A DNA stretch of 64,000 bases. Source: a virus. Location: the IMG/VR virus record IMGVR_UViG_3300030107_004520, positions 4,092 through 68,091 of that record. The stretch is one strand, 5' to 3'. Of the stretch, positions 1 to 64,000 are shown in pieces. Each line of letters opens with the position of its first letter. Within the stretch, counting starts at the first letter, position 1. A program made the position numbers and the translations under genes. The notes under the pieces are model-generated. The model ran no database searches. It had not been told where the DNA came from and worked only from the letters and a program-made list of their open reading frames with translations.

Positions 1-33
1 GAGGTACCTTATAATAAATTAAAATGTAATAAA

Positions 34-672
34 ATGAAAATAAACGTAACAGAACAAACAACAACATTTCCATGTCCTGTAAATAAACTCAAAGGGCAAT
101 TAATGGATAATATGGGTTTGCGTTGGGAAACAGAACACGGAGATTGTGCTATTACAAATAAATCTGTGGACTGGATAATGCTTAATGCTAAAGAATCTAT
201 GTATAATAAAAATAGATGCTATATATATAATAAAGCTTTCGCTAGATACTTTGAAAATAATGATGCCCATGAACTAGCACACTTACATTGGAGAGACCAA
301 TACAATGGTAAAACTAAAACTGGGGCTTTATACCCAACAGGCGTTAGAGAAACGTGTGACAGAGAAGATTGTTTAAACCCATCTCAGTTTGATTTAATTA
401 GAGACTGGGCTAAACAAAGAGGATTATATGATAAAGGTGATCCTAAAACTCAAGCTTTAAAATTAGTTGAAGAAGTTGGCGAAACATCTAGAGCAATACT
501 TAAAGGTAATCATGAAGATATTATCGATGGTATAGGTGATTGCGTGGTTGTATTAACAAACCTAGCTGAACTAGTAAATACACCAATTGAAGAATGTACT
601 GCTAGAGCTTATAACGAAATTAAAAATAGAAAAGGTAAAATGGATAACGGAACATTTAAAAAAGATGAATAA
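34..672 (+). CDS. MazG-like nucleotide pyrophosphohydrolase with N-terminal extension
   Basis: C-terminal QALKLVEEVGE...IIDGIGDCVVVL...AYNEIKNRKG is a typical phage MazG-like helical motif. Confidence 0.8.
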   Translation: MKINVTEQTTTFPCPVNKLKGQLMDNMGLRWETEHGDCAITNKSVDWIMLNAKESMYNKNRCYIYNKAFARYFENNDAHELAHLHWRDQYNGKTKTGALYPTGVRETCDREDCLNPSQFDLIRDWAKQRGLYDKGDPKTQALKLVEEVGETSRAILKGNHEDIIDGIGDCVVVLTNLAELVNTPIEECTARAYNEIKNRKGKMDNGTFKKDE

Positions 673-934
673 AAAAGAAATTAAATTTAGAGACCCTGTG
701 GTTGAAAGAGTCGTAGATAAATTCGTATCTAGGTCAGACGTTGGCTTTAAAAAATACGGAACCACATTACATCAAGAACGTACAACCAAACTAAAAGGCC
801 TTTTAAAATATCTACAAGATATACAAGAAGAACTTATGGATGCTGTGTTATATATACAGACAGCACGTGAAGAGTTGGAGGATAACTACACGTACCCTGA
901 ATTTGTAAAAAGACACTATGAAAAGAAAGATTAA
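665..934 (+). CDS. Conserved phage hypothetical protein (possible all-alpha NTP pyrophosphatase-like)
   Basis: RSDVGFKKYGTTL...QEELMDAVLY; likely start is ATG 665, overlapping the previous gene end. Confidence 0.6.
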   Translation: MNKKEIKFRDPVVERVVDKFVSRSDVGFKKYGTTLHQERTTKLKGLLKYLQDIQEELMDAVLYIQTAREELEDNYTYPEFVKRHYEKKD

Positions 935-1358
935 AAGAAAAAGAGGTCCTGTTAGAAGTAAAAAAGTTACTTTTGACGGGATCCAATTCGCTTCTGGTTT
1001 AGAGAAGTATATGTATATGGCTCTTAAAAAAGCTAAGATCAAAGCTAAATACGAAGGGCAAACATATATACTACAAGAAGGGTTTATGTTTGATAATAGA
1101 TCATACGAAAGACAAAGCAACGGTAAAGGTGAAATGGTAAATAGAGGTTGTAAAAAGATATTACCTATAAAATATACACCTGATTTCGTAAGTACCTCAT
1201 TTATAATAGAATGTAAAGGTAGAGCAAACGAAAGCTTCCCATTACGTTGGAAAATGTTTAAAAATTACATTAATAAACATATGAAACATGTAACCTTATA
1301 TAAACCTCAGAATCAGAAGGAATGTGACGAAGTAATTAATTTAATATTGAGCAAATGA
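918..1358 (+). CDS. T7 endonuclease I-like PD-(D/E)XK nuclease / resolvase
   Basis: FASGLE...YTPDF...IIECKG motif. Confidence 0.75.
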   Translation: MKRKIKRKRGPVRSKKVTFDGIQFASGLEKYMYMALKKAKIKAKYEGQTYILQEGFMFDNRSYERQSNGKGEMVNRGCKKILPIKYTPDFVSTSFIIECKGRANESFPLRWKMFKNYINKHMKHVTLYKPQNQKECDEVINLILSK

Positions 1359-3226
1359 ACGAATTAAATCAAAAAATACTTTCGGACATTACAGTATACA
1401 TGAAGTATGCTAAATACATTCCGGAATTAAATCGACGAGAAACTTGGGAAGAACTTGTAACCAGAAACAAGGAAATGCATCAAAAGAGGTATCCCGAGCT
1501 ATACAATGCGATTGAGGAGAACTATAGATTTGTCTATAAGAAAAAAGTTCTACCATCAATGCGCTCACTTCAATTTTCTGGTAAACCAATTGAAATTTCA
1601 CCAAATAGATTATATAATTGTAGCTATCTACCGATAGATCACGTTGACTCGTTCAGTGAAACTATGTTTCTACTGTTATCGGGTTGTGGTGTCGGGTACT
1701 CTGTACAAAAGCACCATGTAGACAAGCTACCGCATATAACTAAACCTTTTGAAGGAAGAACTAGACGTTTTGTTATCGGTGATAGTATAGAAGGTTGGTC
1801 AGACGCGGTAAAGGTATTAATCAAGTCTTATCTAGGTCAAAAGAGACAATCTAAGATAAAGTTTGATTATTCTGATATTAGACCTAAGGGAGCACGTCTC
1901 GTGACTTCTGGTGGTAAAGCTCCAGGACCACAACCTCTTAAAGAATGTTTAGTAAAAATTAAAGGAATATTATATGCGAAAAAAGATGGAACGAAACTGT
2001 CCACGTTGGAAGTCCATGACATCGTCTGCCATATTGCGGATGCTGTATTGGCTGGGGGAATTCGACGTGCCGCCCTCATATCGTTATTCTCGGCGTACGA
2101 CGAAGAAATGATATCCTGTAAATCAGGAAATTGGTGGGAACAAAACCCTCAAAGAGGTAGAGCTAATAACTCTGCCGTATTAATGAGACACAAAATAACA
2201 AAGAAGTTTTTCTTAGATTTGTGGAAACGTATTGAATTATCCGGAGCTGGCGAGCCTGGCATATATTTTAACCACGATAAAGATTGGGGAACTAATCCAT
2301 GTTGTGAAATTGCGTTAAGGCCGTATCAGTTCTGTAACCTGTGTGAAGTTAATGTAAGTGACGTCACAGACCAAGAAGATTTGAACGAACGCGTAAAAGC
2401 AGCAGCCTTCATTGGAACGCTTCAAGCAGGTTATACGGAATTCCACTATCTAAGAGAAATATGGCAAGAGACTACAGAAAAAGATGCTCTTATAGGAGTG
2501 TCAATGACTGGTATCGCTTCAAAAAAAGTATTGAAGTTAGATATGAAGAAAGCCGCAAGCGTTGTTAAACGTGAAAATACTAGAATAGCTAAATTAATAG
2601 GTATTAATAAAGCAGCTAGAACTACTTGCGTAAAGCCTGCAGGGACTACATCTCTAGTATTAGGTACTTCTTCTGGTATACACGCTTGGCATAACGATTA
2701 TTATATACGTAGACTACGTGTAGGAAAGAACGAGTCTATATATAATTATCTTTTAGCTTATCATAAAGATTTGATAAAAGATGAATACTTTAGACCTCAT
2801 GACACCGCTGTTATTGAAATACCACAATCAGCACCTAAAGGTTCTATATTAAGAACTGAATCTGCTTTTGACTTATTAAAACGAGTTAAAACAGTTGCAA
2901 CCGAATGGGTTAAACCAGGTCATAGATCTGGATCAAATACTCACAATGTATCTGCAACAATAAGCTTGAAAGAAGATGAGTGGGATAAAGCTGGTGAGTG
3001 GATGTGGAAAAACAGAGACTGTTATAACGGTCTATCAGTTCTACCTTACGACGGTGGAACTTATACTCAAGCTCCTTTTGAAGATATAACTAAAGAGAAG
3101 TTTGAGGAATTAGTTAAATCTTTACATGAAGTAAATTTAACACATGTAATGGAAGAGACTGATAATACTGATCTATCTGGTGAATTAGCTTGTGCCGGTG
3201 GATCTTGCGAAATAACAAGCTTATAA
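1355..3226 (+). CDS. nrdJ: Class II (B12-dependent) ribonucleotide reductase, monomeric type
   Basis: TNPCCEI catalytic loop, CNLCEV, TCVKPAGTTS, C-terminal ACAGGSCEI; no beta-subunit gene adjacent. Confidence 0.9.
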   Translation: MNELNQKILSDITVYMKYAKYIPELNRRETWEELVTRNKEMHQKRYPELYNAIEENYRFVYKKKVLPSMRSLQFSGKPIEISPNRLYNCSYLPIDHVDSFSETMFLLLSGCGVGYSVQKHHVDKLPHITKPFEGRTRRFVIGDSIEGWSDAVKVLIKSYLGQKRQSKIKFDYSDIRPKGARLVTSGGKAPGPQPLKECLVKIKGILYAKKDGTKLSTLEVHDIVCHIADAVLAGGIRRAALISLFSAYDEEMISCKSGNWWEQNPQRGRANNSAVLMRHKITKKFFLDLWKRIELSGAGEPGIYFNHDKDWGTNPCCEIALRPYQFCNLCEVNVSDVTDQEDLNERVKAAAFIGTLQAGYTEFHYLREIWQETTEKDALIGVSMTGIASKKVLKLDMKKAASVVKRENTRIAKLIGINKAARTTCVKPAGTTSLVLGTSSGIHAWHNDYYIRRLRVGKNESIYNYLLAYHKDLIKDEYFRPHDTAVIEIPQSAPKGSILRTESAFDLLKRVKTVATEWVKPGHRSGSNTHNVSATISLKEDEWDKAGEWMWKNRDCYNGLSVLPYDGGTYTQAPFEDITKEKFEELVKSLHEVNLTHVMEETDNTDLSGELACAGGSCEITSL

Positions 3227-3240
3227 CTAAAACAATTATT

Positions 3241-3672
3241 ATGAACAAATTATTTTTAACAATGGCCTTAGCTTTCTCAACTATGATTGCTTCTGCTCAG
3301 TATCAAGTTATGACTACAATTACATCTACAGAAGATGAAGCTGGAGAAACAACTTACAATGCTACAGATAAAATCGGAGTTGGTTATCTAGTAAATGACA
3401 AACTTATGGTTGGTCTTACTTTAGATGGTGAAGATAAATACGAAGTTGTAGGTCGTTATGCGTTAATGAATGGAGTTTGGGGTACATGCGTATATAATTA
3501 CGATGCTGATTCCGATGCTGAATTAATGGATAAAGTAGAACTTGGTTTAGGATATTCTTTTAAAGTTTGGAATAACTTATATGTTGATCCAAATTACACA
3601 ATGCCTCTTAAAGAAGATGCAGATGGTAATAGAGAAGGCTCTTTAAACTTAAGTGTATCGTACAAATTTTAA
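3241..3672 (+). CDS. Outer-membrane beta-barrel protein
   Basis: Signal peptide MNKLFLTMALAFSTMIASA|Q, alternating amphipathic strands, C-terminal VSYKF (BAM-type beta-signal). Confidence 0.7.
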   Translation: MNKLFLTMALAFSTMIASAQYQVMTTITSTEDEAGETTYNATDKIGVGYLVNDKLMVGLTLDGEDKYEVVGRYALMNGVWGTCVYNYDADSDAELMDKVELGLGYSFKVWNNLYVDPNYTMPLKEDADGNREGSLNLSVSYKF

Positions 3673-3695
3673 TTATTAACTAAAAGAAAATAAAA

Positions 3696-3920
3696 ATGGA
3701 AAAAGTAATGAATTATTTAACAGGATTTTTAGGAGGATTAATGGCTATTATGATGGCTATCTTTCCTGTAACGATTATGTGGTACGTGTTAACAGGTACC
3801 AATGTATTCGGTATGGACGTTATTGCTAATTTAACTAGTCTAATTAATGACTTCGCAAATGGAGGATTTGTTGGTTTAGTATTGTTAGTTATTGTAATGT
3901 CTTTCTTCGTTAAAAAGTAA
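3696..3920 (+). CDS. Small two-TM membrane protein
   Basis: Two long hydrophobic segments and a KK C-terminus. Confidence 0.65.
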   Translation: MEKVMNYLTGFLGGLMAIMMAIFPVTIMWYVLTGTNVFGMDVIANLTSLINDFANGGFVGLVLLVIVMSFFVKK

Positions 3921-3951
3921 TTAAATATATTAACTTAAATTAAATTAAATT

Positions 3952-4149
3952 ATGGAAGATAATCCAATTTACGAATCGTATAAACGATTAGAGCAAATCA
4001 TAGTAAACTCAACAATTGATGCCGATAAGTTTGTTAACGGTAATAATTCCGCAGGAACGCGGGTTAGAAAAGCAATGCAGGAAGTTAAAAAGATTGCTCA
4101 GGAAATAAGGTTAGAAGTTCAAGAACAAAAGAGCTCCGTACCTGTTTAA
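3952..4149 (+). CDS. Histone H1-like (Hc1-family) protein
   Basis: DADKF..GNNSAGTRVRKAMQEVKK.AQEIR motif. Confidence 0.75.
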   Translation: MEDNPIYESYKRLEQIIVNSTIDADKFVNGNNSAGTRVRKAMQEVKKIAQEIRLEVQEQKSSVPV

Positions 4150-4155
4150 AATAAT

Positions 4156-4188
4156 AAAGGGGGTAACGAAAGTTACTCCCTTTTTTTT
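4156..4188. terminator. Intrinsic terminator, probably bidirectional, at the convergence of the + and - blocks
   Basis: AAAGGGGGTAAC-GAAA-GTTACTCCCTTTTTTTT hairpin with a T tract. Confidence 0.85.
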
Positions 4189-4264
4189 ATATTGCTATCA
4201 CAAAGATAGTGATCATAATTACCACATATATTAATGGGCTAAGATCTGTTTTATTTGTTTCCAT
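4187..4264 (-). CDS. 25-aa single-TM peptide
   Basis: Hand-translated METNKTDLSPLIYVVIMITIFVIAI*; below the ORF-track cutoff. Confidence 0.5.
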   Translation of the reverse strand: METNKTDLSPLIYVVIMITIFVIAI

Positions 4265-4320
4265 ACATAAATAATCACTAAAAAAAATAGTGAACTAATA
4301 TATATTACACTAAATAATTG

Positions 4321-4587
4321 TTAATTTTTTGCTTTTGTTTGTTCTTCTGTTAACACGGTAGGTTTTCTAAGTTTTTCCCTATCTTTCTTATGTTGAGCTT
4401 TTATACCAAAAGGATCAGGGTGATTAGTTTGCAACCCTTTCTCTCCTTCTTTCCAAGCAGCTTTATATTGGTCATAAGTAACATTTTTATTATTTACTTT
4501 ATACCAATAATTAATAGGCTTTACATACTTCTGCTTCATAGGAGAGGTACTAGCCATCATTGGAAATCCCTTCATTTTAAAACTCAT
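4321..4587 (-). CDS. Small basic protein with FKMK N-terminal tag
   Basis: MSFKMKGFPMM...SPMK. Confidence 0.6.
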   Translation of the reverse strand: MSFKMKGFPMMASTSPMKQKYVKPINYWYKVNNKNVTYDQYKAAWKEGEKGLQTNHPDPFGIKAQHKKDREKLRKPTVLTEEQTKAKN

Positions 4588-5039
4588 ATTATCATGTATT
4601 TAGTTTTACCATTTTCTTTATATGCTTTTAAGCACCTATTTCTATTATCTTCAGATGACACATAACTAACGTGAACCCAATCAGGATTATCATCATTACC
4701 AAATTCCCATATCATCTGATCAAAATCTAAATTCTCTTTTATGAAATGATACATCTCAGCATTAGTACATCTACCAAAAGTATCATCTATATCCATAGCT
4801 TGACCTTTGCAATGTTGAGATTTACTAGATCCACCAATGGCTTTATTAAGCTCTGGACATCTAAAGAAACTATTTATCTTTATTGGTCCACCAACGTAAG
4901 TTCTTAACGGTTCAAAAACCTCTTCAGCAATCTTCTCCATGCAGCTTAACTGCTCATCGTTTGGAGTATTATCTATACCCTTTCTTGTAGCTGTGTTACT
5001 TCTAACACCTTCTTTATAACTTATGTGTTCACTTATCAT
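4584..5039 (-). CDS. Peptidase M15A-family endolysin
   Basis: INSFFRCPELNKAIGGSSKSQHCKGQAMD...WVHVS (SxHxxGxAxD and HxS Zn ligands). Confidence 0.85.
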   Translation of the reverse strand: MISEHISYKEGVRSNTATRKGIDNTPNDEQLSCMEKIAEEVFEPLRTYVGGPIKINSFFRCPELNKAIGGSSKSQHCKGQAMDIDDTFGRCTNAEMYHFIKENLDFDQMIWEFGNDDNPDWVHVSYVSSEDNRNRCLKAYKENGKTKYMII

Positions 5040-5040
5040 A

Positions 5041-5337
5041 TTATCCTATTATTACATTAACATCTACACCTGTTCCCTGCGTCTGTAGCTTCAAAGCTAG
5101 AACAGCATTATTAAAAGCAACTATATCTTTTATTACTAAAGTTACTCCACCAGGTATATTTAAATCCTCAACAATCGAGCTATCATTCGTACCATCACTT
5201 AAAAATAATCTTATCTTCGCGTCCTCGTCTTGATTACAATTACATATAGATACATAGTTTATACTACCACCGGTAGTATTTGTATCTATCAACGTTGTTG
5301 TTGTTGCACTCGATATATTAAATAATCCGTTTTCCAT
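5041..5337 (-). CDS. Small beta-rich virion-associated protein
   Basis: Composition and position next to fibre-like genes. Confidence 0.5.
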   Translation of the reverse strand: MENGLFNISSATTTTLIDTNTTGGSINYVSICNCNQDEDAKIRLFLSDGTNDSSIVEDLNIPGGVTLVIKDIVAFNNAVLALKLQTQGTGVDVNVIIG

Positions 5338-5349
5338 TTATTTATTTTA

Positions 5350-6756
5350 TTATGCTCCTATTGAACTTAAATCCCACTGCCACAAACAAGTTACATACCA
5401 TTTTGTATTTGCTGTAGCAGTATCATCTTGTATAGACAGATATACCGAATCTCCAGCATCTATAATATTATCTCCACTGTCTAAACTAGAAGTAAAATCA
5501 TAAGTTGTCATGGTAGTGGTATTACACCCAGCTCCTGATTGCGTACCGACCACACTAGGACCCGTACCAAATGTTACTCCAGCTGCCTGCGTTTCTAATC
5601 TCCACGTTAATGTGTGTGTGGTTAAATTTTTATTTGCTTTGAGATATATTCTCATTAACTTACCAGCTAATGGAGCTGTGAATGGTAAATCAATAGCTGT
5701 TGTTGTTGTTCCTTCTGAATCAGCATCAGTTAAACCTAAGTAAGTTTTAGTTGTATCAATATCTGCTGTAAAGTTGTGATATGTAAATTGTAATTGTTTC
5801 GCTGATCTATCAGCATATAGTTTAGTAGCAGCATCACCATCTGCAGTTGGTGTGTCTAACCCAGTAATCTTTTGACTATTCATAGCCAGTGCTGATGTTG
5901 GAGCTGTTAGCTCGTGTACTTTTCTAGACTCAATGTGAGCTTTAACACCAGCTGGAGTAGAAACAAGAGTTGTAGATGTTCCAGTTATTGTTTCAGCATT
6001 AGTAGCTAACTCAACAGCCCCTTTAGCGCTTGATGTCGCGTCTGATAATGCGTATGTTATCTTATCACTAGACCTAGCTATAGTCAACCCTGTTCCAGCC
6101 TCTAATACTATATCATCTGTACCACTACCACTACCACCAGCAGTTAATCTTATTTTTTCTTCATCAGAATTATCGCCATCAACACACGATATACTATAAG
6201 TAGTATTTGTATTAGCATCTAACTCAACTGTAGCCAAACCAGTAACGTGTCCATACGTATCAAGCGTAACATCTTGTATAACACTTGTACCACTATTATC
6301 CACACTAGCCTGTGAAGAAGTATCATCATGGTTAATAGTTAAAGTATCACCACTCATAGCTGAAGTTAAAGCATCACCACCCGCTATAGTAACAGTATCA
6401 CCTAGTGTTATTGCGGTTACACCACTATCTCCAGCTACTCTAAAATCAGATGCTGTTATAGTTAAATCGTACGGATCACCATCAGTACCATTATCTACAT
6501 CTGTCCAGTCGGTTGTTATACCTCCAGCACCTATAATCTTAACCTCTTTACCGTCTGATATAGTTACCTCTGTACCGTCATCGTCCTCTAGCTGGAAAGT
6601 CATATCGTCTCCAGCCCCAGTATTCTTAGTTACCTTCCCATTAGAATCAACAACAAGTATATTAGTCTCTGAAGATGTGTCTAACTTTTCTAAGTATACA
6701 TCATTGCGAAATCTAGATACGAAACTCCATATATGCTGCCCTATCCACTTAATCAT
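5350..6756 (-). CDS. Tail fibre / fibre-like structural protein
   Basis: T/G/D/S-rich; ATSSAKGAVELAT and KITGLDTPTADGDAATKLY fibre-type repeats. Confidence 0.65.
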   Translation of the reverse strand: MIKWIGQHIWSFVSRFRNDVYLEKLDTSSETNILVVDSNGKVTKNTGAGDDMTFQLEDDDGTEVTISDGKEVKIIGAGGITTDWTDVDNGTDGDPYDLTITASDFRVAGDSGVTAITLGDTVTIAGGDALTSAMSGDTLTINHDDTSSQASVDNSGTSVIQDVTLDTYGHVTGLATVELDANTNTTYSISCVDGDNSDEEKIRLTAGGSGSGTDDIVLEAGTGLTIARSSDKITYALSDATSSAKGAVELATNAETITGTSTTLVSTPAGVKAHIESRKVHELTAPTSALAMNSQKITGLDTPTADGDAATKLYADRSAKQLQFTYHNFTADIDTTKTYLGLTDADSEGTTTTAIDLPFTAPLAGKLMRIYLKANKNLTTHTLTWRLETQAAGVTFGTGPSVVGTQSGAGCNTTTMTTYDFTSSLDSGDNIIDAGDSVYLSIQDDTATANTKWYVTCLWQWDLSSIGA

Positions 6757-6765
6757 TTTATTATT

Positions 6766-7209
6766 TTATCCTTTAGTCCAATATCCAAACTCGATCATAA
6801 CCGCCGCAGAACCAGCTTCTACTTTCAAACCTCCAGGTTCAACACCACCATCACTTCCATCAAATTCTAAAAGCGGGAAGAAAGCAAACTCGCTTGGTTG
6901 TAGCTTTATAAAATCATGGTCTCCGTCAGCATTACTTAATCTAATAAAGTCGTTGCTAGCGTGACTAGCAGTTGTACCATCTGAAGCTAATAAGCCCAAG
7001 TGTTTTACATAGACATAAGTTGTAGCCGTAGCATCAGCTTCTGCTATTAGTATTCCAGCACCAGCGCCTAAAGGATCTGCTGCTGATGACACTTTTGATA
7101 TACCAGCTGTAGGAGCTGTTACTGTTAAATCAATTGTGGTAGAAAGACTTAATGCGTCCGTATAAGCGTCTGTACTTGTTATTGTTAATGTCGGTGTTAG
7201 TGTTGCCAT
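6766..7209 (-). CDS. Structural protein, paralog of 7230-7625
   Basis: MATLTPTLTITSTDA...EFAFFP. Confidence 0.55.
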   Translation of the reverse strand: MATLTPTLTITSTDAYTDALSLSTTIDLTVTAPTAGISKVSSAADPLGAGAGILIAEADATATTYVYVKHLGLLASDGTTASHASNDFIRLSNADGDHDFIKLQPSEFAFFPLLEFDGSDGGVEPGGLKVEAGSAAVMIEFGYWTKG

Positions 7210-7229
7210 ATTTTAATTTTTATTTATTA

Positions 7230-7625
7230 TTATACTGCGTATATTATTACCTCTAAACCATTTGTAGCTATCCCCGCTCCATTGTCTCCAGTACTAGCGA
7301 AAAGATCTACTACTCCAGCCCATGGAAACCATGCGAACTCACCAGCCGCTAGCTCCATCCAAGCAGCTGATTCAGCTGTATCTGCTGCAGCCTGTATATG
7401 TATCGTTAGTGATGCGTGATTGTTTTTTAAATATATAAAAGATTTACCTAGATTAGTGTCAAATATCTGAACTCCACCTGGATCTACATCATTTGGTGAG
7501 TACGTTCGACTTAACACAACATCGTTAGCTCCCAATGCTAGTGAATCGGTTACGGACAAGTTTAAAGTTTCACCACTTGTAGCGTCGGTACTTACTAAAG
7601 TTAATGTTGGTACTAATGTTGCCAT
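7230..7625 (-). CDS. Structural protein, paralog of 6766-7209
   Basis: MATLVPTLTLVSTDA...EFAWFP. Confidence 0.55.
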   Translation of the reverse strand: MATLVPTLTLVSTDATSGETLNLSVTDSLALGANDVVLSRTYSPNDVDPGGVQIFDTNLGKSFIYLKNNHASLTIHIQAAADTAESAAWMELAAGEFAWFPWAGVVDLFASTGDNGAGIATNGLEVIIYAV

Positions 7626-7628
7626 AAT

Positions 7629-10600
7629 TTATTTTTTAATTATTTTCTTGTTTATTATTTTGTTTTTATATGTTATTTGTATATTATACACTCCAGGAGT
7701 TAAATAGGAGACATCTAAGACACTTACTCCGTATTCCTGCATGATAACATCCCCCATCATATTGTATACTCTAACATCAACTTTTCTATTTATGTTAATT
7801 TCACCATCTGTTGGGTTTGGGTATATAACTAAGTTGTCCTCTACGTTTCTTGATAATACTGGACCAGTCCAATTATTCTCACAATAATTATATGTTGATT
7901 GGCATATAGTATCCCACTCATTCTCACAACAATAATCATCTACTGAAATAACCCAAGCGTAACAAGGGTCGTTAAGCCAATATGGATCACCCGCACCAGT
8001 AATACAACCAGCATCGTAAAGACAAGAAATGCTATCGTGAACATTAGCAAGTGGATCGTAGTTATACGCTGATTGGTCCATGCAACCGGTAACGATCGTA
8101 ATACACGAACCATTATCCGTATTGGCAAGTGAATCATAGTTAAGAGCTGTAGAATCCATACAACCGTAGATATAAGGGATACAGCTAAAATCTTCTGTAT
8201 TAGCTTGAGGATTATAGTTAAGCATCGATGGATCAGTACAGCCATAAACATAAGGAACGCAGCTATTATTATCAACATTTGCTAAAGGGTTATAATTAAA
8301 CATTGTACTATCTGTACAGCCATATATAGGTAGTATACAACTAAAATCATCTATATTACAACTATCACAATAGTTTAATGCTATTGGATTTGTACACCCA
8401 TAAATAAATGGTATACACGTTCCGTTATCTGTATTTGCCAATGGATCGTAATTAAACATAGTAGAATCCATACATCCATAAACAAATGGTATACAGTTTC
8501 CATTATCAGTGTTAGCCAATGGATTGTAGTTAAACATTGTTGGGTCCATACAGCCGTATATATAAGGTATACAAGAACTGTCATCAACATTAGCACTTGG
8601 GGAATAATTCCACATAGTAGAATCTGTACATCCGTAGTTAACACCTATACAAGAGCCATCATCTGTATTAGCTAGTGGATCATAGTTTATAGCTATAGAG
8701 CTCATACAGCCATATATTACAGGTATGCAAGTGTCTGAAGTATTTGCATTAGGGTTGTAGTTAAACGCTAAAGGTTGCATACATCCAGTTATTACTGGTA
8801 CACATCCACCATTACTAATATTAGCTAAAGGGTCATAGTTAAATGCAGTCGAATCAGTACAACCCCAAACTACTAATGTTGAACAACTTCCGTCATCTAT
8901 ATCAGCATTATACCCTTGAATGTAATATTGCAAATAACCAGGATTAGTACAACCAGGACTATAATAGCAAGTATCGTTGGTATTAGCTAGTTCGTTATAA
9001 TTATAAGCAGTAGTATCCATACAACCCATAACTACAGGTATACACTCATTACCACAATAAGGTTGTGCTTCGTATATATCTAAAGCGCTTCTATAATTTC
9101 TTAATTTATTTTCATTTGGACCAGGCCAAGGATTATTACCTTCATATATTATAGTTCCAAAATCATTTTCTACTTTAAAAGAGTTTTGTATTGTTTGTAT
9201 ATCTAACTGTTGAGGATTCTGTTGAGGTGTAGGTATTTCAAAGTAGTAAAAATATACCTCATCATTAGAATTAAGTGTTAATGCAAACGTATCAGAATAT
9301 ACATTATTTTGATCTATTTTAAATTGCCATAAAGAATCTCCTTGTTCTACACCTAACCAGCAAGCTCCCCACGAATCACCACCATCATCATATAATATTA
9401 AATCATAAGTACAAGGTGAGGTTAGTAACATTCTATCTGCTGTAGGATCATAGTTAAAAGCCATAGAATCTACACACCCATAAGTGGCTAATGTCATACA
9501 ACTACCATCATCAATCGTAGCTAGAGGATTATACTCTATATAGCTAGGTGTCGTACACCCATATATTATAGTATCATTATTACACGTGTCAGATACATAA
9601 GGATTAGACGATGCTGTATATCCAAAGTTTGGTGGGTTTAATAAAAACAATGTATCTTCACAATCTAAATTTGTTACTAAGCAACTACCAACTACAGATC
9701 CACCACCAATACCATCACCATACGTATCGTTAATAGTGAATACTATTGTATCACTTACAGGTATACAAACTTGTGTGTGTATTGTTTGTCCTGTCTGTGT
9801 ATAATCATAAGTTCCAGAAGGAACAGAATATATTACATTACCATTAGCTATTACTTCCCAAGATGTCTCACTAGGCCAGTTATCTAGTTTTATAGCCACA
9901 TCAATTAAAGATTGAGTTGTATCACAAGAAACCTCTTGTACACAACTACCATCATCTACGTTAGCCCAAGGATTGTAATTAGTTGCTGTAGGATCTATAC
10001 ATCCAAAATAATAAATACAACTACCATCGCTATGAGTTGCTAATGGGTTGTAGTTAGAAGAAACATTATCAGTACAACCGTATATAACTGTAAATGGATC
10101 ACTAACCATTATATCATCTATAGCTATATCACTATAAAACGAACTACCTGTTGTAGCTATAAAAACTACTTTAAACGAATCTACAGCAGCTATAGGATAA
10201 TAAGCAAACTTCCATTGATCTCCTTGGTTACCAGATATAATACCTAATGATGTATATCCATTAGCATCTATATAACCCGCTTCCAAATCTCCCATAGTTG
10301 AACCATACATGTGATACCAGAAAGATAATACTTTACCTGGTGTTTGTGATATATCAAATGTAGGTGTGTATGATACAAATGTTTGATATGGAAAACCTAT
10401 ACCATTTGTAGAGGCTTCTGCATAGTAGTATATACCATTACCATAGGTATGATCTCCTTGTGGTCCTGTCATTTGAGAACTCGTTGGCCCTTGCATTAAC
10501 CACCAATCTCTATCATTAGTTGGATCTTGTTCTAAACCTACTATATTTTCAAAATTATGAACCCATGGAAAACTATTTATAGTTTGTCCAAAACTAAATA

Positions 10601-10634
10601 TTGGTAGTAATAATAGTAATAATATTTTTTTCAT
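7629..10634 (-). CDS. Secreted protein with MAM domain, many Cys-rich GC[TM]D..A.NY.P.A..DDGSC repeats and a T9SS type-A C-terminal sorting domain
   Basis: Signal peptide; MAM motifs (GPQGDHT, LSFWYHMYG, GNQGDQW, IAIDDI); C-terminal IYPNP...YNMMG...LTPGVYNI...KKIIKK. Confidence 0.85.
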   Translation of the reverse strand: MKKILLLLLLPIFSFGQTINSFPWVHNFENIVGLEQDPTNDRDWWLMQGPTSSQMTGPQGDHTYGNGIYYYAEASTNGIGFPYQTFVSYTPTFDISQTPGKVLSFWYHMYGSTMGDLEAGYIDANGYTSLGIISGNQGDQWKFAYYPIAAVDSFKVVFIATTGSSFYSDIAIDDIMVSDPFTVIYGCTDNVSSNYNPLATHSDGSCIYYFGCIDPTATNYNPWANVDDGSCVQEVSCDTTQSLIDVAIKLDNWPSETSWEVIANGNVIYSVPSGTYDYTQTGQTIHTQVCIPVSDTIVFTINDTYGDGIGGGSVVGSCLVTNLDCEDTLFLLNPPNFGYTASSNPYVSDTCNNDTIIYGCTTPSYIEYNPLATIDDGSCMTLATYGCVDSMAFNYDPTADRMLLTSPCTYDLILYDDGGDSWGACWLGVEQGDSLWQFKIDQNNVYSDTFALTLNSNDEVYFYYFEIPTPQQNPQQLDIQTIQNSFKVENDFGTIIYEGNNPWPGPNENKLRNYRSALDIYEAQPYCGNECIPVVMGCMDTTAYNYNELANTNDTCYYSPGCTNPGYLQYYIQGYNADIDDGSCSTLVVWGCTDSTAFNYDPLANISNGGCVPVITGCMQPLAFNYNPNANTSDTCIPVIYGCMSSIAINYDPLANTDDGSCIGVNYGCTDSTMWNYSPSANVDDSSCIPYIYGCMDPTMFNYNPLANTDNGNCIPFVYGCMDSTMFNYDPLANTDNGTCIPFIYGCTNPIALNYCDSCNIDDFSCILPIYGCTDSTMFNYNPLANVDNNSCVPYVYGCTDPSMLNYNPQANTEDFSCIPYIYGCMDSTALNYDSLANTDNGSCITIVTGCMDQSAYNYDPLANVHDSISCLYDAGCITGAGDPYWLNDPCYAWVISVDDYCCENEWDTICQSTYNYCENNWTGPVLSRNVEDNLVIYPNPTDGEININRKVDVRVYNMMGDVIMQEYGVSVLDVSYLTPGVYNIQITYKNKIINKKIIKK

Positions 10635-10970
10635 TTAAAAGTCACTCATTAGTTGATTATCTATTTCTTCTTGTACCTCTTCTTTTGTAGCTACCATTTT
10701 AAAACTAAGGTCTGCTTGAAACCTAGCGGCTTCTTCTCCATCTTTAAATATTATAATGGTTGGTACTACTGCTATTTTATATTTTGTCTGTGCTTCTTTA
10801 TCTTTTCCTATATCTGTATAAGCTATAGTTTTACAGTCCTTTAAATCCCTTACCCACTCAACATCATTAGCACTGTTCCAACCAGCATTAAACTGCATTA
10901 CTTTTATTTGACCAAACGCGGTTTGAGTAAAAAGTATTAGAAAGAGGATGGTAGTATTTATACTATTCAT
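10635..10970 (-). CDS. Exported thioredoxin-fold protein lacking CxxC
   Basis: Signal peptide; FNAGWN where WCxxC is expected; KYKIAVVPTIIIFKDGEE cis-Pro region. Confidence 0.7.
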   Translation of the reverse strand: MNSINTTILFLILFTQTAFGQIKVMQFNAGWNSANDVEWVRDLKDCKTIAYTDIGKDKEAQTKYKIAVVPTIIIFKDGEEAARFQADLSFKMVATKEEVQEEIDNQLMSDF

Positions 10971-11241
10971 AAAGCTTATCTTCTATTTTTTCTATAGATT
11001 TTTTAATCTCCTTCACGTCTTCCTGTGTAGTTATAATAGTTTGACGAATCATTTGATCTTTCATATCAAACTCCATACGAGTTACTTCAGGATCTGGTGG
11101 TTGTGGTAATTCTTTTGCTTCAGCTATATCAGCTTGTAAAGCAAACCACATACCAACAACAGTTGTTATTCCAGCGCCAATACCCATTAAAGTTTTTATA
11201 CTTACCGTGAACCCGGTTTCTTCATTTAGTTCTTTTGCCAT
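10963..11241 (-). CDS. Single-TM coiled-coil protein
   Basis: N-terminal TM segment and C-terminal heptads. Confidence 0.55.
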   Translation of the reverse strand: MAKELNEETGFTVSIKTLMGIGAGITTVVGMWFALQADIAEAKELPQPPDPEVTRMEFDMKDQMIRQTIITTQEDVKEIKKSIEKIEDKLYE

Positions 11242-11426
11242 TATATTTCAAATCCTAAGTTAAATAACATCATTCTAAATTTAGCACACTTCTTTACCGC
11301 ACATGCGCAGTATTTCATTTCTAATATAGTAAACTTTCCTAATCTAATTTCTATATTATATTTTTCTTTTTTATTACCTTCTTTCCAAGAGTTTATCCAA
11401 TTCATAATTTTATCTTTTTCCGCCAT
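11241..11426 (-). CDS. Hypothetical protein
   Basis: Fills the operon; true start may be M8. Confidence 0.5.
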   Translation of the reverse strand: MAEKDKIMNWINSWKEGNKKEKYNIEIRLGKFTILEMKYCACAVKKCAKFRMMLFNLGFEI

Positions 11427-11778
11427 GATATTCTACAGCATGGCCTTCTTTAATTAATAATTCATTGACACTTTCTAATGTCATTTTTTCCTGTCCATCA
11501 ACAACATCTACAAATAATTCACCTAAACATCTACCATATTTCCCAACACCGTGAGAAGTAAGCTTTATATTATCGCATCCTTCTAGTAGTTGTTTAACTC
11601 TATCTTTAGCAGCTAAACCTCTAGCTTTTTCTTCTAAGTCTCTAGTTCTAGATTCTGGAGTATTAATACCCATAAACCTAATACGTTTTTTTACACTAAC
11701 ATCAAAACCTAAATCTATATAAGCGTCAACAGTATCACCATCAACCACTCTGTCTAATTTTATTTTATACTCGTACAT
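11410..11778 (-). CDS. Thermonuclease (SNase-like) family nuclease
   Basis: RVVDGDTV...RIRFMGINTPESR...GKYGRCL. Confidence 0.85.
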   Translation of the reverse strand: MYEYKIKLDRVVDGDTVDAYIDLGFDVSVKKRIRFMGINTPESRTRDLEEKARGLAAKDRVKQLLEGCDNIKLTSHGVGKYGRCLGELFVDVVDGQEKMTLESVNELLIKEGHAVEYHGGKR

Positions 11779-11781
11779 ATC

Positions 11782-12867
11782 TTAAAAGATTACATAATTT
11801 ATCCCACACTTAAAATCATACCACTCTCTATTCCAATATTTGTTGTATTTTCCTTCAAAAAAGTAACCTAAACTTTTATTTACTTTTATACCATAAATTA
11901 GTCCACCAGAGTAATCGTACCATTGATCACCATCTATATAGTTGTGATATGAGAACTCGCTACCATCGTTATAATGGTAAGGTAAAACACTACCCCAAGC
12001 GTGTAACCAAGTCTTTTTATTATATTTATAATAATCAAATCCAACAACTAAAGAATGTTGTATAACATCTTTTAATTCATCTCTTTTCTTTTCAGTATAA
12101 TTTGCTAATACTTCTGGTACAACAACAGCTTCCCAAACTTCTGGACTAGTGGCAACAACGTTACCATTAGGATCTGAATATACCGAATTATGTACATCGA
12201 TATTATAACCTTCTTGTATGGCTAGATACGTATAGTGCAAATTACCATTTGATAACATCCATTCTGCTAACGGATCATAACCATAAGGTTCTGCTAATCT
12301 ATGAGCTAAACCTATATTCCAAGATAAGTGTTTATGTTTTCTATACCTATATCTTTCTGATGCTTCAAAATACCTTACGTCTGCAAAACCATCTTCTAAA
12401 TACTCAAATTTTAAAGCAAAGAAATTTATACAAACATCAGTTTCACAACCATCATCAGAGCTCCATCTAACAAAATGATGTTGATCAATAAAATCTTTAC
12501 CTTGTTGTCTAGCGTAGTTTACTTCAAATAAATACTCTAATCCTCTTACCTTACCAACCGTAGCGGCATCACTATAATTAGTTTCAGTACCATCATAAAA
12601 AGCTTTAGCCTTATTTTCATAACCAAATCTTGCTATCTTTCTAATACCTAATGATAAATTATAATCATAAGGCGTTTGTATTTTCGATGTCTGTAGTCCG
12701 TTTTCTATAGAGAACACGTCTACATCTGATATAGAAGTACCTCCACTTCCAGCAGCATATATCGTAGAGAATTTCAATAGTTGATCAAAATTTATTTGTC
12801 CGCAACAAGTTTTAGGAGCGGCACAAGAAGTTATTATTATTAGTAATAGTATTATTAGTTTTTTCAT
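11782..12867 (-). CDS. Putative outer-membrane/lipoprotein
   Basis: MKKLIILLLIIITSC lipobox-like signal; aromatic beta-strand C-terminus GINYVIF; start set at MKK. Confidence 0.6.
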   Translation of the reverse strand: MKKLIILLLIIITSCAAPKTCCGQINFDQLLKFSTIYAAGSGGTSISDVDVFSIENGLQTSKIQTPYDYNLSLGIRKIARFGYENKAKAFYDGTETNYSDAATVGKVRGLEYLFEVNYARQQGKDFIDQHHFVRWSSDDGCETDVCINFFALKFEYLEDGFADVRYFEASERYRYRKHKHLSWNIGLAHRLAEPYGYDPLAEWMLSNGNLHYTYLAIQEGYNIDVHNSVYSDPNGNVVATSPEVWEAVVVPEVLANYTEKKRDELKDVIQHSLVVGFDYYKYNKKTWLHAWGSVLPYHYNDGSEFSYHNYIDGDQWYDYSGGLIYGIKVNKSLGYFFEGKYNKYWNREWYDFKCGINYVIF

Positions 12868-12878
12868 ATAGTATTTGT

Positions 12879-15800
12879 TTAATCGTGGTAAAAACAATAA
12901 CCTGATTTATTTGACGTATCTATTCCACAAGGTCCTCCATCTGATCTAGTACCTTTACATCTAACTTTCTTACCATCTGTTCTTTGAGGCTTACTTTCAT
13001 GTATAGTACACTTGTCGCCAGGCTTAGCTACGGATAATCCGCAACGACCGCCTTTGGATGTAACACCATTACATTTAGGATCGTCCAACTTACCCTCCTC
13101 AAATAGTTTCTTTTCTTCCTCAACTTGGGCGTTTATATCGTCTTGTATAACTTGTTGTTGTTCTTCCTTTTTTATTCTCGCCTTCTCTTTTCTTGCGAAA
13201 GTTTTTTGTTCCTTTATCTCTTGTTTAACCTGTTCTATTTCTTCATTTTTTATACCTAAATTCCACTGGCTCCAACCTAAGAACATAGCTATTCTTTGCC
13301 ATAACTCATGATCACTATTCATAGCCTCTCTAACATTCATAAGCTTACTGTACATCCTCTGTAGTGGTATGTTAGTTGTTGCCTCTACAACACCAAAAAC
13401 AGAACTGTATATTGGATTATCTATATCCCAACCCATTTCTTTTATAACGTCCTCGTTATATTCCCAAGTCTGTGTAGCTCCATATAATTTTCTAGCTTTA
13501 ATACCTATAGGTGGAGATAGGTTCAACATCTCAATTAATGTATGAGCGTGGTCTGGTTGTCTCTTACCTTCTTGTTCCATGAATTCTAATATCATATTTT
13601 TTGCAGTGGAAACAACAGCACCAGCAACTCCCATACCTCTTAACACACCATCAATCATGCTATTGACAATTCTTTCTTTTTTAGAATCAAAGAACTCTTC
13701 GTCTTCTTCATCATCACCACCAAACATTAAACCAAACATAGCTGATTGTAGGCTATAAAATATTAAATTTTGTGCAGCACCATAATACAGTATCTTGGAT
13801 ACGTTTGTTTTAGCATCACCTCTATTGTTAACTAAATCTAATATAGCCTTTTTTGTTAAACGAGCATACTGCATAGGCGTGTTTTGGAATGCTAAAACTA
13901 ATTTACCCAAAGCGGATCTTTGTTGTTGTGACACCCTATCTGGTCTAGCAGACTGCTGTGTTTCTTCTGATACTTCCATAAAATCATTCCAAGCTTTAGC
14001 CTCTGCATCTTTCTGAGTCATACCCTGTTCTAAGTAAGTCTTTATTCTATTTCTATACATAGAAGCCCCACCCATAGATATAGCAAAACTATCCATTATC
14101 TGTGTAATAACAAAACCTTTTTTCAAGAAATAACCGATAGCAGCAACCGCTGGGTTCTTCGCGTCTTTAATAGATTGAGCTAATTCATTAGCATTTACAT
14201 CTTGTTTTAAACCGGTACGTCTTTGTTTTAAGTACGGTGAATTAAATATATTTGCGAAGTCACTCCAGAATTGTTTTTGATTACCAAAAGCTTTAGCTGC
14301 TTTGAATATATTGTTATCACCCCAATTTATAAAGTTAACTGTTGATAGAGTTTGTAACACACCTGATCTTGTGTTAAAGTTCATAACAGCACCAATAGAA
14401 CCATTTATCCAGTTCATGAAGTTATTTACTAATTTATTACTACCGTAAGGTCTACTGGTACCATTCTCCATAGCATACAACATATCTTCTAAGGCCTCTC
14501 TAAAATTATCACCTAATGTCGCTTGAATTTTATTTAAATTAGCAGGGCTAAATATTATATCTTTATTTGCTTTCCATTCTGCTAAAAAGTTTTCTCTTGA
14601 AGCTTGTGAAGAATAATCTAAGTCTGATCTTATATTACCAACCAACCATTCCTGTGTAGGCTCTATAATACCGTCAGCATTGTGATTAACCATAGCTGAT
14701 ACATTCTCAGCGAAGGCTTGTAAATCAGGGTTTTTTTCAACCGCTTTAATCAACGCGGCTTGATCTGTTTTAGACAAACCAAATTCGGTCATATCATAAC
14801 CAGCCTTGTTCCAGTTGTATACTCTAACAGCGTTCTCATGTGAAAATTCTGTACCAGGAACATCTTTTCTAAGAATCTTTCTAACCTTTGGCATCATCTT
14901 TTTCAACGTACTAAAATCATTAGCTAAATTTTGTTTAGCCATGTTTATAGCTCTAATACCTCTAGAGAATGGATCAAATAAATGCTCTTTAAACCACGCG
15001 TGATGTTTATCACCCTGCTTTCCCTTACCAAAGAAACTGTAGCATAGACCAGCAAAATCTTCAGCAGAAGGTGGAATAAAGAATTTAAATCTTTCTACCT
15101 TCGCGCCTCTTACTTTTGCTTTAGCAGCTGTGAAACGTCTCTCTTTACCAACACCAAATACATCTTGCATAATCTGATTAAACTCAGCATCGACGCTTGG
15201 TTTAACCTCAGAAATAATGTTATCTAATTTTTTCGGAGCATCTTTACTAAACTGTAATTTAGCCTGTTGTGATTTACCTTTAATATCAAACTGGTTCAAT
15301 ACATCTTGAACCGAATTAACATTAATTAAAGCATCATCAGCAAAGTATATATCATTGTATCCTTGATCACCAATCATTTCTGCTATCTTTAAAGCCTTAG
15401 CTTCAGGTGTAGAGTTTTCTAATGTTATAACGTTTTCTATTGGTATATTTATACCTTGAGATTTTAAGAAAGCATGTATATGTGGTTGTGCCGCGTGTGG
15501 TCTAGCTGTTAATACAAAATTAGACTTGTCTCCATACTTAGCAACCCTATCTTTAGCTTGATTAAACATAGGTCCTTTCTCTCCTTCAACAACCGTATCA
15601 AACTCTGCAAAATCAAATGTACCTCCTTGAGCCACTATATCAGCACCCTCAGCAGCGAACTCCTCAGCATCTAACCTTCTATTCTCGTAGCTATTAGTAA
15701 AATTGTTTATTCCACCAACAAAATCTTGTGGTAAAGCATCTTCAAGAGCTAAAGAATCTGTGTTTACTAAATTAAAGTTTTGGCCAAATAACTCGCTATA

Positions 15801-18800
15801 AGCTTCTTTGTTAGCCATAACTTTTTTATGATTCTTTCTAACTATATCTTCTCTTAATGATCTCTCTTTACGCTTAGCATTTCTATCAACAGAAACATCT
15901 TCAGATGTCTCAACAAACATCATTGCAACATCGTAACCCTTATCTTTAAATTCTTTAACTTGTTTATTCATTACATTAACAGAAGCACCAGTACCATCAA
16001 TAATAACACCATCACCATTACCTTGATATTTAGCTTTTTTACGTTTAGCTATACGTCTAGATTCTCCTTGTAACTTACCAAGCATACTTAATTGTTCTCT
16101 AGTATAATCTTTCATGCTAGCTGGTAAACCATGGTTTTTCTTTAACCATTCTAACGATATATCAGAATTAACTAATTTATATCCCTGCTTTTGTAAACCT
16201 ACTTTTTTAACTACACTAGATTTACCACTACCAGCACCACCAGCTAAGAATATAACTTTTCTACCAGGTTTAGGCGTACCATCTGTATTAGGTATCTTAG
16301 CTCTAACACCAGATTTAGTTCTAGCTAACGTATCATCAAAATCCCAGAAGCTAGCGCCTTTAGGTTTTGGTGATGGTTTAGATTTAGAAAACTGTAATTT
16401 AGCTTGCTTAAGATTATCGACTACACTTAACTGATCTTCCATAGTCATCTCCGGGGTTACTAAAGGAGATACAGCCCCTGCATTCTTCTTAATCTTATTT
16501 ATATTATCTATGTTATTTACCTTGTTTGTAAGGTGAACAGCGTCTACACTAGATCTTTGTGGCGGTTGGTTGTTTGAAACCTCATTATATGCCGATGCTA
16601 TTAGTTCAGCACGAGCGTTTTTAAGGTCTACATTTTTAGATATCTTTTCTTTATTTTTATTTATAACATTTAGATTATCACCAGCAGCTTCTTTAATTTG
16701 TTTTACTAAAGGCATAAACTCTCCTTTTAATTCTTTTAAAGCTAGTTCAGCTGCTATAACATCATTTAAAGTAGCGCCGTAATCAAATAACACTATGTCG
16801 TTAGCTAATTTAGGATCCACAGCAACAAACCTTATAGCCGGCATCATTCCAAAAGAATAACCTTCTGCATTACCGGTTTTACCGAATAATCCATCTACAA
16901 GTATTCTAAAATCTTCATTTAATGCTGTTTGTGTATAGTATTTTGAAACTTTAGGATATACGGTGTCGAAGTTACCATCTATCATAGATTTAAATAAATT
17001 CGTACTTGTTAACAATAAAGCTAAATCGTGTTCACCATGATGAGATTTTCTTTTCTGCATAGTGCCTCTAATCTGCTGCCTCAACTCTTTTATGCTAATA
17101 CCATTTTCTTTTGCTTTTTGCTTTAGCTTATTTTGAATTTCAGCCTCAAAAACTGCTCTTTCTTTCGCTTTAACCTTAGGATCTTTAGGGTTGTTGATTA
17201 ATCTAGCTGCTTTTTTAGAAAGGTTGTAGTCCTTCATAACTTTCTGACGAGCTTTTTTACCACTAAATTTTGTAACATTCGAAGGCGTCATAGACATAGC
17301 TGTAAAATTAGCAGAACCTTTAAATATACTTGCAGACCTATTAGTAGCATCTTGCAATGTTGATACTACGAATCTTTGTCTTTCTAATGCATCTGCTTTA
17401 TCTACTGTTTTGGTTTTAGCTAGAGCTGCAGTTCCAAAGTAATTTGTTTTTGGAGTGTTCATGTACTCCATTAAAGATCTATACATAAGCTCCTCAGCTT
17501 TTTTAACTTCTACTGGATCTGATTTTTGTTTGTTTCTGATCTCATTAACAGCTCTTATTACTGTTTGAACTCGTTTAGACTCATTTTTTATATAGTCTGG
17601 AGACGTTGGATCGCCGAATTTAATAGATATATTTTGTATTTTTCCTGCAAATTTACTTTGAAAACTAACTTTATCCCATTTGATATTTGTTTTTGGCTCA
17701 ACAAAGTTTTTATCTTTTCTTCTTCTATTCATCTCAGCGAGTGCTAAAGCTTTAACCTCGCCTGATGTAGAAAAGAAATCGCCCCTAGTACCACTTTGAA
17801 ATGTATTATTAAAAAACATTACATTTGTAAGGGCTGCGCTAGGTAGCGTTGTTAAAAACTGTGCGGTATGTCTCTTATATATAGCTCTATCTTTCGGATT
17901 AGTTTTGTCAAGCGGTGTTAATCCTGGGATACCAAGTGTTTTTAGAAAATCATTCCAATTTTTAGAATAAATAACATCACTATTTTGTTTTACATCTGAT
18001 AATTCAATAATAGATTTATACGCGCCTTTTTCAGTTACTTTAATTTGATGCTTTTTTATGACGCTATTTATAAACCCTGCTGCATTACCAAAATCAGCTA
18101 CCTGTAAACCGTGTTTTTGAGCCGCTAGTTCTACAGCTTGTTGTGGATCCAACCTTAAATCTTTAATTTCAAGCATCTCCTGTACAACCAAACCTATATC
18201 AGCTGTACCATTATATCTCACGGCTGCAGCAGGTTGAGAGAAGAAAAGATCGGATTTACCATCACCAATAATATTAATTGTTTCAAGTGGATCAACACCT
18301 TTTTCTATACCAATTTCTCTTAAAGCTTGATTAGCAGCTAACATAGTATTCTGTATAGCTAGGTTTCTTATAGCACCATCTACAGATGTATCATTTGCGT
18401 TAGGTTGTCCTTTAACTATACCGAATAAACTTTGGAAATCTCCTCTATCTATATTCTTTTGTTTATATTGCAAAGCTAGACCTTGAGCTGAACCTGTCTT
18501 AGCAAATTTAGCTTTTGCTCTTTTCTCATATAATAAATCAGGCTTACCTGTTTTTGGATTTACAGCATTTAATAGAGTTGGAGGAACACCAGTAGCTTTA
18601 CCACTAGCGTTATGACCTTCTGGTAAACTAGCTATTTGCGTGTCTGTAGTTTTAAGTATATGATTTTGAGCAGATTTTCTTTGTGCTGTATCTAAATCTT
18701 TCTGTTCAATAATTTTAGAAGATGGTATACCATATAAACTACCAACGACATCTAGAACCTGTCTAAGCGGAGCATTCTTACCTACTACTAATTTTTTAAC

Positions 18801-21800
18801 ACCCTTATATGTTTTAGCGTCTTTAGAATTTACTTTAGATTCTCTAACAACATGCTTAACGGCTTCAGCTGCAAATGCAGAATTAATTTGGCTTTGTAAA
18901 CCATCTACAGTCATATTTTGTAAAGCCTCATTTACTGGAACATTGTTTTCCTTAGCTTTTCTAGCATCTTCAGCTTGACGTCTCTTTAAGTCCTTACCTA
19001 TTTCTGATTTCGTTCTCCTGTATATATCGCTAAACTTAGGATTAATCTTTCTTATTGTAGCTACTTGTGTGTCATTTACGCTTAACGATTTCATTAGATT
19101 TTTAACACCTATATCTGGTTTTTGAACACCAGATAAATCCGCATTATCTAAAATCTGTGTAGCTGCATCTGTTTCAGCTGCAATTTGAGCGGTTATTACT
19201 TCACCAGTTTCTGTAACTCTTTCTATAGGTGTTGTTTTAGGTTCTACCCCGTATTTAACCATTACATCACCTTTAGCGCGATATAAAATAGATTCTGTAA
19301 ATTTACCGCTACCACCAGTTAACCAACCGAACAAACTACCATTAGCCATTGATGGGTCAAAGTTTTTCTCCAATCTATTCTGCAACTCAACTTTTACATC
19401 ACTAACAAACTGAGGCATAGCTTCAGATGGAACACCTTTAGCTGTCACACCCGCTCTAATAAGTCCGTCTAAATGTTTACCATCTAGAGCCGTGTAAGCA
19501 TTCCAAAACGTTTCAGAACTTCTCCACTCAGCTTTACTATTAAACTTTTTACTACCATCTTCGTTTTGTGTAAACGTGTCAAATGTATCTTTTAAATCAG
19601 GATTATTCTCTACAGCTTGATCAACATTTTTAGAGAATGCCATTCTATCAGCTCGGTCAGCATCTTTCTTTTGTAAAGCAGCTTTAGCATCATCAATTAA
19701 TTTTCCTTTAGCGCCACTAACTATCATTCTAGTTAGTGCTTTATTTTGTACGTTGTTCTTTATAGAATGATGATAATCTTTTATAAAGTTTTTAACATCT
19801 TCTTTTGTATCGAATTTAATATCTCTACCTAGGTAATTTTGGGAGAATCGTCTAAATATATCTTTAACTTTAGTAATCGCGTTGTCATTAAATTCTATAT
19901 CATTATCCATCATCATTTCAGAACTTACAGCAAAAGCTTCCTCACCTTGCTGCTCAGCTCTATAACCTTGAACCCTCGCGTTCCATGTGTCTTGATCTTT
20001 AATAGTAACATCATCACTTTCTAAAATTTCCATGAGCGGTCCCGCTAAAGCTAGAGCAGCATTACCATCTTGTTTTAGTGTATTATAAAATGTAGCGTGT
20101 ACAAATTCATGAGCACCTGTATGAAACATACCATCTTCTAAAGAAGTTTCCTTATTAACAAACATGTCATAACTAGTTATCTCACCCGCTTCATTCATAA
20201 CAGGTACCATAACCCCATATCTAGAAGCTTGTCCAGCTATCATATTTGGTATCTCTTGTATTACTCCATCTTGCAATTGATCTAAATACGATTGCGCTTG
20301 AGCTTTTTCTTCTGTTGTAGCGTTTGGATCGGCTAACACCTCTTGCATTCCAACGGCAAGACCTTCTCTATATGTCTGTTCCATAAGATTATCATTAGTG
20401 TTAGCTAAGAACGTTTCAAAATCCTTTGTGTTACCTTCTTGTACATTTATTGACGGTCCACCAGCTTTTCTTACCTCATCAGCTCTATCTCTGATGCTTT
20501 CCATTGTTTGAGCGTACTTCTCTTTTGCTAACTCTACAGAGTGTTTATCTAGAATTTCTTGCTTTTTAGTTAAATTCCTGTTATAAATATCTTCTATCTT
20601 ACTAACCTCAGCTGCTTTTTGCTGATCTGTTAAACCTGTATCGTTATATATTTCTTGAGCCGCCTGCTGTAATTGTCTATTATCAGATTCTATATCTAAT
20701 AAACTTCTTTTTTCAGAATTACTTAAAAGATCTACCCTTTTTATATCGTTTGTTACTAGTTCTGTATTTTGTTGTATTATTTGAGCTAACTCATCTGATA
20801 ATCTATCTTCAACTTCTTTAGATAAGTTTTGATCAGTCATCATGTTCTGAATCTCCTGTATCCTAGCAAAATTAGCGTCCATAGTAGTAGACGTTTCTTG
20901 AGATTTAAATGGAGACATAAGCTGTTTAAACACTGGCATGCTTTTCATAGAGGTACTTATTAAAACACCACTAACAAAAGCTTCTTCTAAATTATCATAA
21001 AGACTAACTGTTTTATCACCACTATAGTAATCTGCCATATTCTCAGCCATTGATGCTAGCATTTCAGAACCACCTTCTTGAAATATATCCACACCACCCG
21101 CCAAAAGAGCTTGTTTGTTAAATACGTTTGTGCGAAGATATTTTGCTAATCCCTGTCTTCCACCAACAGACTTAAGTGCGCCCTTCATTGTTTTCATTTG
21201 ACCTAACGTAACTTTTTCAGACAAAGCCTCAGCTAACCCAACACCACTAGAATATAAAAACATTTCTGCAAAAGATATATCTTTACCGTATAAACCTTTA
21301 GTTTGTTCAAAAAGCTCTTTTTGCTCTTGATAATCAGCAAATTTAGAACCAGCAGAACTAGCGCCCATAACATACAGTGAAGCACCACCAGTTGCGTACA
21401 TTAAGGCTAAGTTAGGTATTTGACCACCTAACATTTGACCAGCCCATTCTGTAAAATCAGAAAAGCTATCTATACTATCATAAGCTATAGGTTGCTCTAC
21501 TAATTCCGCCATGTTTTCTTGCCAACCATCAATAGATTTGTGCATTTTCTGCCTCCAACCTGGTTCTCCTTCTGGTCCTGAACCCATATCATGATACATT
21601 GCAAGTGGAGAAAGTAAGGTAGTTGTTCCGGTTAAAAATGCTTTTAATGTAGGATCTTCTATATTAGCTGAGTCCATTATCCATTTGGATCCTCTATCTA
21701 CAGCCTCACTAATCATAGCTACAGAATACTCCAAACCTTGCAATAAATCAACTAAACCATTTGCTGTAGCAAGCGCAATTCCGGTTCCATCTTGATAATT

Positions 21801-24011
21801 TTTTCCTAACGCTTTAGTTATAACTTTAAGATCTTCCTCTTCTATATCTAAATCCTCTATTATTCCCGCGTTACTTCTTGCTAAGGATAATAATCGATCA
21901 ACACGACCACCATGCTCCCTGTATCCATTTAAATGGTAATTATACTCTTTTACCAAGCTGTCTATTTCTTCTTGAGCGCCTTCTACTTCCCACCCGGAAA
22001 CAAAATCTCTACCTTTTATTTTTTCTATTTCAGCAATTATATCCGTATTTTCTAAGTAGTTAATATGCGTGTTTAGTTGTTTTTTAACGTCATTTATTTC
22101 AACTTCCAAAATATTATGCTTACGCATTGCCATTTCTTTTTCTTCGCTTAACGCATCACCCCGCTCTTTAGCTTGCGCCTCTAACACTTTTTGATATTCT
22201 GATTTTGTAAAAACACCACCATCAAAATCTTCAATAGTATCTTTTAGTCTTTCTTGCATTACAGCCTCTGCCTCATCCTCAGAATGCCTTTTAATAGCCG
22301 CGTCGTAAACATCGTCAAATGTTATTTCTTCCATTAACGCTCTAACACCTTCATGTGCACCTTTTAACTCAAATTCCTTACCCTCTAACTCTCCTTCTCC
22401 AACAAGTTTTTCCTTCAAAAGGTCACCAAGTTGGCCAATTGGACTTTCGCTAAGTAATTTTTGGGTAGAATCTAAACCTACCACTTCCCAAGTTCCCTCA
22501 ATTTCTCCAATTAACAATTTACTAAGCTGTAAATACTCAGTTGTATTCGCTTTTTGCCAAGCTTCATCGTTTAAATCTATATTGTTTTCCTTTATATATC
22601 TCTTAGCCGCTAGTATTCTTTTTTCTTTTTGTATTGCTTCTCTAACACCTTTATCAATTTTTGGATCTGACCTTTTATAAGTCGCTTTACCAGCAGCTGC
22701 CAAAGGCTGGTCTTCCAAGCTAGATTTAATAACACCCTGTTTTAATACTCTAATCTCAGTAGTAATTTCTTTTAATCTTTTTTCCTTAGCTTCTTTTCCA
22801 CCCTCCCAATCATAATCTACACGGCCATCTTTAATTGCTTTTAACTCTTTCTCTAATTCAAAAAGTCGTTCTATATCTTCTCTTGAATTGTCAATTGCGT
22901 TTGTACTATTTGTTTTAATTTGCTCAAGATCGTCCTTAGAAGGCGTTACACTCTTTGCTATGGTTGTAATCTCACCTTGTACTTTACCCTTTTTATAAGC
23001 TTCAACGTCAATAGCGTGCTCTTGTAAAAATGCGTTTATATGATCTGCTGCTTTTTGATTGTTTGCTTTACCCCAACGATCAACCCTTACACCTTCCTTA
23101 CCATCTTCGTCATCATAAATTCTCTTGCCATCCCAAGATTCTATATATAATCTATCTCCAGCAGATTTACCTTCTGAAGATGTTTGTGAAAATGTAAATC
23201 CATATTTATTATACATTTCACCAAAATCTGTAACAGACTTAGACTCATCTTTCCACGTGCTTCCATATCCACCTTGCTCAGCTGTAACTTTTGGTAGATC
23301 TTTTCCATCTACTCTAACACTTTTCTTCAACTCTTCGTCCTCCTGTTCTTTCCTAACACTTTCCATAACAGCGGTTTGCTCTGTAAAGTAATCTAAGTAT
23401 TCTTGATCTTTAGTATCTATATCCGCTACATCAATACCCTTTTGTTTAGCGTAATTTTCTCTTACCTGCTCAGCTTCCAATTGTTCTTGTTGGAAAGTTT
23501 GTTCACCATGTTCAACCCAATACCCGACTCTTTGATTACTTATCTCCTCTGATAAAGCTAAACCTCTATTATAATCTTCCTCAGATAAAGAACCCTGTAT
23601 ACCGGGCTCATATAAACTATCCCATTGCTCTTTAGTATATTGTCCTCCCTTATCATCAAAAGTGAATGTATCATCTTTTAAAGAAACTTTTATTTTTCTA
23701 TCACCTTTAAAATTAGGTCCGTGATATGCGAACGCGGGTCTCTCTTTCTTAACCTCCTGCTCTTGTCGCTGCTCTTGTATTGCGTTTTGTACTTCTTGTT
23801 GTGTTGTTGTGGGTTTTGGTGTGCCTAAAACATTATTTTTCCATGTATCGAGGTCATTATCTATATAACCATTACCTACAAGCCATTTATGTATATTAGC
23901 TTGTTTTGCAGGATCAGCAGTCATATTAGCTTTCCACGTAGTGTAATCGTTGTCGATTGCACCCATGTTAGATAATGTTCTATGTATATTTTGTAATTTT
24001 TCCTCGTTCAT
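12879..24011 (-). CDS. 3710-aa giant internal-virion/ejection (polyvalent) protein
   Basis: Position after tail and internal virion genes; HEFVH zincin motif; P-loop GGAGSGKS; HAD DFDDT; two C-terminal C3H Zn-finger-like repeats. Confidence 0.7.
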   Translation of the reverse strand: MNEEKLQNIHRTLSNMGAIDNDYTTWKANMTADPAKQANIHKWLVGNGYIDNDLDTWKNNVLGTPKPTTTQQEVQNAIQEQRQEQEVKKERPAFAYHGPNFKGDRKIKVSLKDDTFTFDDKGGQYTKEQWDSLYEPGIQGSLSEEDYNRGLALSEEISNQRVGYWVEHGEQTFQQEQLEAEQVRENYAKQKGIDVADIDTKDQEYLDYFTEQTAVMESVRKEQEDEELKKSVRVDGKDLPKVTAEQGGYGSTWKDESKSVTDFGEMYNKYGFTFSQTSSEGKSAGDRLYIESWDGKRIYDDEDGKEGVRVDRWGKANNQKAADHINAFLQEHAIDVEAYKKGKVQGEITTIAKSVTPSKDDLEQIKTNSTNAIDNSREDIERLFELEKELKAIKDGRVDYDWEGGKEAKEKRLKEITTEIRVLKQGVIKSSLEDQPLAAAGKATYKRSDPKIDKGVREAIQKEKRILAAKRYIKENNIDLNDEAWQKANTTEYLQLSKLLIGEIEGTWEVVGLDSTQKLLSESPIGQLGDLLKEKLVGEGELEGKEFELKGAHEGVRALMEEITFDDVYDAAIKRHSEDEAEAVMQERLKDTIEDFDGGVFTKSEYQKVLEAQAKERGDALSEEKEMAMRKHNILEVEINDVKKQLNTHINYLENTDIIAEIEKIKGRDFVSGWEVEGAQEEIDSLVKEYNYHLNGYREHGGRVDRLLSLARSNAGIIEDLDIEEEDLKVITKALGKNYQDGTGIALATANGLVDLLQGLEYSVAMISEAVDRGSKWIMDSANIEDPTLKAFLTGTTTLLSPLAMYHDMGSGPEGEPGWRQKMHKSIDGWQENMAELVEQPIAYDSIDSFSDFTEWAGQMLGGQIPNLALMYATGGASLYVMGASSAGSKFADYQEQKELFEQTKGLYGKDISFAEMFLYSSGVGLAEALSEKVTLGQMKTMKGALKSVGGRQGLAKYLRTNVFNKQALLAGGVDIFQEGGSEMLASMAENMADYYSGDKTVSLYDNLEEAFVSGVLISTSMKSMPVFKQLMSPFKSQETSTTMDANFARIQEIQNMMTDQNLSKEVEDRLSDELAQIIQQNTELVTNDIKRVDLLSNSEKRSLLDIESDNRQLQQAAQEIYNDTGLTDQQKAAEVSKIEDIYNRNLTKKQEILDKHSVELAKEKYAQTMESIRDRADEVRKAGGPSINVQEGNTKDFETFLANTNDNLMEQTYREGLAVGMQEVLADPNATTEEKAQAQSYLDQLQDGVIQEIPNMIAGQASRYGVMVPVMNEAGEITSYDMFVNKETSLEDGMFHTGAHEFVHATFYNTLKQDGNAALALAGPLMEILESDDVTIKDQDTWNARVQGYRAEQQGEEAFAVSSEMMMDNDIEFNDNAITKVKDIFRRFSQNYLGRDIKFDTKEDVKNFIKDYHHSIKNNVQNKALTRMIVSGAKGKLIDDAKAALQKKDADRADRMAFSKNVDQAVENNPDLKDTFDTFTQNEDGSKKFNSKAEWRSSETFWNAYTALDGKHLDGLIRAGVTAKGVPSEAMPQFVSDVKVELQNRLEKNFDPSMANGSLFGWLTGGSGKFTESILYRAKGDVMVKYGVEPKTTPIERVTETGEVITAQIAAETDAATQILDNADLSGVQKPDIGVKNLMKSLSVNDTQVATIRKINPKFSDIYRRTKSEIGKDLKRRQAEDARKAKENNVPVNEALQNMTVDGLQSQINSAFAAEAVKHVVRESKVNSKDAKTYKGVKKLVVGKNAPLRQVLDVVGSLYGIPSSKIIEQKDLDTAQRKSAQNHILKTTDTQIASLPEGHNASGKATGVPPTLLNAVNPKTGKPDLLYEKRAKAKFAKTGSAQGLALQYKQKNIDRGDFQSLFGIVKGQPNANDTSVDGAIRNLAIQNTMLAANQALREIGIEKGVDPLETINIIGDGKSDLFFSQPAAAVRYNGTADIGLVVQEMLEIKDLRLDPQQAVELAAQKHGLQVADFGNAAGFINSVIKKHQIKVTEKGAYKSIIELSDVKQNSDVIYSKNWNDFLKTLGIPGLTPLDKTNPKDRAIYKRHTAQFLTTLPSAALTNVMFFNNTFQSGTRGDFFSTSGEVKALALAEMNRRRKDKNFVEPKTNIKWDKVSFQSKFAGKIQNISIKFGDPTSPDYIKNESKRVQTVIRAVNEIRNKQKSDPVEVKKAEELMYRSLMEYMNTPKTNYFGTAALAKTKTVDKADALERQRFVVSTLQDATNRSASIFKGSANFTAMSMTPSNVTKFSGKKARQKVMKDYNLSKKAARLINNPKDPKVKAKERAVFEAEIQNKLKQKAKENGISIKELRQQIRGTMQKRKSHHGEHDLALLLTSTNLFKSMIDGNFDTVYPKVSKYYTQTALNEDFRILVDGLFGKTGNAEGYSFGMMPAIRFVAVDPKLANDIVLFDYGATLNDVIAAELALKELKGEFMPLVKQIKEAAGDNLNVINKNKEKISKNVDLKNARAELIASAYNEVSNNQPPQRSSVDAVHLTNKVNNIDNINKIKKNAGAVSPLVTPEMTMEDQLSVVDNLKQAKLQFSKSKPSPKPKGASFWDFDDTLARTKSGVRAKIPNTDGTPKPGRKVIFLAGGAGSGKSSVVKKVGLQKQGYKLVNSDISLEWLKKNHGLPASMKDYTREQLSMLGKLQGESRRIAKRKKAKYQGNGDGVIIDGTGASVNVMNKQVKEFKDKGYDVAMMFVETSEDVSVDRNAKRKERSLREDIVRKNHKKVMANKEAYSELFGQNFNLVNTDSLALEDALPQDFVGGINNFTNSYENRRLDAEEFAAEGADIVAQGGTFDFAEFDTVVEGEKGPMFNQAKDRVAKYGDKSNFVLTARPHAAQPHIHAFLKSQGINIPIENVITLENSTPEAKALKIAEMIGDQGYNDIYFADDALINVNSVQDVLNQFDIKGKSQQAKLQFSKDAPKKLDNIISEVKPSVDAEFNQIMQDVFGVGKERRFTAAKAKVRGAKVERFKFFIPPSAEDFAGLCYSFFGKGKQGDKHHAWFKEHLFDPFSRGIRAINMAKQNLANDFSTLKKMMPKVRKILRKDVPGTEFSHENAVRVYNWNKAGYDMTEFGLSKTDQAALIKAVEKNPDLQAFAENVSAMVNHNADGIIEPTQEWLVGNIRSDLDYSSQASRENFLAEWKANKDIIFSPANLNKIQATLGDNFREALEDMLYAMENGTSRPYGSNKLVNNFMNWINGSIGAVMNFNTRSGVLQTLSTVNFINWGDNNIFKAAKAFGNQKQFWSDFANIFNSPYLKQRRTGLKQDVNANELAQSIKDAKNPAVAAIGYFLKKGFVITQIMDSFAISMGGASMYRNRIKTYLEQGMTQKDAEAKAWNDFMEVSEETQQSARPDRVSQQQRSALGKLVLAFQNTPMQYARLTKKAILDLVNNRGDAKTNVSKILYYGAAQNLIFYSLQSAMFGLMFGGDDEEDEEFFDSKKERIVNSMIDGVLRGMGVAGAVVSTAKNMILEFMEQEGKRQPDHAHTLIEMLNLSPPIGIKARKLYGATQTWEYNEDVIKEMGWDIDNPIYSSVFGVVEATTNIPLQRMYSKLMNVREAMNSDHELWQRIAMFLGWSQWNLGIKNEEIEQVKQEIKEQKTFARKEKARIKKEEQQQVIQDDINAQVEEEKKLFEEGKLDDPKCNGVTSKGGRCGLSVAKPGDKCTIHESKPQRTDGKKVRCKGTRSDGGPCGIDTSNKSGYCFYHD

Positions 24012-24023
24012 GTTTTAATTATA

Positions 24024-25232
24024 TTAACCACCTAATGCTGATTTTTTTTCTGCATACGTACCGCTACCAGACATTACCTGCTTACGTGTTCCTCTTCCTT
24101 TATCAAAATTCTGCTTATTTATTAAGGTCATATATTCTGCTAAATAACCTTTTGCTGTTTCAAAATTTTCTGGTTCCATCATTAGGGCTACTACAGCATT
24201 TTTATCCTCTATTGATAACTGCATAAATTCTTGTGGATCTATCTTACCATCTTCTGCCGCTTTATCAGCATCAGAGGAAAGATTCGCAGCACCAGCAAAA
24301 GATTGACCAGGTGGACCTAATTTAATATCACTTTTTGGTGTAATTGTACTAAACTCTGGATGATCGAGTACCGTTTGAGCAAATGGCTTGGCGCCGAACA
24401 TGTCATCATAGAATAGAGATCTTATATTGTTTTTGTTTATTAGTTTTGAGTTTTTATGATACACCTCTCCTTCATTCCAAGCTAAAGATTCCTCATTAAC
24501 ATCTCCAGACGGATCTTTCTTTCCAGCTTCTAAAAATGATTTATTAGATAGAGCAAACTGTTCAGCCTCATTAGTAGCTTTCATATTATTTGCCATCATA
24601 TCATTAAGGTCTTGAAGGCGTACTTCTTTATCTAACCCATGCGGACCTTTTATTTTAAAATACACCTCATTTTCATCATCAACAGCTATTTCATAAGTTC
24701 CGGGTTCTTGAGAATTTAATGCCATCATTACATGCCTATCTTCATCAGACAACGATGCGCTGTATACTTTATTCTCCCAAGCATCTTGATTTTCTAAAAA
24801 AGCTGTTTTCCAACCCTGTATAGATGCTGACCTTTGCTGTTGTTGTTTTAAGATTTTTTCAGCTCCAATTGTATCTTCGGCTTCTACGGCAGCCAAATAA
24901 TCATCTTTATATTTTGCCTCATTAGTAGCAAACATCTCAAACAACTCCGGTGTAGCCCATGAACTTCTTGCTCCAAACTTTTCAAAACTTGCATTCCAAC
25001 CTTCTTCGAGTTTATAGCGATCTTCCTCCGCTTTCCTAGCCTCTTCCTCCGCTTTCTTAGCTTCTTCCTTCCTTGCTGTATCTATACCTATAAGGCCTTT
25101 GGATATAGTCTTACCTACTTTCTCAAGACCAAACTCCCCTGCCATTCTATCTTTACCAGCTGCTTTAACCCTGTTGAGTATATCAGCTGATAACGAATAA
25201 TCTAATGTTCTACTTGCTGCTTGTTTTGCCAT
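24024..25232 (-). CDS. Putative internal virion (ejection) protein
   Basis: Helical, A/E/K-rich; lies between tail genes and the giant protein. Confidence 0.5.
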   Translation of the reverse strand: MAKQAASRTLDYSLSADILNRVKAAGKDRMAGEFGLEKVGKTISKGLIGIDTARKEEAKKAEEEARKAEEDRYKLEEGWNASFEKFGARSSWATPELFEMFATNEAKYKDDYLAAVEAEDTIGAEKILKQQQQRSASIQGWKTAFLENQDAWENKVYSASLSDEDRHVMMALNSQEPGTYEIAVDDENEVYFKIKGPHGLDKEVRLQDLNDMMANNMKATNEAEQFALSNKSFLEAGKKDPSGDVNEESLAWNEGEVYHKNSKLINKNNIRSLFYDDMFGAKPFAQTVLDHPEFSTITPKSDIKLGPPGQSFAGAANLSSDADKAAEDGKIDPQEFMQLSIEDKNAVVALMMEPENFETAKGYLAEYMTLINKQNFDKGRGTRKQVMSGSGTYAEKKSALGG

Positions 25233-25250
25233 AATTTACTTTTTATTTTT

Positions 25251-25886
25251 TTATTTCGTAGTTCCTCCTAAAGGAGCGCCTCCACCCGCATAACTCATCC
25301 CTGCTTTTCCAACATCACTCATACCCGCCCACATCTGTTCGTTGTATTCTTTTTGGGCAAGTTTAGCGTTACTAATCTCATCAGCGGTCATACCCATCAT
25401 TCCTGATATTTTCCCATGCTCAGCTTGTCTGCTAATTAACTCACCTTCTCTTTGTAAATCTTGTAATCTACCTGCTTCTTTCTTTATTTCTAACTGATTA
25501 GCTGATTCCTGCTTACCTATTGACACAGATGCTTTTTGAGCATCTATAGAACCTTGATTTACTAAAGTTTGTGCTAACGCTGCAATACCAGAAGATCCTG
25601 CTGATTGTCGCATTTGTTGTAGTACATTTGCTTGTTGTTGCATTTGTTGCTGCTTCATAAACTCAGCCTCTTGTTGGTTTATAGTTAAATCTTCCATAGT
25701 GTTCTCCATATTTAAATACGGATTACTCGTGTCCAAACTAGCAAACATGGTTTTTTGTTTATCTAACTCTTTTTGTGCCGCTATGGCTTCCTCTTTTGCT
25801 TTTTTTGCTTTTATACCCCCAGATATAGCTTTAGCCACTCCGACTCCAGCGGTAACTACAGCTGCTCCTGCTAATAAAAACGACAT
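25251..25886 (-). CDS. Putative internal virion (pilot-like) protein
   Basis: Hydrophobic Gly/Ala N-terminus and Q/A-rich coiled coil, typical of podovirus ejection proteins. Confidence 0.6.
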   Translation of the reverse strand: MSFLLAGAAVVTAGVGVAKAISGGIKAKKAKEEAIAAQKELDKQKTMFASLDTSNPYLNMENTMEDLTINQQEAEFMKQQQMQQQANVLQQMRQSAGSSGIAALAQTLVNQGSIDAQKASVSIGKQESANQLEIKKEAGRLQDLQREGELISRQAEHGKISGMMGMTADEISNAKLAQKEYNEQMWAGMSDVGKAGMSYAGGGAPLGGTTK

Positions 25887-25889
25887 AAT

Positions 25890-26363
25890 TTATTTTTTTT
25901 GATTAATATATTCTTCATATTCTTTAAAATTTTTTGCTACTATATTCTTTTCTAACTGTTCAATATCCTGAGTATTAGTAGGATTTTTATGGACATTTAC
26001 AAATATAGAATCTTCTTTTGCATATATAACTCTTTTTGTTCCAGGACTAGCCACCACATAACATGGTGCTATATATTCTTCGTCAGCATCTTCAGTTACA
26101 ACATAAATATTACCTGTTAGTAAAAACCAAACATGCAGATGTTTATGTATAGCTCCCACGACTAAAGTACCCGCGCCCATAGACATTTGCCTAACATATA
26201 TCTCGTCAGCAAATGTATGTTTTAAAGGAAACAAGTGAGAGTCTTGATGTGTAACTATATTTACTTCATCTGCATTATCAACTAAGATATTTTGTAATTG
26301 CAATATTTTATCTCTTTTGCTTAATGATATTTCATTATCATCAGCTTTTTTAATTTTACCCAT
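25890..26363 (-). CDS. Cupin-fold protein
   Basis: HTFADEIYVRQM...GAIHKHLH...PGTKR...NVH. Confidence 0.65.
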   Translation of the reverse strand: MGKIKKADDNEISLSKRDKILQLQNILVDNADEVNIVTHQDSHLFPLKHTFADEIYVRQMSMGAGTLVVGAIHKHLHVWFLLTGNIYVVTEDADEEYIAPCYVVASPGTKRVIYAKEDSIFVNVHKNPTNTQDIEQLEKNIVAKNFKEYEEYINQKK

Positions 26364-26384
26364 TTAATTTAATTTATTACAATA

Positions 26385-26415
26385 GTATAGTTACACTTTT
26401 TAGCGATTATTTACT
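26385..26415 (-). promoter_or_regulatory. Candidate middle/late promoter
   Basis: AGTAAAT-N13-TGTAACTATAC; same spacing as at 53669-53700 and 63510-63541. Confidence 0.5.
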
Positions 26416-26778
26416 ACTAAGGAAAGTATCTACACCAACACTAAACAATTCAGCATCATCTGTTGAAGCATTGTTATTTTTAAACTGAACACTTAAGTAA
26501 TAACCCAACATACTACTTAAATTAGCTTTGTTATCTTTACTAAACAATACAAATTTAGTAGACCCATGTAGATTTGTTGATATCGATGTATTTATAACTA
26601 TCGTCGGTGCGTCTGAAGTAGAATTGTTTATAGTTTTAATAACACCTATTTCTTGTACAGCATTACTATTTATTGTAAAACCACCTGAACTGCTAGTATC
26701 TACCCAGTAAGCTGTATCACCAACTTGACAAGATGTGTTTAGTGGAGCTGAAAATGTTAATGTTAAATCTACTGCCAT
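26407..26778 (-). CDS. Tail-associated structural protein
   Basis: LNTSCQVGD...ANLSSMLGYY...ELFSV; follows the large tail gene. Confidence 0.55.
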   Translation of the reverse strand: MAVDLTLTFSAPLNTSCQVGDTAYWVDTSSSGGFTINSNAVQEIGVIKTINNSTSDAPTIVINTSISTNLHGSTKFVLFSKDNKANLSSMLGYYLSVQFKNNNASTDDAELFSVGVDTFLSSK

Positions 26779-26787
26779 AATTTATTT

Positions 26788-29700
26788 TTAAGAGTTATTT
26801 ATAAAATTATCTATATATATGTGAGCAGCTGTAGCTGTCTCGCTATTACCAAGTCCGCCTACGTGTAATAATCCTTGAACCTTAGTGTTAGATCCACTCA
26901 TGACTGCTGATATATCTATAACCTTTATACCACTATGATTTGAATAGAAGCTTAGAGATTCATTATCAGCTATAGTGTTTGTTTTACTCAATACTAGAGT
27001 TGTAGCATTAGTAACACTGCTAACAGTAGTATCGCTAGCAACACCAGTTCCAGTAACAGTCATACCAGCAACAGCACCATCTGTATCATCTAAAACAACA
27101 GTTGCACTCTCAGTAACAACACCATTAGTTTGAAGTAGTCTATTATCAAAACCACCAACATCTGAAGCAGTTGGTTGTCTACCAACACCGCTAGATATAC
27201 TTAACGTTCTACCTTCAGTAGGTGTTACTGTAAAATCGAACGCTATAATAGCCGATGTGTTTCTTTCAAATGTAAGTGTTGTTCCATTAGCAACACTACA
27301 AGCTGTAGATATTGTAACTGTTCTTTTTCTTACACTACTAACAGTAACTCCATATGTTATGCCAGTACCTAACACATACATTCCAGGTTGGATTTTTGGG
27401 TTTTCTTTAGTTAACGTTATTGTCGTACCAGAGCTACCACCGTTACCACCTGTTTCAACAAAATTAACTCTCCTAAGACCACCAAACGTTTTCTCGCCAT
27501 ATTCTATAGGAGCTTTTATCGTTACCGCTGAAGGCATTGCACCAAAATTGCTAGTATGATTGTGTGTTTTTGGTTGTAATGTTACAGTATTAATACCATA
27601 CTGCGTTATACTAGCATCTTCAAAGTTAGTTGGCACCCCACTCGCTAGTGTAACTCCACTTCCTGCAGATAAAACTATATCATATCTTACTTTAGCTGTC
27701 GTTGTACCAGGTATAAGTATATGGTGAGTTGTGAGACCACTACTTCCAACAGTTGTTGTTAAATTTTGAGAATTTCCAGCTGAAGTTATATTCGCTAAAG
27801 TCTCAAACTCATTCTCTGTAAAATCATAGTACTTAGCAATAGTATTTTTTACTGGATCGCTATGCTGCGTTATTCTTATAGTATATTCACTACCACTAGC
27901 GCCTCTAACAGTAACAGGTACTTCTTGCGCTATATGTGATATTTCTGCTGGATAACTAACTCTAGTTATTTTGTTTGTAAACGTCTCGTTTTGTCTAAGT
28001 ACAAATTGGAATTGAGCTATATGGTTTAATTCACATAAACTTGGTGGATCTGGACTTAACCCATTTGTCTGTCCTGGTGTATAATATATCTTGTAAACAA
28101 GCTTTGTTGTACCAGCCGTTGAAGTTGTGGGTGTTATTGTATAATTATATTGGGAAGAGTAATCGACACCTCCATTCGTTAAATTATTAAAAGATAATCC
28201 CCAACCTTCATATTTATAACCACTACTAGCTGTAAATGATATTTCAGCAATTTTAGTAGAAACATTGTCGGTTACTGTTCCTGAATGTAAGTTTTTAGTT
28301 GTACCACTAGAAACACCATTGTCTACTACAGAGTTACCTAAACCAGTTGGAGCACTTGTTATAGATACCGTATGACCAGTTGAATAATAAGGATAATAGG
28401 TTCTTAAACAAGCATCTCTTCTAGGTATAATAGGAGCACTCTCCTCATCTATATCTATATAATAAGAAGTATTCGAAGTTGGACATGTAAACGAACCAAC
28501 GGCTACTCTAGCCCTAACTGTATTTGCTGGATCACCAGCTATACCTAAATCAGTAAACGTTACGCCGGTAATAGGAGAATCTACGTTACCACCGTTCCAT
28601 ACGCCACTACCACTACTAGTTTCTGAAGCTCCACCAATTTGAAAATCAGCAGCTGTTAAAACATATCCAGACCAAATACCATTAATAATAGGTGTTATTA
28701 CTAAGTCAACATTTTGACCACTAACAGTAGCACCTACAGTTTGTGTTTGAGTTACGTCTGCAACTGTCCATTTTAATCCTTCTGCAGAAACCACAGAAGA
28801 ACTATCCCAAGCGCCACCACTTCCATCAATACCAACATAACTAGAACTTGTGTTATTAGCAAATGTTAATGTTACAGCGGTTGTATCTGGATCAGTACCA
28901 CTACCACCGCCAACAAAAGAAAACGAGGCGTTACCTAATCCTTGAACAGTAAATTCTCTTTCATCTAAATTACTTAACTCTGTTGTTTCTCCAGAAGTAA
29001 CACCAAACCATTTACCTTCTTTTTCTTTAAACTCTATAACTCTACCTGTTTGTTTGTCTGTTATCATTTTACCAGCAGGTATATACCAACCAGTTTTAGC
29101 TGATAAATTAAAATATTCATTGTGTGCTGCGGCTGTAGAAGATATAGAGTTACCAGCAGCATCTGCTATAGATGTTGTAGATGGATTATAAATTCTAGCT
29201 TGCGTACCTTCATAATTAACAGTGTTAAAACTTTTAACAGCTTCCGGTGTATCGTTAAATAATATTGTTATATCCGACTCGTAAGCCGCACCATAAAAAC
29301 TATTTCTATTTACAGTTGAATCATGGTGTTTCCATAACTGTCCTTGGTAAAATGTATAATAATCGTTATTTAAACTAAGACCATTTTCTGGAGTAAATGA
29401 TTTAAAACTAGACCAACCTTTTGCTCTTTCACTGTAACTAACAGTAGTGTACGTAGCTTGCTTTTGTCCATTTGAATATTTTTTACCAAAAGTTAAGTTA
29501 TACTCATGTTTCTTTTCATCGTAAGTTCCTAACGCGCTCCATACGTAACTTTTTAGTTCATCTGCAAAATAATCTTTCATACCAAGATCTGATATTGATC
29601 TTACACCTTCTCCAGATAAAGCTAACACTTGACCTCTAATTATATCTGCAAAATAAATTTGTTGAGGTGTTGCTACAAAAGATTCTGGATTCTTGGATAT

Positions 29701-32700
29701 ACCCCAATCACCAGAGTAAGCAGACGCTGATCCCAATACTTTATTCGATGTACTAACATTTGATGAGCCGTCAGCATTATATAAAGCATCTCTATTCGTT
29801 AGTATTTTTATCACCTTATCCTCACAAAAAGCTAATATTTGTGTTGGTCTTGTGTATAGTTTTTGTATACTACCGTATATAGGATTTAAATCTTTTGTTA
29901 TAGCTTCTGCTGCTATAAATTGATTTGTTTCGTTTACACCATTAATAGAATTATATATACCAGAATATATTAAACCATGTTCTCTTCTCTCTTCTTTTAT
30001 TGGCTCAGCTAATACGGTAGAAGCTTTAACACCATTATCTACTTGTTTAGCGTTATAATCATCTCTTATTCTATCTGACTCTACACCATTACCAAAAGTC
30101 CAGCAGTTACTCCAATCTAATATGTGATATTGTCTATATAATTTTTGATCTTCACTTACTGTTGTTGGTCCACCGTGTAGTTTTAACGTGGTACCAGTTG
30201 CAGAAACAGCACCATTAGCTTTTGCTCCTAAAGAATAATGTACGCCAAATTGTTCTCTTTTATTAAAATACACGTCTGCACCATCTGCTATAGAAGCACC
30301 TGTAACTAATGCTGGTGAAAACGTAAGAGTTTGATCACTCCAAGAATCAACGGTGTGTTTGGTACCTGAAATACTAAAATTAGAACCTAAAGGTAGCAAT
30401 TCTTCGTTTGTAGCTGAATTTAACTCTAAAGGTATTAATCCGCTAGCTTGATAATAAATATCCATATCAACGCTTTCTTTTGGCTCTGTCTCCCAAATAG
30501 CTGGATCTTCTGAAAAATTATCTCTACCACCATTGTCTGTAAATTTTGATAAAATTTCTATTACATCAGTGCTACTAGTATCGTGTTTTAAAGGTGCGGT
30601 ACTATCTGGCGCACCATTTATAGTACCTGTTACGGGGTTGTAGAAGTTAGGCCCTTTACTACCAATAGGTGGATCTACCTCTATTGTCCATTTTTGTCTC
30701 ATACACGCTCCTTCATATAGTAACCTATTATAGCGCCACCCCTCGTCTTTATAATTTCTTATACCAAAATGTCCAGTTAAACGGCTTATGGCTAAAAAAT
30801 GACCTCCTGAACCAAAAGGATGTGTTGTGTAATTACTATATGTAGGATAATTATATTCACTAACCGTATAAACTGTCTCATCTGGATCGTTTCTAAATCT
30901 GAATTTTGTACCTTCTTGAGTAAGTCTTTCTATAAACGTAGCGGCTTTTACAAATATACCGTCTTCTAAACCAGCTTGATTATTTGCACAATCTTGAAGT
31001 GTGTGGTCAAAAGGCCTATCGCTCCAATTACCACCATCATAACCTTTACCCATACCTGTCCAAGATATATCTATTTTTCTACCACCGTCCCATATTCCTC
31101 TAGAAAGAGGACCTGCACCCGAAATAGCATTACCAAAAAGACCGGCATGCCCAAATCTATCTGGAGCACCTGGCCCTTCATTTTGAGCATCTACATTTGT
31201 ACCACCAAAAATATTATGGGTTCCAGTACCTTGATTTTTATCTCCTGGAATCATATCCGTGTGACCAGTCCATTGGTACGCACTACAAGCATCAATAAAG
31301 AATTGCCGTTTTCCACCCAGTTTTTCCCAAAACTGTCTAGCGTCTGTAGATCCGCTACTTAACCAACTATCGTTATTTAATGCTTCACAACTATCATCAG
31401 CCATATCAGAATTTTCTACACCAAAACGACTACCACTAGTTCCACCACCCCACTCATAAGCTGATCCAGTAAAATGACTATATTTAGTTGGGTGATCGCT
31501 ACCATCTCTGTCTGTCTTCTGCTTCGCGTTCATTCCTATAACACCTCCCTGTACGTGCTTATAAGCATTGTTATTTAAATATCTTAACTTCCAAGTATGT
31601 GAAACAAAATAATCCTCTATACCACCACCACCAGTTTCTACAACACGTTTGTTTAATACACTATCTCTATATATTTTTACAAAAAATCTACCATCAAATT
31701 CAGGTTTGTTTTCAACTTCATCTTCAATTAATTCTAATTGTAAACCGGTGATAGCTGTAGCGTAGGTACCACCCGTTGATGTAAATTCCATCTCTTCTCC
31801 AAATTTACCTTTTATTTTTATTTTGTATGGCGTTGAGCTGTCACCACTAATTTTTACAACTTCATAAATCTCAGATCTATCATTAGGTCCCCATATCCTC
31901 ATACTCAATCTATCAGGTGTTTGTATAGGTAAATTGCTACCAAAAGTGCTCTCAAACGTGGTAGCTTCTACTTCTATTTCAACCTCATCCGGCATTGGAA
32001 AACCACTTACACCATTACCTATTTGTGTGTTACTTGTATTTGGCATTAAACCCAAACTTTTCTTTTCTGTTTTTATAAAGTCTGGAGCTTCATCTTCAAT
32101 AGCTAATATCTTATATCTTGCTCTCTCTTTCACCGCTGAACCTGAACCATGCTCTTTCTTAAGTATTAAAAATGTTTCTTCATCTAATTTGTTTCTTTCA
32201 GAAGAAGGAAAGGATAACCATATATTACCGTCAGCAGCGTGGTACCATCTATCCATAGCTAGAGTATAATACTCTGTAGATGTTTCTTTTACATACCAAG
32301 AAAAATACTTAGCCCAGTCAGGAACATTTGTTCCTTGATCTAATCTTACATTTAACCTGTTTCTAGTTAACGCAGCTTCTTTTGGTATATCTATAGAAGC
32401 GTCTTTACTAGTCAACACTGGTGTTTCTCTACCATACCCATCACTATATACTACACCAACTTGGTAAGTTCTCATAGATTTAAGAGATGCAACCTGTGTT
32501 ACTTCGCCTAATTCAGAGTTACTACCTAAATTCTTTATTTCCTGTGAATGCAATAATACTTTTATTTTCGGGTCTTCTAGTGCTGTATAGTTTTGTAAGT
32601 AGTTACCGTATATTAATCTATTAGCGCTAATTTCTTGTGCTTTAGCTGTTCTAGGAACATTATCCCATGGTCTTAATAATTGATTAGAAGGAACTACAGC

Positions 32701-34461
32701 GTGTACTAATTCTGATTTTATTTCATATTCACCTCTAGCGTAAGCATTTGTATAATTTAAGTCAGGCCAAATTGGGTGACCATCTGTAGGTTTTATAGTT
32801 TTAACAGTATATACTGTTGGATCATTTGTTTCTTTATACAACAGATCTATCTCTACAACATCTCTAGGTAAAGCATCTAATTCAGGGTGATACCCTTTTA
32901 ACTTTAAATTCCTTAATTGGTTTCTCATACCTAGATTATAACCCTTTTTAGGTTTGTATTCGTAATCACCTGGTATAAAAGCTATTTGGGACCAAGGTGC
33001 GAAAGTAGAATATTCACCATCTTGGTATTTATATCTATAAGAAAATCTAACAAATTTAAACTCAAAAAGAGGTTCTCCATCTTCTAATCTAACAAACCAA
33101 TCCTCATCAGAGTCTGGTAAATCAGAATCAATAGATAGTACTCTAACATCAAAAGATGTTGAAAATAAGTTATCTGGATCTGTAACTGGCGAAGACTCAA
33201 CAACTGTTCGCACTTCATAATTATCAAAAGTGTCTGAGCCTTGTGCATCTGAATTGTTTGTCCATAACAATATATCACCTTGTCTAAAATCAATAGCTGT
33301 ATCAAACGTTATACCGGTTATAAGATCACCGGATTGATAAGCAACGTTATTGCTATAAAATCTACCATTGAATGAAGTGTTTTTTGGGTTAGAAAGCCCG
33401 TCCGCAACCCGTATACGTGGGTCCTTTGAAATAGACATGTCTAGTTCTAATGGCTGCGTAGGTGATTTTTTAATTACGGTTATATGTTCTTCTTCAACGT
33501 ACTGTGCTCTATCTTCTGTTCTATTAGTAACCACTTGTCTAAGACCATTACTGTCTACATCTGCCACTAATCTAGTATGGAAATAATTTGTATCACCATA
33601 AAATAGTTGCGTTGGATCTGGTGTTCCAGCGGCATAACCAGCCACACCACCACCAGCTAAATACGCAACACCACCAGTTCCTTCTATAGATCTTTTTATA
33701 TTTATTTTTTTCGGCTCTGTATAACCGTCTGTCCAGAATAATAAATCATCAATAACATTTATCGCTGTAATATGTGAAGATGCTTTAGCTTTAAAATTTA
33801 AAACCCTATCCGCTAAAAACTCTACTGTATCATTATTAGATACTGTTAGGTTTTCAGATGTGTATATTCTCCAAGTATCAGGCGAGGTGGACGTGTCAAC
33901 CCTAATATCAGTTACAGTTATATTATCTGCTCTGGTGTAAGTAGTACCACCTAAAGTACCTGTTACATACATACCGATTCTTATACCTGTTTTATTTATT
34001 GTGGAACTACCATTTTGCAGAACAGCAAAATAGGGGCTGCTAGATAGTGCGCCCTGTACGGTTGTTTTAACATAATATATGTCTACAAAAACATATTTAA
34101 GTATTTCTTGTATAGCGTTATATTCTAATATATAATCTCTACGTATATCGAGCCCTTGACCCGTAGTGTTATTTATACCAGCAGATACAAAGTAATATAT
34201 TTTATCAGTATCTGGAACAGCAATTGAACCTACGCAAGTAGATGTTGTCGGAACATCATAATTAGCATTACTTGAAAAACTCGTATCCATCGTGTTTTTT
34301 TGTACATTACCGTATAATGTTTGTAACGAACCAACGTTAGAATCATCCGAGGTAGATATCTGTACATTTTTTGCATCTCTATACTGCCCAGCTGGAACAA
34401 GTCTTTCGTCCATGTCCTTGTTCATTTTTGCCTGGGAGAAATTACGTTTAAACTCTGGCAT
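26788..34461 (-). CDS. Large tail (tubular/stabilization, nozzle-like) protein with fibre-like C-terminal extension
   Basis: N-terminal KMNKDMDERLVP.GQYRDA.N; NGVESDRIRDDY and GISKNPESF motifs of Bacteroidota podovirus tail proteins; T/S/G-rich C-terminus. Confidence 0.7.
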   Translation of the reverse strand: MPEFKRNFSQAKMNKDMDERLVPAGQYRDAKNVQISTSDDSNVGSLQTLYGNVQKNTMDTSFSSNANYDVPTTSTCVGSIAVPDTDKIYYFVSAGINNTTGQGLDIRRDYILEYNAIQEILKYVFVDIYYVKTTVQGALSSSPYFAVLQNGSSTINKTGIRIGMYVTGTLGGTTYTRADNITVTDIRVDTSTSPDTWRIYTSENLTVSNNDTVEFLADRVLNFKAKASSHITAINVIDDLLFWTDGYTEPKKINIKRSIEGTGGVAYLAGGGVAGYAAGTPDPTQLFYGDTNYFHTRLVADVDSNGLRQVVTNRTEDRAQYVEEEHITVIKKSPTQPLELDMSISKDPRIRVADGLSNPKNTSFNGRFYSNNVAYQSGDLITGITFDTAIDFRQGDILLWTNNSDAQGSDTFDNYEVRTVVESSPVTDPDNLFSTSFDVRVLSIDSDLPDSDEDWFVRLEDGEPLFEFKFVRFSYRYKYQDGEYSTFAPWSQIAFIPGDYEYKPKKGYNLGMRNQLRNLKLKGYHPELDALPRDVVEIDLLYKETNDPTVYTVKTIKPTDGHPIWPDLNYTNAYARGEYEIKSELVHAVVPSNQLLRPWDNVPRTAKAQEISANRLIYGNYLQNYTALEDPKIKVLLHSQEIKNLGSNSELGEVTQVASLKSMRTYQVGVVYSDGYGRETPVLTSKDASIDIPKEAALTRNRLNVRLDQGTNVPDWAKYFSWYVKETSTEYYTLAMDRWYHAADGNIWLSFPSSERNKLDEETFLILKKEHGSGSAVKERARYKILAIEDEAPDFIKTEKKSLGLMPNTSNTQIGNGVSGFPMPDEVEIEVEATTFESTFGSNLPIQTPDRLSMRIWGPNDRSEIYEVVKISGDSSTPYKIKIKGKFGEEMEFTSTGGTYATAITGLQLELIEDEVENKPEFDGRFFVKIYRDSVLNKRVVETGGGGIEDYFVSHTWKLRYLNNNAYKHVQGGVIGMNAKQKTDRDGSDHPTKYSHFTGSAYEWGGGTSGSRFGVENSDMADDSCEALNNDSWLSSGSTDARQFWEKLGGKRQFFIDACSAYQWTGHTDMIPGDKNQGTGTHNIFGGTNVDAQNEGPGAPDRFGHAGLFGNAISGAGPLSRGIWDGGRKIDISWTGMGKGYDGGNWSDRPFDHTLQDCANNQAGLEDGIFVKAATFIERLTQEGTKFRFRNDPDETVYTVSEYNYPTYSNYTTHPFGSGGHFLAISRLTGHFGIRNYKDEGWRYNRLLYEGACMRQKWTIEVDPPIGSKGPNFYNPVTGTINGAPDSTAPLKHDTSSTDVIEILSKFTDNGGRDNFSEDPAIWETEPKESVDMDIYYQASGLIPLELNSATNEELLPLGSNFSISGTKHTVDSWSDQTLTFSPALVTGASIADGADVYFNKREQFGVHYSLGAKANGAVSATGTTLKLHGGPTTVSEDQKLYRQYHILDWSNCWTFGNGVESDRIRDDYNAKQVDNGVKASTVLAEPIKEERREHGLIYSGIYNSINGVNETNQFIAAEAITKDLNPIYGSIQKLYTRPTQILAFCEDKVIKILTNRDALYNADGSSNVSTSNKVLGSASAYSGDWGISKNPESFVATPQQIYFADIIRGQVLALSGEGVRSISDLGMKDYFADELKSYVWSALGTYDEKKHEYNLTFGKKYSNGQKQATYTTVSYSERAKGWSSFKSFTPENGLSLNNDYYTFYQGQLWKHHDSTVNRNSFYGAAYESDITILFNDTPEAVKSFNTVNYEGTQARIYNPSTTSIADAAGNSISSTAAAHNEYFNLSAKTGWYIPAGKMITDKQTGRVIEFKEKEGKWFGVTSGETTELSNLDEREFTVQGLGNASFSFVGGGSGTDPDTTAVTLTFANNTSSSYVGIDGSGGAWDSSSVVSAEGLKWTVADVTQTQTVGATVSGQNVDLVITPIINGIWSGYVLTAADFQIGGASETSSGSGVWNGGNVDSPITGVTFTDLGIAGDPANTVRARVAVGSFTCPTSNTSYYIDIDEESAPIIPRRDACLRTYYPYYSTGHTVSITSAPTGLGNSVVDNGVSSGTTKNLHSGTVTDNVSTKIAEISFTASSGYKYEGWGLSFNNLTNGGVDYSSQYNYTITPTTSTAGTTKLVYKIYYTPGQTNGLSPDPPSLCELNHIAQFQFVLRQNETFTNKITRVSYPAEISHIAQEVPVTVRGASGSEYTIRITQHSDPVKNTIAKYYDFTENEFETLANITSAGNSQNLTTTVGSSGLTTHHILIPGTTTAKVRYDIVLSAGSGVTLASGVPTNFEDASITQYGINTVTLQPKTHNHTSNFGAMPSAVTIKAPIEYGEKTFGGLRRVNFVETGGNGGSSGTTITLTKENPKIQPGMYVLGTGITYGVTVSSVRKRTVTISTACSVANGTTLTFERNTSAIIAFDFTVTPTEGRTLSISSGVGRQPTASDVGGFDNRLLQTNGVVTESATVVLDDTDGAVAGMTVTGTGVASDTTVSSVTNATTLVLSKTNTIADNESLSFYSNHSGIKVIDISAVMSGSNTKVQGLLHVGGLGNSETATAAHIYIDNFINNS

Positions 34462-34464
34462 ATT

Positions 34465-35388
34465 TTAGTGTTTTATAAATTTCGACGAACCTCTAAGTGT
34501 TTGGGTTATTTCTTCAAGTTTAATATTTGACAATCTTATTTTTGCTTTTCTAGTTTCTGCAGCTCTTTCTTTTTTAACCTGTGTTAATAAATTAGGTGGC
34601 GTATCTTTTCGAGCTAAAAGAACGCCGTAAAGTATATGTTTATATATAGCTTCTTCAGCAAATTTGTGTATAAATGTAGCGTCTAAGTCTAAAGCGGTGT
34701 TACCGGCATTTGTAACTAAACCATCACTGATATATTTGAGTACTAGTGTTTTTCCCGCTAAGTTAGAACTGAAGTGAAACTTACCAGCATCTTCATCTAT
34801 AAAGAAAGAACCGTTAGCTTGTGAGTATTGAGGGTCTATTCCATATCTCTCTCCATCCATAGGCCAATAAGTATCGTCCATATAATCATCTTGATTTACA
34901 GACGGCGTAGTGGCTTTGTAGCTACCCCATGTGTCAGAAGTGTCATTACCATCACTATCAGTTGTTCCATCTAAAGGTTCATTAGAACCATCTGTTGCAA
35001 AACCACCAAAAGCCGTTATAGCCTCCTCTATGTCTTTTGGATTAGATGTTTTAGATGTTGGGTAAATAATTCGCTCAACACCAGCACCATCACTCCAAGA
35101 TAATTTTACGTAGTTGATATAATCTACAGGCATTACCATTACTAATGTTGATGGTACTTCTATCTCCCAATCTTTAGTAGATCTTAAAGTATCGTAACTA
35201 AGCTCCTGCATTGCTCTTGTAGCATGGAACGTTATATCTGAAACTAAAACTTTTTCACATATTTTACCTTCACCAACATAGGTAGCAGAGAACGCTGTTA
35301 TAATTTCGGTTAAATTTATTTTTTGATAATTACCGTGATCACCACCTGTTGCGTAATACGCTTGCTGGTCTGTCCTTATTATACCCAT
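34465..35388 (-). CDS. Structural protein (head-tail adaptor/ring)
   Basis: RAMQELSYD...PVDYINYVKLS...YISDGL; synteny. Confidence 0.6.
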   Translation of the reverse strand: MGIIRTDQQAYYATGGDHGNYQKINLTEIITAFSATYVGEGKICEKVLVSDITFHATRAMQELSYDTLRSTKDWEIEVPSTLVMVMPVDYINYVKLSWSDGAGVERIIYPTSKTSNPKDIEEAITAFGGFATDGSNEPLDGTTDSDGNDTSDTWGSYKATTPSVNQDDYMDDTYWPMDGERYGIDPQYSQANGSFFIDEDAGKFHFSSNLAGKTLVLKYISDGLVTNAGNTALDLDATFIHKFAEEAIYKHILYGVLLARKDTPPNLLTQVKKERAAETRKAKIRLSNIKLEEITQTLRGSSKFIKH

Positions 35389-35392
35389 TTAT

Positions 35393-36130
35393 TTATGTTT
35401 TTTGATTTGTATTCTCTGCGTTATCTTTAGCTGTGGTTATTTGTGTTAAACCAGATTTATTAATAACTATACCAGCTAGATCTAATATTTTTATAACCAA
35501 CGTGTCTTCTTCTGAATCGTGTAATTCGAAGTTTACAGAAGTGTTTGAGTTGTATAATGCTTTTTCATTTACAACAACATATCCCCAAGCAACATCTTCT
35601 CTTGGTTGCGCTATAGTCTCGCAAGTTACGCTTGAGGTTACTACCGCTCCATCTGAATATACTATTATATCTCTATCTGAGGTTGTGTTGTTGTCTATAT
35701 AAATTGGTTCAGTAACAGTACCGGCGAAGTGTCTGCTTGAAGCTATTAATCTTTTTATATCATTTCTAGGAACTCTCCTACACTCGTAATCACTATAGTA
35801 TATTGCACCTATTTGCCATACTGGTCTAGCTACACTACTTATAGTAACTGATGTAGGAAATGTGTGACCGGATGTCACTGTTTGGACGGTTGTAAATGGA
35901 GCCAACTTCCTTGTAATTAAATCCGATATATCGGATTCACTAGGAAAAGATCTATCTTTATTTGCTTCTAGCCTTTCTCTTTGATTTTTATTATAAAAAT
36001 AGGATTCAAAGATCTGTAATTGGGCTTGGTTAGCTAACAAGTTAAATTCTTGTGGTGTTATATAACCTCTTTGCTCTTTATTAGCCATTGCTAAAACTCT
36101 TTGATATACTGTGTCTACACTTATCGCCAT
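35393..36130 (-). CDS. Structural protein (head-tail adaptor/ring)
   Basis: NKEQRGYITPQEFNLLANQAQ; synteny. Confidence 0.6.
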   Translation of the reverse strand: MAISVDTVYQRVLAMANKEQRGYITPQEFNLLANQAQLQIFESYFYNKNQRERLEANKDRSFPSESDISDLITRKLAPFTTVQTVTSGHTFPTSVTISSVARPVWQIGAIYYSDYECRRVPRNDIKRLIASSRHFAGTVTEPIYIDNNTTSDRDIIVYSDGAVVTSSVTCETIAQPREDVAWGYVVVNEKALYNSNTSVNFELHDSEEDTLVIKILDLAGIVINKSGLTQITTAKDNAENTNQKT

Positions 36131-36143
36131 AATTTATTTTTAA

Positions 36144-36180
36144 TGTAGTTACGATCGCCCCGTAGGGCGACCGCTCTACA
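36144..36180 (-). other. Stable intergenic RNA hairpin with UNCG tetraloop (processing/stabilising or attenuating element)
   Basis: Minus strand TGTAG-A-GCGGTCGCCC-TACG-GGGCGATCGT-AA-CTACA; no U tract. Confidence 0.6.
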
Positions 36181-36186
36181 GTTTGA

Positions 36187-37005
36187 TTAATTATTTAATC
36201 GTTTTTCTATATTGGAGTAAATCTCCATTCCTTCATCAGTTTTAAACCAAGCGGCTAAAGCCGAGTAAGGATGTTCATCAAAAGGAACGTTCATTAACTT
36301 TCTATCATTAGAACCCCAACTAAACGTTCTTTGATCTGAAGATAGTTTTAATATTCCTAATTCAGTTGCTTTAATACCAAAGTTTCTAAGTATAACGTTT
36401 TCGTCATTTACTAACTCTAAGAACAGTTTAGGGTTTCTCTTAGCATACACTAGTAAATCACGTCTAAGCTCCTTAGAACTCATCGTAGACACTTCAGAAC
36501 CTTTTTCTACACGTAATACCGCTTCAGCCATGTCTATATCTAAAGCTTGAGCAGCTGTTAATGCCTCTATTTCTAACTCTATAACCGCTACTTCACTTTG
36601 AGCTATCATTTGAGGTTTATATTCTACGTACAAATGTTTTCTACCTGGGTGATATAGAGATAATAATTTTTGTAACGTTTGTTTTTCCCTAGGAACGAAT
36701 AGCGTTCCTCTTCTAAAAATTATATGTGATAACCTTTGATCTCCCTCCATTTCATCAACAAAACAAGTTCGTTGGTTTTCACAGTATTTTAACTCTCTCT
36801 CATATCCCTTTTCTTCGTCAAAATAAAATATATTTGCACTCTTTATAGATCTTGATAAAGATCTTTTAGCTTTACCTCTTATAAAATAAGTTCTATTTTT
36901 TATTTCCCAACCATCTTCTGGGTGAGGTTTTTTATTTTGTTTTGGTTGTTCTACAACCCGTGGAGTTGATTCCACTTCTATTTTTGTTTCTTGTTTTTTT
37001 GCCAT
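36187..37005 (-). CDS. Conserved protein downstream of the major capsid gene (probably structural)
   Basis: Long ORF; synteny. Confidence 0.55.
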   Translation of the reverse strand: MAKKQETKIEVESTPRVVEQPKQNKKPHPEDGWEIKNRTYFIRGKAKRSLSRSIKSANIFYFDEEKGYERELKYCENQRTCFVDEMEGDQRLSHIIFRRGTLFVPREKQTLQKLLSLYHPGRKHLYVEYKPQMIAQSEVAVIELEIEALTAAQALDIDMAEAVLRVEKGSEVSTMSSKELRRDLLVYAKRNPKLFLELVNDENVILRNFGIKATELGILKLSSDQRTFSWGSNDRKLMNVPFDEHPYSALAAWFKTDEGMEIYSNIEKRLNN

Positions 37006-37028
37006 AATATAATATATAATAAAATTAA

Positions 37029-37084
37029 TAAAAAAATAAAGAGAAGGACGGAGAACGTTTACATGTATGCCGTCCTCCTCTTTA
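37029..37084 (-). terminator. Terminator after the major capsid gene
   Basis: Minus strand AAAGAGGAGGACGG...CCGTCCTTCTCTTTATTTTTT. Confidence 0.75.
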
Positions 37085-37096
37085 AAATATAAATGC

Positions 37097-38602
37097 TTAC
37101 TTCATTAACATGAAATTGTTAGCACCTTGAGTAATTAAACATCTTTCAGATAAGAAATGCATTTGCATTGCGTCTAAATCAGATGTTACAGCTCCAACAG
37201 AACCAGTAACCCAAGTTTTCATTTTTCTACTTTCTGTTTGAGAAGCTCTATATCTAACGTGTAAGAAAGGACGTTTAAGGTTCCTTCCTAGGGTTTCATC
37301 ATAAACTGAAGAAACACCCGCTGGAATAAATACACCACGAACAGCATCAGAAGTAGCAGCGTCGTTAATACCACCTCTAGTAGCACTGTCGTTTAAGTAT
37401 TTCCAATCAGATTTGTAGAAATCGTAAGATCCACGTCTGAAACCAGAGAAACCTAAATTAAGCGCCATATCTTCTGAGTTGTTAAATACTCCGTAAGAAG
37501 TACCACCAGCTCCGTAAGAATTCATTGAAGCTAACATATCATCAATCGCAAGAGACGTTGCTCTATTAACAAACATCATGTTTTCTTCAATAGCACCTTG
37601 CTTATCAAACTCTGCTAAGATAGCATCGAATTCAGCTAAATCAACAGCTGCGTTAACACCAGTAACACCTGAAGTTATATTACCTCTATCTTCGATAGCT
37701 GCAAATAAACCTTCAGTACCACCTGGGTTACGACCAGATGAATAATAAGCAGCATCATCAGTAGCACCAGCATCAAGAATGTGAGATTCAGCATTCACTT
37801 TCTCAGCTTCAATACACATCATCTCTACGTAATCATTGAAACGAGCTCTTGTATCACCAGCTGCTTTTAAGTACCATAAGTAACCACTTTGTCCAGCTTC
37901 ACCTGTAATCTCAACCCAACCAATTTGAGAAGCATCAGATCCAGAGATCTCATAGTAATCTTTCATTATGATTGGTTTGTTAGATTGAGAAGTGTGAGTT
38001 GGTTTTACTGCTTTTGCTGAAGAGTTAGCTGGTGTAATACCACCTAATCCAGTTGAAGCTTTTTCCCAGTCAGAACCAATAACTACAACTTGCGTATTTG
38101 CTAAAGTTGCATTTGATCCATGAAACGGAGCATCAGCCCAAGTTTCTTCACCATAAGGTATAATTGTAACAGCTGTACCGTTAACTAATACTACTTGACC
38201 AGTTCCTGACCAACCTGCGTTAGCTACTAAACATACGTCATATAATCTCATACCATGATTAGCAATAGTATAACCGTCACCTGATACATTTCCATCAGAA
38301 TCACTAACTACTGTAAAAATATTTGTATTTGTAACAAGTGAACCAATACACGAAATGTGTAATCTACCTTGTTCTGACCAAACTACTTGGTCTGAGGACA
38401 TAGCCTCTTCTGCTCCAACTTGAGATAAAAAACCTGAGATAGTTCTTTTTCCAAAAACCTCAGCTTCTTTTTCCATTAAGTCAGGCAGATATTGTTGTTC
38501 CCATCCGGTTGAACCGTCTGTGAAATCTATATAATTTGAATTCAACGTCTGCTTCTGTGAAGCTGGTGTGTTATTCAAATTAGTTCCTGCTGTAATTGCC
38601 AT
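37097..38602 (-). CDS. Major capsid protein
   Basis: QQYLPDL, WSEQGRLH, GTEGLFAAIEDRG, NLGFSGFRRGSYDFYK; downstream of scaffold, followed by a terminator. Confidence 0.85.
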   Translation of the reverse strand: MAITAGTNLNNTPASQKQTLNSNYIDFTDGSTGWEQQYLPDLMEKEAEVFGKRTISGFLSQVGAEEAMSSDQVVWSEQGRLHISCIGSLVTNTNIFTVVSDSDGNVSGDGYTIANHGMRLYDVCLVANAGWSGTGQVVLVNGTAVTIIPYGEETWADAPFHGSNATLANTQVVVIGSDWEKASTGLGGITPANSSAKAVKPTHTSQSNKPIIMKDYYEISGSDASQIGWVEITGEAGQSGYLWYLKAAGDTRARFNDYVEMMCIEAEKVNAESHILDAGATDDAAYYSSGRNPGGTEGLFAAIEDRGNITSGVTGVNAAVDLAEFDAILAEFDKQGAIEENMMFVNRATSLAIDDMLASMNSYGAGGTSYGVFNNSEDMALNLGFSGFRRGSYDFYKSDWKYLNDSATRGGINDAATSDAVRGVFIPAGVSSVYDETLGRNLKRPFLHVRYRASQTESRKMKTWVTGSVGAVTSDLDAMQMHFLSERCLITQGANNFMLMK

Positions 38603-38620
38603 TTTTAATTTGTTTTAAAG

Positions 38621-39820
38621 TTATTTTCTATTTTTAATTTTAAACTTAAAATCAGAAGAATTGTCACCTAATACTCTTACTTTTATACCACCCGCTTGAA
38701 CTTCACCGTGTTGTTGCCTAGGGTTAACATTAACGTTTTTACCTTTAGCAATACTATCTTTTATAGCATCGGCTTTACCTTGTTCATAAAAATGCTTAGC
38801 AACAGCGTCAGGATTCATTGCTGTAAACAAACCTTTGTGATAACCTTTAGCATCTTCCATCATGTTCTTTTTGTTCAAAAACTTTTTGACAAAATTATTG
38901 ATATCGCTTTGAGTATCTTTTACTTCGTTTGCGTCTTTAACGTTAAACCTATATTTCTTATCTCCAACATTATATTCAAAACCTTTGAACTTGTCGTTAA
39001 AAACCTGATTGGTTTTATTTAAGAAATTAGATTTTTGCGATTCAGCAACTTTCTGATTTTCTTCAGATTCCTTGTTGTATCTATTAAAGAAATCAATAGC
39101 TTTTTGTTGCTCATTGGTCAACTTTGACCCAGCTTTAATTTCTTCATAGTATTTGGACTTATACCCGTCCAGGTGGGTTTTAGCGTTGGCAACTTGCTCT
39201 TTTAACGCTAATTTTTTTCTTCTTATATCTTTATCCTCATCAACTTCTTCGTCATACGAAAACTGATCTTCCATAAGGAAATCAATTTCATCTGATGTTA
39301 AGTGAGGTTTTGTTTGTTTGTAATATTCTTTTAGTACCGTTTGATTATCCATTTCAGAATAATCTTTGTTAAGTTTTACATAATCTTGTAAATCACCGCC
39401 AGTATCTTCCATAAAATCCATTAGCTTTTGTATGTTCTCTGGAATCTCCTTACCGCTAGCAGCCGCTTCTTCAACAGCTTCTTTTACTTCTTCCTCTGTA
39501 GTTTCTTCTGTTATTTCTTCTAATACGGGTTGTTCTTCATCTTGAACGGTGGTTTGTTCTTGTGGTATTTCCTCAACCACTTCTTGTAAAGTTTCGGCTT
39601 GTTTGTCTTCAACCACATTTGTTGTTTCTTGCTCTTTATTGGCATCTTCTAATTCTTTTACTTTAGACATATCAATTTTATAATCACCTTCTTCGTTTAT
39701 TGATACTGGTGATTCTTGTTCTTGACTTTCTGTAGTTTCTGTGGTTTCTGTATTTTCTACAGTTTCCTCCACAGGTTGTGTAGTTTCTTCAACTACCTCT
39801 TTGTTTTCGTTTTCTTCCAT
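38621..39820 (-). CDS. Capsid scaffolding protein
   Basis: Very acidic E/T-rich N-terminus, C-terminal HFYEQGKADA; lies between portal and MCP. Confidence 0.7.
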   Translation of the reverse strand: MEENENKEVVEETTQPVEETVENTETTETTESQEQESPVSINEEGDYKIDMSKVKELEDANKEQETTNVVEDKQAETLQEVVEEIPQEQTTVQDEEQPVLEEITEETTEEEVKEAVEEAAASGKEIPENIQKLMDFMEDTGGDLQDYVKLNKDYSEMDNQTVLKEYYKQTKPHLTSDEIDFLMEDQFSYDEEVDEDKDIRRKKLALKEQVANAKTHLDGYKSKYYEEIKAGSKLTNEQQKAIDFFNRYNKESEENQKVAESQKSNFLNKTNQVFNDKFKGFEYNVGDKKYRFNVKDANEVKDTQSDINNFVKKFLNKKNMMEDAKGYHKGLFTAMNPDAVAKHFYEQGKADAIKDSIAKGKNVNVNPRQQHGEVQAGGIKVRVLGDNSSDFKFKIKNRK

Positions 39821-39840
39821 GATAAAATATTATATAATTA

Positions 39841-42258
39841 CTAATCTATTTGTGGTGTGAACTTATCTAAACCAATCCCTCCACCTAGTACGTCATGACC
39901 AGATGATTCGAATTTTTTAGGTGGTCCACCCGTTTTTCTTTGTTGTATAAGCTCGCTTTGTTGTGAAGCTTGCATTTTTGTTCTTTCGTCTTTTCTATCC
40001 TCTTTCTGTGAATCAGTTAAAGTTCCTGGTGTTGGTCCCTGATCTTGGTTCATCTTCATGTTTAACTCAAACTCATGATCCATTAACTCTTTCTTTAACC
40101 TAACCTCTTCAGCTAAGTACGCAAGTTTATTATCAGATTTTTTCTGCTCTAACGCTAGCTCAGCCTCTGATTTAGCTTGATTTTTCTGCATCTCTGTTTG
40201 TGCCGCAGCTTGTTGAGCTTGCGAGTTAGCTTGAGCTTGTGCCTGCATGTTTTGTTGTTGTATTTGCTGATCTCGCTCTTGCTTCTTTTTCTTCTTTAAC
40301 TTTAATAGTTGATTTGCTAGTTTTAAATTTTTAACCTGCCTAACATCTATAGCGTCATCTAAATCAATTAACTGTTGTGATAGTGCTACTTGAATATTAT
40401 TTTCTAATAACGCTTTTTCTTCTTCGTCTGGTTCTAACTCTATAAATATACCAAAATCATAAAGATGTAATTCTGACATCTCGCTTAATGTGGCTACATT
40501 ATGAGCACCTATAGCTTGAATAAACGCATCTGCTGTTGGTGAGTATTCCAATATGTCTGATATTCGAAGTGATAACGCTTCAGCAACCTCAGCAGTTAAG
40601 AATAATCCAGATTGTAATATATGTCTAGTTGCTACATTTGAATTTGCAGCAGCCATCTTTTGAACACCGACTAGACTATTTGGATCAGGAGTTCCAGCGT
40701 CTCTAGCTTCATTTAACCCAGTAGTATCTCTTATCATTTGTAAGTAATAATTGTAATTACTGATAAGTGCTTGCATTTTGTTACCACCAGCACCACTAGC
40801 TATCTGTTGTATAGGTATTTTACCAGGATTTGGGTCACCATCTTGAGTCATAGACCTACCAATAACACTACCAGTTTGAAAGAACATGTTTAACGCCTCT
40901 TGTGGATTATAGTTAGTACCATTACCTAAGTCTATTTCAGCTAAACCGTCAGCATCTAAATAAACTCCATCTGGTACCATACGAGACATCACTTGCTGTA
41001 TTTTTAAGTGTGTTAACTGAATCATATCTGCAAAACCAGTTACTCTACTGACTAAAGACTCTATTTTACCGTTATACATTCTAGGAGCTACTATACTGTA
41101 ATTCATTTTAACCTTGTTGAAATCACTTTTTTCCCGCATCATATTCTCTGCCTTTTCCCACTTAAGTAATTTGTTTGTACCCAAAACAATAGCGCCTTCA
41201 AACAAACACTCAACAGACCTTTGTAATCTAGTAAAGGTACTTTGCATTTCTTCAGGTGGATTAAAGGTATCTGGTTTAGATATAACTTTCTCTGCTCCAC
41301 TACCAACTTCCTTAATTTTATAAACATCGCTCATAAAAGTCTTATAGTTAAAATATAAAACTTCAACCGTATTTTTGTCTTGTATTTTTTGTCTAGAGGG
41401 GCTACTCATCGAATGCTGAGAACCGCTTTGTATATCTTCTAGTTGTTCAAGTGTTAATTGTGGAAATTGCTTGACTAATTCATTTATAGGTATAGTTTTA
41501 ACTTCGCCTACATAGTATATATCATCAAAGTAAGGGTTGTCAGTATATGAATAAACTAAGTTTGCTGGGTCTACGTAATCAACAGCCACACCGTCACTAA
41601 AATTAAACGAAGTTTTTACACAAGCTATACCCAATACTGTTAAGTCATATAGTAGTCTTCTTCTTATAAGATCGTAGTTGTTTCCATCTAGCAAAACATT
41701 TATAGCCTGTTCTTCGGCTATTTCCACAGCCTGCTTATAGTTTAACTGCATATGTAATGCTAGTTCTTCAGTAGTTTCAGGTAGAGATTCTTTATCGTTT
41801 TCATAAAGATCGATATTAAACTGAGTTTTTGCAGCATCATTAAACTCTCTAGACTGCATATCTCTAATTATAGATTCCATGTACTCAGTTCTCTTACTAA
41901 CGCCGAACTGATCTTGTGAGTATGCTTTTATACTAAACATTCTCTCAGACATACCATTAACAACTATATCTACAAATTTAGGTATAATTGGAACTGGTTT
42001 CCAATCTAGATTGAGGTAAGATAGGTCACCATTTGTCGACAGTTCATCTTTATATTTTTGTATTGATTGTTCTCCCCGAGCATATAGTCTTAGGTTATGA
42101 AATTTAGATTGTGAATCAGAAAATTTATTAATTTGTTGTCCGGCAAACCACTCACCCTCTATAGCTCTAGCTACTTCAAGACCGTATTCGTGGCTCATTT
42201 TCTCAGCGTCACTTACGACTTGGGATGGAAAATTGACATACGCGACATTTCGATTCAT
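39841..42258 (-). CDS. Portal protein
   Basis: 805 aa right after TerL; LDWKPVPIIPKFVD; Q-rich C-terminal coiled coil. Confidence 0.8.
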   Translation of the reverse strand: MNRNVAYVNFPSQVVSDAEKMSHEYGLEVARAIEGEWFAGQQINKFSDSQSKFHNLRLYARGEQSIQKYKDELSTNGDLSYLNLDWKPVPIIPKFVDIVVNGMSERMFSIKAYSQDQFGVSKRTEYMESIIRDMQSREFNDAAKTQFNIDLYENDKESLPETTEELALHMQLNYKQAVEIAEEQAINVLLDGNNYDLIRRRLLYDLTVLGIACVKTSFNFSDGVAVDYVDPANLVYSYTDNPYFDDIYYVGEVKTIPINELVKQFPQLTLEQLEDIQSGSQHSMSSPSRQKIQDKNTVEVLYFNYKTFMSDVYKIKEVGSGAEKVISKPDTFNPPEEMQSTFTRLQRSVECLFEGAIVLGTNKLLKWEKAENMMREKSDFNKVKMNYSIVAPRMYNGKIESLVSRVTGFADMIQLTHLKIQQVMSRMVPDGVYLDADGLAEIDLGNGTNYNPQEALNMFFQTGSVIGRSMTQDGDPNPGKIPIQQIASGAGGNKMQALISNYNYYLQMIRDTTGLNEARDAGTPDPNSLVGVQKMAAANSNVATRHILQSGLFLTAEVAEALSLRISDILEYSPTADAFIQAIGAHNVATLSEMSELHLYDFGIFIELEPDEEEKALLENNIQVALSQQLIDLDDAIDVRQVKNLKLANQLLKLKKKKKQERDQQIQQQNMQAQAQANSQAQQAAAQTEMQKNQAKSEAELALEQKKSDNKLAYLAEEVRLKKELMDHEFELNMKMNQDQGPTPGTLTDSQKEDRKDERTKMQASQQSELIQQRKTGGPPKKFESSGHDVLGGGIGLDKFTPQID

Positions 42259-42261
42259 ATT

Positions 42262-44481
42262 TTATTTTTTTATTAATTTTGACATACTTCCTTTATTGTT
42301 ATATCTTGCTATGTTTAGATTTAACTCTTGCTTCTTTCTATTTGGATTTGGTGCATACAAGTGTCTATTACAAGCCATTATCGCTAATCCTGAGCTTATC
42401 GTTGCATCAAACTTTGTTCTTTTATTTATATCGAATCTAGACCACTCGTTTAGAGTCCTATTAAAATACATGTTACCATAATTACCATTACCTAAATGAC
42501 CAACGTGGCTCTGTATATACATCTCTATAGCCGCCGCGTGTGCTTGTTTTATATCTTCACTTGAATTAGGTATTCCACCAACTTCCTTTTCCGCTGCAGA
42601 AAGTTTGTTCCAAACTCTATCAGGTCTATTCATGCTAAACCCTCTATAACCTCTTCTTCTCAAATAATATAATAATCTAGGTTTATTATTCTCTGCAAGT
42701 ATTGGCATTCCATAAAACACTAAAGCCATCAATACATCTTCAAAAAATATATCAGCTGTTTGTGGTCTAGCTATATATTCTAAAAAGAAACTATTAGCTG
42801 GAGCATCTTCCATGCTGAATTTAGTCAACCCATGCAAAGCTCCCTTAGAACCTCTTCCGTCAACGGTACCAGATATATCATAAGAATCACAACCAAAGGC
42901 TCCCATGTGTTCATTGCCAGGGTATCTAATACCATTTTTTAATATAACTTTATTTTGCAAATGTACTTGTGGTACCCAGCTTACATGAAACCTTCCTTTA
43001 GGATCTGGATAGAATATAACATTAGTATCTTTAATACCGTTCACCCACTGGAAATTCCCTATAGACGTGCCACCATGTTGCCTACTTGCGCCGTTGTAAT
43101 CTATCTGCTCGTATATTTTTATAAGATTAAATATACTGTTTTTTGTTTCATCTCTAAAAGCATGGTCCTCAGTTCTTGGGAATTGTCTATAAAACTCATT
43201 TAAACCATCTTGATCATCTTTTAAACCATCAGCCTCATTCTCCCAGTGTTCTATTATACCATAATCTATTAATTCACCGTCAGGTCCGAAGACATCATCG
43301 TCAGGATTATTGAATACTGGAAATCCATGTTCATCAATAAATCCTTCGTAGTTCCACTCCATTGGGATAAACAAAGAATATAAACCAGACTTTGTTTGTC
43401 CATTACGGTTCCTTTTAGTGACGTCTGAATCATAGTATAGTTTTTTAAAGTTATCACCACCTTTATCTAACGCGTTGCTAGTTGATCCCATCATACATTT
43501 ACCAACTATCCTACTACCTAATCGTAAACATGTTTTTGTAACTCTCCAGTTGTTTAATATATTGTCTGGTCTCTCCCACTTACCACTTTCATCATGTACT
43601 AGTAAATTTAACTTTTCACCGTCATAGCTATTATCACCAGTGTTCTTCCAATCTATAGTTGTATCCAACCCAACTATTTCCTCTAACCTCTCATTGCTCT
43701 GTATTTTCTTTCTCGTAAACTTACTAGCTGGCACTCTATACGCTAATTCTGATTTAGGTCTATCCATACCATCTTGAATAGGTTTAAAGAAAAACGGGTA
43801 GTTTATACTAATAGGCACGACTTTGTCTGTAAACATTTTCTTAGCGTCTGCACCTGTTTTAGAAAGTATCCCATATCTAGAATCACTCGCTAAAGTGGCT
43901 AAATTAACTGTTTCTGCTGACGACATGAAAGAAAAACCAGAACGACGGTTTTTAAGATAACATATACCATAGCACCTCTTATCAGCCTTACATGCCTCCC
44001 AAAATATATAGAACAATCTATTTGCTTCTCTAAAATCTGGAGCGCCTACATCAATTTTACTCCATTGTAAATACATATAGTGTGTTCCTGTTATATAAGT
44101 TGGCTTGCCATTATTAGTAAACCAAAAACCCTCCTCTCTTCTCTTGAACTCTTCATCTATATAGTCGTACCACTGCTCTTTAGCTTCTTCTGGATAGCTT
44201 CTCCAATCAAATATATTTTTAAGTCTAGATAATTCTTTGGATATATCGATTTTCTCCCACTTGTTCTTCTTACCTTTAAACACTTTTTTAGGTGCTTTTG
44301 GTAATGCTATTCTAAGACCTTGTATTTCGTATATTTCACCTATGACACCTGTCTTAGAAATAACCACAATATCATGTTCTTTGTTGTGTCCGTATCTCCA
44401 TTTCTTACCCTTATTAAGTCTACTTATCGTAGTCTTTTTTATAGGTTCTACTATTTTAATTAATGTTTGCTCGTAACTCAT
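42262..44481 (-). CDS. terL: Terminase large subunit
   Basis: Walker A-like KNRRSGFS, Walker B LLVHDESGK, motif III GST, nuclease GCDSYD...FDATISSG. Confidence 0.9.
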   Translation of the reverse strand: MSYEQTLIKIVEPIKKTTISRLNKGKKWRYGHNKEHDIVVISKTGVIGEIYEIQGLRIALPKAPKKVFKGKKNKWEKIDISKELSRLKNIFDWRSYPEEAKEQWYDYIDEEFKRREEGFWFTNNGKPTYITGTHYMYLQWSKIDVGAPDFREANRLFYIFWEACKADKRCYGICYLKNRRSGFSFMSSAETVNLATLASDSRYGILSKTGADAKKMFTDKVVPISINYPFFFKPIQDGMDRPKSELAYRVPASKFTRKKIQSNERLEEIVGLDTTIDWKNTGDNSYDGEKLNLLVHDESGKWERPDNILNNWRVTKTCLRLGSRIVGKCMMGSTSNALDKGGDNFKKLYYDSDVTKRNRNGQTKSGLYSLFIPMEWNYEGFIDEHGFPVFNNPDDDVFGPDGELIDYGIIEHWENEADGLKDDQDGLNEFYRQFPRTEDHAFRDETKNSIFNLIKIYEQIDYNGASRQHGGTSIGNFQWVNGIKDTNVIFYPDPKGRFHVSWVPQVHLQNKVILKNGIRYPGNEHMGAFGCDSYDISGTVDGRGSKGALHGLTKFSMEDAPANSFFLEYIARPQTADIFFEDVLMALVFYGMPILAENNKPRLLYYLRRRGYRGFSMNRPDRVWNKLSAAEKEVGGIPNSSEDIKQAHAAAIEMYIQSHVGHLGNGNYGNMYFNRTLNEWSRFDINKRTKFDATISSGLAIMACNRHLYAPNPNRKKQELNLNIARYNNKGSMSKLIKK

Positions 44482-44753
44482 TTCGATCTTCCTTCTGCGA
44501 ATCCCTTAAATACTCTTTCTTTCTTCTCTTCAGGTTCTTTACCCTCGAGAATATTCTCTTCCTCTTGGATTCTATTAAGTATTTCAAAAGCATCAAATAT
44601 GGCGAGTTTTTTGGTAGCGGCAGCATTCTTAAGTCTGTCTGCAGTAATATCATCTCCACTATCAACGATAGCTTCTTTTGCCACTTTGATAAGCTCATCA
44701 ACCGCCTTGTGCCCAGCTTGGATTATACGTTTCTTCGTCTCCTTGGTGTCCAT
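44478..44753 (-). CDS. Putative terminase small subunit
   Basis: Small helical protein overlapping the TerL start. Confidence 0.45.
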   Translation of the reverse strand: MDTKETKKRIIQAGHKAVDELIKVAKEAIVDSGDDITADRLKNAAATKKLAIFDAFEILNRIQEEENILEGKEPEEKKERVFKGFAEGRSK

Positions 44754-45288
44754 ATTTTATTGTAATTAAATTTGATAAAACTCTATATAATTTCTTTCCA
44801 TCTATAACAAACTCACACTCTGTTTTAGGTACATAACCTATAACGTCACCTATATCAACTGTACCATCAGTATACTTAACTATACCCATTAGTGGTTTTT
44901 CTATATCTATATTAAATTGGTCCTTATCTTTCATAGGCTGTATGAAACAATAACCTTTTGGAGTTTTCCACCTACTATCTCTTTTATATAGAAATATTTG
45001 ATCTGACGTTATAAAGTACGTGTCTTTGTCAAAATAGCTTCTACTATTCTTTTCCTTACCCCTAACATTGTACCATCTACGAAATACATTAAAATGTGTA
45101 ATCACTTCATCCCCAGCTTTTATTTCGGTTTCTCCAACAATAGGTGTTGATATAACTTTAGCTAATCTATTAACATACTGATGATTGCTTATTTCTGTAT
45201 TTATAATTAGCTCCGAATTACCTACTTTCTTTTTATTATTGTATCTTTCTCCTATAGGCTTTACAACGAAGTTGTAAACACTTTTCAT
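44698..45288 (-). CDS. Tandem GroES-like (co-chaperonin-fold) protein
   Basis: Two repeats of F[VI]xP...G.V..[IV]..GD.[VI]. Confidence 0.5.
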   Translation of the reverse strand: MKSVYNFVVKPIGERYNNKKKVGNSELIINTEISNHQYVNRLAKVISTPIVGETEIKAGDEVITHFNVFRRWYNVRGKEKNSRSYFDKDTYFITSDQIFLYKRDSRWKTPKGYCFIQPMKDKDQFNIDIEKPLMGIVKYTDGTVDIGDVIGYVPKTECEFVIDGKKLYRVLSNLITIKYGHQGDEETYNPSWAQGG

Positions 45289-45509
45289 CAGTACTCTAGA
45301 TTATATTCTACTGATACAGCCATGTTTTTGTTGAAGTCTTTCCAAGGTAATACGTCTTTATCTTTTTTGATATAAACAGAAAACTTATCATCTTCTTCTA
45401 ATATATCACAAATAGTATGTCCACCATAAACTTCTTGACCAACAGCATAATGCATGGCATCATTTTTGTAGTCTTTACCTACACTAATTTTTCTTATTAA
45501 CTTCGCCAT
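45288..45509 (-). CDS. Conserved hypothetical protein
   Basis: IRKISVGKDYKNDAMHYAVGQ; translationally coupled. Confidence 0.6.
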   Translation of the reverse strand: MAKLIRKISVGKDYKNDAMHYAVGQEVYGGHTICDILEEDDKFSVYIKKDKDVLPWKDFNKNMAVSVEYNLEY

Positions 45510-45516
45510 TATTATT

Positions 45517-45777
45517 TTATTTATAGTTTATAACACCATCTTGAATATTAATATCAGCTGTACCGTATTCTTCTTCAAACTTCTTTTGTAATCCCATTAT
45601 TGCATTATTTAGTTCAAATGCTCCGTGTAACATGTCGTGCTTTCTAGATTCCAAATTACCTATATTCATATGTATTCTATTTACGTCTGATACTAATTTT
45701 TGCAATTTATCTAGTTGTTCACTAGATATTTTATCTGGTCGAAGATCTTTAATCTTCGGTGTTTTTCTTTTTGCCAT
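45517..45777 (-). CDS. Coiled-coil hypothetical protein
   Basis: Heptads ending EEYGTADINIQDG. Confidence 0.55.
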   Translation of the reverse strand: MAKRKTPKIKDLRPDKISSEQLDKLQKLVSDVNRIHMNIGNLESRKHDMLHGAFELNNAIMGLQKKFEEEYGTADINIQDGVINYK

Positions 45778-45806
45778 TTTATTTAATTTAAGTTAATTAT
45801 TTGTTT

Positions 45807-46559
45807 TTAATACTCGAAATGTAATCTAAATGTTATTGGGGCTTGATTATACACAATATCATTATTTACTACAGCTGTTGTAAACGCTGATTCAAGAGTT
45901 ATTTGAGTTGCTGAATCAATACTTTTAATAATACCCATATCTTTAGACACTGATGTATCAGCTGTTGTTGTAACCCCTATAGTATCACCTACCGCCATGA
46001 ATAATCTTGGATCTGTACCATCAACAGTTAATACTGGACCTGTTAAATCCCCAGCGTTGATTAATGTTTCAGATCTAAAATCAAACGCTCCTTCAGCTAT
46101 AGCTGCCATGTAGTATCTATCATAACCTTTTGTAGTTACTTGCGGTCCAGGGTTACTAAAAAACATACCACAATTCACTTCACGACATTGTGTGTAAGCA
46201 GTACTATCTAAATGCGCCTCATGAGCCTCCCAGCTACCGTTCGCAATAAAACCCATCATATTATTTGAAAGATTAACAGCAGATCCTAAAGCAGCTGAAT
46301 TTACTGTACCTATACTACTTGGAGCAGTACCATCTTGATTTGCTTTGGCAAGTAGTAAGTCTAAATCAAACTCATTTACTGTTGATCCCGAGTCACCCTT
46401 AGGTCTTATTTCTTGATCTATATGTAACAATCTACATGTTCCTTTTGGTACATCAAAAGCGTACCAGTCAAATAAAAGATCATTCTGTGCAAATGCCGCA
46501 TGCTGTCCAGCCGCAACGTTTGGTATTGTTGGTTTTACTTCTACTGTAAAATATCCCAT
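45807..46559 (-). CDS. Putative virion structural protein
   Basis: Beta-rich; SIDSATQITL fibre-like motif. Confidence 0.5.
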   Translation of the reverse strand: MGYFTVEVKPTIPNVAAGQHAAFAQNDLLFDWYAFDVPKGTCRLLHIDQEIRPKGDSGSTVNEFDLDLLLAKANQDGTAPSSIGTVNSAALGSAVNLSNNMMGFIANGSWEAHEAHLDSTAYTQCREVNCGMFFSNPGPQVTTKGYDRYYMAAIAEGAFDFRSETLINAGDLTGPVLTVDGTDPRLFMAVGDTIGVTTTADTSVSKDMGIIKSIDSATQITLESAFTTAVVNNDIVYNQAPITFRLHFEY

Positions 46560-46563
46560 AATT

Positions 46564-46956
46564 TTATTTTTTTACTTTTTCTAGTGAGCGTCCGCCGAAA
46601 TAGGCACCGATCACAGTTATTAATACTAATTGTAATAAATCCACCCATGAAGCTTTAACTTCAAAAGCAATAACTCCAGCATCAATAAAAACTAACAATA
46701 CTGTAGATACTACTAGAAATATTAAAACTAGTGGTCTTATATTCTTACTAAGCCATGAATCAGACTTCATATCCATTGCCCATCGTTCTGTTACTTGTTT
46801 TTGCATTTCAGCCTCATAACCCATTACTAGGTCTTTAATCTTTCTTTCGGCCTCCATTTTTTCTTCTTTAGATGTAGTTAAGTTATCTATAACTCCACCT
46901 ACGTTTTTTACTAACTCCCCAGCTCCTGCTGAAAATATTTTACTTATTATACTCAT
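46564..46956 (-). CDS. Holin (GTA 3TM-holin-like)
   Basis: DMKSDSWLSKNIRPL, TM segments, AYFGGRSLEK. Confidence 0.7.
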   Translation of the reverse strand: MSIISKIFSAGAGELVKNVGGVIDNLTTSKEEKMEAERKIKDLVMGYEAEMQKQVTERWAMDMKSDSWLSKNIRPLVLIFLVVSTVLLVFIDAGVIAFEVKASWVDLLQLVLITVIGAYFGGRSLEKVKK

Positions 46957-46959
46957 TGT

Positions 46960-47268
46960 TTATTCGTCTATTTCGTCTCCTATATTTTCTATATACTTTC
47001 CTTTATCGTCTTGTCTAACTCTAGAGTAATCTCCTATACTATATTGAGGATAATCTCGAGCTTTATCACCTGTCTGCTTAAACCTCGATTCAAAATCAGA
47101 CTCATCTACATGATCACCCACTTTGTAGTCTGGCCAACCATATAACCTTTTACCTTTACCACTAGCAGTTGGATCATCACCTTTTGTGCTTTGTTTACCT
47201 GCCATTGGATTTTCTTTTTTTAATGCCGACGAATTCATCATCGGAAAACCTTTCATTTTAAATGCCAT
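46960..47268 (-). CDS. Small protein with FKMK N-terminal tag
   Basis: MAFKMKGFPMM. Confidence 0.6.
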   Translation of the reverse strand: MAFKMKGFPMMNSSALKKENPMAGKQSTKGDDPTASGKGKRLYGWPDYKVGDHVDESDFESRFKQTGDKARDYPQYSIGDYSRVRQDDKGKYIENIGDEIDE

Positions 47269-47271
47269 AAT

Positions 47272-47667
47272 TTATACGTTTTTAATTGCTTTATTTGCTA
47301 ATTTTTCCCAAGGAAAAGAACGATCACCTTCATCTAACCATTTACCTTGATATTTTATTTTACCATCTTTTCTATGGTATGTTTTTCCTCTAAACCTCAC
47401 CCAATCATCACCATAACCTAGCTCACCACTTCGCATTCGTTTCATGTGATCTTTCTCATGCGCTTGTATCTGTTTGTCTAATTTGCTACCAGGTTCAACT
47501 TTACTATCAACAACTATTTCACCGTTGTTATTAGCTTCACCTAAAACGCCATCTTCTAAATCCTTCCTAACCACTTTGCCTTCCGAAGAGGATTCTGACT
47601 TCCCAAAATTAAACATCTTACGTCTGTTCTTTAACTGGAAATTTGTATTTTTTTGAAAATTAGGCAT
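47272..47667 (-). CDS. Small HExxH zincin-like protein
   Basis: GVLGEANNNGEI...AHEKDH...FPWEK. Confidence 0.55.
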   Translation of the reverse strand: MPNFQKNTNFQLKNRRKMFNFGKSESSSEGKVVRKDLEDGVLGEANNNGEIVVDSKVEPGSKLDKQIQAHEKDHMKRMRSGELGYGDDWVRFRGKTYHRKDGKIKYQGKWLDEGDRSFPWEKLANKAIKNV

Positions 47668-48107
47668 TATCTATCTTTATCTTTAATCATATCATCTATA
47701 GCTTTATTATAAACTTTATCTGTATATGATTTATTTTTATAAAATACACTTCGTTCTGAAGTGGGTAAGTCTTCCTCACCTAATAGGATACGATATATCC
47801 TACTAATCATTTGAGAGCATTTCCAAGATGTTTTAAATACTGAGTACATTATAGTAGTTCTATTACGATGTCTCCAAGTATCTATCCAACCATCTCTTCT
47901 TAATCTTTCCCATCTGTTTTTATCCCATGAATAAGTATATACTCCGTCCATGAAATCTTTTCGTGTAAATCTTCCTTTACAATCTAAATAAATTAATAAT
48001 TCTAAATCTGCATCTTTTAACCCGTAAGTTTTACAGACCCACTTTCTAGTGAGCCTGTAATACTTAAGGATATTCATTTCACGCAGATCTTGCGCGGTTA
48101 GTCGCAT
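47667..48107 (-). CDS. Putative winged-helix DNA-binding protein
   Basis: DLELLIYL...FTRKDF...WERLRRDGWI pattern. Confidence 0.45.
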   Translation of the reverse strand: MRLTAQDLREMNILKYYRLTRKWVCKTYGLKDADLELLIYLDCKGRFTRKDFMDGVYTYSWDKNRWERLRRDGWIDTWRHRNRTTIMYSVFKTSWKCSQMISRIYRILLGEEDLPTSERSVFYKNKSYTDKVYNKAIDDMIKDKDR

Positions 48108-48110
48108 CTA

Positions 48111-48530
48111 CTATGATAATGCAGCAGCTTGAGTAATTGCTCCTACAGAAGTAATTCCTGAGTGAACATATACAGCAGCTTTAGTAGAACCATCGTAATC
48201 AGTAGTTGCATCGTCACCAATAACAACAACACCATCTGAATGTGGGTGTCCATTAGCAGCTTCTGCAATTGCTACTAAAACGTCTTTTGCTTTACCAGCA
48301 GTTACGTTTAGTACAACGGTATCTTGTATAATGATCTCACCGTTTTGTCCTGCTCCAGCTTGATTCAAAGCTGATTTAAAATACAATGTGATAACATTAG
48401 CAGCAGTTCCTCCTGAAGAATTAGTAGGTATTGCACCCATAAATCTATCAACTGGAATCATAGCTGAGTTACTTTTAGCATCATCATCATCTTCATCAGC
48501 GTCTGTTCTGAAATAAAAATATTTTCTCAT
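48111..48530 (-). CDS. Structural-type protein, paralog of 48563-49030
   Basis: YFYFRTDADEDDD...LYFKS...DTVVL...VYVHSGIT. Confidence 0.55.
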   Translation of the reverse strand: MRKYFYFRTDADEDDDDAKSNSAMIPVDRFMGAIPTNSSGGTAANVITLYFKSALNQAGAGQNGEIIIQDTVVLNVTAGKAKDVLVAIAEAANGHPHSDGVVVIGDDATTDYDGSTKAAVYVHSGITSVGAITQAAALS

Positions 48531-48562
48531 TTTAATAATTTTTAAAGTTAATAATTAATTTA

Positions 48563-49030
48563 CTATGATCCAGCGTGAACTGCTACAGCTGCTAATCCAG
48601 TAGCATTAGTATCAGAGGTATAACCTCCAAAACCAGTGATATCTGGATGGATAAATACTTTATCCACAGTACTACCGGCTACATTTGTTGTTACTGTATC
48701 AGCAACTACAATTAAACCAGTTTTACTACCATTAATAGCTTGAACTATACCATTCATTACTTCTCTATGTTGATTAGAATTGATTAATAATGTTACTGAA
48801 TCTGAAATAGTAATCTCATCAGCTTGATCATCTGCTCCTTCAGTGTTTTTAATACTATCGAAGTATAATACCAACGTTGTATCACTAAGTGGATTCATCC
48901 ATTTTAGGTTTTTTGCTGGTAGTAAAACAGATGAAAGCTGTGTAGCTGCTCCGCAGTTACCGTCATCATGATCTTCATCAGCAACAGTTCTAAAATATAA
49001 CATAACATCCTTTGCTTCTCTATACGCCAT
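48563..49030 (-). CDS. Structural-type protein, paralog of 48111-48530
   Basis: LYFRTVADEDHDD...LYFDS...DSVTL...VFIHPDIT. Confidence 0.55.
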   Translation of the reverse strand: MAYREAKDVMLYFRTVADEDHDDGNCGAATQLSSVLLPAKNLKWMNPLSDTTLVLYFDSIKNTEGADDQADEITISDSVTLLINSNQHREVMNGIVQAINGSKTGLIVVADTVTTNVAGSTVDKVFIHPDITGFGGYTSDTNATGLAAVAVHAGS

Positions 49031-49106
49031 AATTTTAAATTTTTTTTGTTAATAATTAGTTAATTTTACGTTTTTGTGTTTTTGGGTTTAGGTTTATGGT
49101 TTAGGT

Positions 49107-49364
49107 CTAATCTATTAATACCACGTCACCTGAGCGGATAACTTGGTATAATATATCTTTATATTGCACACCATGACCAGCGTGCTTATCATAATATACA
49201 ATATCTGTTTCTTTTATCCCTTCGACTAAATTTCCTATAGAAATAACTTTAGCCTTTATATACCTATTGTCATCATCTAAATCTTCTGTCATTAATAGGC
49301 CAGCAACCTTTTTAGGTTCTGTTTTTATATTTTCTACGATTATATAATGGTTAACTGCTTTCAT
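49107..49364 (-). CDS. groES: Co-chaperonin GroES
   Basis: AGLLM mobile loop, AKVISIG..V..IKETD; adjacent to groEL. Confidence 0.75.
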   Translation of the reverse strand: MKAVNHYIIVENIKTEPKKVAGLLMTEDLDDDNRYIKAKVISIGNLVEGIKETDIVYYDKHAGHGVQYKDILYQVIRSGDVVLID

Positions 49365-50913
49365 CTACTCGTATGTTTGAAATTACACAATCAGCGGATA
49401 TTATAGTAGTCACAACAGAAACCGCATTTTTAAGTGCAGACTTAGTAACAAGTACAGGATCAATTATTCCTGAATCAATCATATTAACGGCTTCGCCTGT
49501 TACAACATCTATACCTAAACCTTTAGCAGGTCTTGGTTCTACTTGTTCTAAACCTGCATTAGCAAGTACAGTATGAAAAGGAGCTGTTATAGCTTTAAGT
49601 AGTATCTCTTCACCCACCGCTTTAGCGGTGATTTTTTGTGAAGCATTTAATAGTGCTACACCACCACCTGGAACAATACCTTCTTTTAACGCAGCTTTTG
49701 TAGCGTATATTGCATCCTCTACTCTATCTTTCTTTTCTTTCATCTCAACTTTAGAATTAGCACCTACTTTTACAATCCCTACAGAACCTGAAAGCATTGC
49801 CAGTCTTTGCCTATGTTTTTTCTGTATAAACGGATTTTTATCCCATTTATCTATAGTTTTCTTAATACTCTCAATTCTTTCTTCCATTTCATCTTCTGGA
49901 GTATCTATAGTTAAAACTGTATTTTTATCATCCGTTATAGCTGTATAAGCCTCTCCTAAGCAATCTATATCGATTAAATCAAGGTCATCACCTAATTCTT
50001 CATTTATCACTTTGGCTCCAACTAAAAAAGCTAAATCTTCTAAGGTGTCTTGTTTTGTAGGTCCAAAACCTGGTAAATCTACTATGTTGATCTTTATATT
50101 ACCTTTAACTTTGTTCATAAGTAAAGCGGCTTTAACTTGTTGATCTACTGGTGCTACTACCAATAAAGCGCGTTTATTTTTTATAACATACTCTAATATC
50201 TTTTGTATTTTCCTTATATTAGGTATTTCTGAAGATACTATTAGTACTAGTGGGTTGTCAAGCTCACACACTTGTTTATCTTTGTCTGTTATAAAATGTG
50301 GGGATGTAAGACCAACGTCTATTTGCACACCGTCAACTATCTCGACGTATGTTTGTTCGGTTGGTGACTCTTCCATTAAAACCACACCATCTTTACCTAC
50401 TTTCTCATAAGCTTCCGCTATAATCTTTCCTAGTTCCGCATCATTATTACAACTAATTGAACTAACAGATTCCAGCATATCGCCCTCGATCTTGACAGAA
50501 GTCTTATCTAGATATTTATTTACTTTTTCTAGACCGGATTTTATCCCATCTTTTATTTCTCTAATAGATCCTTCGTGTTTATTTACTTCTTTTAACAAGG
50601 ATTCAGCAAGGACAGTAGCTGTAGTAGTACCGTCACCCGCCTCTCTCACTGTATTTTTAGCAGCTTCTTTAATAAGGGTTGCTCCCATATTCTCAACCGG
50701 GTCAAATAAGACTACGCTTTCAGCTACGGTTACACCATCTTTTGTTATGACCGGGTTTCCTCGTGCATCTTCGTAAATAACACACTTACCAGATGCTCCT
50801 AAGGTTGATTTTACTGCTTTTGCAAGCTTTTCTACACCTGCAATTACCTTATTTTTGGCATTTTTACCAAAATTGAGATCTTTTACAATCTCACTTGGGT
50901 GATTATATTCCAT
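49351..50913 (-). CDS. groEL: Chaperonin GroEL (phage-type)
   Basis: ITKDGVTVA, AGDGTTTATVLA, GIVPGGG, GIIDP; no GGM tail. Confidence 0.95.
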   Translation of the reverse strand: MEYNHPSEIVKDLNFGKNAKNKVIAGVEKLAKAVKSTLGASGKCVIYEDARGNPVITKDGVTVAESVVLFDPVENMGATLIKEAAKNTVREAGDGTTTATVLAESLLKEVNKHEGSIREIKDGIKSGLEKVNKYLDKTSVKIEGDMLESVSSISCNNDAELGKIIAEAYEKVGKDGVVLMEESPTEQTYVEIVDGVQIDVGLTSPHFITDKDKQVCELDNPLVLIVSSEIPNIRKIQKILEYVIKNKRALLVVAPVDQQVKAALLMNKVKGNIKINIVDLPGFGPTKQDTLEDLAFLVGAKVINEELGDDLDLIDIDCLGEAYTAITDDKNTVLTIDTPEDEMEERIESIKKTIDKWDKNPFIQKKHRQRLAMLSGSVGIVKVGANSKVEMKEKKDRVEDAIYATKAALKEGIVPGGGVALLNASQKITAKAVGEEILLKAITAPFHTVLANAGLEQVEPRPAKGLGIDVVTGEAVNMIDSGIIDPVLVTKSALKNAVSVVTTIISADCVISNIRVDESS

Positions 50914-50941
50914 ATTTGATTAAATTTGATTAAATTTTGTT

Positions 50942-51235
50942 TTATTCGAATGTTTTTACAACTTTTGGGCCTTTTATAGCCTCTAACTTTTTCGAGAAAT
51001 GGTCGATGCTACCATCAATTGCTGCTTCAGCACCTTCTATGGTTTCTCGTCTGGTTACATCGTGCCATTCCTTTTCGTTATTAGGATTTTGGCACTCCGT
51101 TTGGTAAAATCCATTGGGTAATTGGGTAATCCTCCAGTTCTTTTTCTCTGCAAGATGTGTCCATTGCTCAATAGTTTTTTCATTCGGTTTTTGGTTGCTA
51201 GTATAAGTACTAGTCTTGTAATATAAATAAGTCAT
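50942..51235 (-). CDS. Conserved hypothetical protein
   Basis: WRITQLPNGFYQTE...VTRRETIEGAE. Confidence 0.6.
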   Translation of the reverse strand: MTYLYYKTSTYTSNQKPNEKTIEQWTHLAEKKNWRITQLPNGFYQTECQNPNNEKEWHDVTRRETIEGAEAAIDGSIDHFSKKLEAIKGPKVVKTFE

Positions 51236-51279
51236 TTTTTTGGTTTTTTTGGTTAATAACTTGGTTCTAGGGTCTTTCC

Positions 51280-51549
51280 CTATTTCTTTTTTCTATATCT
51301 TTGCTCTGCTTCAGAGCCAGCTGCATCTAAAGCTTTTAAGTCACCAGGTTTTACAAGAGAAACGCTTTGGTTTACCTTACCAACCTCTATCGCTTGCTTT
51401 TTTCGTTTTTTAACATACTTAGCTATCTTATCTTCTTTTTCTGTATGAGGATGGGGATGCGCAAATCCAGCCTCGCTTTTAGTATGCTTCATGGGACTTT
51501 TAAATGGAAAACCACTATTATTATATTTCATTTTAAATGGTCCTGACAT
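51280..51549 (-). CDS. Small basic protein with FKMK tag
   Basis: MSGPFKMK...KSPMKH. Confidence 0.55.
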   Translation of the reverse strand: MSGPFKMKYNNSGFPFKSPMKHTKSEAGFAHPHPHTEKEDKIAKYVKKRKKQAIEVGKVNQSVSLVKPGDLKALDAAGSEAEQRYRKKK

Positions 51550-51563
51550 AATGTTTATTTTTT

Positions 51564-51908
51564 TTATCCTTTAAGCTTTTTGGTTTTTTTAGTTTTTTTA
51601 TGTGTTGATTTCATATGTTCTTCAACGCGTCTTTTTGAGGCTTTTCTTGCCGCTATTTCCTCATCATGTTTCTTTTCCCTCTGATAACCTTCTTTAAAAG
51701 CTTCTAAGGATCTTGTTCCTGGGAATCTCGGACTAGCTCCAATAGGAACGTCTGCAGCCAAAGCGGCTTCTTTCACTCCCATTCCTATTTGAGTTAATTT
51801 GTCCCATGCTTTTCTCGGTAATGATCTTTCGTCACTAGATGTTTTTTTTAATACCGACGTCATTTTTAATAATGTCGGTCCTTTCATTTTAAATGGTTTG
51901 TATGTCAT
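51564..51908 (-). CDS. Small basic protein with FKMK tag
   Basis: MTYKPFKMKG...SVLKK. Confidence 0.55.
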   Translation of the reverse strand: MTYKPFKMKGPTLLKMTSVLKKTSSDERSLPRKAWDKLTQIGMGVKEAALAADVPIGASPRFPGTRSLEAFKEGYQREKKHDEEIAARKASKRRVEEHMKSTHKKTKKTKKLKG

Positions 51909-51912
51909 AATT

Positions 51913-52656
51913 TTAAGCTTTTTTAGTCTTTTTTAGTTTAGTAGTATCGTCCATAGCAAGATTATGTTTTTTATAAAAATCTATACGAGCTTGTGTTCCT
52001 GATTTTGGGGCCTTACTCCATGGAATTTTACCTTCACTCTTCTTTTTCTTTTTTCCCCAACCTTGAAAATTTTGGTCCATTGTCTCAGTAGCTCCTGTAT
52101 ATGGAAGCGCGCCTGTTTTTTGTTCAGCTAGTTGCTTTGCTTTATCTTTTTTTTTCTGTTCTTTTCTATAATATTTTTTAAAATTTCTATATCTTTCTCC
52201 AGGAGTTTTTGAACCACCTACTTCCAAAAAATGTAATGTAGCTAATCCCGCTGATTTAATTTTATCAATTGTTCTTGTTTTTCTGGTACCATCTTTTTTT
52301 CCTTTAGCTTTATATTTCATAGCACCTCTAGCGCCTGCACCTGCCGCAGCACCTGTAGCAGCCATTGACTCCATCGAAGGCTCATCTCCACCTAAAGCTT
52401 GCCGCATTTGGGATAGATCAGTGTTTTGACTTACATGAAACTTTTCCTTTCCAGAAAGTGCATCATACTTTGCTTTTTCTTCTGGAGTTAATTGTTTTAA
52501 TAAATCTGTTCTTGCTTTTGATTTACGAGCTCGCTCTACCATTTCATCACCCACCATATCAAAAGGAGATGTACTACCCATCATTTTGTATGACGGTGCG
52601 TTTCCAGATTTTAAAGTAAACTTAGCTCCTTTTTTATATTTTCCTATTCCTGCCAT
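51913..52656 (-). CDS. Basic protein with variant tag
   Basis: FTLKSG..SYKMMGSTSPF. Confidence 0.55.
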   Translation of the reverse strand: MAGIGKYKKGAKFTLKSGNAPSYKMMGSTSPFDMVGDEMVERARKSKARTDLLKQLTPEEKAKYDALSGKEKFHVSQNTDLSQMRQALGGDEPSMESMAATGAAAGAGARGAMKYKAKGKKDGTRKTRTIDKIKSAGLATLHFLEVGGSKTPGERYRNFKKYYRKEQKKKDKAKQLAEQKTGALPYTGATETMDQNFQGWGKKKKKSEGKIPWSKAPKSGTQARIDFYKKHNLAMDDTTKLKKTKKA

Positions 52657-52681
52657 TTTTTTTATTTTTAATTGTTATTAT

Positions 52682-52969
52682 TTACTCTATTGCCATTCCT
52701 TCATCTATAACCTCGTCATCTACGCTTGGCATATCACCCGCACCTTCAGGTTCTCCTTCACCTCCTGATACTTTGTATCCAGTTACTTTTTCTACAGTCT
52801 TACCAGTTCCTTCAAGTAATTCTTGAGGCCCTTCATCTTTTCTTCTTCCCATAAGACGACCTGCAGCGAAACCTGCAGCTGCTCCTAAAAAATTCATTGG
52901 ACTATTTTCTCCACTTACATGTTTGTGTATGGAGGTTCCCATTACGGTTCCTTTTCTTGATCCTTTCAT
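52682..52969 (-). CDS. Small protein with partial tag
   Basis: MKGS...NSPMNF. Confidence 0.5.
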   Translation of the reverse strand: MKGSRKGTVMGTSIHKHVSGENSPMNFLGAAAGFAAGRLMGRRKDEGPQELLEGTGKTVEKVTGYKVSGGEGEPEGAGDMPSVDDEVIDEGMAIE

Positions 52970-52971
52970 AA

Positions 52972-53643
52972 TTATGTTTTTAGAGTTTGTTTTCTTTTAT
53001 TCCAAGCCATAGCTTGATTCTCGAAATCTTTAAAATTATTATATCTTTTCTTCATTTCAGCAGGCATACTAGCCCAAGCTTCCTTGTAGGTTTTTTTCTT
53101 ATTAGTTGGTAATTTAGTAACACCTTTATTTTTGAGTTCGTTAGTAGATACCGCTGCCATTTTATTAGAATCTTTTTTACCTACACCAGCGTGCTCAATA
53201 ATACCTTCAACTATATCTTTAGTTCCAGATGCTTTACTATATACATCCGTATGCTTATCAAATTTTCCTGCAATCCTAGCCCCTTCTCTAAAAGCACCAC
53301 GTGCTAATTTACCACCTGCAACAACCTGACCTAATCCAGGTATCATCATTAATGCGTTTGATGCTGCTTCTCCCCATTTTCCTCTAGCTAAAGATATTAT
53401 TGTATTCGCAGCATCTGCTGCAATACCACCTCCAGGCGTCATTCCCATGCCAGTTAAAGCAAGTTGCGTTTTATCTAAGTTTTCAGGTGACGCATACTCC
53501 TTTGCTTTAGACCACATACCTTTTAAATCAAATTGCATAGGTGATCCAACTCCACCTTCAGGCATACCGATACCAAAGTTCTTTTGGAACGGTGTCGAAT
53601 ACCCGGCTGCAGTAGCTTTCATTTTAAAAGGTTTATATTCCAT
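52972..53643 (-). CDS. FKMK-tagged protein with pre-toxin-TG-like helical segment; first gene of the late block
   Basis: MEYKPFKMK...SPMQF; GMTPGGGIAADAANTIISLARGKWGEAA..LMMIPGLG; ATG 53643 chosen as start. Confidence 0.55.
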   Translation of the reverse strand: MEYKPFKMKATAAGYSTPFQKNFGIGMPEGGVGSPMQFDLKGMWSKAKEYASPENLDKTQLALTGMGMTPGGGIAADAANTIISLARGKWGEAASNALMMIPGLGQVVAGGKLARGAFREGARIAGKFDKHTDVYSKASGTKDIVEGIIEHAGVGKKDSNKMAAVSTNELKNKGVTKLPTNKKKTYKEAWASMPAEMKKRYNNFKDFENQAMAWNKRKQTLKT

Positions 53644-53668
53644 GTTTTTTTTAATTAGCACTATAATC

Positions 53669-53700
53669 TATATGATTACATGGAAAAGTGGATTTTTACA
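53669..53700 (-). promoter_or_regulatory. Candidate late promoter at the head of the virion block
   Basis: TGTAAAA-N13-TGTAATCATATA, about 25 nt before ATG 53643. Confidence 0.55.
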
Positions 53701-53724
53701 ACTGTGTGACATTAGCTTGTTACT

Positions 53725-53900
53725 CCTATATCCTATAACCTATATCCTATCCTAGATATTAGGAACTAATATCCTTAGGTATAGAAAAACATATTATAAA
53801 TATAGGGGTACTGTGTTGCCCCCTCCCTCTACCCCCCTCCCCTCCCCACAGAAACTCAATCCCTTAACCCAGCCCCGTATGACCCTTTTCACCCCTTTCA
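53725..53900. repeat. Low-complexity divergence zone: CCTATA-like repeats and a C-tract (G-quadruplex-capable on the minus strand)
   Basis: cctatatcctataacctatatcctatcctag and CCCCCTCCCTCTACCCCCCTCCCCTCCCC (53819-53847). Confidence 0.7.
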
Positions 53901-53951
53901 ATCCTTTTTCAACACTTTCTTATTACGAATCATTTCAGATAATATATATGT

Positions 53952-54047
53952 ATGAAAACAATAATAGAAATATATAAAATCGGAATTTGTCTCCTCTTCT
54001 CACCAATTATAATTACATTCTTAATGGTGAATGAATTGATAGACTAG
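53952..54047 (+). CDS. 31-aa membrane peptide
   Basis: MKTIIEIYKIGICLLFSPIIITFLMVNELID*, directly after promoter copy 1. Confidence 0.45.
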   Translation: MKTIIEIYKIGICLLFSPIIITFLMVNELID

Positions 54048-54056
54048 TCGTCAGTG

Positions 54057-54139
54057 GGTTGTATAAGGTCTACCTCTACTATGTAGTTGACAACCGTAGA
54101 CGAGATGTAGTGTGACCAGATTGGTATGCATCTCCAACC
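54057..54139 (+). ncRNA. Structured RNA, copy 1 (three-way junction)
   Basis: GGTTG/CAACC, GTCTAC/GTAGAC, CTAC/GTAG, GAGATGTA/TGCATCTC, ACCA/TGGT; covaries with copy 2. Confidence 0.75.
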
Positions 54140-54368
54140 TCAATATGCTGACTAAATACGAACTATAATAGATAATATAAATAACTAATAATAATAATTA
54201 AATAATTAAATATGAAAAATAAATTAACTGGAAGATATATCCAACATTATTATGACGCAGCAGTAGCTGGCATAATAACAATAGATGAATTCTTCGAATT
54301 GTCAATGATTCTACCTACTAGAAATCTATATAAAAGAAATTCGCAGATTCTGAATATATTATAAAACA

Positions 54369-54413
54369 GTGACAATAGCCTGTTACTAATACCTCTTAAT
54401 AGGCTTATGTCAC
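54369..54413. promoter_or_regulatory. Imperfect inverted repeat GTGACAATAGCCT...AGGCTTATGTCAC (operator/origin-like)
   Basis: Related copy at 61289-61332 and half-site at 53706-53724. Confidence 0.65.
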
Positions 54414-54745
54414 AGTGTGGTCTGACTTTGAAATAGCGTTGAAAGATTATACTCCAACCTACGTCATACTTTCTGTGTCATAATGTCATGTCAAGATGTC
54501 ACATTATTAATCACAGGGTAAATACGACTCAATTTAGATAATATAAATGTAAACAAACTAAAATGAATAATAAATATAAATTGAATATGACAAATTGTCA
54601 GTGACAAAGAGTCATGGTGGTATACCAGTAGTATAAAAATATCAAATAAATAAATTACATACTTTTATACGAACTAAATACGAGATAAAATAGATAATAG
54701 AATAAAGATAAATAAATAAATTAATAATTAAATAAAAAAAAAATT

Positions 54746-54991
54746 ATGTCAGTAGAAAAATTAGAAAAAACTTTAAAATCAAAAAGATTTGTAGTAAGAA
54801 AATCATTAATCGGTAAAAATGTAATAATTACATTCACTAATAAAAAAGGTGATGAAATAACATATAATCACGATAAAGTGTATGAACTTATGAAAGAAAA
54901 ACTTGAAACTTTACCATGTTGGGAAAAGTATAAAAGTTACACTGCAACTAATAATATACCATTAGTATGTCGTGGAGTGGAGTTAGTTTAA
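54746..54991 (+). CDS. Early hypothetical protein
   Basis: Downstream of promoter copy 4; followed by a hairpin. Confidence 0.7.
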   Translation: MSVEKLEKTLKSKRFVVRKSLIGKNVIITFTNKKGDEITYNHDKVYELMKEKLETLPCWEKYKSYTATNNIPLVCRGVELV

Positions 54992-55004
54992 TAACTCTAC
55001 TTTT
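54975..55004 (+). terminator. Terminator-like hairpin
   Basis: GAGTGGAGTTA-GTTTAA-TAACTCTACTTTT. Confidence 0.55.
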
Positions 55005-55007
55005 CGT

Positions 55008-55100
55008 CTCGATATTATAAGATTCACCTTCACCGAGGTAGGTGACGACAACCGTGAGTACACTGTAGTTGGACCAAAATGGTATATAGTGTGTGTCGAG
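55008..55100 (+). ncRNA. Structured RNA, copy 2 (three-way junction)
   Basis: CTCGATAT/GTGTCGAG, ATTCAC/GTGAGT, TCACC/GGTGA, ACACTGTA/TATAGTGT, ACCA/TGGT. Confidence 0.75.
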
Positions 55101-55113
55101 TATAAATAAACTA

Positions 55114-55157
55114 AGTAGTCTTGGAGTATAAGTGAGTTCGATTCTCACACTACTACA
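55114..55157 (+). ncRNA. tRNA-like minihelix (acceptor stem plus T arm, no anticodon arm)
   Basis: AGTAGT-CTTGGAGTATAA-GTGAG-TTCGATT-CTCAC-ACTACT-ACA. Confidence 0.55.
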
Positions 55158-55443
55158 ATTAAATTAATATAAATTAAATAAATAAATTAGTATGAGTAAG
55201 AATTGTGAAAATGCGAGAAATATAGTGTTAGGAGTTTGGATAACTCTAGTAAGTATTGTAGTACTATTTTCAAGCTACTAATGGAGTTATACGAAGCGAT
55301 ACCAATGCCAGATGGTGACCCAATAGAACACTTGAAAATAACAGTGATTCTAATAGCTATTTGGTATTTGGTGACGTTAGTGAATGATAAAATTACAAGA
55401 TAAATACGAATGTTATTAGATAATATAATAAAGATATAAAAAT

Positions 55444-55722
55444 ATGAGTAGAAAAATAATACTAGAGTCATACGAGAATAACACTGTTTATGGTGTAAGT
55501 GTATTCGATAGTTATGGAGTTGAGCATCACTTAGGTGATATTAATGCGAGTGATATAGGAATTTTAAAAATTCATGATAGAAGTATTGCTTCTCATGCTC
55601 ACCAAATATGGTCAGATGAAGTAGAACCTGAAGAGAATTTACTTGGAAATGCTATTAGAGCGTGTAATGAACTTGACAAAGAAAATGGTTTATTAAGAGG
55701 AAATAGTGACGGATTAGATTAA
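55444..55722 (+). CDS. Early hypothetical protein
   Basis: Follows promoter copy 5. Confidence 0.65.
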   Translation: MSRKIILESYENNTVYGVSVFDSYGVEHHLGDINASDIGILKIHDRSIASHAHQIWSDEVEPEENLLGNAIRACNELDKENGLLRGNSDGLD

Positions 55723-56050
55723 AAATAGAAATTATGAGAATAGAATGTAAATTATGTAAAAGAAATTTAACTGGTCAAGCAATAGCTTTATTAGAAGGTA
55801 AAATAAAAGAAATTATTTGCAAATGTCAAGTTAAAAATAAAATTAAAAAATAGAAATTATGAAATATAAAGACGAATTACAAGAAAAATTAGCAAAAGAA
55901 TATGGATTAGATATTTTAATTACTAATCATGCTTATGATAATAAACCATTTAATGAAAATACTAAAGAGGTATATTTTAAGCAATTTGATAAATTCTTAG
56001 CTAAATTAAAAGAAAAAAACGGAATAACTAATTATTAAAAAATAGAAATT

Positions 56051-56167
56051 ATGAGAAAATTATTAGCAATTATTGCAATCGCTACATTATTAGCGAGTTG
56101 CGCAAGTACGCCACATCACGCATGTGGAATCACTGAACTTAACAAGCAATACTCAAGGTGTAAGTAG
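56051..56167 (+). CDS. 38-aa lipoprotein
   Basis: MRKLLAIIAIATLLAS|CASTPHHACGITELNKQYSRCK*; lipobox LASC. Confidence 0.65.
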   Translation: MRKLLAIIAIATLLASCASTPHHACGITELNKQYSRCK

Positions 56168-56224
56168 TGTTAGGTTGGATGATATTAATAGCGGTAGTAT
56201 TAACTATGATTAAATGGATTAGAG

Positions 56225-56374
56225 ATGAAGACGAGACTTACGAATAAACAAAAGAGTAGAATCAGGCGGGAATTAGACTTAGAAATGGGTGTAAAACCGC
56301 CTAAATCCGCTATATTTAAGAATAAAAAGAAATATAATAGAAAGAAAAAACATAAAAATGAGCAAGAAAAATAA
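56225..56374 (+). CDS. 49-aa very basic protein with ArfA-like C-terminus
   Basis: ...SAIFKNKKKYNRKKKHK... Confidence 0.5.
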   Translation: MKTRLTNKQKSRIRRELDLEMGVKPPKSAIFKNKKKYNRKKKHKNEQEK

Positions 56375-56576
56375 ATATATAACAGTATTAGATTTTGAAG
56401 TAGGAAGAGTATTTCAATATAAAGTGGAACCTTTATGGGAAAATATGAGACCTAGAGCAGATTATGGAGAATATTTAACTATTAAAGGTCATAATTTAGC
56501 TAATTGTGAGTGGATGGTACATGATACTGCTCAAATAATTACTAAAGATGACTATAGAGAAGTAATATATAATTAA
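56358..56576 (+). CDS. Early hypothetical protein
   Basis: ITVLDF...GH...NCEWM. Confidence 0.6.
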   Translation: MSKKNKYITVLDFEVGRVFQYKVEPLWENMRPRADYGEYLTIKGHNLANCEWMVHDTAQIITKDDYREVIYN

Positions 56577-56617
56577 ATATCACAAACTAAATACGAATAC
56601 TATTAGATAATAATAAT

Positions 56618-56827
56618 ATGATATGTAAATGTAAAAATATAATACCTGAGCAACGAGTTAATCTTGGCTACAGTGTGTGTATTAGTTGTTCTACTGTTGA
56701 ACAGTATGGCTGTGCACCACTAATTAATCATAAAACTGGTAATTCTATCCAGATTATGTCAAGCAGTGACGCTGCACGTATAGCTAAGTTGACTCAACGC
56801 CGAGGTTATGGTACAATGTTAAAATAA
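56618..56827 (+). CDS. DksA/TraR-like C4 zinc-finger protein
   Basis: CKC..IPEQR..LG...CISCS; follows promoter copy 6. Confidence 0.55.
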   Translation: MICKCKNIIPEQRVNLGYSVCISCSTVEQYGCAPLINHKTGNSIQIMSSSDAARIAKLTQRRGYGTMLK

Positions 56828-57081
56828 AGAAATATGAATAGAATAAAATTTTTAAAAGAAGATAAAATAAAGTTGAACGGTATACTTTATAAACCATATA
56901 AAATATGTGAATTACCACCAAGTTTTGGTAAAGATATATTAGAATGGTTCAATTATAAAGGTTATACATATATAGCAGAATAATATGGAATTAATAGCAA
57001 TAATAATGGTAGTAGGATATGCTTATGCAATTTACTTAATGTTAATGTATATCTACAACAATAATAAAAGAAGATGGTAAT

Positions 57082-57618
57082 ATGAATAGAAGAGAATACA
57101 ATAGTGATCCAAGGTATGCTAAAGTACTAGAGCAGATGGATTTACTAGGAATAATGGATATTAGTACAAAAAGACAAGCAGAAAATGGTACGATAGTATG
57201 GAAACTACCTATCAAAAACGAGTGGCCAGGAAATCAAGAGAATGCAACTTGTATTGAAGTAGCTAGTTTTAAAACTGGTTATGTACGTAATCAAAATAGT
57301 GCGTATAGTAATTACCAATTAAACAAACGGGTTGATGGTGAACCAAAATACTATAAACTATCTAATGGTGATTATAGAAAATATACACTCAAAGAATGTG
57401 TGTTAATACCAATAGAAATAGATAGATTAGAATACTTAATAAGCTATTGTATTAAAAATTATTACATAAAACGAGCTAATAAAGTGGTAAACGGTGAGTA
57501 TATACCTAAATGGAAAAATGAAGCAGATAAATCTGAGCAATTTGCAAAAGGATTTGGTCATGCCAACGAAACACAAGAAGTAGAAGTAATAATTAACGGA
57601 TTTAGATATAAAATATAA
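57082..57618 (+). CDS. Early hypothetical protein
   Basis: 178-aa ORF. Confidence 0.7.
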   Translation: MNRREYNSDPRYAKVLEQMDLLGIMDISTKRQAENGTIVWKLPIKNEWPGNQENATCIEVASFKTGYVRNQNSAYSNYQLNKRVDGEPKYYKLSNGDYRKYTLKECVLIPIEIDRLEYLISYCIKNYYIKRANKVVNGEYIPKWKNEADKSEQFAKGFGHANETQEVEVIINGFRYKI

Positions 57619-58003
57619 TGAAAGAATTAAATAAAGAAGATAGATTTCTAATAATAGAAGCGATAAACGAGTTAGTAGAAATAATTTCCGAGTGGGAAGA
57701 TAATGAAGAATGGATTAAAGAATTAAACGATTTATTAAAAAGATTATGAGATTATTTAAGAAAAGATTAAGTCAAAATGACAAATTATTAAAAAATATAG
57801 AAAAATATGAGCAAAAAGAGAAAATTAAACAGCAAGAATCCAAAATATATGGACAAAAGCCAGTTAAAAGAGCAAAAAGTTAAAGAAAAAAGATTAATAT
57901 CTAACGTAGATGGAGTAAAAATATACGCTACCTTCTACGAAGATGACACAAAATAAATACGAATGTATTTAGATAATATAAATGTAATAAAAAATGTAAT
58001 AAA

Positions 58004-58357
58004 ATGAGTGATTCAAAAGAACTGTTAGAGGCTACAGTAAAAGGTCTCCAAGAAAAAGTAGATAGTCTTACTAAAGATTTAGCTGCTAAAAAAAATGAGT
58101 TAGAAGATATAAATAAACCTAAAATGTCTAAATTTATATACGAAGAAATAGAAGATAGTGTTTATAATAACATGATGGATGCTTTAGATCGTCTAAGTGA
58201 AAGTGACTATGACATTGAACTAGAACTAAGCGGTCTTGAACTTAGTGTATATCAGTTAGATTTTCATGATACTACTAGTATATCAGAGTATATTATGGAT
58301 GCTATTAATGATAAATTCAACGTTGTAGAAGACGAAACTACTACTGACAATAGCTAG
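58004..58357 (+). CDS. Acidic coiled-coil early protein
   Basis: Follows promoter copy 7. Confidence 0.65.
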   Translation: MSDSKELLEATVKGLQEKVDSLTKDLAAKKNELEDINKPKMSKFIYEEIEDSVYNNMMDALDRLSESDYDIELELSGLELSVYQLDFHDTTSISEYIMDAINDKFNVVEDETTTDNS

Positions 58358-58447
58358 TTAAATAAGTGTATAAATGTAGATTATATACAAAAAATGAGTT
58401 ATTCTGAAGAATAATGGAAAAATAGGTATAATAATCTCTAAATACAC

Positions 58448-58580
58448 GCGAGGTGAGGGTGGTAACGTAATATGCTGTGATCTCTATGAGACAGCCAGTA
58501 ATTACAAACGGCAGGATAAAGCGAGTTCCGAAACTCGGCTCACCGAAACCCGGAGAAGAACCACACCTGTCCCACCTCGT
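58448..58580 (+). ncRNA. GC-rich multi-stem structured RNA immediately 5' of tRNA-Asp
   Basis: GCGAGGTG/CACCTCGT, AGGGTGGT/ACCAC(A)CCT, GTAAT/ATTAC, GCTG/CAGC, TCTC/GAGA, GAGTT/AACTC. Confidence 0.6.
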
Positions 58581-58584
58581 TTAT

Positions 58585-58658
58585 GGTCTGGTAGTTCAGT
58601 TGGTTAGAATCCCCGCCTGTCACGCGGGAGGTCGCGAGTTCGAGTCTCGTCCAGACCG
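58585..58658 (+). tRNA. tRNA-Asp (GTC)
   Basis: Acceptor GGTCTGG/CCAGACC with discriminator G, D arm, anticodon arm CCCGC-CTGTCAC-GCGGG, T loop TTCGAGT; CCA not encoded. Confidence 0.95.
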
Positions 58659-58673
58659 CTAAAATTAAATAAT

Positions 58674-58928
58674 ATGACAGCAACACAAATAACAAATTAC
58701 TTAAAAAATGAATATGGAGAGTGTAGACACGACGCTTACGCTCTAGCAGAAGCTATAAATCAAACTCGTGAAGATATGGACTACGAAGATGAGTGGGATT
58801 TATTTCATTTACTAGTAGAAAACAAACCAATTAATAGCCTAATGACACATAGTTATGGGTTTCACACAGCTAATGGTAGGGGAATTATAGAGAGAATAAA
58901 GAGCTACTATTACGAAAACATTAAATAA
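58674..58928 (+). CDS. Hypothetical protein
   Basis: ORF with an A-rich start context. Confidence 0.6.
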   Translation: MTATQITNYLKNEYGECRHDAYALAEAINQTREDMDYEDEWDLFHLLVENKPINSLMTHSYGFHTANGRGIIERIKSYYYENIK

Positions 58929-58929
58929 T

Positions 58930-59145
58930 ATGATAAAAGAAATAAATATGAGAAAATTACCGAAATACAAAGAAAATCTACGTATAATAAACGGTAAAGA
59001 TGTATACTCTTATTCAACTAGAGTTGCACAGATAAAAGATAATGAACTACATGTATATGGTTGGTGGAGTCCAACTACGTCTAAACATATAAATTATGTA
59101 GCGGATTATTATAACTTAAATAGAGTAAATAAATATGATGCATAA
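58930..59145 (+). CDS. Conserved small phage protein
   Basis: YSYSTRVA...WSPTTSKHIN motif. Confidence 0.6.
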   Translation: MIKEINMRKLPKYKENLRIINGKDVYSYSTRVAQIKDNELHVYGWWSPTTSKHINYVADYYNLNRVNKYDA

Positions 59146-59185
59146 ATATACAAACTAAATACGAATAAAGAAAGATAATATAAAT

Positions 59186-59443
59186 ATGACAAAAAAACAA
59201 CAATTACCAGATTGGTTTGAGGGTGATATCTACGATAAAGGAGGTATTGCTACAAATCAATTTTCTGGACAATCAATAAAATTAAATAGATATGAACTGA
59301 GTATGTATGATTTTTTACTCGGTGCACAAATTGTATTAAGTTACGGTGGTACACTGAAAGATAAAACTATAAAAGAAGTTCAAAAAGGAACCGATTGGTT
59401 TTTAAAGAATAACCCTGAGGCTTACATGATTTTATTAGACTAA
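59186..59443 (+). CDS. Hypothetical protein
   Basis: Follows promoter copy 8; ends NPEAYMILLD. Confidence 0.65.
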   Translation: MTKKQQLPDWFEGDIYDKGGIATNQFSGQSIKLNRYELSMYDFLLGAQIVLSYGGTLKDKTIKEVQKGTDWFLKNNPEAYMILLD

Positions 59444-59530
59444 TGGTTGTTGTTTTAATAGTAATCTGGGTGTGTATGTTTGTATATATGTTTATAGAAT
59501 GTAGTATACCCACAAAATTTAAAGAATAAT

Positions 59531-59902
59531 ATGAGTACAAGAGCACAAGTTAGATTCGCAACACGCGAAGAAGGAGTAACGTTTAGTGAAATGACGGATA
59601 AATTTCACGCACAATTTTATAAACACCACGATGGTTATCCAGAAGGATTAGGTGTAGATTTAGCTACAACATTATTAGATAGTGGTAGTTGGAACGGAGT
59701 ACCACTAGAAATAGATAGCTTAGACACAAGGAGAGGTGACACAGAATATATGTATTATATTTGGCAGGCACCATTAAAAACTACATGGATAAGTGTATTT
59801 CAACTAAATAGATGGTCAGATAAAGAAGTTGAATGTATATTTGTAGGCGAACCGCAAAAATTATTAGATAAATACAAACAAAATACGAATTATGACAGAT
59901 AA
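59531..59902 (+). CDS. Conserved phage protein
   Basis: MSTRA...YKHHDGYPEGLG...EYMY. Confidence 0.65.
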   Translation: MSTRAQVRFATREEGVTFSEMTDKFHAQFYKHHDGYPEGLGVDLATTLLDSGSWNGVPLEIDSLDTRRGDTEYMYYIWQAPLKTTWISVFQLNRWSDKEVECIFVGEPQKLLDKYKQNTNYDR

Positions 59903-60266
59903 TAAAAGAGTAACAAACAAACAAATAATAGAAGAATTAGAAAGCTTTAGAAAAGCCTTATCAAAAACTGCTGTAGATTTCAAACTACAAGATGAAGATT
60001 TAAATTCATTAGCTACTAAAGTTGTTAGTAGAATGATGAAATTAAAGTCAATGGAAGACTGGTATAAACACGTATACAACTCTGAAATGGCTAACAATGA
60101 TGAGGATTTAGTTTTAACTGAAGAAGAAGATGCTCTAGGTGAAGCAGCTAGACTGATGACACTAATGAACCTTTTTCAAGAAGATGAAAAGTATGAAAAA
60201 TGTGCTATTATAAAACGTAAAATGGATAGAGTAAACAAGATATTAAGAAAAAATAATAAGAAATGA
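59892..60266 (+). CDS. Hypothetical protein with UVR-like C-terminal helix
   Basis: EKYEKCAIIKR; promoter copy 9 overlaps the annotated start, so the start is uncertain. Confidence 0.55.
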   Translation: MTDNKRVTNKQIIEELESFRKALSKTAVDFKLQDEDLNSLATKVVSRMMKLKSMEDWYKHVYNSEMANNDEDLVLTEEEDALGEAARLMTLMNLFQEDEKYEKCAIIKRKMDRVNKILRKNNKK

Positions 60267-61096
60267 GAAGAAAACCAATGTTAGCTTACCCGGTAAGCGA
60301 TAAACCAATTGAATACAACAAAGTGTCTATGCAACCAAAATTAGATGGTGTTAGATGTTTAATACAGCTAGAGGACAGCGTTATAACCGCTTATTCCCGT
60401 ACGGGTAAGAAGTGGAAAAATATAGCCCATATACTTATGGATTTAGTTCCTTTCTTTGAAAAACATCCTGACGTTATACTTGATGGTGAGTTATATAATC
60501 ACGATTTAAAAGACAATTTTGAAAAAATCATATCGTTGGTCAGAAAAACAAAACCGACGTACGAGGATCGTCTAGAATCATCCGAAATGACACAATTTCA
60601 TTGTTATGATATTGTTGATGAAACATTAACATTTGAAGAGCGCAATTATTTTATCCAAAAACATGTTGAGCTTAGTTATTGCGTTAAGCATGTGACTACA
60701 ATGGCTGTAGGTAGCGATAAATTAGCTAAAATGATACATAAACAAAACTTAAAGAACGGATATGAAGGTTCTATATTACGTACTAACGATGTGTATAAAT
60801 GTGGTAGATCTTGGTCACTACGTAAATTCAAAGACTTCCAAGATGATGAAGCGTTATTATGTGACTGGGTTGAAGGTAAAGGTAAGCGCGTAGGTACCAT
60901 TGGTAAGTTCATGGCTGTAGATAAACACGGTGTAGTATTTGGTATGCCAGTTATGGATAAATTTAAATACTTACAGGAGAATTTTGAAGAGATGAAAACG
61001 TGGGTTGGTAAACCAGCAACGTTCACGTATTTTGAGAAAACTAAAGCGGGTAGTTACAGACACCCGTTATTTAAAGCAATTAGAAATTATGAATAA
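60263..61096 (+). CDS. ATP-dependent DNA ligase
   Basis: PMLA, QPKLDGVRC, LDGELY, GYEGSILR, C-terminal YRHP. Confidence 0.9.
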   Translation: MRRKPMLAYPVSDKPIEYNKVSMQPKLDGVRCLIQLEDSVITAYSRTGKKWKNIAHILMDLVPFFEKHPDVILDGELYNHDLKDNFEKIISLVRKTKPTYEDRLESSEMTQFHCYDIVDETLTFEERNYFIQKHVELSYCVKHVTTMAVGSDKLAKMIHKQNLKNGYEGSILRTNDVYKCGRSWSLRKFKDFQDDEALLCDWVEGKGKRVGTIGKFMAVDKHGVVFGMPVMDKFKYLQENFEEMKTWVGKPATFTYFEKTKAGSYRHPLFKAIRNYE

Positions 61097-61288
61097 TTAT
61101 GAATTAGAACAAATAATAGTATTGTTAAAAGAAATAAAACAATTACTAGAAAGTAGGAATCCTTCGTTCCTTAAATACCAAGGACCGACTAAAACCAAGG
61201 CAGCAAACAGACCAAAATATAAATAATGAGTAAAAAATTAAGAAACCGTATAAACCAAAGTGGAATTATATTCCACACGTTAGGGACT

Positions 61289-61332
61289 GTGACAACAGCC
61301 CCTAAATATAAAGAGTAACAGGCTTATGTCAC
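61289..61332. promoter_or_regulatory. Inverted repeat overlapping the start codon of the HTH gene
   Basis: GTGACAACAGCC...GGCTTATGTCAC; ATG 61326 lies in the right arm. Confidence 0.65.
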
Positions 61333-61946
61333 ATAAAAGAAACCTTAAATACCTTAATGATCGACGTGTCGTATACCGTAGAAATCCTATAACAGATATA
61401 CCAACTATTGAAAATGAAGTATATATGTTTTATGAAAATGGTACACATGAATGTTATGAGTTATTCAGAAGTAAAGCAAAAATAACTACATATAGATCGC
61501 TTAAATGGCATTTGTTAGTGTTATGGTATTTGAATCCAAAGCTAGATCAAGATGACTTTATGCAAATAGCAGAAGTTATCGCCAACAAAGAACATGGGTT
61601 TATATCATTCAATATACATGCTGAATTGCTGCGTAAAATAGTATACGAAGTTAGCATGTGTGACTTAGATGAACCACCTAAGAATAAGATTAGGAAAGTC
61701 ATATTTAAGTATGGTAATGGACTGTGTAAAGAAGAGAAACTAAGAGTTGTAGGCGAACTAATAGGTAGAAGTAAGAAGTTTCATGGTGGAGATATCTACG
61801 ATATCATGTTAATGTTAAATCATGGTGGTTGGAAGATTACGATGGAAAGACTAGCTAGAGGATTAAATTGTTCTACCAGAACAGTGCACAGAAATATGAC
61901 AGAAGAATTAAAGCGAGAAAAAGAATTATTAAACCAACAATTATGA
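61326..61946 (+). CDS. Protein with C-terminal HTH (possible replication initiator/regulator)
   Basis: KITMERLARGLNCSTRTVHRNM. Confidence 0.6.
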   Translation: MSHKRNLKYLNDRRVVYRRNPITDIPTIENEVYMFYENGTHECYELFRSKAKITTYRSLKWHLLVLWYLNPKLDQDDFMQIAEVIANKEHGFISFNIHAELLRKIVYEVSMCDLDEPPKNKIRKVIFKYGNGLCKEEKLRVVGELIGRSKKFHGGDIYDIMLMLNHGGWKITMERLARGLNCSTRTVHRNMTEELKREKELLNQQL

Positions 61947-62302
61947 CTAGAATAAATGTAGGAATACCACCAGCTGAATTAGTTAATCAACATCTAATAG
62001 CTGAACATAGAGAAATAAAACGTATACCAAATTGTATTGCTAAAGGTAAATATAATATGAATGGAATACCTAATAAATTTAAATTAGGTAGTGGACATGT
62101 TAAATTCTTTTATAATAAATTATTATATCTTAAAAATAGATATTTAGATTTATACAATGAATGTAAAAACAGAGGGTTTAACGTACAAAATTATATTAAT
62201 GCATGGGATAATGTTCCTAATGAATTAATGAATGATTATCAACCAACAGATGTTGATAGAGGAATAATAAGAGAAAGAATTAACGAAAAATTAAATAAAT
62301 GA
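61943..62302 (+). CDS. denV: Pyrimidine-dimer DNA glycosylase (T4 endonuclease V-like)
   Basis: MTRIN...HLIAEHREIKRI...FKLGSGHVKFFYNKL.YL..RY; catalytic Thr2 requires the 61943 start. Confidence 0.9.
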   Translation: MTRINVGIPPAELVNQHLIAEHREIKRIPNCIAKGKYNMNGIPNKFKLGSGHVKFFYNKLLYLKNRYLDLYNECKNRGFNVQNYINAWDNVPNELMNDYQPTDVDRGIIRERINEKLNK

Positions 62303-62733
62303 GTAAAAAAATAATGTTTGTAGATATGGATGGCGTAATTGCCAACTTTAAAAAAGCAGCAGATGAAGGCGGGTGGAAACACAGGCCTGACAAATATGTA
62401 GATTACAGAAACTTAGAACTAATGCCAGGTGCTAAAGAAGCTCTTATAAAGTTAAACGAAGACTTTGATATTTACATTGCTTCAACACCACCATGGGATA
62501 GACCAGATATGTGGTCTGCAAAACGTGAATGGCTAGCGGAACATTTCCCTTGGCTTAAACGTAAACTAATACTAACACACAGAAAAGATTTATTAATCGG
62601 TGATATTTTAATTGATGATAGTAGATGGAGAGGACAACCAGACTTCCAAGGAGCATGGATTTGGTTTGGTACAGCACAAAGATGCTTGGATTGGCCATCA
62701 ACATTAAAGTTGATCTATAAAAACCATATGTAA
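62299..62733 (+). CDS. 5'(3')-deoxyribonucleotidase (HAD, NT5C family)
   Basis: VDMDGVIANF...KREWL..HF...KDLLIGDILIDD. Confidence 0.85.
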   Translation: MSKKIMFVDMDGVIANFKKAADEGGWKHRPDKYVDYRNLELMPGAKEALIKLNEDFDIYIASTPPWDRPDMWSAKREWLAEHFPWLKRKLILTHRKDLLIGDILIDDSRWRGQPDFQGAWIWFGTAQRCLDWPSTLKLIYKNHM

Positions 62734-63491
62734 TGAAAAAATATAATGTACAAAATTATGTTAGATGGAAAAAAGAAGTAGAAAAACTAACAAAGAAACT
62801 AGAAGGAAAAGAATGGCACGAATGCACAAGAGATGAATTGATAGGTAAGTTCTTGCCACTAGTAGAGAATTTAGCAAGAAAATTCTCAACAACACAACAA
62901 GCTAGTGGAGTAATGAGTATAAACGATTTGATACAAGAAGGTTCTAAGGGATTAACTAGAGCTGTTGATAGACTAGACAAATCAACTTTAGAAAAATCTG
63001 ATGATCAAGAAAAAACCCTCAAATCATTTTTATCTAAAAGAATTAAGGGAGCCATTAGAAGAGGAATAAATATAAATAGAGGAAGTATAAGAATACCAGA
63101 ACATAAACTTAACGAAATACAGAGAACATTTGGTAAAGATAAGAAAGCTGTGGCTCTATTTTTTAACTCTATATTTTTAAGTATTGATGAAGGTCCTAGA
63201 AATGAGGATAATATGGTTTATCAAATACCAGACGAAACAGAACCTTACAATATGACGTTATTAAATATATACTTAAATAGTTTATTAAAACTACATCTTA
63301 ACGATAAAGAGTATCAAGTACTTAGACTAAGCTATGGGTTGGATTGTGACAAACATTCAGCTACAGATATAGCTAAAAAAATAGGGATTGAAGGTACTAG
63401 TTCTTATGTAAGAGTTTCACAATTAAAAAAACAAGCGGTAGATAAACTTATAGAGAACGTAGACCACTCGCAAGTGCTTGATTTCCTGTAG
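62733..63491 (+). CDS. Phage-encoded sigma70-family RNA polymerase sigma factor
   Basis: Region 2 (LVENLARKF...DLIQEG..GL..AVDR...IRIP) and region 4 (EYQVLRLSYGL...IAKKIG...RVSQLKKQA). Confidence 0.85.
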   Translation: MKKYNVQNYVRWKKEVEKLTKKLEGKEWHECTRDELIGKFLPLVENLARKFSTTQQASGVMSINDLIQEGSKGLTRAVDRLDKSTLEKSDDQEKTLKSFLSKRIKGAIRRGININRGSIRIPEHKLNEIQRTFGKDKKAVALFFNSIFLSIDEGPRNEDNMVYQIPDETEPYNMTLLNIYLNSLLKLHLNDKEYQVLRLSYGLDCDKHSATDIAKKIGIEGTSSYVRVSQLKKQAVDKLIENVDHSQVLDFL

Positions 63492-63509
63492 GTTAAGTGA
63501 AGTGATAAA

Positions 63510-63541
63510 TGTAAAAGTGAATAAAAACGTGTAATTATATA
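63510..63541 (+). promoter_or_regulatory. Candidate middle/late promoter
   Basis: TGTAAAA-N13-TGTAATTATATA, 21 nt before the ERF-like ATG. Confidence 0.55.
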
Positions 63542-63562
63542 TATGTACCAAATACCAAAATT

Positions 63563-64000
63563 ATGAAAGAATTAAACCAAAAATTAGCAATCATACAGAC
63601 TAAGCTAAAGACCAAAAAGACTAGCTATAATGCTTTCGGTAAATACTACTTCCGTAAAGCTGAGGATATCCTCGAGGCAGTTAAACCGTTTTTATTGGAA
63701 CACGATGTATCAGTAACAATTGATGAAGATATTATAGCTACAGATCCAGTTCCAATGCTACAATCAACAGCCATCATTTCCGATGGAGAAAATCAAATAA
63801 AAACAACAGCGATAGTGGGTGTAGACCTTAATCAAAAAGGTATGCAAACCGCACAACAATTCGGAGCGGCTTCGTCTTACGGGAAGAAGTATGCTTTAGG
63901 TAACCTATTCTTAATTGATGACACAAAAGACAGTGATGCTACTAATGATCACGGTAAAAAATCTAATGTAGTTAAAAAAATTAAGCAAGCAGCAAAGCCT
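63563..64000 (+). CDS. ERF-family ssDNA-annealing protein (runs off the window end)
   Basis: MKELNQKLAIIQ...NAFGKYYFRKAEDILEAVKP...AQQFGAASSYGKKYALGNLFLIDD..D.D. Confidence 0.8.
   Translation, partial: MKELNQKLAIIQTKLKTKKTSYNAFGKYYFRKAEDILEAVKPFLLEHDVSVTIDEDIIATDPVPMLQSTAIISDGENQIKTTAIVGVDLNQKGMQTAQQFGAASSYGKKYALGNLFLIDDTKDSDATNDHGKKSNVVKKIKQAAKP

Follow-up and report, generated by a model that had tools for sequence, protein, structure and literature searches.

To our knowledge, two routes to phage early transcription are known: the phage either relies on the host holoenzyme or injects a complete RNA polymerase (RNAP), as N4-like and crAss-like phages do. σ2 domains dock on the clamp helices of the RNAP β′ subunit. 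In phage T4, the late σ, gp55, is a σ2-only factor; this small protein stands free, is synthesized in the course of infection, and needs gp33 and the sliding clamp.

The virion RNAPs of crAss-like phages (phi14:2 gp66; crAss001 gp47/49/50) and of N4-like phages are reported to be packaged, ejected, and able to start early transcription; the locus described here resembles theirs in encoding a giant protein after the tail/muzzle genes. In crAss001, the muzzle gene is followed by genes for cargo and three RNAP-associated proteins that are found in virions (PMC10172136). A phi14:2 preprint states that a virion protein with DFDxD is common to all crAss-like phages. In the polyvalent-protein study by Iyer et al. 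(2017), zincin peptidase domains are described as fused to N4-type RNAPs, and zincin processing and "jump-starting transcription" are proposed as themes (PMC5512222).

The DNA analyzed here (the window) is a stretch of 64,000 nucleotides from a viral metagenomic record (IMGVR_UViG_3300030107_004520, positions 4,092 to 68,091). An initial annotation had singled out a peptide in the region 19260-19480 as loosely resembling σ70 region 2.2-2.4. The plus strand of this region is riddled with stop codons; the peptide is encoded on the minus strand, inside a 3710-aa ORF, and both its sequence and its coordinates had been given correctly. It starts with FVSDVKVELQ at residue 1535 (window 19409) and ends with ILYRAKGDV at residues 1575-1583 (window 19263). 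Other landmarks in the ORF are HEFVH at residue 1301, MAFSK at residue 1457, and FFSQ at residue 1923. The annotation had placed the motif in a segment between the zincin/MAFSK region and FFSQ, and this segment is indeed a separate conserved module, lying between the HEFVH region and FFSQ. The features are as follows.

12879..24011, minus strand: giant ORF of 3710 aa (from the ORF list and its translation), presumed virion cargo or ejected polyvalent protein
20097..20111, minus strand: HEFVH (aa 1301-1305), a HEXXH motif upstream of the module; a zincin peptidase is presumed from this sequence motif
18234..19643, minus strand: conserved 470-aa module, MAFSK to FFSQ (aa 1457-1926)
19242..19607, minus strand: N block, predicted σ region 2-like helical domain (aa ~1469-1590; model residues 13-133)
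19263..19409, minus strand: motif of the initial annotation, FVSDVKVELQNRLEKNFDPSMANGSLFGWLTGGSGKFTESILYRAKGDV (aa 1535-1583 of the giant ORF)
19314..19337, minus strand: SLFGWLTG (aa 1559-1566), the stretch of highest conservation, opposite F..W of σ region 2.3 in hhalign
19290..19316, minus strand: Gly-rich loop GGSGKFTES (family consensus GVSGGAGxS)
18918..19241, minus strand: variable linker, partly disordered (pLDDT <50 at model residues 134-180)
18234..18917, minus strand: C block (aa 1699-1926), conserved, with no recognizable fold match

Across relatives, the module consists of three parts: an N block of ~140 aa, within which the motif sits, a variable linker, and a C block of ~210 aa. 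The linker of this phage carries a lineage-specific insert of ~70 aa, predicted to form a long helical hairpin, which is missing from the other 25 sequences of our 26-sequence module alignment (A1). The N and C blocks are separable: several relatives match the C block only, and several viral loci match the N block only. Our 44-sequence N-block alignment (A2) comprises 43 viral contigs, whose sequences were taken by reference, plus the window. S103, L104, F105, G106, W107, L108, and G110 (module numbering) are invariant in all 44 sequences and the T of SLFGWLTG is kept in at least 90% of them, making this stretch the conservation peak of the module. L58-D59 (of LDGLI), F79, V83-K84, R90, N101, and G125-D126 (of YRAKGD) are also invariant or nearly so in the 44 sequences. 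We considered the Gly-rich loop as a Walker A motif and rejected it, because its spacing is unlike G-x4-GK[ST] and its Lys is not conserved. Among 20 full-length relatives, [FYW]S[KQR] words are conserved at both ends of the module, and similar words mark two more borders, at residues 2541 and 2921. As far as can be judged from sequence, these borders fit processing sites, at which the protein may be cleaved, or conserved linkers.

A word-indexed search found 101 relatives of the giant protein (2106-4186 aa), all metagenomic and none with a functional name. A phmmer search of 1.84 billion protein representatives gave 171 proteins with E ≤ 0.001, of which the 150 listed are giant proteins or short fragments, with no named or ordinary σ among them. 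An alignment-based scan of viral contigs yielded 51 loci; a scan of viral contigs with the single protein gave no match, nor did tblastn in 50,697 phage records with the module or the C-terminal 810 aa as query, and ESM Atlas gave no usable match. The module's conserved peptides are missing from 185,579 species genomes; thus, we found no prophage copies and no clue to the host by that route. The family is abundant in marine metagenomes, and the phage's companion σ, described below, has >8000 close relatives.

By sequence alone, likeness of the N block to σ factors is absent or marginal. Pfam gave no match to the module or to the motif region, and the N block was not matched by Sigma70_r2 (PF04542) and its relatives. 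None of the 44 N-block members matched any σ family at E ≤ 10, and neither the module profile nor the N-block profile picked up a solved σ factor among 177,635 PDB sequences. When the entire 68,091-bp genome was searched in six frames with Sigma70_r2, a single place was hit, the free-standing σ gene, and not the N block. When the N block was compared by hhalign with the family of the phage's own free-standing σ, the probability was 0.15%. Compared with a broader alignment of 30 Bacteroidota σs (σ ORFs from three Bacteroidota metagenome-assembled genomes), A2 scored 19.2 (P = 0.028; probability 1.8%; 18 columns); against the same 30 σs, the positive control, the phage's real σ, reached 94.7% and the C block 0.3%. 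Three of 150 column shuffles reached the A2 score (null mean, 12.2; standard deviation, 2.3; maximum, 19.9), a count that is approximate because some runs had format errors.

The single best local hhalign match falls on the motif itself, aligning R..l.NyD..kN.SLFGWLTG with k...F...f..Wi.r of the σs at the 2.2/2.3 junction; in this low-confidence alignment the invariant F105 and W107 stand opposite the σ F..W. A greedy hhalign alignment, likewise of low confidence, keeps the order of the σ helices and places an 8-residue gap opposite the Gly-rich loop, within the 2.3/2.4 helix. The proposed resemblance to σ70 region 2.2-2.4 therefore stands in part: hhalign's best match lies at exactly the equivalence first suggested by eye, but that match is marginal, and HMM and profile methods do not recognize it.

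The predicted structure gives a clearer picture. We took the N-block fold from an AlphaFold2 model of the whole module, built on the 26-sequence alignment, rather than from a domain-only model. Mean pLDDT of the module is 77.9; in the N block, values per 10-residue block are ~79-96 (residues 1-110 and 121-130), falling to 65 at residues 111-120. A loop assigned by DSSP at model residues 110-118 corresponds to the Gly-rich loop and shows this lower pLDDT. The initial annotation had named a σ2 helical bundle as the structure to look for, and the model together with its VIA-align neighbors points to such a fold, with helices equivalent to regions 1.2/2.1, 2.2, and 2.3-2.4. Among the 50 matches listed by VIA-align against 48,161 representative PDB chains, the 14 that cover residues 13-153 are without exception σ region 2 domains or chains of transcription initiation complexes. 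Named neighbors are SigW, σE region 2, AlgU, SigB, σ28, RpoS, pro-σK, and SigH; further ones are 7d7d_F, from a T4 late-transcription complex of gp45-dependent activation, which we take to be T4 gp55, and 9n9q_C, from an RNA-guided transcription complex whose title does not name the chain. The other 36 of the 50 matches listed cover only the long helical linker (residue 172 onward) and are generic helical matches, the only kind found for linker residues 173-272. Likeness of the C block to σ4 or σ3 was not seen among the matches listed.

Foldseek, which had also been suggested as a check, did not bear this out: no PDB match reached E ≤ 0.001 for the whole module or the C block. Its PDB row of highest probability was σE (0.28), and in the viral library the highest-probability row besides a true module homologue was a phage "putative sigma factor" (0.35); neither is significant. 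A predicted complex of the N block (A2) with residues 200-380 of Flavobacterium johnsoniae RpoC scored 0.01 against a mark of 0.32; run without controls, this score speaks neither for nor against binding. On the basis of the model, we consider the N block probably a real σ2-type fold, most likely as a very divergent homologue.

The closest described domains are region 2 domains of the σ70 family, especially those of ECF σs (SigC, SigR, CnrH, σE, SigW, and SigH). In contrast to these, the N block gives no HMM or profile signal, has an 8-residue Gly-rich loop in the 2.3/2.4 helix as well as extra N-terminal helices, and is not followed by a recognizable σ4; and whereas known σs are free-standing, it is embedded at residue ~1500 of a 3710-aa protein. 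In having no recognizable σ4, it is closest in kind to σ2-only factors such as T4 gp55. Unlike gp55, it lies inside a giant protein that is presumed to be packaged, and it would come into play as soon as infection begins.

One further gene belongs to the genomic context of the giant ORF.

26788..34461, minus strand: crass-type muzzle-like tail protein, 2557 aa (PF25731 crAss_MUZ, 4.8e-15; phrog_14478, 1.4e-119)

The giant ORF lies downstream of this gene, in the same operon direction and within the structural gene block; because this position matches that of crassvirus cargo and virion RNAP genes, we presume that it encodes virion cargo. DFDxD is absent from window ORFs of at least 150 aa and, over the genome's initial 4.7 kb, from ORFs of at least 70 aa; the single D.D.D word of the giant ORF is DNDLD, at aa 51. 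A search of the giant protein for RNA polymerase families gave no match. For these reasons, we reject for now the possibility that the giant protein is a divergent crass- or N4-type RNAP. The phage is related to the crass phages, as the crAss_MUZ match shows, yet DFDxD is absent from the ORFs searched; this agrees with the annotation's suggestion of an alternative to the virion RNAP of crAss-like phages. Where crAss-like and N4-like phages have a virion polymerase, the transcription-related part of the giant protein would be a domain that docks on the host enzyme or gives it specificity.

The sole recognized enzyme module of the giant protein is a P-loop kinase at residues ~2553-2900 (AAA_33, 1.2e-12; Zeta_toxin, 1.4e-11), flanked by HAD-type motifs (HAD-like DFDDT). 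The protein resembles the "polyvalent" cargo proteins as Iyer et al. (2017) use that term: like them, it is very large and multidomain, combines a HEXXH motif with a P-loop kinase module, and is presumably delivered with DNA (PMC5512222). It differs from polyvalent proteins as described there in that "sigma" occurs 0 times in the main text of that paper, so a σ2-like domain is not among the domains it presents. Full-text literature searches, as far as their listings and abstracts go, yielded virion polymerases of N4 and crass phages as well as free phage σs; a σ-like domain in an ejected protein is not described in them.

With the terminases of Flavobacterium "elemo" podoviruses, that of this phage shares 44.6% identity; it also matches Cellulophaga, Tenacibaculum, and Maribacter phages. 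A type IX secretion sorting domain is present in a 1001-aa phage protein. The host therefore appears to belong to the Bacteroidota and is probably a flavobacterium.

At the other end of the window lie the elements that the annotation had proposed as early promoters, followed by a σ gene.

53924..59903, plus strand: nine exact, promoter-like TACGA-N8-AGATAAT elements ahead of small plus-strand genes
62733..63491, plus strand: free-standing, ordinary σ70-family gene, 252 aa (phrog_351, 1.6e-22; Sigma70_r2, 26.4 bits; r4, 21.4 bits)

The motif proved to be real and clustered. All 9 exact copies are on the plus strand, and 24 matches occur when up to 2 mismatches are allowed, versus 11.7 ± 3.5 in shuffles. 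The full element is longer, cAAAcTAAATACGAA-N7-tAGATAATATAAAT, and sits 10-40 nt before the start codons of the small genes. It is common to five complete related genomes, in which the second box begins with A or G (rGATAAT) and whose modules are ~31-44% identical to that of this phage (best-segment values). Each of these relatives has 7-12 copies with at most 1 mismatch, 6-11 of them on the dominant strand, compared with 0-5 for a control pattern; the element is thus conserved and strand biased in all five. A search for late promoters in the few minus-strand intergenic gaps found a loose TTATTAAC-like word only.

The genome's single PF04542 match is the free-standing σ, and each of the five relatives likewise has one free-standing σ (~253 aa), on the motif strand and either inside the cluster or farther downstream. 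It thus seems that these promoters drive the phage σ gene, which suggests that whatever reads them is already present at infection: the host holoenzyme or a delivered factor. The primary-σ consensus of the Bacteroidota is TTTG/TAnnTTTG, which TACGA-N8-AGATAAT does not resemble. GATAAT is, however, close to the classical −10 box. The middle promoters of phi14:2, which have classical-looking boxes, are read by the host or E. coli holoenzyme according to the preprint. Because of these two points, a host σ could serve the early promoters, and the host primary σ is a serious candidate for their reader.

Our best explanation, which we hold tentatively and regard as possible, is that a divergent σ2 domain (aa ~1469-1590) in a genome-delivered cargo protein docks on host RNAP and helps to start early transcription in a crass-related, marine flavobacterial podovirus without a virion RNA polymerase. 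The giant protein would be packaged in the virion and leave it before the DNA or together with it; cleavage at the conserved [FYW]S[KQR] borders, by its own HEXXH peptidase or a prohead protease, may follow; and the σ2-like domain would then dock on the β′ clamp helices of host RNAP, bringing the core enzyme to the entering genome so that transcription starts at the TACGA-N8-rGATAAT early promoters. These promoters would also drive the free-standing phage σ, which would then serve later genes. Packaging (from synteny only), proteolytic release, RNAP binding, and promoter recognition are steps that we infer. The predicted fold, its σ-only neighbors among the matches listed, the position of the hhalign match, the genomic context, the promoters, and the conservation of the borders are all consistent with this tentative explanation. 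Against it are the failure of every HMM and profile method used to recognize the σ family in the N block, the 8-residue Gly-rich loop, which breaks the would-be −10-reading helix, the failure to find a σ4-like partner domain in the C block, and the fact that the phage already owns an ordinary σ and the host σ could read the early promoters. A stronger form of the same explanation, in which the virion-delivered σ2-only module, probably once cleaved at FS|K sites, itself directs host core RNAP to open the TACGA-N8-rGATAAT promoters shared by the family, stands in functionally for the virion polymerase of crass phages, and is the first σ-like factor found to be injected with a genome, is unlikely in our estimation.

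The N block might instead be a helical bundle that only resembles σ2, through convergence or a prior of the structure predictor, and might serve the ejection machinery as a scaffold, channel, or chaperone-like part with no link to RNAP. Among the matches listed from 48,161 chains, however, the N-block neighbors are all σ2 or initiation-complex chains, with no unrelated bundle; target domains are covered almost completely (83/89 and 78/78); other helical parts of the same protein draw generic matches or none; and the lone hhalign match lies where the structures correspond. We regard this possibility as rather unlikely.

Two other possibilities accept the fold and assign it a different task. The domain could bind RNAP at the σ2 docking site as a competitor or tether, either shutting off host transcription by displacing the host σ or keeping RNAP beside the ejection channel, where transcription would help to pull the genome in, with the host primary σ or the phage σ reading the promoters. 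Such a role would suit a predicted fold that is σ2-like only, without a recognizable σ4, in a phage that has a complete σ of its own. The −10-like GATAAT could suit a primary σ, as at the phi14:2 promoters, and ejected RNAP modifiers such as T4 Alt are a known theme (PMC5512222). However, the strict conservation of SLFGWLTG and the loop, at the place by which σ factors contact the opened −10 strand, would suggest contact with DNA and not docking alone, and we think a competitor or tether quite improbable. A domain that had kept only the single-strand DNA binding of σ2 could, independently of RNAP, hold or protect an end or a melted stretch of the genome while this is packaged or ejected. The best-conserved residues do map to the part of σ factors that binds nontemplate DNA, and the protein is presumably stored beside DNA. 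Yet the presumed β′-facing helices are conserved too (L58, D59, I62, F79, K84, and R90), and we know of no case in which a σ2 fold is used to hold DNA ends or single strands without RNAP; a purely DNA-binding role is very unlikely.

Docking of a delivered σ2 domain on host RNAP thus remains the reading that we prefer, at the tentative strength given above. What appears to be new, on the evidence of the model, is the setting of the σ2 fold; the theme of injected transcription starters is already known. If our explanation is true, phages would have a third route to early transcription, in which the virion brings the specificity part only and borrows the host enzyme. It would also mean that σ2 domains can hide in giant cargo proteins, beyond the reach of HMMs, and it would hint at a new way for phages to take over host transcription.

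The promoter-like element recurs upstream of plus-strand genes, with start codons 10 to 40 nt downstream of the copies.

Window 53924-59903, + strand: nine exact copies of cAAAcTAAATACGAA-N7-tAGATAATATAAAT, about 35 nt each

Its core, TACGA-N8-AGATAAT, is kept and strand-biased across five complete related phage genomes, whose proteins share only about 31-44% identity. Words resembling TTATTAAC are repeated in short gaps 5' of several minus-strand (late) genes.

Window 45778-45806, 48531-48562, 49031-49106 and 51236-51279: gaps upstream of minus-strand genes, with TTATTAAC-like words
Window 62733-63491, + strand: free-standing sigma-70-family gene, 252 aa, with regions 2 and 4

The TTATTAAC-like words may constitute a second promoter class, served by the phage's own σ. 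This σ is matched by >8,000 database proteins at an E value of ≤0.001; among the 120 matches listed, identity was at least 67%, and at least 73% in 119. Contigs bearing the gene sit in metagenome-assembled genomes (MAGs) whose labels span widely differing phyla, among them Woesearchaeota, Clostridium, Aliivibrio and Flavobacteriaceae; these look like mis-binned phage contigs.

The phage, whose genome is about 68 kb and includes GroEL and GroES genes, has a crass-type tail tip, because one large ORF carries the muzzle domain. We found no DFDxD motif, the catalytic signature of crAss-like virion RNA polymerases, in the genome (ORFs of ≥150 aa in the window and ≥70 aa in the first 4.7 kb). A second protein of the structural region bears an export signal specific to Bacteroidota, the type IX secretion sorting domain Por_Secre_tail.

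Window 26788-34461, - strand: 2,557-aa ORF with crassvirus muzzle domain (PF25731, 4.8e-15)
Window 7629-10634, - strand: 1,001-aa protein, MAM domain N-terminal, Por_Secre_tail C-terminal

In the 3,710-aa giant protein, the presumed virion cargo, module borders carry [FYW]S[KQR] words that are conserved among 20 full-length relatives; one example, AKLQFSK, occurs twice. These words are candidate proteolytic processing sites. Both C-terminal repeats share the pattern C-x9-C ... C-x2-H, resembling small zinc-binding knuckles. About 400 aa N-terminal of them lies a membrane-like hydrophobic stretch.

Window about 19635, 18240, 16389 and 15249: [FYW]S[KQR] words at aa 1459, 1924, 2541 and 2921
Window 12879-13100, - strand: two similar Cys-rich repeats, last ~70 aa, at the extreme C terminus
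Window 15312-16355, - strand: P-loop kinase of AAA_33/Zeta_toxin type, aa 2553-2900

The kinase, labeled "polynucleotide kinase" in PHROG, is flanked by HAD-type motifs (DFDDT on its N-terminal side, TARP and FADDA on its C-terminal side), between which it appears to be an insertion. This combination looks like a kinase-phosphatase end-healing module, possibly a counter-defense cargo.

Follow-up and report, generated by a model that had tools for sequence, protein, structure and literature searches.

What does the GC-rich stretch that ends four nucleotides ahead of a tRNA-Asp gene in the AT-rich DNA of a virus encode, and if its product is an RNA, what might that RNA do? Phage noncoding RNAs beyond tRNAs are poorly known. 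The stretch lies in a window of 64 kb, the right-hand part of a 68-kb virus record (IMGVR_UViG_3300030107_004520) that is rated complete, and a sequence-only reading of this window had proposed a structured RNA whose 3′ end would be released when RNase P matures the tRNA behind it. Here, we place this element in the context of its relatives and of known RNA classes.

Genomic setting of the element

The following features frame the locus.

57958–57977, + strand: nearest upstream copy of an early promoter-like motif, a putative promoter
58423–58435, + strand: TAGGTATAATAAT, a possible weak promoter read from the sequence, just 5′ of the element
58448–58580, + strand: candidate structured RNA element of 133 nt, upstream of tRNA-Asp
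58581–58584, + strand: A/U linker UUAU, which would form the tRNA 5′ leader with the RNase P site
58585–58659, + strand: tRNA-Asp(GTC), called by ARAGORN and by Rfam (RF00005, 65.7 bits)

The host is probably a marine member of the Bacteroidota, a view to which four features of the phage lead. The terminase is 44% identical to that of the Flavobacterium phages vB_FspP_elemo and also matches those of Cellulophaga, Tenacibaculum, and Maribacter phages; a 1001-aa protein harbors a C-terminal type IX secretion sorting domain; a 2557-aa protein harbors a crAss “muzzle” domain; and a sigma-70-like factor is encoded at 62733–63491. The promoter-like motif TACGA-N9-AGATAAT is found nine times, always on the + strand and between 53.9 and 59.9 kb, versus 0.25 matches expected. 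We rejected a reading of this motif as the target of a T7-like RNA polymerase, since the phage encodes a sigma-70-like factor instead. The + strand of this interval appears to be a series of short early-type units that repeat the order promoter motif, small ORF, structured stretch, and the copy of the motif at 57958 probably drives the gene at 58004–58357, the element, the tRNA, and two further ORFs. The sequence TAGGTATAATAAT resembles the downstream half only of the motif, with the full motif unmatched, and may be a weak promoter immediately before the element.

The GC content is 0.48 to 0.58 across 58450–58649 versus 0.23 to 0.31 in the flanks, which confirms the GC-rich island in AT-rich DNA, and the closing helix of the element stops at 58580, four nucleotides ahead of the tRNA that starts at 58585, exactly as had been read. 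The minimum of the predicted fold lies at −43.9 kcal/mol (MFE; z = −1.99), with 6 of 200 shuffles folding equally well or better, and contains the outer helix GCGAGGT/ACCTCGT. Taken alone, the window sequence thus folds only modestly above chance, and the case for a structured RNA therefore rests on its relatives. The runs listed as containing the stretch include no RNA run; one possibly-RNA run aligned only to the tRNA and to 58762–58912 and says nothing either way on the element.

A family of related loci

A 15-mer from the 5′ end of the element gave 84 matches, only two of them true homologs, and these two have three conserved blocks in common, in the same order. A search for two of the blocks joined in one pattern finds 19 virome loci, all 19 of which match the CM, and at least 120 marine metagenome loci, records named TARA among them; the element is thus one of a family whose loci in marine viromes and metagenomes number at least 120. 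From the virome loci and the metagenome matches listed, we took 117 distinct full-length members; with a CM built on the first 19 sequences, 102 members were aligned (alignment A2), 101 of them distinct, and a 16-mer search in which the 5′ and 3′ blocks were left free contributed additional variants. Most core positions are fixed by these search patterns, and invariance is independent evidence only at those columns that the patterns left free. The window contains a single copy (103.6 bits in a CM search, with the CM from the first alignment); L206 and L302 each carry two copies in tandem.

The family is specific to phages, with no true copy in the bacterial genomes searched. The two-block pattern has five matches in 185,579 bacterial and archaeal species genomes, all of them without the 5′ block and chance-like, and a CM search of 151 Bacteroidota genomes gave zero matches. 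The 13-mer GGCAGGATAAAGC is found in 88 of 401 Bacteroidota genomes and is commoner there than its reversed control; the six places examined are unrelated coding-like DNA, and we rejected these matches as true copies. Within the GenBank phage records, a blastn search with a 301-nt query found matches through the tRNA alone, a 14-kb query found one unrelated partial match, and a minimal-form query found two chance matches at E = 3. Thirty-one records picked by terminase similarity alone, mostly fragments, yielded no strong CM match, and two of these yielded weak ones (E 0.03–0.05). The CM likewise found no copy in MW202828.1, the nearest record by terminase (64% identity), or in the complete relatives G024 and G030. 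This absence marks the element as accessory and patchy, carried, as far as searched, by a subset of these phages.

Closing helix and RNA strand

The outermost helix, P1, joins the two ends of the element.

58448–58454, + strand: P1 5′ strand GCGAGGU, pairing with 58574–58580; usually ACGAGGU in members
58574–58580, + strand: P1 3′ strand ACCUCGU, pairing with 58448–58454

In the 101 distinct homologs, this pairing is kept with compensatory changes at five of the seven pairs, and 95.6% of cells are paired. P1 accounts for 49 of the 51 double-change cells over the whole structure; its covariation score was reached by none of 500 column shuffles, and every slid control scored far lower. P1 is therefore a real helix, as its covariation shows. 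The first of two long-range pairings drawn in the sequence-only reading is thereby upheld for seven pairs, less an eighth pair, G58455–C58573, for which the commonest state is G opposite G. The bases immediately outside P1 show no conservation. Cells of P1 and P3 (see below) comprise 22 G·U versus 3 A·C, an excess that points to an RNA made from the + strand.

The locus might be no RNA feature at all, and instead a coding region, since ORF 58477–58662 overlaps the element, or a DNA site, either mobile-element inverted repeats or a protein-binding site, in line with the likeness of P1 to terminal inverted repeats and with the shuffling of modules among relatives. The ORF is not conserved, however: a stop-free frame crosses the core in just 29 of 117 homologs, insert lengths in these 117 members fall into all three classes modulo 3, and the ORF extends through the tRNA. 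The sequence of P1 changes while its pairing is kept, and this, with the excess of G·U over A·C, argues against a DNA site. We regard both readings as largely refuted and extremely improbable. The covariation of P1 and the lack of ORF conservation bear out the proposal of a structured noncoding RNA that is distinct from the other elements of the window.

A nearly invariant core

Inside P1 lies a nearly invariant core, GGGUGGU, AACGGCAGGAUAAAGC, and GAACCAC-R-CCUGCCC, whose parts are arranged as follows in the window.

58455–58458, + strand: J1/2, GAGG; the two G's adjoining P2 are nearly invariant (A2 column counts)
58459–58463, + strand: P2 5′ strand GUGGU, invariant; complementary to 58560–58564
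58464–58506, + strand: insertion site 1 (hairpin GUAAU..AUUAC), variable and optional
58507–58509, + strand: linker end AAC before P3; A in 101/102, A in 102/102, C in 94/101 (A2)
58510–58515, + strand: P3 5′ strand GGCAGG, pairing with 58566–58571
58516–58522, + strand: junction AUAAAGC, 102/102 in A2
58523–58557, + strand: P4, the second insertion site, a variable hairpin (hairpin 2 as redrawn below)
58558–58559, + strand: invariant GA before the P2 3′ strand; G in 101/101, A in 101/101, both pattern-free
58560–58564, + strand: P2 3′ strand ACCAC, invariant also in the search that left this block free
58565, + strand: single purine between the P2 and P3 3′ strands, A in the window
58566–58571, + strand: P3 3′ strand CCUGUC; CCUGCC in most relatives
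58572–58573, + strand: C plus a variable base; C in 101/102, then G 55, C 28, A 7

All members share one strand order: the P1 5′ strand, GAGG, GUGGU, a linker ending in AAC, GGCAGG, AUAAAGC, an A-rich stretch with P4, GA, ACCAC, a purine, CCUGCC, C and a variable base, and the P1 3′ strand. Within AUAAAGC, the search pattern left only the final C unconstrained, and this C is nonetheless found in 102 of 102 sequences. U replaces the A of GA in L369 and L379, and the purine between the 3′ strands is G in L333, L336, L339, L350, and L351.

Of the second long-range helix in the sequence-only reading, the GUGGU/ACCAC part (P2) is complementary and invariant, and its AGG/CCU extension fails. P2 shows zero variation among the matches listed, even where the search left the block free; this invariance gives no covariation signal, and the pairing is thus plausible and unproven. 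A possible extra P2 pair is U-A in the minimal forms and A-U in L369 and L379. The extension contains 14 unpaired cells with no compensation, its CCU being pattern-fixed, and variants at the J1/2 G's are not compensated in CCU: L253, L322, L383, and L231 alter or delete these G's with CCU retained, and L383 in the 16-mer search has a further change in the AGG/CCU segment.

The extension and P3 compete for the same CCU. Four of the P3 pairs are fixed by the search pattern and hence uninformative. The outermost pair, pattern-free on both sides, is GC in 93 sequences, GU in 5, and AU in 2, and the second pair, pattern-free on the 3′ side, is GC in 98 and GU in 3, with no mismatch in either. At these two free positions of the 3′ strand, only C-to-U changes are found, except in the deviant L231, which has A last, and the A-U state is found in two sequence backgrounds (L215 and L273, L230 and L270). 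The window P3 itself contains one G·U. P3 is partly established by these changes, and this limited covariation appears to prefer a pseudoknot (GGCAGG/CCUGCC crossing GUGGU/ACCAC) over the AGG/CCU extension. The core most likely folds as such a pseudoknot, with P3 crossing P2; by our own reasoning, its geometry would be nonclassical, with 1 nt between the 3′ strands and a linker down to 4 to 5 nt.

Two insertion sites and a minimal form

The core, some 45 nt, has two sites open to inserted hairpins, whose length ranges from 0 to more than 100 nt. At the first, the stretch from GGGUGG to GCAGG spans 7 to 144 nt in 117 members, 36 of which have no hairpin (≤8 nt); in these 36 of 117, the linker between GUGGU and GGCAGG is 4 to 5 nt, and in the others it is filled by a hairpin or by an entire additional module, as long as ≈140 nt. 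The hairpin GUAAU..AUUAC read here is predicted in the window and stands as one occupant of a site that is empty in some relatives. At the second site, P4 is absent in L336, L350, and L389 and is longer than 100 nt in L340, L348, and L385. Hairpin 2 as read previously (GAGUU/AACUC) found no support; it is better drawn as UUCCG/CGGAG around UCGG-CUCA-CCGA, with relatives showing ACCGA/UCGGU versus UCCGA/UCGGA by eye. Stability exceeds that of shuffles in 68 of 78 cases for insert 1 and in 107 of 113 members for P4. The insert sequences are interchangeable modules, and metagenome contigs aligned to the window show the swaps. Since P4 and insert 1 are each absent in some members, the minimal element is ≈55 nt. 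The homologs thus establish family membership, P1, the noncoding nature and strand of the element, and this modular architecture.

Genomic neighborhood

The tRNA-Asp of the window is not a general companion of the family. Of 110 distinct members with enough flanking sequence, nine have a tRNA no more than 40 nt downstream; it is tRNA-Asp in all nine and starts 3 to 5 nt past P1 in eight of them. The first 200 nt downstream contain a T-arm-like motif in 28 members, one of which (L096) owes it to its own tRNA-Asp, with the motif in the other 27 uncalled by ARAGORN; on the upstream side, among the 109 members for which ≥100 nt of sequence is available, one has the motif within 120 nt. The suggestion that a structured RNA followed by a tRNA or tRNA-like element is a shared layout, repeated in the window at 55008–55157 (where Rfam finds a weak tRNA-Sec-like match at 55065–55156), therefore does not carry over to the family: tRNA adjacency recurs in it and does not define it.

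Of the 111 members classified, 61 have at least four U's after P1 and 44 lack U4. A promoter-like motif is found within 45 nt downstream in 14 members, and a second, unrelated module (module B, not found in the window) follows the element in eight. Among members with neither a tRNA nor a T-arm-like motif, most continue with a U-run plus promoter-like motif, with an ncRNA module of another kind, or with none of these. A tRNA-Asp that starts 3 to 5 nt behind P1 has no room for a promoter of its own and must therefore be transcribed through the element; in four of the nine cases, the tRNA-Asp lies directly behind P1 and U4, also with no promoter of its own, so that P1 with a U-run is no efficient terminator.

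The gene most often found upstream is a small basic ORF, p45.

57807–57956, + strand: p45, small basic ORF, 49 aa as listed; tblastn 62% identity over 45 aa, E 6e-16

Of 101 members, 57 have a p45 homolog, a basic ORF of 45 aa, on the same strand no more than 400 nt upstream, and in 45 it stops no more than 15 nt short of P1. This link is frequent; we rejected it as obligatory, since p45 is also found without the RNA (in G030 and G029), and in the window a promoter motif and a 117-aa gene stand between the two. The array in L261 comprises p45, the element, module B, a tRNA-like module, tRNA-Asp, and a promoter motif, and the element usually appears to reside in early arrays of this kind, composed of a gene, ncRNAs, a tRNA-like module, and a tRNA.

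Proposed function and alternatives

We give an even chance to a small RNA that is released by processing and acts in trans, its invariant pseudoknot core serving to bind a conserved partner. Such an RNA would be made by uncultured marine podophages, whose hosts are probably Bacteroidota, within early polycistronic transcripts. These would typically harbor a small ORF, the element, other ncRNA modules, and a tRNA-like module, tRNA-Asp, or both, and cleavage within the A/U-rich linkers would free the element. RNase P cuts at the 5′ end of a tRNA, and in the window, its action at tRNA-Asp would make the 3′ cut and leave a 4-nt tail on the element. The layout of a tRNA-matured stable RNA fits the window and eight other members, in arrangement only. 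The least certain step is the last, in which the freed RNA would act in trans, with the invariant core as the binding surface for a protein, of host or phage, or for a small ligand and with P1 and the inserts merely as scaffold.

The trans-acting reading is weakened by two features that equally suit an element acting in cis at a 3′ end, namely, the position of the element within 15 nt of the upstream p45 stop codon in 45 of 101 members and the run of at least four U's in 61 of 111. The unvarying P2, the nonclassical pseudoknot geometry, the core positions fixed by the search patterns, and the patchy distribution also count against it. A pseudoknot on the upstream mRNA might block 3′-to-5′ exonucleases, or P1 with the U-run might aid termination, and we consider this cis-acting role unlikely. 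It would also accommodate the promoter-like motif that often comes next, the repeated order of promoter motif, small ORF, and structured stretch in the early region of the window, and the tRNA 3 to 5 nt downstream in eight members; the 3′ end of MALAT1 is reportedly generated by RNase P and protected by structure, a layout that the element would then share. Neither protection nor termination needs ≈45 invariant nucleotides, however, and most promoters in the window follow genes without a preceding element. As a terminator, P1 would have a “loop” of 55 to 240 nt in the members, the read-through into tRNA-Asp behind P1 and U4 in four of nine cases speaks for inefficient termination, and in a scan for terminators none was called on the + strand at the element, where the window has only UUU.

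Two further readings start from the conservation pattern of the element, both of them much less probable than the cis-acting one. A small self-cleaving ribozyme of a new class, cutting an ORF–ncRNA–tRNA precursor at one or the other of its ends in the manner of theta ribozymes, would explain the compact pseudoknotted core with invariant helices and junctions, the dispensable peripheral stems, and the residence in multi-RNA arrays adjoining tRNAs, and ribozymes that abut phage tRNAs are a precedent (PMC10879173). We hold this to be very unlikely: the Rfam matches include no self-cleaving family, even with the E-value cutoff relaxed to 10, the strand order is unlike that of HDV, with the P1 3′ strand at the very 3′ end, and the bases outside P1 are not conserved. 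A riboswitch-like aptamer, in which a ligand would stabilize P1 and, with the U-run, attenuate read-through to the next early unit, is similarly suggested by a P1 that covaries, junctions and a pseudoknot that stay invariant, peripheral hairpins that vary, and a U-run directly after P1 in 61 of 111 members. It is highly improbable in our view, given that the element resides at unit ends or between ncRNAs and not in 5′ leaders, that the unit after it mostly comes with a promoter motif of its own, that 44 of the 111 classified members are without U4, and that Rfam holds no riboswitch match.

A broader proposal, which we put forward as quite unlikely, is that the ≈55-nt core is a new functional RNA fold with an activity of its own, whether a self-cleaving ribozyme, a counterpart, in the bacterial world, of the exoribonuclease-resistant RNAs, or a decoy for a host enzyme. 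If so, marine Bacteroidota phages would carry this fold as an accessory early gene, and a decoy would disable a conserved host enzyme, for example, a nuclease or defense protein.

Significance of the family

The element is widespread in ocean viromes and metagenomes, and its core stays constant while the flanking genes and the closing helix diverge. Such constancy amid divergence is usual in RNAs that catalyze reactions, bind ligands, or dock on conserved machinery. A size of ≈55 nt puts the minimal form within reach of direct biochemical and structural work; among the GenBank phage records searched, no cultured model carries the element yet. The early regions of these phages are modular arrays of structured RNAs, tRNA-like modules, and tRNA-Asp, which point to an RNA-based layer of host takeover or counterdefense in abundant marine Bacteroidota phages.

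Comparison with known RNAs

An Rfam check proposed in the sequence-only reading assigned the element to no family at any threshold tried. In Rfam 15 at gathering thresholds, the tRNA alone passes in the window; at E up to 10, nothing overlaps the element over 54500–59500, and isolated minimal forms of 111 and 121 nt gave chance-level matches of 10 to 15 bits or none. Nothing relevant was found in 12 related loci. The self-cleaving hammerhead, twister, twister-sister, pistol, hatchet, and hairpin families are absent from the Rfam matches, as are HDV-like families in the window region and the minimal forms, and no riboswitch family matches the element. ARAGORN and the Rfam tRNA and Y RNA models made no call within 58448–58580, where neither a T arm nor a D arm is found. 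What we take to be resemblances to RNase P RNA, tmRNA, 5S rRNA, and the twister and hairpin ribozymes were rejected, either because the strand order differs or because there is no Rfam match.

The HDV fold is a nested double pseudoknot, with the P1 3′ strand in the middle of the molecule and the P2 3′ strand at its 3′ end. In the element, the order is P1 5′, P2 5′, P3 5′, P2 3′, P3 3′, P1 3′, and since the covarying P1 joins the first and last segments, an HDV-like strand order is excluded. Theta ribozymes are minimal HDV-like ribozymes that abut the 3′ ends of phage tRNAs with a suggested role in tRNA maturation (PMC10879173); like the element, they are small pseudoknotted RNAs adjoining phage tRNA genes. 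They are described there at the tRNA 3′ end, whereas the element is 5′ of its tRNA and usually has no tRNA. In the window, its position 5′ of tRNA-Asp is not that of a theta ribozyme.

A likeness to RNAC and RNAD of phage T4 is one of context, and the element mostly follows an ORF free of tRNAs. RNAC and RNAD are said to reside in the T4 tRNA gene cluster and to be matured together with the tRNAs. PMC9697503 describes them (“species 1 and 2”) as small stable phage RNAs with function not assigned, and classes them as late. They share with the element their nature as phage-encoded small RNAs (PMC9697503), and they differ in being late, whereas the element belongs to a region of early type in a podophage of Bacteroidota. 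The Y RNAs of bacteria and phages (YrlA) mimic tRNAs (PMC4201824), and arrays that hold the element likewise hold tRNA-like modules with a canonical T arm. The element itself is different, being without a T arm or D arm, and a Pfam scan of 53 window ORFs gave no Ro/TROVE protein.

The closest match in data source (IMG/VR intergenic regions) and kind of object is a catalog of 8,495 csRNAs of 29 to 151 nt, many of them tRNA-like or terminator-like (PMC10690425). The tables consulted from that report contain neither the motif strings nor the sample numbers of six of the contigs. Full-text searches of the literature yielded no description of the motif, with an anonymous listing in the PMC10690425 alignments possible. 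The element appears to be a member of an undescribed phage ncRNA family.

The preQ1-II/III, SAM-II, fluoride, and guanidine-III riboswitches are built around a compact pseudoknot whose helices and junctions are nearly invariant, with an A-rich strand beside the helices and an optional embedded hairpin. The element shares with these H-type pseudoknot aptamers the compact core, the A-rich strand, and the optional hairpin; it differs from them in having no Rfam match, in not being part of a 5′ leader, and in the 1 nt between its 3′ strands. Its place after ORFs and before ncRNAs, tRNAs, or promoter motifs is not the 5′-leader context of a riboswitch. In our assessment, the pattern of conservation, with a covarying P1, an invariant pseudoknot, and dispensable stems, resembles that of small aptamers and ribozymes, in a position that is not riboswitch-like.

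Module exchange within and around the element

Natural variants in marine metagenomes indicate that modules in and around the element, the structured RNA that precedes tRNA-Asp, are undergoing exchange in present-day populations, because contigs of sequencing runs X4 and X1 (window 58363–58449 and 58538–58542) carry 8 nt in place of the 85-nt spacer 5′ of the element and a different 37-nt module in exchange for the tip of P4, the variable hairpin at the second insertion site. Besides the element, a second RNA module is conserved: module B (GUGUGCGCGAGAYGUGUA ... AUCUUACUCGCAUGACAC), which is not present in the window and has no match in Rfam. Among homologous loci, module B stands alone 3′ of the element in L086, L095, L218, L219, L233, L261, L275, and L299, and is nested in the first insertion site of the element in L087, L089, L092, L097, L100, L101, and others.

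A tRNA-like module in relatives shares one array with the element and is often found directly 5′ of tRNA-Asp.

55065–55156, + strand: tRNA-like module, also in relatives such as L261, L219, L275, and L224

This module comprises an acceptor-like stem, a D-like region with GG, and a long insert; its T arm is canonical (GUGAGUUCGAUUCUCAC in the window versus GAGAGGUUCGAUUCCUCUC in relatives). ARAGORN makes no call on the module, and the Rfam tRNA-Sec model scores only 18.9 bits against it.

A small basic ORF, p45, lies upstream of the element.

57807–57956, + strand: p45, a conserved lysine-rich ORF of ≈45 aa

p45 ends in a VYGVWYE-like C terminus and belongs to no Pfam family; its stop codon adjoins the element RNA in 45 of 101 relatives, and the ORF is also found without this RNA.

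Promoter-like motifs and genome organization

The motif TACGA-N9-AGATAAT, of which AAATACGA..TAGATAATATAA is a longer version, probably serves as the early promoter in this group of phages. Nine copies are found on the + strand at window 53924–59903 (0.25 expected by chance), and each is followed 3′ by either a short ORF or a stretch with structure. In many relatives, the motif also occurs downstream of the element. The phage has a sigma-70-like factor of its own, encoded at window 62733–63491.

53760–54700, + strand: stretch separating leftward structural genes from rightward early genes

This stretch opens with a C-rich tract (≈53815–53900), and the GC-richer, ORF-poor segments found amid its promoter motifs (≈54040–54150, 54370–54520, and 54590–54640) may be additional structured RNAs.

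Two giant ORFs are found elsewhere in the window.

12879–24011, − strand: 3710-aa ORF
26788–34461, − strand: 2557-aa ORF

The former harbors an AAA_33/zeta-toxin-like (polynucleotide-kinase-like) domain (≈residues 2585–2735) and the latter a crAss “muzzle” domain; both ORFs are unusual in a 68-kb podophage-like genome.
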